Shown in pieces: positions 1 through 34,021 of a stretch of 34,021 nt of DNA; position 1 is the first letter of the stretch; every line of letters begins with the position of its first letter. The notes beneath the pieces are model-generated. The model was not told the DNA's origin. It ran no database searches and worked only from the letters and a program-made list of their open reading frames with translations. The translations under genes were made by a program, and so were the position numbers. Origin of the DNA: a virus (Duplodnaviria; Caudoviricetes); the IMG/VR virus record IMGVR_UViG_3300007004_000008, positions 1 to 34,021 of that record, one strand, 5' to 3'.

Positions 1-93
1 GATCTGGTCCGCAATGCGCTTGGTGTCCTGGATGATGTTGGTGTCCGAGGGCGGCGTAGGGGCGAAGTACCCTCCGTCAATCGGGCTGCTCAC
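1..93 (-). CDS. N-terminus of a gene running off the window (MSSPIDGGYFAPTPPSDTNIIQDTKRIADQI...), probably a minor tail protein
   Basis: GTG at 93 overlaps the TGA of the upstream gene (GTGA); frame open to the window edge; follows the minor tail genes. Confidence 0.6.
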   Translation of the reverse strand, partial: MSSPIDGGYFAPTPPSDTNIIQDTKRIADQI

Positions 94-1391
94 TGCACGT
101 CACCTCCACTGATGAACAACTCCACCTTCTCGGCGCCGGTGCCCTGGGGTGGCGTGACGCGCCATCCGAAAATCCGGGCGGCCAGCGTGACGAAATTGCC
201 GCCGTCCACGCCCGGCCACGTCCAGTCATTCGTCTCGAACAGCACATCGTCACCGATGATGTAGGAGCCGAACTCGGGGGCCACGTCACCGCGCAGAGTC
301 AGTGACGATACGAACTGTTCGCTGGCCAGCTTCTGGCCGAGGAATGCGGCGGCGTACTGCTCCAGCGTGGAGCCCACCGAGACATCCGGGTCCGAGTACT
401 TGGCCTCGGTCTGGAGGAACCCGGCGGTCCACTCGGCGCTGTTGCGGATCTGCGCCTGGACGGCGGCATCGTCGTATCCGGCGCCACGGCCCCAGACGAC
501 ATTCGGAACCTCGGAGCCGTCGTACGCGTACTGGTAGGACAGGACGTTCCCGGAGCCGAACCGGTCGTACTTGAGCAGCGGCACCGGCTCACCGCTGGAC
601 AGGCTCCGGCCCAGCCTCGGGTAGCCGAGGACGAACTGGCAGCGGTAGGCGTTGGCGTTCAGCGGGTCCGGCCCGCCGGACAGCACGCGCTCGGTGGTCG
701 TCCACTCGTACCCGTTGTCCACCTGCGAGCGCTTCTGGTGTGCCTCCAGGAGGTTCGTCTGCTGGTCGCGCTTGTAGGTGAAGTCACGGCGTACGCCGGT
801 CATGAGCGTGGAGGCGTCCACGTTGATCCACCCGGGCCACGGGCTGGAGCCCAGCGGCACGTACGAGAAGCGCGAGGGCGTGAGCAGGTCGGCGGCCATC
901 GTGGTCTGGTCCACGTTCGCCCACGTGAGGTCTCCACCGGCGAGAGGTCCCGAGATGACGCGACGCGCCCACAGAGACTCCACCGTCTGCGCCGTGATCG
1001 ACATGCGCCCCGTCTCGGGGTCGCGAGGTGCCGCCCACACGATGCCGTGCCACGCGATGCTGGAGGACCACTCGCGGATATACCGGTCATACGCCTGCCG
1101 AATGGCGATGATCCCCGTCTTGCGCGGAACGATCTTGTCCCACGGGTACATCTCCCGGACCTCGGGGTCCGCCAGCTGGAGCGTCGCCTGGAACTCGCCG
1201 ACACCGCGCATGACGCGCGAGAACTGGACTCCGCTCAGGGGGAGCGGAGCCTGGGTGATGATCGTCGGGTCCCCGAACTGGTACATGACCGGCCAGTACG
1301 TATACCGGACCGGCGTCTCCGGCACGAACACTGGATCAACCAGGGTGAGTGACGCGTCATCGAACGCGGCCAGCGTGAGGCCCGTGGTCAC
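90..1391 (-). CDS. minor tail protein (baseplate hub/Tal-like)
   Basis: 433 aa from GTG 1391 (GTGA overlap with upstream stop); third gene after tape measure; motifs such as LPLSGVQFSRVMRGVG and WHGIVW resemble actinophage minor tail proteins. Confidence 0.75.
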   Translation of the reverse strand: MTTGLTLAAFDDASLTLVDPVFVPETPVRYTYWPVMYQFGDPTIITQAPLPLSGVQFSRVMRGVGEFQATLQLADPEVREMYPWDKIVPRKTGIIAIRQAYDRYIREWSSSIAWHGIVWAAPRDPETGRMSITAQTVESLWARRVISGPLAGGDLTWANVDQTTMAADLLTPSRFSYVPLGSSPWPGWINVDASTLMTGVRRDFTYKRDQQTNLLEAHQKRSQVDNGYEWTTTERVLSGGPDPLNANAYRCQFVLGYPRLGRSLSSGEPVPLLKYDRFGSGNVLSYQYAYDGSEVPNVVWGRGAGYDDAAVQAQIRNSAEWTAGFLQTEAKYSDPDVSVGSTLEQYAAAFLGQKLASEQFVSSLTLRGDVAPEFGSYIIGDDVLFETNDWTWPGVDGGNFVTLAARIFGWRVTPPQGTGAEKVELFISGGDVQ

Positions 1392-2470
1392 GTGGCCCTC
1401 AACAGGATCTGGACCGCCGAGGCCCTGAAGTTGAACGCGGTGGCGTTCACGGTCGTGGCCTGACCGAACGTGCGCAGAGCGTTGAACCACACGGTCCGGC
1501 TACCCGTGAGGGCGTTGCTCAGGGCAGAGGCCAGCTGGCAGTGGGCGACCGGGAACGACGGGTTGGACACGAGCGGGAGGGCCGTGCCGAACAGCTGGCC
1601 GTTGTTGATTCCGTCGATGCTCACCGACAGGTCAACGCGGGCGTCGCTCGGGGACCATCCATATTCCATCTGCATGGTGCCCTGGGCGGCCCAGATGCCG
1701 CCAGGATCACTCAGGGCCACCTGGGCGAAGTTCGCCTCTGCGCCGGTGGCCACGGTGGCCACGGTGGTCAGCTGGGCACCGTTGCGGGCCAGTGCGCCAC
1801 CGAACGCGCGCCACGCGTTGATGGAGCCACCACGCCACACGCGGAGCGTGCCCAGCGGCTCGTAGTAGTGCACCTCCCCGGGGAAGGCGCCCGGGTTCGT
1901 GAACTGGATACCACCGATCGGGATGATGGAGCCCTGCACGCCGGAGCGCGCGCGGCGGTCGGACAGGAACACGGGGGCCGTGGAACCGGCGGCGATCGAG
2001 AAATCGGCGATCGGCTCACACGACGGGGGCAGCGTCGGCGCAACGGCCGTGCCGCTGGTCGCCGTGCCCTGGATGACCACCAGGCGGCCCTCGGAGACGG
2101 CGCCCGAGTAGAACGCGTCCACGACCTGCACGCCGATCGTGTCGATGCGGTTCAACGTGGGGCTGGACGCGCTGAAGGTGACCACGTCGTTCCCGGACTT
2201 CAGGACGATGTAGTCACCGCCGTTCGCGGCAAAGTCGTTCTCCACCAGGTAGGCGAACGGGCCGACCGTGGCCGACCACGCCGGGGAGGAGTTGACGACG
2301 AATGCCGCGCCTCCGCCGATGCCCCAGGACAGGACACCACCTCGGGCGTGGAAGTTGCCGGACACGTCCGTCTGCTGGTGGGTGTAGAGCGCGCTCACGC
2401 CGTGGAGGCGGTCGTTGTTCGCCGTGTACGTGCCCGCCTGGAGGTAGCGGGAGGGGTTGATGATCGTCAT
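1388..2470 (-). CDS. minor tail protein
   Basis: 360 aa; SSPTLNRIDTIGV...VIQGTATSGTAVAPTLP segment typical of actinophage minor tail proteins; synteny. Confidence 0.75.
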   Translation of the reverse strand: MTIINPSRYLQAGTYTANNDRLHGVSALYTHQQTDVSGNFHARGGVLSWGIGGGAAFVVNSSPAWSATVGPFAYLVENDFAANGGDYIVLKSGNDVVTFSASSPTLNRIDTIGVQVVDAFYSGAVSEGRLVVIQGTATSGTAVAPTLPPSCEPIADFSIAAGSTAPVFLSDRRARSGVQGSIIPIGGIQFTNPGAFPGEVHYYEPLGTLRVWRGGSINAWRAFGGALARNGAQLTTVATVATGAEANFAQVALSDPGGIWAAQGTMQMEYGWSPSDARVDLSVSIDGINNGQLFGTALPLVSNPSFPVAHCQLASALSNALTGSRTVWFNALRTFGQATTVNATAFNFRASAVQILLRAT

Positions 2471-2483
2471 CTGTTCTGGCCTC

Positions 2484-3407
2484 CTACTGCCAGGTGGAGC
2501 GCCAGCTGATGAACAGGCGCGCGTCGGGGCTGGGCGTGCCGGACGTGGCCCGCCAGCGGATCGAGTTCGGGCCGGGAGCGAGTGCCCACGGCCGCGAGAT
2601 GAGACGGTACGTGGAGGGGGTGACCGTGCCGGAACGGGAGTTGATCACGACCTCCTGACCGGCGGCCACCGTGCCCACGAGCGTGAACTCCTGGCCGGTG
2701 GTCTCGTTCTGGATGGTCGCGTTCGTGACCGGGCCGACCACCCGGAATACGGGCCACGTGGCCTCATCGCCCCGGTTCAGCGCAACGCCGGTGCCGCCAG
2801 GGATGACCACCCCGCCGTAATTCCAGTTGTACGTGTAGTTGTACGTCCGGCCGGACACGGTGCCGATGGGGAGCTGTAGCTCCAGGGTGCTGGCGTCGCC
2901 CACCGAGTACTTGACCGGCGTCGGGGCCACCAGGTCAAAGTTCACCTGTGAGGCGATGCCGCCCAGCGAGTGGCCGAACGGCGGCGTGGGGCGGAACTCG
3001 CCCTGGGCGCGGCACACCATTCCCAGGCGCTCCTCGGCCAACCAATCGTGCTGCTCCCACACGACCGGACTGCGGAGGAGAGTCTTGATGGCGGCGAGGC
3101 GCTGGCGCAAGGATCGGCCATCGGGGGCCACGACCACGGAGCGGATCTCCAGCGTCTTGGGGCCACGGCTGACCGGCCCGGAGAGCGCCCCGTCCCGGCC
3201 GCCCACCTGGTCCAGGGGGGTGTTGTAGACAACCGCCTCCCAGCCCTCGGGCTCGGCGGACACGGAGATCAGGCCGTCCGGCTCGGTGCGGTTCCACCAC
3301 ACGTCCCCATCGGAAGGCGTGAACGAGGAGCCCAGGCGGTACTGGACGTTGACCCCGGTCGCAGGAAGGTGCGCCGGAGGGTTGCCCAGCAGGACAGGAA
3401 CGGTCAC
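2484..3407 (-). CDS. distal tail (Dit-like) minor tail protein
   Basis: 307 aa directly after tape measure; NRGDEATWPVFRVVGPVTN and WALAPGPNSIRW motifs typical of Dit-like proteins. Confidence 0.8.
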   Translation of the reverse strand: MTVPVLLGNPPAHLPATGVNVQYRLGSSFTPSDGDVWWNRTEPDGLISVSAEPEGWEAVVYNTPLDQVGGRDGALSGPVSRGPKTLEIRSVVVAPDGRSLRQRLAAIKTLLRSPVVWEQHDWLAEERLGMVCRAQGEFRPTPPFGHSLGGIASQVNFDLVAPTPVKYSVGDASTLELQLPIGTVSGRTYNYTYNWNYGGVVIPGGTGVALNRGDEATWPVFRVVGPVTNATIQNETTGQEFTLVGTVAAGQEVVINSRSGTVTPSTYRLISRPWALAPGPNSIRWRATSGTPSPDARLFISWRSTWQ

Positions 3408-6310
3408 ACCCTCACCCCGTTAATCGTCTGGTCGTTCACGCCGTCCTGTACGGGCTGACGCTGGACCGTGAGGACGTTGCCGCCTGCCGCGATCTCGCGC
3501 GCTGCCCGCTGGGAGACCACGTCCGCGAACTGGCGGACATCGGCTCCCGGGAGCATGTTGTTCGTCTGGAACAGCTGCAACATCATCCCACTGCCACCGG
3601 CTCCTCCGCCCCCCGACACGGGGGTGATGGCGCGCAAGTCGGCGGCCGTGATGCCGCTCGTGACGCCTCCGCCCACGTCCGACAGGGAGGCGGTTACGGT
3701 GCGGGCCATCGCGTCGGCGGCGGCCACGGCCTGAGGAGTGATGGCCTCAATGCCTGCGATCATGCCCCGGCCCATGTCCCGGCCGATGCTGGCGAACACC
3801 TTGGAGGGCGACTTGATGCCCAGGAACGCCTTGACCGAGTCGACGGCGTTCCCGATGAGGCTCAAGAGGAAGCTCTTGACGGCACCGCCAGCGGCGCGGA
3901 GGCCGTTGACCAAGCCGCCGATCATGTCCTGGCCGACACCGAACAGCGTGCCGCCGAGGTTGCCCAGCGCCCCGACGATCTGGCCGGGCAGGCCACGGAC
4001 GTAGTTCAGGACGTTGCCGACGCCGGAGGCCACGGCGTCCACGATCGAGCGCCAAGCGCCCTGTACGGCGGAGACGGCGTTGTTGAAGCCGCTCCGGACG
4101 GAACTGACCAGGCTCGAAATCCAGCCGGACACGGTGGCCGAGACCGTGCTGACCGCGTTCGAGATGGCGGACGTGACACTGTTCCACGTGCTGCTCACCG
4201 ACGAGGAGATGGCGGTACCCGCCTCGGACACGATCCGAGTTACCTCGGACCAGACCTGAGACATGAACGAGAAGAATCCGGAAATGATTCCGGATACCGT
4301 GCCAATTGCGCCGACAACGGTCTGAGACATTCCGGTGATAGCGCCAGCGAATCCACCGGCAATAAGTCCGATCAGCGGAACGATAATCGCAGTGACCAGA
4401 TTCAGCACCGGAACTAGAAGCTGCGCCAGCACGCCAACAACGGCAATCGTCGGCTGGAGCAAAGCCTGGAGCGCAGGCTGGAGCGGGAGCAGTGCACCGG
4501 CCAGCCCCGCGACCAGCTGCACGAGCGGCACGAGCAACGGCGCAATGGCCTGAATGGCCATGACCAGGGTCTGGCCGAGGGCCTCCGCTACCGGCCCCAT
4601 CGCCGCGCCCAGCTCGGTGAGCGCCTCGCCGATCACCGGGATGACCGGGGCCAGCGCGCTCGTGAGCGCCTCCACCACCTTGGTGATGGGAGGAATGAGC
4701 GACTGGACGACCTTGCCCAGCGGGCCGAGGGCGGCGCCGATGAGCTGGGAGATCGGGCCAAGGAGAGGCACCACGGCAGTCAGCACGCCACCGAGGGCGG
4801 CGATGATCTGGCCGAGTGGAGGCAGGAGCTGGGGGAGCACCGTCATCAGGGTGTTGCCCAGCGTGTTTGCCAGCTGGCCGAGGACGGGGCCGATCGTGCC
4901 AATGGCCTGCCCGAGGCTCTCACCCAGCACGCCCGCCAGACGGCCGATGGTGGGAATCACCGGCTGGAGCGAGGTCAGCAGGGTGGCGACACCCTGGGCG
5001 AGGGCGGCGATTCCGGGCGCGGCGAACTGGAGCGCGTCGGCCAGCATCTGGAAGATCGGGAGCAGGGCCGGACCGATGACGCTCGTGAGGTTGGCGAGGA
5101 TCGGCGCAAGGGTCGTGCCGACCGCCTGGGCGACCGCCAGGAGGAGCGGGAGAATGTTCTGAACTGCGGTTGCGCTCGATTCAAAGAATGAGCGCAACGC
5201 GTCCTGTCCGGCAACCGATTCGGTGAATGCGCGGAACTGCGCCACCACCTGCTGAATGGTCCCGAGGAATCCTCCGCCTACCTGGTTGCCGATGGAGAAC
5301 ACGTTGAACAGGGCTACGCCGAGGTCACGGAAGATCGAGCCCAGCTGACCGGCCGCCGAAAGCGACGCGCTAAAGAACTGCTGAAGCTGACCGGTTTCCC
5401 GGGCGGTGCTGATGAATTCCGAGAAACGCTGGGCGGCCTGCCCGATACCCTCGGCGAGACCAGGAAAGAACCCGGAGCCCACCACGGACAGATCCAGGAA
5501 CGCGCGGGCGACCTGGGTGACCGGCGCCAGTAGCTGCTGGAACCCCACCTTGAGGTTGTTCACCAGCTCCGCCACGTCGCCCACGGTCTCGCTTGACTGG
5601 GCGAACGAGAACAGCGACCGACCGGCGCCGTTGATCGTGGTCGCGAGGCCGCCGAACAGGCTCCGCGCCTGGGGCAGGTAGAGCGTGGCGAGCTTGCCCA
5701 CCTGTTCGCCGAGGCCAGCGAACAGGCCCTGTTGAACGTCCAGCTGCATCTTGTCGAACTCGGGCTTGACCTTGGCGGCGGCCTTGACGAACTCCTGGGC
5801 GGCCGGGGCGAGGTCCTTCAGCGCCTCGTTGAACTTGGTCACGTCGCCGGATGCCAGCGCCTTGAACGCGTCGCCAACGCCCTGGAGTCCCAGCTTGAGC
5901 GTGGTGGTCACGGCGACCACGCCCAGCAGGGCAGCGGGGAGCAAGGCGACCACGCCCGAGGCCTGGGCCATCGCGCCGATCACGGGGATGAGGACGCCCA
6001 GGAGCGAGGACAGGCCAGCACCGGCGGCCCCGGCGGCGGCACCCACGAGCGCGAACTTGATAGCGCCCGTGAGCACCGAGCCGAGACCGGCGGCACCTCG
6101 GGTGAGCGAGGAGAACAGCCCCGAGAAGATGGAGCCCGACCGCGAGGCCGTGCGCTCCGCCTCCTTTTCGACGTTCTCGAACACTGGGACCTTTTCGGCC
6201 TCCAGTGACGCCTCTTTCATGGCGGCACGGATGGACGACCGGATGGACGCACCGAACCCCTTGGAGTCGGCGACCAGGCGGACGCCTGCCTCTGCGATGA
6301 TCCGGGCCAC
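3404..6310 (-). CDS. tape measure protein
   Basis: 968 aa, Ala/Gly/Leu-rich amphipathic repeats, periodic Trp/Phe, FLGIKSPSKVF motif; downstream of the tail assembly chaperones. Confidence 0.93.
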   Translation of the reverse strand: MARIIAEAGVRLVADSKGFGASIRSSIRAAMKEASLEAEKVPVFENVEKEAERTASRSGSIFSGLFSSLTRGAAGLGSVLTGAIKFALVGAAAGAAGAGLSSLLGVLIPVIGAMAQASGVVALLPAALLGVVAVTTTLKLGLQGVGDAFKALASGDVTKFNEALKDLAPAAQEFVKAAAKVKPEFDKMQLDVQQGLFAGLGEQVGKLATLYLPQARSLFGGLATTINGAGRSLFSFAQSSETVGDVAELVNNLKVGFQQLLAPVTQVARAFLDLSVVGSGFFPGLAEGIGQAAQRFSEFISTARETGQLQQFFSASLSAAGQLGSIFRDLGVALFNVFSIGNQVGGGFLGTIQQVVAQFRAFTESVAGQDALRSFFESSATAVQNILPLLLAVAQAVGTTLAPILANLTSVIGPALLPIFQMLADALQFAAPGIAALAQGVATLLTSLQPVIPTIGRLAGVLGESLGQAIGTIGPVLGQLANTLGNTLMTVLPQLLPPLGQIIAALGGVLTAVVPLLGPISQLIGAALGPLGKVVQSLIPPITKVVEALTSALAPVIPVIGEALTELGAAMGPVAEALGQTLVMAIQAIAPLLVPLVQLVAGLAGALLPLQPALQALLQPTIAVVGVLAQLLVPVLNLVTAIIVPLIGLIAGGFAGAITGMSQTVVGAIGTVSGIISGFFSFMSQVWSEVTRIVSEAGTAISSSVSSTWNSVTSAISNAVSTVSATVSGWISSLVSSVRSGFNNAVSAVQGAWRSIVDAVASGVGNVLNYVRGLPGQIVGALGNLGGTLFGVGQDMIGGLVNGLRAAGGAVKSFLLSLIGNAVDSVKAFLGIKSPSKVFASIGRDMGRGMIAGIEAITPQAVAAADAMARTVTASLSDVGGGVTSGITAADLRAITPVSGGGGAGGSGMMLQLFQTNNMLPGADVRQFADVVSQRAAREIAAGGNVLTVQRQPVQDGVNDQTINGVRV

Positions 6311-6322
6311 CCGGCCGCCTCC

Positions 6323-6625
6323 CTACTTGGTCCTTCTGGGCGGCGGCGGAATGTCGTTCGCGCCTCGCACCAGGCCAGCACTGGCCCTCTGGTGTTCGGG
6401 CGTCGCCCCCCACGTCTCGCGGTTGGGGTCCGCCCGTGCGCTCAAGCCGATCATCTTGTCGTCCATCGCCTTGAGCACGTCCATCGGTGCCGATGCCACG
6501 ATGGCGTACACGGCGTGAAGCCACACACTCGCGGGTTCCCGCGTTGTGATGCCCCGGAGGGCCAGCTGGCCCGCCAGGTACGGGTGGAGAACGGGGTCCT
6601 GGGTGAGGGTGACGATCACCTTCAC
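6323..6625 (-). CDS. tail assembly chaperone, second ORF (gpT-like; possibly reached by -1 frameshift)
   Basis: Lies in the -1 frame between the chaperone and tape measure; ends with a TWGATPEHQ motif; GTG 6625 overlaps the upstream TGA. Confidence 0.65.
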   Translation of the reverse strand: MKVIVTLTQDPVLHPYLAGQLALRGITTREPASVWLHAVYAIVASAPMDVLKAMDDKMIGLSARADPNRETWGATPEHQRASAGLVRGANDIPPPPRRTK

Positions 6626-7161
6626 CCAGCCGTAGGGTGGCCCGTGCTCGCTGCGATGAAGTCCTTGGAGATTTCGAGGAGCGTGGACAGCTTCACGTAC
6701 ACGTCCTCGTCCTCCATGAGCACGTGGAGCCACCGGCGGCGCGAGGTCCACCGGCTCTTGTCCATCCACCGGTCCAGGCTGACCGTGTCGCTGAACGGGT
6801 AGATGTTGCCGTCCGGTCCCCGGTACGCGCGCTCGTGGGCGGGGCCGTCGTCGCGAACCTGCCCGTGCTGCGACTCCCAGGAGTTCCGGGGCGCGGCGTC
6901 GGGGCGCTTCAGCTCCTCGGGCTTCCACTTGGAGTTGACCTCGCCGTCCTTGTCCGTGATGGACTTGGCCAGCGTCTTGGCGAGGACCTCCAGCTGGCGT
7001 TCGGGCTTGTCGTCGTCGGCCAGCAGCATGCGGAGCACGTCACCAGCACCGACGCGCGGCGCGGCCGTGAACTCGTGGGTTTCCTTCTCGTCGTCGCGGT
7101 AGACGACCAGGCCGAACTGGAACGGCTCCGGCTGGGTTTCGTTGCCGCCGTACGTCTTCAC
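6622..7161 (-). CDS. tail assembly chaperone (gpG-like)
   Basis: 179 aa from GTG 7161 with GGAG RBS; ends ...STGHPTAG; position upstream of tape measure. Confidence 0.7.
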   Translation of the reverse strand: MKTYGGNETQPEPFQFGLVVYRDDEKETHEFTAAPRVGAGDVLRMLLADDDKPERQLEVLAKTLAKSITDKDGEVNSKWKPEELKRPDAAPRNSWESQHGQVRDDGPAHERAYRGPDGNIYPFSDTVSLDRWMDKSRWTSRRRWLHVLMEDEDVYVKLSTLLEISKDFIAASTGHPTAG

Positions 7162-7192
7162 AGGATCTCCAGGGGTCTTGGGTGGGGTGGAA

Positions 7193-7639
7193 CTACCCGG
7201 CCGCGAACGGCAGGGCGCGCACGAGGAACTGAGACCCCGTCGTGCCGGGGTGTCGAACGGACCGGCGGAACACCACCTGACCACCGACAGTGAACCGCAA
7301 CATGCCCTTGCGGCGCTTCTTGCCACGGCCCCGCATCTTCTTGGCCGTGATGATGTGCGGGTTCGTGCCGTCGTGCTCAAACATCGTGTACCTGGTCAGG
7401 CCGGACTTGCCTGCCACCACGTCCACGCGCATCTTCTTGGCGTTAACCTGCATGCGGATGAGCGTGCGGAGTCGGCCCGTGCGGACGCGGACGAACGTCT
7501 TGGACACGAGCATCACGACGTTTCCCCGGCGGACCAAGTCCTTGATCACGCCGTCGTTGGGGTCCGTCATGAACGCCACGAGCTGGGGCTTGAGGATCGT
7601 GATCGGTCCGGCGTAGACACGGACCACCATGCGCGCCAT
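7193..7639 (-). CDS. virion neck/tail completion protein (HK97 gp10-like)
   Basis: 148 aa, basic; VRTGRLR, FEHDGTNPH and VRHPGT motifs; ATG 7639 overlaps upstream TGA. Confidence 0.65.
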   Translation of the reverse strand: MARMVVRVYAGPITILKPQLVAFMTDPNDGVIKDLVRRGNVVMLVSKTFVRVRTGRLRTLIRMQVNAKKMRVDVVAGKSGLTRYTMFEHDGTNPHIITAKKMRGRGKKRRKGMLRFTVGGQVVFRRSVRHPGTTGSQFLVRALPFAAG

Positions 7640-8175
7640 CAGGCCAGCGCCCCCACCGTGATGGTGATCGTCCCCTCGGCGGCGTGGAAACCCCCGTTCG
7701 GCCCCACGGGCTCGATCACGCCGAACTGAACGAGCGCGTCCTTGCCGATGTGCTGGTACATGTCGCTGGCAAAGGAGGCCATCGCCTGGGAGAGGAGGCC
7801 AGCGTCCCGCATGAACACCCGGCCCGCCTCGTCCAGGGCCTCCACGCTGGGGAGCTTCTCGCGCTTGGCCGGGTCCGCCTGGGGGGTGCACCGGACTACC
7901 TGGAGCGTGTAGACGGCGTGCCTCATGCCCATCGCCGAGGCGGGGGAGCCGGTGCGCGCGGAGGAGCTGGACTCGTCCAGGGCCTGCCCCCACCCGATGC
8001 CGCCGAGGGCCACCACGAACTGTTCGCAGTCCCAGGCGATCGTCCGGGGGTCCCCGGGAGCGCAGTACCGGCGCTCGGGCAGCGGCTGACCGGACTCCTC
8101 GAACTTGGCCACCACCCAGTCCCGGATGCGGACGCCAGTGCCCGCCACGTCCAGGCCGAGGAACGGCGCGCTCAC
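7639..8175 (-). CDS. putative tail terminator / head-tail joining protein
   Basis: 178 aa from GTG 8175; IAWDCEQ, VVRC and PVGPNGG motifs; position between adaptor and chaperones. Confidence 0.55.
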   Translation of the reverse strand: MSAPFLGLDVAGTGVRIRDWVVAKFEESGQPLPERRYCAPGDPRTIAWDCEQFVVALGGIGWGQALDESSSSARTGSPASAMGMRHAVYTLQVVRCTPQADPAKREKLPSVEALDEAGRVFMRDAGLLSQAMASFASDMYQHIGKDALVQFGVIEPVGPNGGFHAAEGTITITVGALA

Positions 8176-8492
8176 TTCTTGGTCTTCTTGGTGCTGGTCT
8201 TGGCGGCGTCCAGAGCGGCCAGCTTCTCGGCCAGCGTCTGCTCCGCCTCCTCCACCTCGGCGGCCGTCTCGTCGTCCTCCGAGGGCGCGGGCTCGGTGTC
8301 GGGGTCGTCGGCGGCCTGCTCGTCGGCGGCCGTCTTCTCCTCCTCGGTGGGCTCGTCGCCACCCAGGTTGATGTGGGCGGTCACCTCGCCGCCACGGATC
8401 TCCAGCGGCGCGTCCGGCTCCACCTCGTTCACGGTGGTGCGGGACTCGTCCACGGGGGACCACGGGTCAGTGCCGGACATCGTCTCGTTCAC
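8172..8492 (-). CDS. small acidic hypothetical protein
   Basis: 106 aa, Glu/Asp-rich with a Lys-rich tail; GTGA overlaps on both sides. Confidence 0.6.
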   Translation of the reverse strand: MNETMSGTDPWSPVDESRTTVNEVEPDAPLEIRGGEVTAHINLGGDEPTEEEKTAADEQAADDPDTEPAPSEDDETAAEVEEAEQTLAEKLAALDAAKTSTKKTKK

Positions 8493-10072
8493 GGGTACCT
8501 CACAGATGCAGAGGGCAAATCGGGTGACCAGACCCTACCCCGCTGGGCTCGGGCCTGGGGGTTCACGGCGGCCAGCCACATGTCCACGCTGGCGATGGCG
8601 GTACGCCCGTCCGAGATAAAGTCCATCGGGTTCGGGATCTCGCCGGACAGGCCCTGACGCGTGAAGCTCGTGACCATCTTGGGCCAAGCGCACTCCTCGC
8701 CCAGCCGGTACGCGAGGCGCTCCACGGCGAGGTCTACGGCCGCCCTCACGCCTGCCTCGGGCGGGGGCTCCCCGTACGAGTACGTGATCTCGGTCGTGTC
8801 CATGCACGTGTTCCACGAGCGGCCGTCCAGGCGCGTGAGCCATCCGGACCGCGAGAACCGGTACTTGGACGGATCGAGGAGGACGCCATCCTCCCGGACC
8901 TCGGTCACCACGCCGATGGGCGACATGGGCAGCTGCACCGCTACCGGCCCCTGAGCGTGCGTCACGTGGACGTTGACGCCTGGGGGGTAGAAGTACTGGC
9001 CGTGCCACGTCCCGTAGCTCCAGCAGGGACATGAGCCCCACGTGGGGTGATACGGCCACGTGCCGTTGCCGTCCATGCTCCGGAGGACGGCGGTCTCCGT
9101 GCACCCAACGCCAATCCAGCGGCGGCCGGACAGGTAGTACAGAATCTCGGACGCCTCCAGGAGGTCTCGCGCCCACTCCTCGTCGGACTGCTTGGAGCGG
9201 TCGGGCTCCGGCACGTCGTTCGGGAGAGCCCAGGCGGAGCACAGCACCCGGGAGCGCGCGGCCGTGCCGTCCGCGTCGGCGGAGCCGGTCACGGAGGAGG
9301 ACAGGCCGAGGCTGGACGTGACGACGCCAGCGCCCACCTTGGACGTGGAGCCCACCGTGGCGGTGAGCCCGAGGGCGGCGGAGGCGGCACCGGCCGCGCG
9401 CTTCTGCCCGGCGGCGTTGGCCGCCAGTGCCAGCACCGAGGAGGACGGGGAACCGCTGGCGGCCTTGCCGCCGGTGAGGTTGCCTCCCAGCACGAGCGAG
9501 GAGGACACGGCGCCGGAGTGCGACTCGCCGCCGGGGTCCACGTCCGTGATGATCGGCTGAATCCAGTAGTTCGCCGAGGAGCCACTGGCGGGGAACGTGA
9601 TCGACGCACCGACCGTGAACAGGTTCTGAATCAGGCTGATGGAGTTCCCGGCGTCGGGGGCGCGGAGGGGGCCGTTGATGATGCCGCCCTCACCCGGCCC
9701 GCCGATGCCGAAATACCCGTTGGTGGCCGAGTACCGGCCGCCCGGGAAGTGCACGCCGGAGCGGTACGAGTTGCCGGAGCCGAGGAGCAGGGCGACCGGC
9801 GTACCGAGGAGGACCGTCTGCCACCCGGAGCCGGACAGGGTGAAAGCGGCGTCCGTGCCCGCAACAGCGGAACCGCCTGCCGTCCAGGTGCGGGCGACAA
9901 GCGGGCCGTTCAGCTGGGGGGAGCCGCCGTCCGAGGGCCTCCACACGCGGTAGCCCTTGAGCCACGCCGTGGAGGTCGCGTACCACTCGACTCCCAGCGT
10001 GTACTGGGAGCCGGGCTCTGAGATGGAGGTAGCAGGGCCAGCGGTGGCCCCGTACAGGTCGTAGTCGGTCAC
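8489..10072 (-). CDS. head-to-tail adaptor fused to an N-terminal DUF4082-like domain
   Basis: 527 aa from GTG 10072 (AGGAGAGGGG RBS). N-terminus YTLGVEWY...SGSGWQTVLLGTPV...SANYWIQP resembles DUF4082; Ser/Ala/Gly linker; C-terminus EASEILYYLSGRRW...YSYGEPPP...TRQGLS...VDMWLAAVNP resembles actinophage adaptors. Confidence 0.7.
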   Translation of the reverse strand: MTDYDLYGATAGPATSISEPGSQYTLGVEWYATSTAWLKGYRVWRPSDGGSPQLNGPLVARTWTAGGSAVAGTDAAFTLSGSGWQTVLLGTPVALLLGSGNSYRSGVHFPGGRYSATNGYFGIGGPGEGGIINGPLRAPDAGNSISLIQNLFTVGASITFPASGSSANYWIQPIITDVDPGGESHSGAVSSSLVLGGNLTGGKAASGSPSSSVLALAANAAGQKRAAGAASAALGLTATVGSTSKVGAGVVTSSLGLSSSVTGSADADGTAARSRVLCSAWALPNDVPEPDRSKQSDEEWARDLLEASEILYYLSGRRWIGVGCTETAVLRSMDGNGTWPYHPTWGSCPCWSYGTWHGQYFYPPGVNVHVTHAQGPVAVQLPMSPIGVVTEVREDGVLLDPSKYRFSRSGWLTRLDGRSWNTCMDTTEITYSYGEPPPEAGVRAAVDLAVERLAYRLGEECAWPKMVTSFTRQGLSGEIPNPMDFISDGRTAIASVDMWLAAVNPQARAQRGRVWSPDLPSASVRYP

Positions 10073-10091
10073 GGGTGGCCCCCTCTCCTGA

Positions 10092-10424
10092 TCAGGCGGT
10101 GAGCGTCGGCGTGGCGTTGTAGACGCCAGCGGAACCGTACGACTCGGATGCGGGGAGCGTGTTGCCGGTGTGGAACGTGCCGCCGGAGGAGCCGGTCCAC
10201 AGGCCCCAGTGGGTGATGGTCGCACCGGCAGGGACGCCGATGGCCGCCACGGTGCCGGTCTTGGAGCCACCGGACGCGGGGCTCCACGTGGTCTGTGCGC
10301 GCGTGGAAGAGGCAACCTCGTTCGCGCCGGTCGTGCCCGGGTCCGCACTGTGCACGGAGAGCCATGTGGCCGCCGCGCCGATGGCGTCCAGGGCCACGTT
10401 CTTGGATGCGTTGCTGAACGCCAT
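10092..10424 (-). CDS. small virion structural protein (collar/fiber-associated)
   Basis: 110 aa; VHSADPGTTGANE and THWGLWTGSSGGTF motifs seen in actinophage structural proteins; directly upstream of the adaptor fusion. Confidence 0.65.
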   Translation of the reverse strand: MAFSNASKNVALDAIGAAATWLSVHSADPGTTGANEVASSTRAQTTWSPASGGSKTGTVAAIGVPAGATITHWGLWTGSSGGTFHTGNTLPASESYGSAGVYNATPTLTA

Positions 10425-10452
10425 GTGTCTGTCCTAACTGGATTGTGGGGGA

Positions 10453-10479
10453 ACGGGGTGCGCTGGAGTCACACCCCGT
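10453..10479 (-). terminator. hairpin downstream of major tail gene
   Basis: ACGGGGTG ... CACCCCGT inverted repeat. Confidence 0.4.
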
Positions 10480-10520
10480 CCCGTCTTCACCCACCCAAGG
10501 GTGATCTTGAGGGCCGACGA

Positions 10521-11198
10521 TCAGGCGTCGGCAACAACCGCGAGGAACGCCGGAGCGAGATCCGGGACTGCCGCCTCACGGACGAACTGCCAGACGCGCT
10601 CACCGAACGGGGCGGCGTAGTCCCAGTCACCGATCGGGCCGTCACCCCAGTTCGCGTTCTCCGTGGAGAACCCCTCGAACTCGGGAACCGTGGGGTCCTC
10701 GCCGGACAGCGCGAACGCGCCGGACGGCCGGATGAACGCCCTCGGAACCAGCCAGTGGAAGTACGGGTTCGTGCCCGCGAACGAGCCACCCGTGACCGCC
10801 CGAGTCCAGAACTCCAGGGACACACCGTTGGGAACCGGGTCGGTGCCCACCTCGGGGGCGGCGTAACCGATCTGGTTCGGAGTCGGGGTGGCCGAGTCGT
10901 TGAGGACCGTGCCGCCGATCAGGAACTGAAGGACGTTGGGGTCCGGGGTGCAGAACTGGAACCCGGAGATCGTGCCGCGCTTGAGCGAGCTGGGGGCCTG
11001 GTAGGCCACACAGATCACACCGGCGCCGTTCTTCTGGGTGATCTCCTCGCCGTCGTCGTACTCCAGGCCAAGGTCCACCTTGACCAGGGCGTCCGTCACG
11101 TAGGCGTTGTTGGCGCCCACAAGCGGAGCACCGTTGGCGCCCAACTTGGTGATCCGGGTGCCCAGGGCGAACAGGGTGCCGGAACCGTCGTATGCCAT
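10521..11198 (-). CDS. major tail protein
   Basis: 225 aa; GEEITQKNGAGVIC, FCTPDP, GVSLEFWTRA and NWGDGPIGDW motifs of actinophage tail tube proteins. Confidence 0.85.
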   Translation of the reverse strand: MAYDGSGTLFALGTRITKLGANGAPLVGANNAYVTDALVKVDLGLEYDDGEEITQKNGAGVICVAYQAPSSLKRGTISGFQFCTPDPNVLQFLIGGTVLNDSATPTPNQIGYAAPEVGTDPVPNGVSLEFWTRAVTGGSFAGTNPYFHWLVPRAFIRPSGAFALSGEDPTVPEFEGFSTENANWGDGPIGDWDYAAPFGERVWQFVREAAVPDLAPAFLAVVADA

Positions 11199-11214
11199 CT
11201 TCCTGTCCTCCCGG

Positions 11215-12069
11215 TCAGGCCGAGACCGCGCCCGGGAGGGCGGCCTGGATTGCGAAGTGCGTGCAGGGGTCGAACGTTGCTGCGAACACCCGGTTGGCCC
11301 ACACGGTGCGCCGGTTGATCGAGCGGTCCAAAGTGGACACGGGCTCGATGCCGATATCCACAGAGGCCGTGCGCACCTGAACGGGACCGGTCGCGTACAT
11401 CCACGCGGTCTCGTCCGTGACTGCCTGCCCGGCCGGGCCGGTGCCCGTGTAGCCGGAGTCAGCGATCACGAGCGCGCCCGTCTTGGTGTAGAGCAGGTTC
11501 CCGTTCCGGATCAGTCCGGCGTCCGCGTCGGGGACGAGACGGATCGGCATGTGGATGACCACCTGCTGACCGCCTGCATCGCGCCGTGCCGCCTCCTCCA
11601 AGAGCCCGAGGGCCTCCAGGACGGGGTAAGGCCCGGTGCCCACGGTGGTAGCCGTGGCGCGCGCCAGATAGTTGTTGGTCCTGCCGGTCTCGTCTCGCGT
11701 GTCGTACGTGTTCGCCTGGGTGAGCGTGCCCTCCCAGAGTTCCTCGGCGATCACGTGAGATGCCACGGCATCGGCCATGCGCTCCACGCGCGAGGTGTCG
11801 AACTCACCACTGAGCGTGGTGCATTCGTCCCGCACGCGGTACGCCATCGGCCGGTAGTACTCCAGGCCGTTGCCATCGGCGGCCGGGGCGCTGTTCAGCG
11901 TGTCGCAAGGGTCGTACCCCTGCCACGTGGGACAGCGCTCGGTCCGCCACGCGAACCCGTTCACCCAGTCCTGATCGGACTCACCGCGCGGCCGGATGGC
12001 CGACACGAGCAGTCCAGACGTGGGCGCGGCGGCCTGTACCGGCTGGACCTCGGTGAAGATCATCACCAT
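11215..12069 (-). CDS. major capsid pentamer protein (second capsid protein)
   Basis: 284 aa directly after the main capsid gene; WMYATGPV and FAATFDPC motifs; arrangement like cluster-B-type hexamer/pentamer pairs. Confidence 0.7.
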   Translation of the reverse strand: MVMIFTEVQPVQAAAPTSGLLVSAIRPRGESDQDWVNGFAWRTERCPTWQGYDPCDTLNSAPAADGNGLEYYRPMAYRVRDECTTLSGEFDTSRVERMADAVASHVIAEELWEGTLTQANTYDTRDETGRTNNYLARATATTVGTGPYPVLEALGLLEEAARRDAGGQQVVIHMPIRLVPDADAGLIRNGNLLYTKTGALVIADSGYTGTGPAGQAVTDETAWMYATGPVQVRTASVDIGIEPVSTLDRSINRRTVWANRVFAATFDPCTHFAIQAALPGAVSA

Positions 12070-12101
12070 GTCCTAACCCCTCCTCAGGGTCATGGGGGGA
12101 G

Positions 12102-12125
12102 CGGAGCCCGCGCTGGCGGGCTCCG
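12102..12125 (-). terminator. hairpin after the major capsid gene
   Basis: CGGAGCCCGC-gctg-GCGGGCTCCG perfect 10-bp stem 14 nt after the stop. Confidence 0.6.
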
Positions 12126-12139
12126 TCCTCCGAGCCGGG

Positions 12140-13837
12140 TCAGTCCGTGAAGGCCGTGGAGATCGTGCCCGCCGTGGAGCCGGTCGGCTGGACCTCCATG
12201 TTCAGGCGCAGCGTCTCCACGCCCTTGAACGCCACACCCTCGAACGTCTCCATGAACGTCCGGTAACGGTTCTTGGCGTTCAGCGTGGAGTCCCGGACCA
12301 GACCGAGGTCCAGGATGCCGCCGTCCAGGTACAGCCACTCGCCCTCCACGAACAGGACGGCGTCGATCCGGTCGATGAAACCGGGGATCGCCGAGTTCGC
12401 GGTGACGTTCGCGTACACCTGAGCCGGAACGTTCGGCGTCACCGTGGCGTCGGCCGCGAGGCCGTCCAGGTGGAAGGTGATGTTGACGCCGCGCGCCCGG
12501 AACCAGCCCTGGATGGTCGCGTCCGCGACGGCCAGCGCCTCCAGGTCACCGGCGAAACCACGCGTGAGGTCCGCGCGGAACAGCTCCTTGACCCAGGCAG
12601 GCAGGATCATCCGGAGCGGGACCATGCTGTCCAGGCGGTGCTTGGACCGGTAGTACGCAATGGTCTTGTCCAGGTTCACCAGCACGTCCCGGACGGCCGA
12701 AACAGCCTTGGCCGCCGTGAGGTGCTTGGAGCCCGCCAGCAGGCGCTGGAGGAGCTGGTTCTCCGCGAACCGGGCGTGAGCCACGTCCGCCGCGCGGTTG
12801 GTCGCGTCGGTCCACTCCCGGTCGAACCGGGTGGTGATGTTCGGGAACTCCAGGCAGAGGTACGTGGAGTAGATCGTGGCCTCGGACAGGCCGGGGCACT
12901 CCACGACGAAACAGGACTTGGTGGGGTCCGGAACGTCCGGGTCCTCCACGACGCCCACGGCCTCGTCGTCGTCCAGCGTCCAGACGCCCAGGCCCGAGGA
13001 CATGGAGAGCGCGTCGAACGGCGCACGCCACTGGATGCCGCCGCGCTCCACACCGAACCGGGTCAGCGCGTCGCGAATCGGGCGCGCGGTGACGCCCACG
13101 TTCGCGATGGCGTAATCGGTCTCCAGGGGGGCGCAGAGACCACCGGCGGCCACGAGGGCCTCCTGGCCGGTCGCCGCCTCGATGCGCTCCGTGTTGACCG
13201 CCCACGAGTCCTTCGTGAGCATGCGCTCCGCCGGGAACTCGGACTGGATGCGGGCCACGTGGTAGCGGCCGTCAGCAGAGGTCCGGTTCAGCGTGTTGAA
13301 CCGCTCGGACATCGCCGTTGCCAGCTGGACGCGGTCGATCTGCTGACCAGCCTCGAACCCGGGGATGTTGCCCTGGACTCGCGCGGTCGTGACGACGCGT
13401 CCCGCCTTCCTGGCCGGGGGCTTGTTACCCGCGCGCTTGGCCGACATGGAACCGACGCGCTTGCGGGGCTTGGCACCGGCGGTGACGGCGTCCTCCTTGG
13501 GAGCCTCTTCACCCTCGGGCGCCTCCTCCTCGCCGTCCTCCTCCTCGTCGCCCTCGGTCTCGGCGGGGACCTCTTCCGGGGTCTCCTCCTCTTCCGGGGT
13601 CTCCTCGGCGAAGTTCGCGAGGGCAGCGGCCTGGCGGTCGGCCAGCTCGGTGCGGCGCGTCTGCTCGGCCTGGATCTGCGAACGCGCGGCGGCCAGTGCC
13701 TCCAGGCGCTCGACGTTCTCAGTCGTCGCGGCGGTCGAACGCAGTTCCTGGGCGTTGGCGCCGATGGCGGCCAATGCCTCTCCCAGCTCCGCGTCCGTAG
13801 CCTCCGCGAGACGGGCCAGGATGGTCTCGAAGTCCAC
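12140..13837 (-). CDS. major capsid (hexamer) protein with N-terminal scaffold-like region
   Basis: 565 aa; helical/acidic N-terminus; ALVAAGGLCAPLETDY and LDLGLVRDSTLNAKNRY motifs typical of this actinophage capsid family. Confidence 0.88.
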   Translation of the reverse strand: MDFETILARLAEATDAELGEALAAIGANAQELRSTAATTENVERLEALAAARSQIQAEQTRRTELADRQAAALANFAEETPEEEETPEEVPAETEGDEEEDGEEEAPEGEEAPKEDAVTAGAKPRKRVGSMSAKRAGNKPPARKAGRVVTTARVQGNIPGFEAGQQIDRVQLATAMSERFNTLNRTSADGRYHVARIQSEFPAERMLTKDSWAVNTERIEAATGQEALVAAGGLCAPLETDYAIANVGVTARPIRDALTRFGVERGGIQWRAPFDALSMSSGLGVWTLDDDEAVGVVEDPDVPDPTKSCFVVECPGLSEATIYSTYLCLEFPNITTRFDREWTDATNRAADVAHARFAENQLLQRLLAGSKHLTAAKAVSAVRDVLVNLDKTIAYYRSKHRLDSMVPLRMILPAWVKELFRADLTRGFAGDLEALAVADATIQGWFRARGVNITFHLDGLAADATVTPNVPAQVYANVTANSAIPGFIDRIDAVLFVEGEWLYLDGGILDLGLVRDSTLNAKNRYRTFMETFEGVAFKGVETLRLNMEVQPTGSTAGTISTAFTD

Positions 13838-13998
13838 CGTGGGTTCCTCTCGTGTAGGTCGGTCGTCGGGGACATGCTGGCCGGTCGCTAGGCGTCCTGA
13901 CCGGGCTCCGCTCCACTAGGTGGTGCAAACGCCACTAGGCCCCGTTCTGCGCACACCGTAACGGCGTGGCAGGCCGGGGCCTGGTGGAGTTGCGGGGA

Positions 13999-14550
13999 CT
14001 ACTGGGCGGGGCTGTTGGCGCCCTCGTCGCCCTCCTCCTCACCGCCGAGGTACTGCATGTGCACGGACACGCTCAGGCTGCACACGGCGACCGTGGCCAC
14101 GTACAGGTAGGCCTGGGGGATCATCGGGAGCGGAAGCTCCTTGTGGATGGCCTTGAGCACGTTGGCCGCGCCCTCGTCGTTCTGGGAGCACGTGAGCTTG
14201 AACCACTCGCGCGCGGCCGTGGTGACGACCATCGAACGCGGGTCCCGCTTGAGGATCTCCTGGTGTGCCTCGGGGATCTCACCCTCGGTGACGGGGACCG
14301 TGGAGTCCACGTGGGTGTGGATGTACCGGCTCACCTCGAACAGGACGCCACGGAGGGCGGCCGTCACGTCCTCCTCCTCGGTCAGCGTGGTGAGCGTGCC
14401 CAGTGCGTTGGTGGTGAACGCCGTCGTCAGGCCCGGGTCACTGGTGACTACGAGCGAGGCCGAGGCGATGAGGTCGTGCAGGCCGCCGGACAGCAGGGCC
14501 GGGGCGTTCTCGTTGCGCAGGAACGGGTTCGTGGCGTTGTCGTCGATCAT
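13999..14550 (-). CDS. hypothetical protein
   Basis: 183 aa ORF with GAGGAG RBS and normal phage codon pattern. Confidence 0.6.
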   Translation of the reverse strand: MIDDNATNPFLRNENAPALLSGGLHDLIASASLVVTSDPGLTTAFTTNALGTLTTLTEEEDVTAALRGVLFEVSRYIHTHVDSTVPVTEGEIPEAHQEILKRDPRSMVVTTAAREWFKLTCSQNDEGAANVLKAIHKELPLPMIPQAYLYVATVAVCSLSVSVHMQYLGGEEEGDEGANSPAQ

Positions 14551-14566
14551 CGGGTAACTCCTCGTG

Positions 14567-14941
14567 TCAGTTGCCGCAGGTGCTACCGATGCACGGCCCC
14601 GGGGTGGGAGTCCACGGAGTCGGGGTCATCGGCTGGGTGGTGGTGACCACCGGCGGCGGAACAGTGGGAACCGTGGTCGTGGGGACCACGGGCGGAACGT
14701 TGGGGGTCGTCGTCACCAGCACGGGGGCCGGGGGCGGCGTGGTGGTCGTGGGCACCTCGGGCGGCGTCACGGTGGTGGTGCTGGTCTCCGTGGTGCCAGT
14801 GGTGTCCGTGGTCGGCGGGGAGTACGGGTCCGTCTGCACGGTCACGGGCAGGGGCGAGGAGGGGAGCGTGACGGCCGCTGCAACACCCAGACTGCCGAAC
14901 GACAGCAGGGCGGCGGCCACGATCGCAAGAGGCTTGTTCAC
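14567..14941 (-). CDS. secreted/membrane-anchored Pro/Thr-rich protein
   Basis: N-terminal hydrophobic segment KPLAIVAAALLSFGSLGVAAAV, then PTTT-rich chain and C-terminal CIGSTC; start GTG 14941 or ATG 14950. Confidence 0.6.
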   Translation of the reverse strand: MNKPLAIVAAALLSFGSLGVAAAVTLPSSPLPVTVQTDPYSPPTTDTTGTTETSTTTVTPPEVPTTTTPPPAPVLVTTTPNVPPVVPTTTVPTVPPPVVTTTQPMTPTPWTPTPGPCIGSTCGN

Positions 14942-14957
14942 GCCCCCCATCCTCCCA

Positions 14958-15302
14958 TCACTTGCGGGGCTTCCTGCCCCCGTTTGCGCAGTAGTTCGAG
15001 TGCGGTTCGTGCAGGGGGACGCTGTTGCGCCGTGCGCCTGCCAGCTGGCCGGACGGAAGTTCCACGGCGTGGAGCCGGTGTCCGTTGCGCGTGTAGTGGA
15101 CCTCCAGCTCCGGCTTGCGCGGAGGAGAGACCGCCACGGCGGTGGCCGTCCAGGTGCCGCCGGTGGTGGGTTCGCACTCCAGGTACTGCACGCGCGGCCA
15201 CGTGGCGGCCGTGGGCTTGCTCTTGGACGGGTGGTAGGCCAGCACATCAGCGCGGCACCCGGCCGGGCACTTCTCCACGAACGGCTGAAGGGAGTCCTTC
15301 AC
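14958..15302 (-). CDS. hypothetical protein, possible Zn-binding
   Basis: 114 aa; N-terminal CPAGC and C-terminal HSNYC; GTGA overlap. Confidence 0.6.
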   Translation of the reverse strand: MKDSLQPFVEKCPAGCRADVLAYHPSKSKPTAATWPRVQYLECEPTTGGTWTATAVAVSPPRKPELEVHYTRNGHRLHAVELPSGQLAGARRNSVPLHEPHSNYCANGGRKPRK

Positions 15303-15730
15303 GAGAGGTCCACCTTTCCGCCGTGCTTGTGGGCGAACCGGATCTTGGTGGCGGCGTCACGGAGGACGGCCCGAACCTCGCCGGACGGGTGGCTGGTGGA
15401 CAGGCGCGCGAGTTCGGCGGCCACTTCCTCCATCGCGTCCAGGCGGATCTGGGCGTGCTCCAGCTTCTCGGCCTCGCGTGCGTAGTCGATCTCGGTCACG
15501 GTGCCGTCCAGGGCGGTCACGTTGACCACGTCGTCCAGGTAGTCCGACAGGGACAGATCGGCGGCGCACTGGTGACAGAGGGAGCCCTCGGCGCGCTGGT
15601 AGGCGGTGTCTCGGGCCTCCTCCACCGTGGCGGCCTCCTCGCCACCGATGATGATCGACTCAGTGGCCACCCGAGAGAGAATGACCTCGTACGACTTGGC
15701 GCGGACCTCGGCGACCTCGGGCGTGCTCAT
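15299..15730 (-). CDS. hypothetical protein
   Basis: 143 aa; CHQC motif; ATGA overlap. Confidence 0.6.
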   Translation of the reverse strand: MSTPEVAEVRAKSYEVILSRVATESIIIGGEEAATVEEARDTAYQRAEGSLCHQCAADLSLSDYLDDVVNVTALDGTVTEIDYAREAEKLEHAQIRLDAMEEVAAELARLSTSHPSGEVRAVLRDAATKIRFAHKHGGKVDLS

Positions 15731-16194
15731 GCGTCGCTCCTCAGGGCGTTGGTGATGTAGTCGGGGGCCATGTCCAGGAGCAGCTCCTGGAGGGCCACGC
15801 GGCCGGGGATCTCGTCCAGGGCGATGACCAGCTTGGCGCGCAACGTGACGGCGGCCTGTCGGGTGAGCGCCTCGGGGTCCTCGGTGAACTGCTGGAACTC
15901 GCCCGCCTTGAGGACGGGGGGCTTGGCCTCGGGCACGGGCTTGGAGATGAGCACGAGCGACCGGTGGGCGGAGACGACCTTGACGGGCTGACCGGCGACG
16001 ATGGCGCCGAACACACCAGCGGCGTAGGCCAGCACGGCCTCGGGGTCCTGGAGGACGGCGTCCATCGCGTCCACGGGGGAGTCCACGTACGTGGGCGTGA
16101 GTCCCAGGTCCTTGAGCTGCTCCCGCAACTCGAACGTGGGTCCCAGCACGATGAGGTGGCGGGAGGTTCCCGCCGGATGCTTGGGTGGGGTCAT
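15727..16194 (-). CDS. hypothetical protein (probably leaderless)
   Basis: 155 aa; ATG 6 nt downstream of a TAGATT -10 box. Confidence 0.6.
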   Translation of the reverse strand: MTPPKHPAGTSRHLIVLGPTFELREQLKDLGLTPTYVDSPVDAMDAVLQDPEAVLAYAAGVFGAIVAGQPVKVVSAHRSLVLISKPVPEAKPPVLKAGEFQQFTEDPEALTRQAAVTLRAKLVIALDEIPGRVALQELLLDMAPDYITNALRSDA

Positions 16195-16200
16195 GCCGTC

Positions 16201-16268
16201 AATCTACCCCCCGGGGCGGGGGGTGCGCAACGGCCCGGTGTGTCGGGGTGGCTCACCGGGCCGTTGCG
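16201..16268 (-). promoter_or_regulatory. repeat module copy 1: 15-bp-stem hairpin + promoter TTGCGC-N18-TAGATT with palindromic spacer
   Basis: -10 at 16201-16206, -35 at 16225-16230; spacer ACCCCCCGGGGCGGGGGGT identical to the copy at 32091-32109; stem 16226-16240/16254-16268. Confidence 0.75.
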
Positions 16269-16273
16269 GTCCA

Positions 16274-17704
16274 TCAGTCGAGGAGGGCCAGCGCGCGCTC
16301 CTTGCGCGCCTCCAGCTCCTCCTCGGCCAGCTTGTCCAGCACCGCGAGGGCGGCCAGCTGGCGCCTGTTCAGCTCGTGCCGGGCGTCCAGCTTGGCCAGC
16401 ACCGACTCGGCCACCTCGTCCGCGAGGCGCGCGCGGTTCACGAACGCCTCGCCCTTGGGCGTCGGGTGCAGTGCCCCGGCCGCCACGAGGGCCTGGACCT
16501 CGCCACCGGCCACGAGCGAACGCGGCACGGGGAACCCGGGCGTGTTCACGTGCAGGACGGCCACCAGCTCCAGGCCTCCGCGCACCGGCCGCCAGTCACC
16601 CGAGGGTGGGGTGGCCTTCAGCTTCTGCACGTCCGCACCGGGGGCCACGATGCCGTGAACCCAGATACCGTGATCGTCCTCGCCTGCCTTGACGAACGCG
16701 CCCAGGGTGGCCGTGTTGTCGTAGTGGGAGGCGGCGGCGCTGGCGTTGTCCTGGAGGGACGCGTGCCCGGCGTCGTAGGTCAGCCTGCCCACGGGGATGG
16801 AGCGAACCTCGCCGTCCACGTGGTCGATCACGTCCAGCGCGCCGGTGTGGAAATAGGCGTACTGGGTGCGCGACCGGGGCGCCGTGCGGCACTGGCCCTG
16901 GAAACCGATGTGGCAGGTCTCCCAGGTGGCGATGTGCCCGTACACCTCGCGGAACCCGTCCTCGTCCGCGTCACCGATCGTGAGCGGCGTCGGGCCGTCC
17001 AGCTCCAGGTCATCGAAGCACTGACGGGGCGGGAGCTTCTCCTCCGTGTCGGCGGACGCCGTGATGGCACCGGCGGCACACGGGAGGCACTCGTCCCCGA
17101 CCTCGGCGGCACGCCACGTGGGGAACGCGGACGCCACCAGCTCGGCGGGCATGTCGTCGGCAGGCGTGATCTCCTCGCCGTCCAGGATGATGTAGGCCTC
17201 CGCGAACGCGGGGAACGGGCACACGGTAGTACCCGAGATGAACCCCTTGGTCAGCCGGATCTGTTCGAGATCGGCCATGCCGTTCTCGTCCTCGGGACCC
17301 CAGATCATCTCGGCCTCGGTGCCGGACAGGTCCGCCGAGTTGCCGGTGAGGTACCGCTTGCGGATGAGGCCAGCGGAGGCGGCGTCCGCGTCGATCTCGC
17401 CGGAGCCGGACCAGACGAACACGCCTTCCGGGAAGGGCTGGCCGGTCTGGCGGTTGATCACGTCCGGGCCGTTGTGCCGGGTGAGCACGTCGATCCGGCC
17501 GATGACCTCGGCCCCCGCGTGGCCGTCTCCGCCCTCGGGGTTGCGGGTCATGGACAGGATGGGCAGCGGCATGGCGCGAGGCTCCAGGGCGCCCGGCTCG
17601 ATGAACCGGCCGTCACTGGTCTCCATGCCTTCCACGATCACGACGGGGAACGTGACCGGGATGCCGGGCTTGTCCTCGCTCGTGGTCTCGTTCTCGTCGT
17701 CCAT
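16274..17704 (-). CDS. capsid maturation protease
   Basis: 476 aa; EGMETSDGR, GHAGAEVIGRID, VYGHIATW, SGDWR and VNTPGFPV motifs; between portal and capsid. Confidence 0.8.
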   Translation of the reverse strand: MDDENETTSEDKPGIPVTFPVVIVEGMETSDGRFIEPGALEPRAMPLPILSMTRNPEGGDGHAGAEVIGRIDVLTRHNGPDVINRQTGQPFPEGVFVWSGSGEIDADAASAGLIRKRYLTGNSADLSGTEAEMIWGPEDENGMADLEQIRLTKGFISGTTVCPFPAFAEAYIILDGEEITPADDMPAELVASAFPTWRAAEVGDECLPCAAGAITASADTEEKLPPRQCFDDLELDGPTPLTIGDADEDGFREVYGHIATWETCHIGFQGQCRTAPRSRTQYAYFHTGALDVIDHVDGEVRSIPVGRLTYDAGHASLQDNASAAASHYDNTATLGAFVKAGEDDHGIWVHGIVAPGADVQKLKATPPSGDWRPVRGGLELVAVLHVNTPGFPVPRSLVAGGEVQALVAAGALHPTPKGEAFVNRARLADEVAESVLAKLDARHELNRRQLAALAVLDKLAEEELEARKERALALLD

Positions 17705-20403
17705 CAGTTCGTTCCTCCGTTGATGTGTCGCTTCTGGAGCGCCAGGAGCAGGTCCCGGGTGTCGCGCTCCGCCTGGGCGGTGGTGCCGGTGCGCCCGGCC
17801 CGGTCGTCTCCCTCGGCGAGGTCGCGAATGTCCTTCATGTACTGGGTTTCCTCGCCCAGGTCCGTGTCCGGGTCCGCGTGGTCGGCGAGGTTGGGCACGT
17901 CCTCCACGCTGGCGGGGACGGCGAACACCAGGCGGTAGTCACACTGGCATCCGTCGTGATCACCAGGGGTGTAGTGCGGTCCCACCCAGGCGTACCTGGA
18001 CTCGGGGACCAGGCGGGGGTCTGTCCAGTCGGCGAACCGGTAGCCGTCCAGCTGGCGGTGGGGGTCGAACTGGCGGGAGAGCGGCGTCATGCCGTACTCC
18101 CACTCGTACCCGAGGACCAGGGCGTCCGCGTCGGCCAGCGCCCCGAGGACGGCCGTGCCGTTGCTGATACCGCCGAGGGCCTCGGACTTGTCCACGGGGA
18201 GGCCACGCTCGTCCAGGCCGCTGGAGCCCTCGGGCAGGCCGCCCACCTCGGCGAGTGCGGCGCGGATGAGCGACGGCGGGACGATCGTGTCCGAGTGCTC
18301 GCCCACGGGCTCCTCGGGGTCCGGGCGGAACAGGTAGCGCTCGGCCACGCCGAACAGGCCCGTGCGGAGGCGCTCCCAGGCGGTGGGCATACGCGAGGTC
18401 ATCTGGGTGACGATGCGCGCCCGGAGCCGGTCGGCGTCCTTGCCGGTGATCCCGAGGGCCTTCAGCACGACGTTGGCCACTGCCTCGATCGTGGACGTGG
18501 TCCAGCGGTCGAACTTGCCACGGAGGGAGTCGAACGCGTCGGCCAGCAGCTCCTGGGCGTTGAGGCCCATCGCGAAGCACTGGGCCTGTCCGACGTGGGC
18601 GGCGTACCGGGTGATGTCCGTTGGGGCCGTGGCGGCGAACTGAGCCCGCGTTGCGGCGTTGCGCTGCACGGCGGACCGGACGCGCGAACCGGCACGCTCC
18701 AGCGCGCGGTCCATGAGGGCGTCCGCTGCCACCAGCAGCCGGTCCCGGAGTGCCCGGTCCAGCTCCAGCAGCGCGCGCCCGGCGTCCTCGTTCACGTCCC
18801 ACCCGGCCGTGGGGTCCGGGGTGGCGGCGGCCACGAGCGCCTCGGCGAGGGCGAGACCGCGACGCTTTGCCGCTGCCTGCTCCGGCGTGGGGCGCGTGGG
18901 CGCGTTGCCCGGGGAGCCACCGGCGGGCCGGTCGTCGGCAGGCGGAAGGGCCTTGCGCTCCGGCGCGGCCTCCACCACCTGGGGCTCCGGCTTGGGGATG
19001 ACGCGGTCACCCAACAGGGCGGCGAGGATGAGGGCCGTCTGGTTGGGGTCCACGCCTCCCTTCAGGGCGATGATCTGGGCCAGCTCCTCGGGGGTCGGCA
19101 GGTCGGCCTCCGTGAAGCCGAGGGCCTCCAGCAGCGACACGTAGCCGAGGGCGCCCCGGTCGAACGCGGTCACCGCGTCCTGTCCACGGTTCGGGTTCTC
19201 GGTGAGGTTGCCAGCGTCGCGCCACACCTGGAGCTTCCACACCTCCTGTCGCGTGAATCCACGGTCCAGGAGGGCAGGGCGGAGGAACCCCTCGGTGAGC
19301 GCGTCGGCCACGATGCGGGTCATGGGGTCGATGTGGTGGCGGAACGTGGAGGCGTCGATCTGCCACGCCGTCCAGTGGTTCACGTCCGCCATGCCGGAGA
19401 CGATCTCGGGCGGAATGTCCATGCCGGAGCCCAGGCGCTTGAGGCAGCGCTCCAGGCGGTCCAGCAGTTCGTCCGAGGTGGTGCGCTCCAGGCGGAGGTG
19501 GCGGATCTTGTCCAGGTCCTCGGCGTTGCCCTGGATGACGGCGGGCACCACGGCGCCCGGCTCACCCTCGTTGCCGATGGGGGCCATGAGCGTGGCCTGG
19601 AGTTCGGCCATGAACCCGGAGTCATTGGCCAGCGAGCGATCGGCGATCAGCGCGTTGAGGAGGGTCAGGCCCTCGGGCACGAGGAGGATGCCGTTCGCCA
19701 TGACGCGCGACCGGGAGGCGGCACGGAGTTCCATGCCGGACAAGACGATCTCCTCGCACACGTCCAGGAGGGCGCGCATCGGGGAGTCCGCGAGGTGCTG
19801 GTATCGGGGGTGCGGCACCCAGAGGCGGAGGAGGTCCTCTTCCCCTTCCTCCTCGTCGGTGCCCAGCTTGACCTCACGCCGGAGGCCCCCGCCTTCCTTG
19901 ATGGTGAGGCGGCCGTCCGAGGTCACGTCCACCTCGTCGGTGGAGCGCACGCGCCAGCACTCGTTGTCTCCGGCGTCGTAGTAGCCGTGGAGCCACACCT
20001 CACCGGGGATGGACAGGTTCTCTACGAGGATGCCCAGGAAGCTGTAGCCCGAGGACAGGGGCAGGCGGTCCAGCTCTTCCTGGGCGGCGGCGCGCAGTGC
20101 CGGGGAGATCGTGCACGCGTCCGAGTCAAAGGGGATGGGGTCGTCACCCTTGGGGTTGATCTGGGCGGGCAGGAACTGGACCTGGGACACCGCGCGCGCG
20201 AGGAACTGGACGCCGGAGCGCAGTTCGCCGATGGCGTCACGGTAGCCCCAGGCGTGGCCCTGCCAGTCCTGGCGCGTACCTGAGATGGCGCGCAGTGCCT
20301 CCACGGGGAGGCCGGTCATGCGCTGCCCGGCCGCAGTCAGGGGGCGACTCTGGCCGCCCCCCTTCTTGCGGGTCCGCTTCTTACCCTGGACCAGCAGACC
20401 CAC
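17704..20403 (-). CDS. portal protein with C-terminal MuF-like extension
   Basis: 899 aa. First ~470 aa carry portal motifs (WQGHAWGYRDAIGELR, LWVPHP...ADSP, GMDIPPEIVSGMADVNHWTAW); Pro-rich linker; C-terminal FDPHRQLDG...PGDHDGCQC resembles the MuF Cys/His motif. Confidence 0.8.
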   Translation of the reverse strand: MGLLVQGKKRTRKKGGGQSRPLTAAGQRMTGLPVEALRAISGTRQDWQGHAWGYRDAIGELRSGVQFLARAVSQVQFLPAQINPKGDDPIPFDSDACTISPALRAAAQEELDRLPLSSGYSFLGILVENLSIPGEVWLHGYYDAGDNECWRVRSTDEVDVTSDGRLTIKEGGGLRREVKLGTDEEEGEEDLLRLWVPHPRYQHLADSPMRALLDVCEEIVLSGMELRAASRSRVMANGILLVPEGLTLLNALIADRSLANDSGFMAELQATLMAPIGNEGEPGAVVPAVIQGNAEDLDKIRHLRLERTTSDELLDRLERCLKRLGSGMDIPPEIVSGMADVNHWTAWQIDASTFRHHIDPMTRIVADALTEGFLRPALLDRGFTRQEVWKLQVWRDAGNLTENPNRGQDAVTAFDRGALGYVSLLEALGFTEADLPTPEELAQIIALKGGVDPNQTALILAALLGDRVIPKPEPQVVEAAPERKALPPADDRPAGGSPGNAPTRPTPEQAAAKRRGLALAEALVAAATPDPTAGWDVNEDAGRALLELDRALRDRLLVAADALMDRALERAGSRVRSAVQRNAATRAQFAATAPTDITRYAAHVGQAQCFAMGLNAQELLADAFDSLRGKFDRWTTSTIEAVANVVLKALGITGKDADRLRARIVTQMTSRMPTAWERLRTGLFGVAERYLFRPDPEEPVGEHSDTIVPPSLIRAALAEVGGLPEGSSGLDERGLPVDKSEALGGISNGTAVLGALADADALVLGYEWEYGMTPLSRQFDPHRQLDGYRFADWTDPRLVPESRYAWVGPHYTPGDHDGCQCDYRLVFAVPASVEDVPNLADHADPDTDLGEETQYMKDIRDLAEGDDRAGRTGTTAQAERDTRDLLLALQKRHINGGTN

Positions 20404-20413
20404 GGCTCACCCC

Positions 20414-20761
20414 TTACTCGTCGTCGCTCGGCTCCCGGACGGCGATGTTCGCCACCACGGCGCTGAACGCCAGGGCGGTGGCCAGTGGCCTCCACGCGCG
20501 TGGCGCGAGGGTGGCAGCGCCCACCACTCCTACGGAGATCCAGAAGCCGACGCACCACGGGCAGTGGACCAGCTCGGAGAGCGGGTGGCTTGCCGTGGAG
20601 CCCTTGGCGTCCTGGATCTCGTCCAGCTTGTCCAGCACATGCTGGCGCACCTGGGGCAGGGGCGGGAGTGAATCACGGGTCCACAGGCGCGTGAGCCGGT
20701 AGGCGGCGAGGGCGTTGACCGTGAGGGCCACGGGGCTGGTCATCCACTTGGTGTTGATCAT
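20414..20761 (-). CDS. membrane protein, DUF1360-like
   Basis: ALAAYRLTRL...ELVHCPWCVGFW motif; ATG 20761 overlaps upstream TGA. Confidence 0.7.
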   Translation of the reverse strand: MINTKWMTSPVALTVNALAAYRLTRLWTRDSLPPLPQVRQHVLDKLDEIQDAKGSTASHPLSELVHCPWCVGFWISVGVVGAATLAPRAWRPLATALAFSAVVANIAVREPSDDE

Positions 20762-20925
20762 GAGCGTCCTCCGTTGCACTTGCGGCACATGCTTCCCGAG
20801 TGGACGGGCTTGCCGTTGACGATGCGTACCCAGTGCCGCACCCAGTCCTTCAGGGCGGGGTACTTGCGGGCCATGTGCGGGGACACGAACACGGTGTGGT
20901 CCTCGTCCCGCCTCTTGGCGCTCAC
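20758..20925 (-). CDS. 55-aa hypothetical protein (HWVR...CxxC), not in ORF track
   Basis: MSAKRRDEDHTVFVSPHMARKYPALKDWVRHWVRIVNGKPVHSGSMCRKCNGGRS; 4-bp overlaps at both ends. Confidence 0.6.
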   Translation of the reverse strand: MSAKRRDEDHTVFVSPHMARKYPALKDWVRHWVRIVNGKPVHSGSMCRKCNGGRS

Positions 20926-21080
20926 CGGCACCCCTGGCAGTGCATCCCGTGGGCGGCCACGCGCAGACGGCCCGCCGAGGTGCGCTCCAGCCTCACCCAG
21001 TGGCCGAGGCTGGAGCGGAGGTTGCCCTGGGCCTGCACGTGCTCGGCGGTCACGCGCACCCAGCCGGTTGCCACGCTCAT
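20922..21080 (-). CDS. 52-aa hypothetical protein (HWVR...CxxC)
   Basis: MSVATGWVRVTAEHVQAQGNLRSSLGHWVRLERTSAGRLRVAAHGMHCQGCR; 4-bp overlaps at both ends. Confidence 0.6.
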   Translation of the reverse strand: MSVATGWVRVTAEHVQAQGNLRSSLGHWVRLERTSAGRLRVAAHGMHCQGCR

Positions 21081-21268
21081 CCGAGGAACACCACCGGGGC
21101 GATGAGGATGAGCACCAGGAGGCCGCAGATCAGCGCGCCGGTGAACATCAGGAACGTGAGGCGCGAGGGCGGCGAGGGATTGCCCAGGTCTGCGAGGGTG
21201 CCACCGGCGGTGAGGCACAGCGACAGGGCCACGAGGAACAGGATGAGGGCGGCGTCCGACTCGATCAC
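21077..21268 (-). CDS. small two-TM membrane protein
   Basis: 63 aa from GTG 21268 with two hydrophobic stretches; overlaps at both ends. Confidence 0.6.
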   Translation of the reverse strand: MIESDAALILFLVALSLCLTAGGTLADLGNPSPPSRLTFLMFTGALICGLLVLILIAPVVFLG

Positions 21269-21633
21269 GACTCGGCTCCGGACGGCCACTCGTTCAGCGT
21301 GGTTCCGGCGTACTCGGGCGTCCACCTCTTCAGCGGATTGGAGCAGCCGCACCCCTCGCCGTTGGTGTGGATGGTGATGGTCTCGCCCTGCACGGTCTGG
21401 AGCTTGTGGCCGTTCATCATGCTGGCCTGGGTGCGCTTGGGCTGGGCGGTGGCAGCCCAGTTCAGCGGCCACCAGTGGTTGGGGGTGACGCCATCGGCGG
21501 GCCGACGCGTGTAGACGTACAGGCCCTCGGGGGTGACGTACACGCGCGCCCGGCGGATGAGGGCGCCGTCCGGCTTTTCCACGGTGACGGGGAACCACCC
21601 GTGGAGTGAGGCGGTGGGCTTGGGGATGGTCAT
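21265..21633 (-). CDS. hypothetical phage protein (GCGC motif)
   Basis: 122 aa; strong AGGAGG RBS; GCGCSNPLKRW motif. Confidence 0.65.
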   Translation of the reverse strand: MTIPKPTASLHGWFPVTVEKPDGALIRRARVYVTPEGLYVYTRRPADGVTPNHWWPLNWAATAQPKRTQASMMNGHKLQTVQGETITIHTNGEGCGCSNPLKRWTPEYAGTTLNEWPSGAES

Positions 21634-21743
21634 CGGTACCTCCTGTGTGCGTGTTCGGAGGGTAGCGGGCAGGCCCTGGTGGGAGTGCTTGTGTTGGGGG
21701 GCCTGCCCTGTCCCTGGCGGGGTGTTAAGTGGGGGCGAACTGG

Positions 21744-22292
21744 TCAGATGTAGCGGACGCGTTCGCGGCGTGCGATGTCGGCGAGGACGGCGTGGCGCAC
21801 CCTGTTGTGCCGGGCGTCCATGAGGGCGTTATGTGCTCCGGCGGTCTGCCTGGGCAGTTCCGGGTTCCCAAGGCGATGGGCTTCCTGGCGGAGGTCGTTG
21901 GTCCACCGGGGCATGCCCTCGGGGAGGGTGGACATGCGCCCCCAGAGCTGGCAGTAGACGACGTGGTCGTATGCGCCGTACCACGCCCACAGTTCGGGGT
22001 CGGGGCGCTCCAGGACGAACTCCTCCAGTTCCTTGGCGATCACGTCCCGGAACTTGACAGCGGGGTGGGACTGGTCGAGGTGCCACTGGCCGCCGATCCA
22101 CTCGCCCGGCAGGCTGGGGATCACGTTGTCCATGAGCCACTCGTGGTCACGGACGGAGTCCCAGTCAGCATCGAGCACCACGGCGTAGTACTCGGCCCCG
22201 TCCTCGCGCACGGCGCCGATGGAGAGCAGGTCCACGGGGTACTCGGGGCCTCGCTCCAGGAACTCGGTGTCATACCAGATGCGGTTCTGCAC
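21744..22292 (-). CDS. DEDDh 3'-5' exoribonuclease, RNase AS (Rv2179c)-like
   Basis: WYDTEF, LLSIGAVREDGAEYYAV, ELWAWYGAYDHVVYCQLWG and HNALMDAR closely match recalled RNase AS motifs; GTG 22292 with GAGGAG RBS. Confidence 0.85.
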   Translation of the reverse strand: MQNRIWYDTEFLERGPEYPVDLLSIGAVREDGAEYYAVVLDADWDSVRDHEWLMDNVIPSLPGEWIGGQWHLDQSHPAVKFRDVIAKELEEFVLERPDPELWAWYGAYDHVVYCQLWGRMSTLPEGMPRWTNDLRQEAHRLGNPELPRQTAGAHNALMDARHNRVRHAVLADIARRERVRYI

Positions 22293-22303
22293 GGTGTCTC
22301 TCC

Positions 22304-22498
22304 TCAGTGGCTGGACAGGTGCCACCAGCCCAGCGGGCAGGGGCCGTAGACGTGGTTCTCGGCCCGCCGGAGGGTCTTGCCCTGTCGGCGGGCCTTGGTG
22401 TGGCGGCGTGCGCGGACGCGCCCGAGGGCGCGGCGTGCATCACCCTCGGACGCGTGGCAGTGCTTCCCGCAGTGCGGGCAGAGGGCGGAGTCACCCAC
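22304..22498 (-). CDS. small basic Zn-binding-like phage protein
   Basis: 64 aa; CPHCGK...YGPCPLGWWHLSS pattern common in actinophages. Confidence 0.6.
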   Translation of the reverse strand: MGDSALCPHCGKHCHASEGDARRALGRVRARRHTKARRQGKTLRRAENHVYGPCPLGWWHLSSH

Positions 22499-22994
22499 CT
22501 CCGGACCCGTTCGGGCTGGAGCCGAACCCTCCGCGCTGCACCACCGGGCCGGTGGTGCCGGTCTTGGGGACGACCTTGGTTCCGTAGCTGGCGGATGCGA
22601 GGAGGCCCGGACGGTACGGGGTGACGCCGTACCCGTAGCTGATCGGGTGTCCGACCGGCGGGACCTGGTAGCCCGAGGTGGTGCTGATGTAGACGAACGA
22701 GCCGGTGTGGGTGTCGTCCCCGAACAAGTCTTCCCAGAGGCTCATGTCCGTGGGGTTGTCGTCCTCGGAGTCCCAGACCGGGTTCCCGTCGTCGTCCAAC
22801 CAGTCGGGACAGCGGTGGTCGTTGTCGTCAAGGCGGACATCGTCGGACGGGTCTGCGGTCTTCCTGTTGTCCACGCACACGGTGACGTAGTCGTACTCCG
22901 GGGGCGGGGAGTCGCTGCACGCGGAGAGGACCACGAGGGCACCAGCGACGGCGGGAACGAGCTTGTGCGCGCCCATGCGCCCCTGCTTCTTCAC
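22491..22994 (-). CDS. lipoprotein, DUF1190/YgiB-like C-terminus
   Basis: Signal peptide with lipobox VVLSA-C; acidic middle; C-terminal VQRGGFGSS; GTG 22994 (alt ATG 22976). Confidence 0.65.
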   Translation of the reverse strand: MKKQGRMGAHKLVPAVAGALVVLSACSDSPPPEYDYVTVCVDNRKTADPSDDVRLDDNDHRCPDWLDDDGNPVWDSEDDNPTDMSLWEDLFGDDTHTGSFVYISTTSGYQVPPVGHPISYGYGVTPYRPGLLASASYGTKVVPKTGTTGPVVQRGGFGSSPNGSGGG

Positions 22995-23230
22995 TTGGGG
23001 GCCTGCTGGGTACGCCGGAGTTCCCGGGCGGCGCGGATCTGGGGGATGCAGGCGGCCACGAACAGCACGCCGAACGCGACGATGGCGAACGTGAGCGCGT
23101 ACGCCCAGTTCTCCGTCCACACGGTGGTGATGAGTCCGGCGACCACGAGGACACCGGCGATCAGCAGGGCCACGGCCACCTCGGTGTGCAGGACCACGGG
23201 GAGGTCCAGCTGGGGGCGTTCGTCGTTCAT
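22991..23230 (-). CDS. two-TM membrane protein
   Basis: 79 aa from ATG 23230 with two hydrophobic helices; overlaps at both ends. Confidence 0.65.
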   Translation of the reverse strand: MNDERPQLDLPVVLHTEVAVALLIAGVLVVAGLITTVWTENWAYALTFAIVAFGVLFVAACIPQIRAARELRRTQQAPK

Positions 23231-23697
23231 CGGGCGTTCTCCTCGGTGTAGGCCTTGGCGGCCGGGTAGTTGGGGAGGCGGAGCTTGGACTTGATGCCAC
23301 CGTTGGGGTAGCGGATCTCCACGAGCGCGCCCAGGTTCAGGATGTACAGGCCGCCGGTGTCGAACCACCAGGAGTAATCGGTGTCCAGGCTGTTGGCGTA
23401 CGGGTGGGGCCACTCGTACGAGACGGACTCCGGGGCCACGTGCTCGTGGAGTCCGAGCATGTTCTTGACACGCTTCTCCCAGACGCCCTCGGTGTACTTC
23501 TGCTCCGCGTTGCCCTCGCGCCAGAGCCGGTACGGGGCGATGAGCTGATCGGCCAGCACGCCCACATCCACGCGGAGGACGGCGGTCCCGAGGTACCGGG
23601 CGGTGGGGCCTCGGCCGGTGTAGAAGTCGTGGGTGCGGTGCTCGGCCTTGGCCGCGTTGAGTGCATCCACCTTGCGCTGGTTCTCGGTCTGGTCCAT
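23227..23697 (-). CDS. hypothetical protein
   Basis: 156 aa; preceded by GAACGACC...GGGAGAAC leader. Confidence 0.7.
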   Translation of the reverse strand: MDQTENQRKVDALNAAKAEHRTHDFYTGRGPTARYLGTAVLRVDVGVLADQLIAPYRLWREGNAEQKYTEGVWEKRVKNMLGLHEHVAPESVSYEWPHPYANSLDTDYSWWFDTGGLYILNLGALVEIRYPNGGIKSKLRLPNYPAAKAYTEENAR

Positions 23698-23775
23698 GAC
23701 GTTCTCCCTCGGGTTCGGGTCGTTCGACGTGGGTACAACATACCCCCCGTCACGGGGTGCGCAACAGGGGGTATG
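23698..23775 (-). promoter_or_regulatory. repeat module copy 2 (degenerate): TTGCGC-N16-TATGTT + conserved leader
   Basis: -10 23737-23742, -35 23759-23764, C6 run; CATACCCCC/GGGGGTATG inverted repeat; leader GAACGACC...GGGAGAAC. Confidence 0.55.
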
Positions 23776-23790
23776 CCGTGTGACTTGTGC

Positions 23791-24411
23791 CTAGTACCCG
23801 CCGTGCCACTTCTTCTTGGGCGGGTTCGCCTGCTGGGCCTCGCGGGCGGCGTCCAGCTGGGCCTGTCGCCTGGTCTTGGGCGTGTGGTCCGGCTGCTCCC
23901 CGGGCTTCATGTAGTTCGGGTTCTTCTCGGACCAGACGACGTTGTCCGCCACCCGGTCGCCCTTCTTGTTCGAGGTGCAACCACCACCGTGGAACTTGCT
24001 CTTGCGGTTGCAACCACACACCAGGTACAGGCTGTTGTCGTTGCCGTCGATCGTGTCCGGGACCCTGACCTCCACCACCTGGTTGTAGGCGAGGGCCATC
24101 GTCTGCGCACAGGACGCGGAACACACGTCGTCCTGGCCGCCAAAGAAGCTGGTGCCGGTCTTCTTGCCGCAGTTCGCGCACTGGCCGTTCTTGATCAGCT
24201 CCCGCATCTCGCGGAGCTTCTCCTTGCTGTCAAGGCCCTTCTCCACCAGCTTCCAGCTGGTGATCTTCTTGGTGGCCGGGTCCACGGCCACCTTCTTGAT
24301 GGTCCAGACGCTGCCCTTGGTGGCGCCCTTGGTTCCCCACTTCAGCAGGAACGCGCCCGCCTTCCACGCGCCCTTGCCCGTGGCGATGGCAAAGCCCTTC
24401 CAGTGAGCCAC
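23791..24411 (-). CDS. Lys-rich, Cys-rich hypothetical protein
   Basis: 206 aa from GTG 24411 (GAGGAGGAG RBS); CANC...CSASC and VCGC...HGGGC clusters. Confidence 0.65.
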   Translation of the reverse strand: MAHWKGFAIATGKGAWKAGAFLLKWGTKGATKGSVWTIKKVAVDPATKKITSWKLVEKGLDSKEKLREMRELIKNGQCANCGKKTGTSFFGGQDDVCSASCAQTMALAYNQVVEVRVPDTIDGNDNSLYLVCGCNRKSKFHGGGCTSNKKGDRVADNVVWSEKNPNYMKPGEQPDHTPKTRRQAQLDAAREAQQANPPKKKWHGGY

Positions 24412-24451
24412 AGTCAGCTCCTCCTCTTTCTGAATCGGTTCGGTTGGTTGA

Positions 24452-25090
24452 TCAGAACGACAGGAGCGCGTCCACGGCGTCCTGGTCGTCCATGTAGACG
24501 CGTGCCCGGCGGACGAACGAGCGCAGGCCGTCCAGCTTGCGCGACCGGAGCGCGTCCTCCAGCGCATCGGCGGAGTGCCCCAGGCCGTTGATGAGGTCAA
24601 TCACGGCGGAGCCGAACACCACGCGGAACTCACTCGGCTTGTCGGCGATGCGCTGCCAACACTCCTGCTCGGCCTCCCACTGGACGACCTTGCCCAGGTG
24701 GAAATCCACGTTCATGGCAGTGGGCATCGTGGTGAACATGTCGTCACGCGCCTCCTTGCGACGCTTGGCGATCTTGACGCGCAACTCCTCGGCGTTCCGG
24801 CGGGCGTTGGCCACGCGCCAGTCCCGGAGCCGGATCACGAGGTGTTCGGCCCTGTCGCCCTCGGCGCGGACCGTGTCCATGATCTTGAGGTCCGGGTGCG
24901 CGGCGATCCACTCGAACGCCTCGCCGTTGGCATCCGGGTCCTCGGTGTCCAGCTGGACGTATCCGAGCGTGTCGGACGGCCCCCAGGTGAAGCGGTACTC
25001 CACGCCGTTCAGCTGGTCCGTCAGGTTGTGGACGGCGGGGAGCTGGGCGTCCCGGACGATCGTGAGGGCGAGGGAAACGTGGCGGTTCAT
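24452..25090 (-). CDS. hypothetical protein
   Basis: 212 aa, GGAG RBS, helical C-terminal half. Confidence 0.65.
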   Translation of the reverse strand: MNRHVSLALTIVRDAQLPAVHNLTDQLNGVEYRFTWGPSDTLGYVQLDTEDPDANGEAFEWIAAHPDLKIMDTVRAEGDRAEHLVIRLRDWRVANARRNAEELRVKIAKRRKEARDDMFTTMPTAMNVDFHLGKVVQWEAEQECWQRIADKPSEFRVVFGSAVIDLINGLGHSADALEDALRSRKLDGLRSFVRRARVYMDDQDAVDALLSF

Positions 25091-25118
25091 GATCGGGTCT
25101 CCAGGTTCATGAGCGGGG

Positions 25119-25145
25119 TGGGGGCCGGTGGTGGACCGGCCCCCA
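25119..25145 (-). terminator. GC-rich hairpin
   Basis: TGGGGGCCGGT-ggtgg-ACCGGCCCCCA just after the stop at 25158. Confidence 0.55.
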
Positions 25146-25157
25146 GTGGGCGGTAGG

Positions 25158-25778
25158 TCAGCCCGCGAGGGCGAACGCGGCGGCGTGCTCCGGGTTCTTG
25201 GGCGCGTAGGTCGCGAGGCGGTCCGCGAACTCGGCCGGGGTGAACACCTTCACGGCGACGCGCTTGGAGCGGTGGGCGCCGGTGCGGACCCGCTTGGAGG
25301 TGGCCGGGTTCACGGTGGCCACGCCCCGAGAGAACGCACCGGCGTAGCGCTGGGCCAGCTCGTCCGACAGGCCAGCGGCCACGAGGAGGGTCCGGGCGGG
25401 GGCCGGGGTGCCGTTGCGCTTGACGCGGGCGGCACGGGCCACAGAGCGGGTCTGGGCGGCCGTGGCGCGGAGCTTGCGGGCCTGGGCACGGCGGGCGGCG
25501 CGACGCTGGGTGGTCGACATGGTCAGGCCGTGCACGTGGGCGGCGGCGTCGGTGTCCAGCTGGATCTCCAGCTCCCGGCGGGCGTCCTCGGCGTACGCGG
25601 CGTCCTCGGCGGCCACGATCTGGCGGGCCTCGTGGACCAGGCAACGCTTGCACGAGACGCGGGACAGCGCGCCCTCGTGCGGGGTGAGCGAGCCGCCACG
25701 AGCACCGCACGCGGGCTTGCCGTCAACGATGAGGTGGGTGGTCTTGGCGAATCCGATGGAGGCGAGGGTGGCGCGCAT
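25158..25778 (-). CDS. hypothetical protein with N-terminal H..CG..CxxC module
   Basis: 206 aa; THLIVDGKPACG...VSCKRC...AEDAAYAED then Arg/Ala-rich domain. Confidence 0.75.
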   Translation of the reverse strand: MRATLASIGFAKTTHLIVDGKPACGARGGSLTPHEGALSRVSCKRCLVHEARQIVAAEDAAYAEDARRELEIQLDTDAAAHVHGLTMSTTQRRAARRAQARKLRATAAQTRSVARAARVKRNGTPAPARTLLVAAGLSDELAQRYAGAFSRGVATVNPATSKRVRTGAHRSKRVAVKVFTPAEFADRLATYAPKNPEHAAAFALAG

Positions 25779-25888
25779 TGTGGTTCTCCCGTGTGTCTCG
25801 GTCGTTCCTGCTGTTGTGAGGTGAACTTTACCCCCCGACCAGGGGTGAGCACAAGGGGCCTGACCTGCATCTTTGTCAGGCCCCTTGT
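25779..25888 (-). promoter_or_regulatory. repeat module copy 3: hairpin + TTGTGC-N18-TAAAGT + leader
   Basis: -10 25825-25830, -35 25849-25854; hairpin ACAAGGGGCCTGAC/GTCAGGCCCCTTGT 25851-25888; leader CAGGAACGACC...GGGAGAACC. Confidence 0.85.
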
Positions 25889-25897
25889 GGGTGCCGC

Positions 25898-26506
25898 CTA
25901 CTTGGCGGGCTTGGCGTGCCAGGCGGCGTACACCGGGCAGTGCTTCTCGTGCAGGTTGTCGTACTCCAGGCCCAGCACCACACAGTGGTCACACGGCGAG
26001 GCCGCCTGGATCTGGTCCAGCGAGTACTCCCGGTACTGGTAGCGGCCCGTGCTGAACACCTTGGGGGTGTGCGAGACAACCGCACCACGCGCCGTGGACC
26101 GGACCTCCAGCTTGCCCTCGGGGAGGACGGGGAAGTCCGCCGCGAACAGCAGGCGGGCCAGCTCGTGCTCCCGACGCTCGGACTCGATCGCGTCGTACTT
26201 GGAGCCCTTCTCCAGGCCGATGATGACCCCAATCTTGGGCATGAAATACCGCGTGAGCCCGGACGGGTTGCTCATCGTCTTGGAGTCCTCGGTGTGGATG
26301 TCCACCCGGTCGCCGTAGGCGTGACCGAGGGTGGCACCAACGATCGTCCAGCCGGTCATGTTGTCCGCCTCAATCGCAACGCGCTGGCCACCGAGGACCT
26401 TGATGACGTGGCGGAGGCTGCCCGGGGTCCACGTCCACTTCTCGTTCTTCCAGCGGGTGTCAACGGTGCTGCTCTTGAGGTCCGAGGCGCGGAAGGTGCT
26501 CGTCAT
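25898..26506 (-). CDS. hypothetical protein
   Basis: 202 aa from ATG 26506 after the conserved leader; C-terminal CDHC...HEKHC. Confidence 0.7.
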   Translation of the reverse strand: MTSTFRASDLKSSTVDTRWKNEKWTWTPGSLRHVIKVLGGQRVAIEADNMTGWTIVGATLGHAYGDRVDIHTEDSKTMSNPSGLTRYFMPKIGVIIGLEKGSKYDAIESERREHELARLLFAADFPVLPEGKLEVRSTARGAVVSHTPKVFSTGRYQYREYSLDQIQAASPCDHCVVLGLEYDNLHEKHCPVYAAWHAKPAK

Positions 26507-26613
26507 CTTGGTTCTCCCTGGTGTGTCCGGGTCGTTCCTGATGTCGTGAACTTTACCCCCCGATGCCGCAATAGCACAAGGGGCCTGACCAGCGTCTTTG
26601 GTCAGGCCCCTTG
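26507..26613 (-). promoter_or_regulatory. repeat module copy 4: hairpin + TTGTGC-N18-TAAAGT + leader
   Basis: -10 26550-26555, -35 26574-26579; 26573-26610 is identical (38 bp) to 33617-33654. Confidence 0.85.
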
Positions 26614-26616
26614 CTG

Positions 26617-26817
26617 TCACACCTTGGCGGTTGCCGTCACGGTCACGCCGTCCGTGAGGACGTGCCACCCCTTCCGGACCAGGCGCGCGCGGGCCGTGTT
26701 CATGTCGCCCCGGTTCCGGAACTTCACGATGGCCCGTGCCTCACCGCCCGCGAACGCCAGGCTGGTCACGTCTCCGCCGCACTCCGTGATCTCGGTGCGT
26801 CGGCTCCGCTCGCTCAT
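26617..26817 (-). CDS. small LxxxGW paralog 6 of 6
   Basis: 66 aa MSERSRRTE...RLVRKGWHV...GVTVTATAKV; ATGA overlap. Confidence 0.75.
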   Translation of the reverse strand: MSERSRRTEITECGGDVTSLAFAGGEARAIVKFRNRGDMNTARARLVRKGWHVLTDGVTVTATAKV

Positions 26818-27038
26818 CCCGAGTACCTCGCGGTGGCGGTGATCGTGTTGTCGTTGTTGACCACGACCGTCCAGCCCTTGGCGCGCAGAGCGGTGGCCAC
26901 GCGGTTGGCGTGCTCCTTGCTCCGCATGGACGTTCCGGGGTACGTCGCGATCATGGACCCCGGCCCACCACTGCCGATGCTCACGCTCCGGCTCTGGGCG
27001 GTCGCCTCGCGGCGGCGTTCGTCGGCGTTCTTGGCCAT
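26814..27038 (-). CDS. small LxxxGW paralog 5 of 6
   Basis: 74 aa ...ALRAKGWTV...NTITATAR; TGATG overlap. Confidence 0.75.
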   Translation of the reverse strand: MAKNADERRREATAQSRSVSIGSGGPGSMIATYPGTSMRSKEHANRVATALRAKGWTVVVNNDNTITATARYSG

Positions 27039-27244
27039 CAGAGATCAGCCTCCATCATGATCGAAAGCCCACTGGTCCTTACGTGCCGCCACCCCTGGGC
27101 GGTGAGCTTGGCCTTGGTGCGCTGGAGGGCGTCGTGGCTCTGGCACTCAAGCACGCCGATGTAGTACCGGCCGCCCTTGATCTCGCGGCGCACGAACCTG
27201 CCTTCCACGGCGTTCAGCTGCGCCCTGCGGCTCTTCTCGCTCAC
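27038..27244 (-). CDS. small LxxxGW paralog 4 of 6
   Basis: 68 aa from GTG 27244, MSEKSRRAQ...KLTAQGWRH; GTGA overlap. Confidence 0.75.
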   Translation of the reverse strand: MSEKSRRAQLNAVEGRFVRREIKGGRYYIGVLECQSHDALQRTKAKLTAQGWRHVRTSGLSIMMEADL

Positions 27245-27453
27245 GCGACCACCACCAGGCAGCGGAGCGTCTTGCCGTCCTTGCTCACGCCCCAACCGCC
27301 GAGGCGCTGGAGACGGGACTGGGCCGTGATGGCCTCCAGGTCCGTCTTGAACGCCACCCGGGCCGTGAACACGGAGCCCTTGCGCCTGGGCTGGGAGACG
27401 CTCCCGCCCTTCAGGGCCTCCAGCTCCTTGAGGCGTGCCGCCTGGTTCTTCAC
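27241..27453 (-). CDS. small LxxxGW paralog 3 of 6
   Basis: 70 aa ...RLQRLGGWGV...GKTLRC; GTGA overlap. Confidence 0.7.
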   Translation of the reverse strand: MKNQAARLKELEALKGGSVSQPRRKGSVFTARVAFKTDLEAITAQSRLQRLGGWGVSKDGKTLRCLVVVA

Positions 27454-27656
27454 GCGGTCACCTCTGCCCGGACCGTGTTGCCGCCGTTCTTGACGCTGGT
27501 CTTCCAGCCCAGGCGACCGAACTCCGTGAGCACGTGGCGGTGGTCGTCGGCGGTCGGGGTCTGGACCTCGGCCACCACCTTCCCCTTGCTGGTGGTCACG
27601 TTGATCGTGAGATCCCTCGCGCGGGCGATCCTGCGCGCTTCACTGCCCCTGCTCAT
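27450..27656 (-). CDS. small LxxxGW paralog 2 of 6
   Basis: 68 aa from ATG 27656, MSRGSEARR...EFGRLGWKT..KNGGNTVRAE; ATGA overlap. Confidence 0.75.
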   Translation of the reverse strand: MSRGSEARRIARARDLTINVTTSKGKVVAEVQTPTADDHRHVLTEFGRLGWKTSVKNGGNTVRAEVTA

Positions 27657-27865
27657 CCGATCTTCCTCTCTGCCTTGACCTCGGTGTATCCGTTCTTGCA
27701 GCTGGCGGACCAGCCCTCCAGTTCGAACCGCTCCCGCACCGTGCGGGCCTGCTCCTTGGTGAGGCCCTTCACGGTCACGATCATGTATCCACGGCTCACC
27801 TGGAACTCGGGGCGGAACCCCCGTGCGGCGGCGCGCGCCTCGGTGCGGCGCTTGGCCTCGCTCAT
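27653..27865 (-). CDS. small LxxxGW paralog 1 of 6
   Basis: 70 aa MSEAKRRTE...RFELEGWSA..KNGYTEVKAE; GGAAGGGA RBS. Confidence 0.75.
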   Translation of the reverse strand: MSEAKRRTEARAAARGFRPEFQVSRGYMIVTVKGLTKEQARTVRERFELEGWSASCKNGYTEVKAERKIG

Positions 27866-27885
27866 GCGCTCTTCCCTTCCCGGGC

Positions 27886-27919
27886 GTTCCGGTGGCTCTT
27901 CCGCCGAACCACCGGAACG
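27886..27919 (-). terminator. hairpin upstream of the six-paralog cluster
   Basis: CGTTCCGGTGG ... CCACCGGAACG inverted repeat; no U-tract. Confidence 0.45.
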
Positions 27920-27924
27920 TCCTG

Positions 27925-28110
27925 CTATGCGGGCCGGTAGTACTTCTGACCCTTCTTGCTCTTGTCAAACCATGAGTGGTCCAGAGGCTTGGCTCTGGCC
28001 CGTCCGTTCGCGTCGGCTACGTACACCTTCCGACCCTCCACCCGGAGCACGGTCACCACGCGGTCGTTCTGCCCGCCACGCCACCGGCTGTTGATTGCCG
28101 GGACAGGCAC
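27925..28110 (-). CDS. small basic beta-rich (SH3-like) hypothetical protein
   Basis: 61 aa, SRWR...RVVTVLRVEGRKVYV pattern; purine-rich RBS. Confidence 0.6.
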   Translation of the reverse strand: MPVPAINSRWRGGQNDRVVTVLRVEGRKVYVADANGRARAKPLDHSWFDKSKKGQKYYRPA

Positions 28111-28131
28111 CTGTTCACCCCCTCTCGGGGC

Positions 28132-28605
28132 TCAGTCTGCGGCCTTACGCAACGGCCGCACGTCCTTCAGCTCCGCCCCCTTCAGCTCGTACCGCTGGCC
28201 GTCGTACCGGACCCGGAGCCGGGTGACGTGCTCGCTGAACGGGTCCCGCTCGATCCCTGCCACCGTGCCGTGGAACATCCACTGGGAGCAGCCCAGCGAC
28301 GGCCGGTAGGTAGACCTCAAAGTCACGCTCACCTTGTCCTTGAGCGCGAGGCCGTCCAGGTCGCGCTGGTGGAGCAGGTCGTACAACCACGCCAGCTGAC
28401 CGAGGATGTGGCGCTCCGGGCCGTCCGCCTCGCCCATGCGCCGGAGGCCCTCGGCGGCCGTGCGGTGGCGCTTGTCGTCCGGCTCGTGCTCGGTGCGCAT
28501 GGTCTCCAGGCGGTAGCGCTCGGAGAGGCTCACCAGCTTGTGGACCACGTCCGCCGTGATGGGCGCGTAGAGCCCGCTCGGACTGGCGATGTCGTTCACG
28601 TCCAT
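28132..28605 (-). CDS. hypothetical protein (probably leaderless)
   Basis: 157 aa from ATG 28605, 7 nt downstream of a TAAAGT -10 box. Confidence 0.65.
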   Translation of the reverse strand: MDVNDIASPSGLYAPITADVVHKLVSLSERYRLETMRTEHEPDDKRHRTAAEGLRRMGEADGPERHILGQLAWLYDLLHQRDLDGLALKDKVSVTLRSTYRPSLGCSQWMFHGTVAGIERDPFSEHVTRLRVRYDGQRYELKGAELKDVRPLRKAAD

Positions 28606-28670
28606 ACCTCCTACTTTACACCCCGTAGAGGGGGAGGGAAGAGGCGGGGTAGTGGCACCTACCCCGCCTC
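28606..28670 (-). promoter_or_regulatory. repeat module copy 5 (variant): 12-bp hairpin + TAAAGT -10, weak -35
   Basis: -10 28613-28618; CCCCG..GGGGG spacer; GAGGCGGGGTAG/CTACCCCGCCTC stem 28641-28670. Confidence 0.55.
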
Positions 28671-28676
28671 CGGGGA

Positions 28677-29924
28677 TCACGAGCGGTACGCGGTGAAGTT
28701 GCGCCCCAGGATGTCGTTCGCCACCCAGCGGGGGCGGTCCTCGTCCGTGGGGTTCAGCCACACCCCCGGGCGTCCCAGCGTCGCGGAGTTCTCGGAGCCC
28801 AGGACCTCGTACGTGCGGCCGTCCGTCCGCTCCAGCAGGTGCGCGCGGAACGGGACGTACGCGCTGGCCTCGTCGGCTACGAGGTACTTCAGCGGCCACC
28901 AGTCCGTCTCTGCGCGCTGGCCGTCCGGGTAGACGCGCTGCGCCCAGACGCCCGGCTCCCCGCCGAGGGTCTCGGAGCCGAGGACGCGGAGGCTGTCCCC
29001 GTCCGCGAGGTGGGGGAGCTGCTCCTTGAACGGCACCACGCGCACCGGCTCCGGGGAGACCGTGTACGGCAGGACCGTGGGGCCGTCCTTCCACAACTCC
29101 TTGATGGCCTTCACGCCGTCCAGGAGCGTCCAGCGGCGCGTCTTGAGGCGCTCGGCCTTGGCGTCGTCCCCGAGGCGCTCCGCCTGGTCGCGCTCGGTGG
29201 AGGCGGCGTCGGCGAGTCCCCGGACGACTCGGGCGGCCATGCGCGCCCCGTACTCGGCGGGCGAAACGGCGTGCGGGTAGGCAAGGGTGTCGTCGTCAAT
29301 GAGGATCATGGGCACGCCGTTGAGGAGCAGCACGTCCCCTTCCTTGACCTCCACGTAACGCTCCTTGGGTCCTGCCCAGGCGCTGATCACGGAGGACAGG
29401 GGGATGAGCGCGCAGTACGGGCCGGGGATGACCGGCCCCTGGTGGACGCGACGCGCCTCACCTTCAGGTCCCACGTACATGACCGAAAACCGCATCGTGC
29501 CGCGCCCGTAGCGCGAGTGCATCCGGTACACCGTGCGCGGGCCGTCCAGGGCCTCGTCCGACACCCAGTGGTCTGCGCCGTAGTTGGTCTGGGCCTTCAG
29601 CTCCACGACATGCACGGCCGGGACGACCACGGCGGCACGGCGGGCGGCCAACTCCTCGGCCTGCCGGACAGCCAGCGCCTCGTACGCGGCGGCGTCCTCG
29701 GCGCGCTGACGGCGGATGTCAGCCTCACGGCGTGCGCGGAGTTCCGCCTGGGCCAGCTTGGTGATGCAGTTGCGGCACGTCACGGTGCCGCCCTCGTGGG
29801 CCACGCCGTTGAACGAGTCCCGGCCGCAGAGGTAGAGGCTCAGTCCGTCCTGGAACCCGATGCCCTCGGCGGTCCGCGCGGGGACGTGGTGGACCTTGCT
29901 CTTGCCGCTGGTCAGCGTGTGCAT
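28677..29924 (-). CDS. multidomain hypothetical protein with N-terminal H..CG..CxxC module
   Basis: 415 aa from ATG 29924; SGKSKVHH...LCG...VTCRNC...AEDAAAYEA. Confidence 0.75.
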   Translation of the reverse strand: MHTLTSGKSKVHHVPARTAEGIGFQDGLSLYLCGRDSFNGVAHEGGTVTCRNCITKLAQAELRARREADIRRQRAEDAAAYEALAVRQAEELAARRAAVVVPAVHVVELKAQTNYGADHWVSDEALDGPRTVYRMHSRYGRGTMRFSVMYVGPEGEARRVHQGPVIPGPYCALIPLSSVISAWAGPKERYVEVKEGDVLLLNGVPMILIDDDTLAYPHAVSPAEYGARMAARVVRGLADAASTERDQAERLGDDAKAERLKTRRWTLLDGVKAIKELWKDGPTVLPYTVSPEPVRVVPFKEQLPHLADGDSLRVLGSETLGGEPGVWAQRVYPDGQRAETDWWPLKYLVADEASAYVPFRAHLLERTDGRTYEVLGSENSATLGRPGVWLNPTDEDRPRWVANDILGRNFTAYRS

Positions 29925-30030
29925 TTCGGTTCTCCCGTGTTCCGGTCGTTCCTGGTGTTGTGTCACGAACTTTACCCCCCGAGGTGGGGGAGCACAAGCG
30001 GGTGGAGCCGGTGAGTTCCGACTCCACCCG
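29925..30030 (-). promoter_or_regulatory. repeat module copy 6: hairpin + TTGTGC-N17-TAAAGT + leader
   Basis: -10 29969-29974, -35 29992-29997; stem CGGGTGGAG/CTCCACCCG 29999-30030; leader CAGGAACGACC...GGGAGAACC. Confidence 0.8.
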
Positions 30031-30036
30031 TTCGGA

Positions 30037-30246
30037 CTAGCGGGAGTACTTGAAGGACGCCACGGCCTGGGACTCCAGGCTGTAGAGCTTCAGCGCCCGG
30101 CCGCCCATGCTGTAGGCCATGAACGCCTGTCCCATCCGGGAGACGTAGCCCAGCTCCCGCTCCCCTTTGCCGCCCGTGTTGGTTTGCACCACGTAGGTGA
30201 CGCCCAGGGCCTCGGAGGCAAAGGTGCGGATCTGGATGGCGTTCAT
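30037..30246 (-). CDS. small hypothetical protein
   Basis: 69 aa from ATG 30246 with GGAGGT RBS; single-gene unit between two module copies. Confidence 0.7.
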   Translation of the reverse strand: MNAIQIRTFASEALGVTYVVQTNTGGKGERELGYVSRMGQAFMAYSMGGRALKLYSLESQAVASFKYSR

Positions 30247-30281
30247 GGGGACCTCCGGTGGGTGGTGGTTGGTGTGCCACC

Positions 30282-30312
30282 ACTTTACCCCCCGAGTCGG
30301 GGGGTCTGTCAA
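30282..30312 (-). promoter_or_regulatory. repeat module copy 7: TTGACA-N19-TAAAGT with perfect palindromic spacer
   Basis: ACCCCCCGAGTCGGGGGGT at 30287-30305; the -35 overlaps the TGA stop of the HNH gene. Confidence 0.75.
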
Positions 30313-30647
30313 ACCGCAGGACGCAGCGTCACCGGAATGGCGTAACGCCACAACTCGGCCTCGGCGGCGCGGCGGCGCGCGTGCCCGAGATAGGACCCGC
30401 TCCGGCTGTTGCACGGCCCGCACATCGGGCGGATGTTCCCCCGCCGGTACGTGCCGCCCTCGCATCCGGCCAGCGGCCAGCGGTCCACGGTGATCGTCTC
30501 GAACGTGAGCCACGTTGGACAGGTGGCACACCGGGCGCGCTTGCCGTTCCCGAACTGCTCCAGGAGCCACGCCTTGCGGCGGCGGCGCGTCTCCGCGTTG
30601 CCCCGGTCGTTCGTGTTCGACGTGCCGCGAGGCTGGGCGCGCGTCAC
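30309..30647 (-). CDS. HNH-family endonuclease
   Basis: 112 aa from GTG 30647; CATC...TVDR...GGTYRRGNIRPMCGPCNS beta-beta-alpha-metal pattern. Confidence 0.75.
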   Translation of the reverse strand: MTRAQPRGTSNTNDRGNAETRRRRKAWLLEQFGNGKRARCATCPTWLTFETITVDRWPLAGCEGGTYRRGNIRPMCGPCNSRSGSYLGHARRRAAEAELWRYAIPVTLRPAV

Positions 30648-30787
30648 CTCTTCCACCTGCCGCACTGCACGCACCGGGGCTTGGTGATGATGTTCAGCCA
30701 CGCGCCAGGCCTCGCCGGTCCGCGCCCGGCCGCCGCAGGGCGGTAGACGTGGAGCCCGAGGCGGCACAGCAACGGCTTGGGCCTCAC
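30644..30787 (-). CDS. 47-aa Zn-ribbon-like protein (LLCRLGLH...CVQCG), not in ORF track
   Basis: MRPKPLLCRLGLHVYRPAAAGRGPARPGAWLNIITKPRCVQCGRWKR; AGGAAGG RBS; GTGA overlap with HNH gene. Confidence 0.6.
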   Translation of the reverse strand: MRPKPLLCRLGLHVYRPAAAGRGPARPGAWLNIITKPRCVQCGRWKR

Positions 30788-30790
30788 TGG

Positions 30791-31210
30791 TCACACCTTC
30801 CTGAATCGGTACAGCCGGACGCCGTGGTAACGCTGGGCGAACCGCCCGTGGAAGGCGCACACGCGCACGCGGCGCGGCGGCATCCAAGGGCCGTCCTCGT
30901 CCCACACGGGCTCACGGGGCCAGACGGCCACGTGCGTGGCGGGCATGGCGTAGCGGTCCACGCACCACCGGCACGGCTTCTTGGGGAGCTGACGACGCGG
31001 AGGGGCGGCCGGGAACGCCCACCACCCGAGGTCGCGCTGTTCCTGCTCCTGGGCGTCCAGGGTGGCCAGCGCATCGGGGCAGGCCGAGACAGGCACCCAG
31101 AGGCCCGTCTCGGCGTTCGAGCACGTGAGGCACACGTCGCCAGGGGTGGTGTGTGTGCGCCACCCCTCGGCGTCGTGCGTCCCGATCTGGCCGGGCTCGT
31201 GCCTGGTCAC
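30791..31210 (-). CDS. Cys-rich hypothetical protein
   Basis: 139 aa from GTG 31210 (GTGA overlap); CLTC, CRWC and CAFH motifs. Confidence 0.55.
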   Translation of the reverse strand: MTRHEPGQIGTHDAEGWRTHTTPGDVCLTCSNAETGLWVPVSACPDALATLDAQEQEQRDLGWWAFPAAPPRRQLPKKPCRWCVDRYAMPATHVAVWPREPVWDEDGPWMPPRRVRVCAFHGRFAQRYHGVRLYRFRKV

Positions 31211-31734
31211 TTGCGCACCCAGGGCAGGCGCACGCACGTCCAGCCGCGCGCCTCGCTGGCGCCCACGTACCCGGGCTCCAGGACACCGGCGTCCACGAGG
31301 GCGCCCAGCAGGTCCTGGTAGCTCCCCCACGTCATGGCCTTGTCCACGTAGAGGTGGCCGTGGCCGGGCGTGGTGGAGGGGACGACGAACGCGGGGGCGG
31401 CCATCAAGAACGCCACATCGTCCTCGCGCCTCTTGACGCCCGTCACGCCCAGACCAGCGGCGTCCAGGGCGGTTGCCAGGGTGAGGGCCTCTGCGGTCGT
31501 CAGGGGGACGCTCAGGGCCAGCGCGCTGCCTCCGTGCTCCTTGGTGACCAGGACAGGGTGGTCCACGTCCAGGATGGGCTTGTGGAGGTCCTCGCCGTCC
31601 ACCAGGGACGTGATGACCGTGGCCTCCTCCAGGGGCGCGTCCATGATCGGCGGCGTCCGGTCCTCGTACGAGTGGGGCTGGTCGAACTCCACGAGCGCGA
31701 GGCGCTGGCCGGGGAGCGGGGACGTGATGCGCAT
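31207..31734 (-). CDS. hypothetical phage protein with DxD and STxxGHxHLY motifs
   Basis: 175 aa; HKPILDVDHP...VPSTTPGHGHLYVD...VRLPWVRK; AGGAG RBS. Confidence 0.7.
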   Translation of the reverse strand: MRITSPLPGQRLALVEFDQPHSYEDRTPPIMDAPLEEATVITSLVDGEDLHKPILDVDHPVLVTKEHGGSALALSVPLTTAEALTLATALDAAGLGVTGVKRREDDVAFLMAAPAFVVPSTTPGHGHLYVDKAMTWGSYQDLLGALVDAGVLEPGYVGASEARGWTCVRLPWVRK

Positions 31735-31765
31735 GCGGTCTCTCCTGGTGGTGTCGGGAAGGGGA

Positions 31766-31795
31766 AGGCCCGGCCCCGTGGTGGCGGCCGGGCCT
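31766..31795 (-). terminator. hairpin after 31801-32040 gene
   Basis: AGGCCCGGCC ... GGCCGGGCCT, followed by a pyrimidine run on the minus strand. Confidence 0.55.
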
Positions 31796-31800
31796 GGAGG

Positions 31801-32040
31801 CTAGCGGTCCAGCGTGGCGGTGGCCTGGCGGTCGCCCCGGGCAATGGCGGCGTCCGCGTGCTCCTCGGTGCCGCCCTGGGCGATGAACTCGGCGCGGAGG
31901 CCGTTCACCCGCTCGGTGAGCTGATGGTCAATGGCCGACACGGTGGCGGTGTCGATGGCGTCCCGCTGGCCGATGAAAGCGAAGCGAGCGAACGCGGCGC
32001 GCTGGAGGCGCTGGGCGGCAAGTGCGAGGTTGGCGTTCAT
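31801..32040 (-). CDS. small helical hypothetical protein
   Basis: 79 aa from ATG 32040 after the conserved leader. Confidence 0.7.
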   Translation of the reverse strand: MNANLALAAQRLQRAAFARFAFIGQRDAIDTATVSAIDHQLTERVNGLRAEFIAQGGTEEHADAAIARGDRQATATLDR

Positions 32041-32114
32041 GTGGTTCTCCCGGTGTCTCGGTCGTTCCGTTGTGTTGTAGGGCAACCTTAACCCCCCGGG
32101 GCGGGGGGTGTCTA
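32041..32114 (-). promoter_or_regulatory. repeat module copy 8: TAGACA-N18-TAAGGT + leader
   Basis: -10 32085-32090, -35 32109-32114; spacer palindrome ACCCCCCG-GGG-CGGGGGGT; leader GGAACGACCGAGACACCGGGAGAACC. Confidence 0.75.
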
Positions 32115-32143
32115 GCCCCGGGGACGGAAGTCACTCGAACGGA

Positions 32144-32815
32144 CTAGCTGGCGGCCTTGAGCAGGGCGTCCAGGTCGGCGCCCGGGAGGTAGCGCCACGT
32201 CACCACGTCCGCCTGGGGGACGCGGATGAGGGCGCCCGTCTCCGGGTGGAGAAGGACGGCCGTGCCGCCGTCCCAGCGGCGGAACTCGTACAGGCTGTCC
32301 GTCGCCGGGCCGACCAGAACCAGGCCCTTGGCCAGCCACGTGTCCAGCGGCACGGCGGCCGGGTAGGCCTCGGACGGGGCGGCCGTGCCCTCGGCCACCT
32401 CGGGCTCCGGCGCCTTGGTGTAGCGCTCCAGGAACCACGGCAGGGGCAGCGTGCCCGTGGAGCCGTCCAGGTGGCGGAAGGACACGCGGGGGAACGGGTG
32501 GGCGGCAACGCGGGTCACCTCGACCTCGGCGCCGTCCTCGGTGCGAACCCAAACGGTGGCGTGCTGCACATCGGCGGCGGCCACGGCCTTGGCGTCCTCG
32601 TGCTTGACGTTCTCGGCCAGCGCCTCGGCGTGAGCCTCCTCGGCGTGGACGGCGGCGATGCGGATGCAACGCTTGCAGGTGGCCGTCTCGGCCTTGACGT
32701 TCTTGGGGGCGGTGAACAGGCCGGAGCGGTGGGCGGCACCGCAGATCGTTCCGCAGTCCGTTCCCCAGTGGATGGACTTGCCGGAGCCAACGGTCACGGT
32801 GGTGGTGGCGTTCAT
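32144..32815 (-). CDS. hypothetical protein with N-terminal H..CG..CxxC module
   Basis: 223 aa from ATG 32815; GSGKSIHW...ICG...ATCKRC...AEEAHAEALAE. Confidence 0.75.
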   Translation of the reverse strand: MNATTTVTVGSGKSIHWGTDCGTICGAAHRSGLFTAPKNVKAETATCKRCIRIAAVHAEEAHAEALAENVKHEDAKAVAAADVQHATVWVRTEDGAEVEVTRVAAHPFPRVSFRHLDGSTGTLPLPWFLERYTKAPEPEVAEGTAAPSEAYPAAVPLDTWLAKGLVLVGPATDSLYEFRRWDGGTAVLLHPETGALIRVPQADVVTWRYLPGADLDALLKAAS

Positions 32816-32927
32816 CTGGTTCTCCCTGGTGTGTGTCCCGGTCGTTCCTGCTGAAGTGAACTTTACCCCCCGAGTCGGGGGGTCCGCAAGGGGGTCCGGC
32901 CAACTTCTTTCAGCCGGACCCACCTTG
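32816..32927 (-). promoter_or_regulatory. repeat module copy 9: hairpin + TTGCGG-N18-TAAAGT + leader
   Basis: -10 32860-32865, -35 32884-32889; ACCCCCCGAGTCGGGGGGT 32865-32883; stem GGGTCCGGC/GCCGGACCC. Confidence 0.85.
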
Positions 32928-32959
32928 ATTGATTCAGAAAAGCCTGACCAGCGGAAACG

Positions 32960-33550
32960 TCACACGTGGTGCTTGAACTCCACCGGCCACTCGCCGTGGA
33001 GCTTGGCGGCCAGACGGCGGGCGTAGCCCTCGGTGCCGTTGCGGCGCGAGGCCACGCGGCTGTTCACCTTCTCCACGTACGGCTCCGGGTGAACGGAGGA
33101 GTACGTGCCGTCCGGGAGCTTCACGGACAGGTGGACCACGAGCGTGGTCACGCGCCCCAGGCCCGGGGATGTGGCGAACACCTGGATGACCGGGGTCCCC
33201 TGGCGGACCTTCTCGGGGCTCCAGCCGTCCCAGTAGTGGCGGTCCTCGGGGGCGGCGGCGGCCAGCTCCGCCGACTCGTGAGCGATGGACTGGGCGATGA
33301 TCTCGGCGGCCTTGTCGTTCACCGCGCGCTCCACCCACACCAGGTCGGTGTAGCGCGCGCACCCACGGCGGCGGCCCTGGTTCTCGCCGTCCGAAACCCA
33401 GTCCGCGAGGTAGGTGATGCCGTACTTCTGGCGCGTGATCTCCAGGTTCTCCTCCCGGATCACGTGCACCGGCTGGGCGGCCGGGTTCATCACGATGGTG
33501 TCGGTGTCCAGCAGTTCGCGGACGGGGATCTGGATGACGTTGGTGTTCAT
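32960..33550 (-). CDS. hypothetical protein
   Basis: 196 aa from ATG 33550 after the conserved leader; two domains joined by an Ala/Glu helix. Confidence 0.7.
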   Translation of the reverse strand: MNTNVIQIPVRELLDTDTIVMNPAAQPVHVIREENLEITRQKYGITYLADWVSDGENQGRRRGCARYTDLVWVERAVNDKAAEIIAQSIAHESAELAAAAPEDRHYWDGWSPEKVRQGTPVIQVFATSPGLGRVTTLVVHLSVKLPDGTYSSVHPEPYVEKVNSRVASRRNGTEGYARRLAAKLHGEWPVEFKHHV

Positions 33551-33657
33551 GGGGTTCTCCCTGCTCAGTGGCTGGTCGTTCCTGCTGACCTGAACTTTAC
33601 CCCCCGACCCCCGGGCAGCACAAGGGGCCTGACCAGCGTCTTTGGTCAGGCCCCCTG
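33551..33657 (-). promoter_or_regulatory. repeat module copy 10: hairpin + TTGTGC-N18-TAAAGT + leader
   Basis: -10 33594-33599, -35 33618-33623; 38-bp identity with 26573-26610. Confidence 0.85.
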
Positions 33658-33660
33658 TGG

Positions 33661-34021
33661 TCAGGCCGGGCGGTGGATCGTCTTCACGCCCTTGTGGAAG
33701 CGCCATCCGACCGTGGCCGGGGTGCGCTTGTAGATCGTCACGCTCACGGAGAACACGCGCGCGTCGGTCTCGAACTGGCGTGCCGCCCAGGCCTCGGCCT
33801 CCTCCAGGGTCTCCATGCTGGCGTACAGGCCCATGTCCGAGCAGAAGCCGGTGTCCATCAGCTCAGCGCCCTTGGCGTCCCAGCCGGACACGTGGTAGCA
33901 GAACTCCGCCTGGGCGAGGTCTTGGGCAGCCTCGCGGGCCTTGGCGGCCTTCCAGCGCGCCTCGGCGATCTTGGCGCCCCGGTCGTTGATCTTGTCGACG
34001 GTGTCCAGGCCCAGCGCCAGC
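33661..34021 (-). CDS. C-terminal part of a hypothetical protein (start outside window)
   Basis: Frame open from 34020 (LALGLDTVDKINDRGAKIAEARWKAAK...) to TGA at 33661, directly followed by the module hairpin. Confidence 0.65.
   Translation of the reverse strand, partial: LALGLDTVDKINDRGAKIAEARWKAAKAREAAQDLAQAEFCYHVSGWDAKGAELMDTGFCSDMGLYASMETLEEAEAWAARQFETDARVFSVSVTIYKRTPATVGWRFHKGVKTIHRPA

Follow-up and report, generated by a model that had tools for sequence, protein, structure and literature searches.

Six consecutive small genes on a tailed-phage genome fragment are true paralogs of one uncatalogued protein family, and together they form a conserved but plastic tandem array. The array is likely a panel of separate inhibitors rather than one fixed six-part machine. 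In the explanation that we favor, with a probability of roughly 45%, its products are co-expressed, separately acting early proteins that would bind putative host targets through class-specific surfaces. Separate, specialised proteins fit the data because loss and exchange are gene-precise, because the members evolve at unequal rates and because their surfaces are class-specific.

The window, i.e. the whole stretch of 34,021 bases that was analysed, is part of a tailed-phage genome and has a G/C content of 65–75% in 1-kb bins. A PHROGs search located the genes for portal, head protease, major capsid, major tail, tape measure and Dit proteins within positions 90-20788; the array is found ~6 kb away from the portal gene, in a stretch of non-structural cassettes. 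All six array genes are encoded on the minus strand, with one gene for each of the paralog classes 1 to 6: o1 (27653-27865; 70 aa), o2 (27450-27656; 68 aa), o3 (27241-27453; 70 aa, GTG start), o4 (27038-27244; 68 aa, GTG start), o5 (26814-27038; 74 aa) and o6 (26617-26817; 66 aa). From o1 to o6 they overlap head-to-tail at ATGA, GTGA, GTGA, TGATG and ATGA junctions, and their GC3 is 0.88–0.94. Recomputing ORFs and hairpins recovered the six frames, their lengths, the overlapping junctions and both bracketing hairpins just as the first-pass annotation of this DNA had listed them. Its claim of tight translational coupling holds within the window and is too strict for the relatives, since a 9-nt gap separates o1 and o2 in the related loci L001 and L011; the near-equal protein amounts that it had deduced do not follow, as overlaps do not imply equal amounts. 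Directly upstream of the array lies a 61-aa basic ORF (27925-28110, minus strand; 79% identical in L001 and found in L011 too), preceded by a 157-aa orphan ORF (28132-28605, minus strand; 79% identical in L001), which is probably the first gene of a unit shared with the array. In L001, a further ORF (~3500-3948, plus strand), whose product has a hydrophobic segment near its N-terminus, lies between the 61-aa gene and the class 1 gene; it is missing from the window and from L011.

Capsid and portal match actinobacteriophage proteins at <40%, and two non-structural genes have their best matches in Gordonia, Microbacterium, Arthrobacter and Streptomyces phages; judged by these matches, the host is likely an actinobacterium. 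A DnaQ-like exonuclease is encoded at 21744-22325 (minus strand; 48–56% identical to Gordonia and Streptomyces phage proteins). The capsid genes (12140-13837 and 11215-12069, minus strand) are of the 'major capsid hexamer protein' type and remain below 40% identity to any cultured phage, so the clade apparently lacks a cultured representative in the collection searched. Relatives were found on contigs of up to 58.6–59.8 kb, with genomes of ~59 kb.

The paralogy of the six ORFs, which had been proposed from a shared sequence pattern, was confirmed in three ways. Pairwise shuffle tests gave p<=0.002 in 9/15 pairs, the remaining six pairs being weak. When a profile of five classes was used to score the held-out window protein (leave-one-class-out HMMs, 1000 shuffles each), 6/6 proteins reached 23.5–51 bits, compared to shuffled maxima of 8.6–12.7 bits. 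The all-versus-all HHalign comparison that had been recommended as a check yielded E-values from 1e-16 to 4e-3 in 15/15 class pairs, with probabilities <70% in five of them; class 2 is nearest to class 1 (97.8%). The expansion is indeed old, comprising six distantly related classes with mean identities of 22–32% between and 45–69% within classes. Similarity at the DNA level, said not to be evident, does exist, as o1 and o2 have 49 nt in common at 71%. The [LF]xxxGW pattern is present in all six members with a deviation in o3, where one additional residue precedes GW, as it does in 2/7 close o3 orthologs.

Profile searches returned 28 and 27 short proteins, along with 30 representatives. Among the latter, 19 are short members of the family; the other 11, long proteins of 197–1830 aa with multi-stretch repeats, were dropped as spurious on inspection. 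Loci L012 and L013 were likewise removed (E>0.4 with the family HMM), and locus L010 is the window itself. No fused longer forms occurred among 7997 candidates scored, which is weak evidence. In a tree of 56 members there is one clade per window gene; classes 1–5 are each monophyletic (support 90–98), while class 6 needs two changes. Family-wide conservation is confined to the small or hydrophobic positions G51, W52, L/F47, A30 and A40 and to R6/E9, the N-terminal R-x-x-E pattern being common to the classes; conservation analysis revealed no catalytic-type residue common to all of them. Other positions are conserved per class, e.g. position 31 (T/E/R/V/T/I). The last strand of o1–o5 also encodes the purine tract preceding the next start, so its conservation does not necessarily mark an interface.

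AlphaFold2 predicted an alpha-beta-beta-alpha-beta-beta order for o1 (pLDDT 94.7) and the same order for o5 (pLDDT 77.6), two models that are not fully independent because both alignments contained paralogs. The suggested comparison of AlphaFold monomers with Foldseek thus gave no differing folds for o1 and o5. ESM Atlas models of o1 and o6 have one top structural neighbor in common (TM 0.78 and 0.87), and an Atlas search by features gave no match. The predicted fold would be a common permuted ferredoxin-like arrangement and as such is not diagnostic. The top Foldseek matches in PDB and BFVD are designed or unnamed proteins, and the best hit of a PDB sequence search (E 0.12) is a designed mini-protein. 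The best natural match, o1 to the C-terminal domain of PulL (8a9w; Z 8.0, rmsd 2.1, 67 aligned residues, 8% identity), is tied with de novo designed proteins; o5 matches a C-terminal domain of the GspL/GspM/PilO type at Z 7.3, and Z-scores of 7.3–8.0 are common for unrelated models. The N-terminal domain of RNA polymerase alpha recurred at Z ~5 and was set aside as common-level. LAGLIDADG proteins have the same element order, and a LAGLIDADG-like fold is absent from the best 50 fold matches. Among the matches listed, no known anti-defence protein showed homology or a fold match.

Searches of Pfam, PHROGs and NCBIfam gave no convincing match, in keeping with the earlier statement that the family is unrecognised; the best library match, phrog_12895 (unknown function), was hit by 4/45 members at E 1e-4 and covered only the C-terminal half of o5. 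Cultured phages gave no match in blastn of positions 24000-30000 or in tblastn with o1, P0036 and the 158-codon frame upstream, and tblastn of o5 returned one chance match at E 4. Scanning viral contigs for the array and its neighbors retrieved one relative's contig only. Four other capsid-related records, one of them >=90% complete, contain no family member, and none of the matches listed was an RNA sample carrying the array. As far as searched, the uncatalogued family is therefore confined to one uncultured soil phage clade, in which five or six paralogs that are 20–30% identical are kept in a compact genome.

Evidence for separate action comes from these relatives. We read contigs from 8/10 listed runs and obtained at least eight arrays with a readable 3' end, the window included. 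Within the eight readable arrays among those listed, o6 is present in six and lost or truncated in two. In X6 record 1 (depth 19.6), just 12 letters separate o5 from the terminal hairpin, a clean loss of o6. In L001, five intact genes are followed by a class-6-like stub of 27 aa (56% identical to a full-length class-6-like protein) without a remainder in any frame. The gene is held in X2 record 10, X3 record 15, X6 record 2 and X8 record 14; X9 record 22 (59,521 bp) keeps the six-gene spacing, and L011 shows classes 1, 2, 3 and the start of 4. According to the tree, the gene order in L001 is 1, 2, 4, 3, 5, with classes 3 and 4 swapped; this swap is uncertain because gene 3 of L001 shares 35% and gene 4 32% identity with o6, values near those to their own tree classes (28% and 31%).

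Exchange is equally gene-precise. X2 record 10 is ~98% identical to the window over o1–o4 and o6 (24 differences in 1,053 aligned bases) and carries a diverged o5 allele of the same length; X3 record 15 also departs from the window sequence at the o5/o6 boundary. For proteins whose longest contigs have equal lengths, and which probably share a contig, identities to the window are discordant (o3 90% and o6 47%; o3 70% and o6 85%; o2 47% and o3 87%). Compared to L001, structural proteins are 84–89% and five other early genes 56–79% identical, whereas the array members are 78, 49, 47, 31 and 28% identical, class 1 being the most conserved. It had been suggested that a copy number fixed at six would speak for a complex and a variable one for a panel; with five or six intact genes per array, the outcome falls on the variable side. 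The panel reading rests on this loss and swapping of members gene by gene. Fixed hetero-hexameric paralog rings, such as those of the Sm/LSm, prefoldin or exosome type, have all six subunits always present, and a fixed six-subunit ring is weakened here by the o6 loss, the o5 allele replacement, the probable order swap and the discordant identities.

A looser assembly fares better. The paralogs may co-assemble into a hetero-oligomer, a ring or short filament with edge strands paired head-to-tail, built on a core of classes 1–5 with class 6 optional or replaceable by its kin 3 and 4. Each array seen has a single gene per class and none has two members of one class, no loss of classes 1–5 was seen in the arrays read, and one coupled unit bracketed by hairpins suits co-assembly. 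Hydrophobic positions that alternation suggests to be exposed are conserved within classes, and PulL and PulM, which have a like fold, heterodimerise through edge strands, PulM beta3 pairing with PulL beta1, as described in the available part of bioRxiv 10.1101/2022.07.16.500195. However, o6 is missing from 2/8 arrays, the o5 allele is exchanged next to nearly unchanged neighbors, members are inherited discordantly, and the conserved hydrophobic tail of class 3 need not be an interface, because its codons double as the purine tract ahead of the following start. We regard such a hetero-oligomer as possible, though rather unlikely; if it exists, it would be an unusual viral complex with exchangeable subunits. 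The tree contains a 3+3 split of classes 1/2/5 and 3/4/6 (support 94/89), which is neither shown nor rejected. A ring of five or six paralogs in which the two groups alternate, with subunits exchangeable between phages, is a more doubtful proposal still; if true, it would be a modular early machine whose host target is retuned by single-subunit swaps.

Early expression of the array, as the favored reading of separately acting proteins has it, is suggested by its surroundings, a region of small orphan genes that is cut into cassettes by a GGGG-TAAAGT motif. This motif is repeated in seven copies (0.6 expected), most of them with a TTG-type hexamer 17–19 nt upstream, and on sequence grounds the copies could be early promoters read by the host polymerase. 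For the array itself, the copy lies two genes upstream and is of variant sequence (28612-28622, minus strand); it appears to be the nearest candidate promoter for the unit that holds the array. Counting against early expression, a strict sigma-70 scan of 25700-30400 found 0 promoters. Directly before the o1 ribosome-binding site there is a 14-bp hairpin without a U-tract (27885-27919, minus strand; z -4.5, 0/200 shuffles equally stable); L011 has a hairpin of other sequence in the same place, and a processing or stabilising role is possible. The 16-bp downstream hairpin (26576-26614, minus strand; z -6.0, 0/200 shuffles equally stable) lies within a repeated terminator/promoter-like cassette and is not array-specific, since it is part of a 90-nt repeat with three copies in 23500-34021. 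It is followed by the promoter-like element of the next cassette (26550-26579, minus strand; TTGTGC, 18 nt, TAAAGT).

The head of these cassettes, consisting of hairpin, TTG-type hexamer, GGGG-TAAAGT and leader, is repeated in 25824-33603 (minus strand); the conserved leader, placed ahead of small orphan genes, has a GGGAGAACC ribosome-binding site at its end. The same head is present in the related locus L009 and could serve to point out early or anti-defence genes of the clade. The slot of a 203-aa orphan in the window (25898-26509) is occupied in L009 by a 254-aa ORF (6131-6895, plus strand) with an N-terminal hydrophobic segment and what we take to be a GDSL/SGNH-like motif; the cassette after the array is thus exchangeable. 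Two further orphan early ORFs (25158-25778 and 28677-29921, minus strand) both start with a similar H-x(n)-C-G-x(n)-C-x2-C motif, which is conserved in L001 and might be a shared N-terminal Zn-binding module. The sole clear plus-strand gene of the region (24452-25090; 212 aa) had no match in a Pfam/PHROG search.

In the mechanism we propose for separately acting proteins, one small scaffold would have been expanded in tandem long ago, giving five stable classes and one dispensable class. Early transcription of the unit by host RNA polymerase would be driven by the TAAAGT-type element at 28613-28618. With each stop overlapping the following start, and with ribosome-binding sites in the stretch that encodes the last strand of the gene before, one message would yield all members. 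Each protein, alone or as a small dimer, would then bind a different host protein of defence or housekeeping and blunt its action, by way of a binding surface specific to its class, be it the open face of the sheet, an edge strand or the second helix. Benefits that add up and depend on the host would explain why alleles are shuffled and o6 can be dropped. Of the two options raised at first, a hetero-oligomer or a panel of inhibitors or decoys against variants of one host target, the variable copy number favors the panel, but not the decoys: a different partner per class fits better, because the classes are stable lineages with different conserved surfaces. Speaking against a panel, uncorrected pN/pS is <1 in 8/8 ortholog pairs, so these pairs give no direct sign of positive selection. 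If the panel reading is correct, the array offers six candidate proteins that may help early in taking over actinobacterial hosts or in countering their defences, and one small, well-folded scaffold with a natural allele series.

Nucleic-acid binding is an improbable alternative, in which the proteins would coat or recognise phage or host DNA or RNA via the open beta-sheet with class-specific preferences. Open-sheet alpha/beta folds often bind nucleic acids, and net charge is +3 to +9 in 56/56 class members. The six window proteins are all basic, as had been noted (+5 to +9), but this is not special, as 2/6 other early ORFs, both neighbors, equal them in basicity per 70 aa; moreover, classes 1 and 2 have an invariant Glu on their central strands and no nucleic-acid-binding family stands out among the fold matches. 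Even less probable is a role as small internal virion proteins that would be packaged, enter the cell together with the DNA and either protect this DNA or disarm the host at entry. The proteins are small and basic with a common N-terminal R-x-x-E pattern, the phage encodes a head-protease-like gene, and tandem head-protein paralogs exist in SPN3US (family B, gp138-154; available part of PMC5694885); yet the N-terminal helix of o1 is predicted with confidence (pLDDT >90) to belong to the domain rather than to be a leader, and the array sits among non-structural cassettes. The o6 losses and the fast divergence of classes 2–6 might suggest a duplication that is neutral or in decay and retains one functional member at most; this is barely credible and, judged by the genes themselves, largely refuted by within-class conservation, given intact frames, GC3 of ~0.9, class-specific invariants and pN<pS in every pair.

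Small viral genes are known to form expanded sets of paralogs; a description of this family, or of its coupled layout with one gene per class, did not turn up in a literature search of mostly open papers and their main texts. The array shares its predicted element order with the GspL/GspM/PilO C-terminal domain (PulL 8a9w, XcpY 6ghu, PilO 2rjz, EpsM 1uv7), but with 8% identity and without a membrane anchor or secretion context. The proteins of 66–74 aa have no hydrophobic segment by inspection, they occur in a phage rather than a T2SS/T4P gene context, and 0/45 members match GspL/GspM/PilN/PilO-type Pfam or NCBIfam profiles at E<=0.05; the array thus does not belong to this family, and the match may reflect only a common arrangement. 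As far as the available part of PMC5694885 goes, paralog family B of SPN3US resembles the array in being a set of phage tandem paralogs whose number varies among relatives, but consists of virion head proteins of a 240-kb giant phage, whereas the array lies in a non-structural region of a ~59-kb phage; homology between the two is not to be expected. Genes 143-171 of mycobacteriophage Wildcat share small orphan genes, mosaic inheritance and repeated intergenic motifs with the array region, and such early small-gene regions of this phage are rich in host-toxic genes; in the available part of PMC7474061, genes 143-171 lie apart from one another and are not called paralogs, in contrast to the overlapped paralogs here. 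The AcrID1 expansion of Sulfolobus rudiviruses, as presented in the available part of PMC11065993, has no sequence link or listed fold link to the array, which is one coupled operon of a bacterial tailed phage with one gene per class and a putative inhibitory role. Still, both comprise many small divergent homologs in one viral genome (12 AcrID1 homologs in SIRV2) near a repeated early promoter-like motif, and in the rudiviruses conserved early promoters mark anti-defence genes and functional diversification of the homologs has been proposed.
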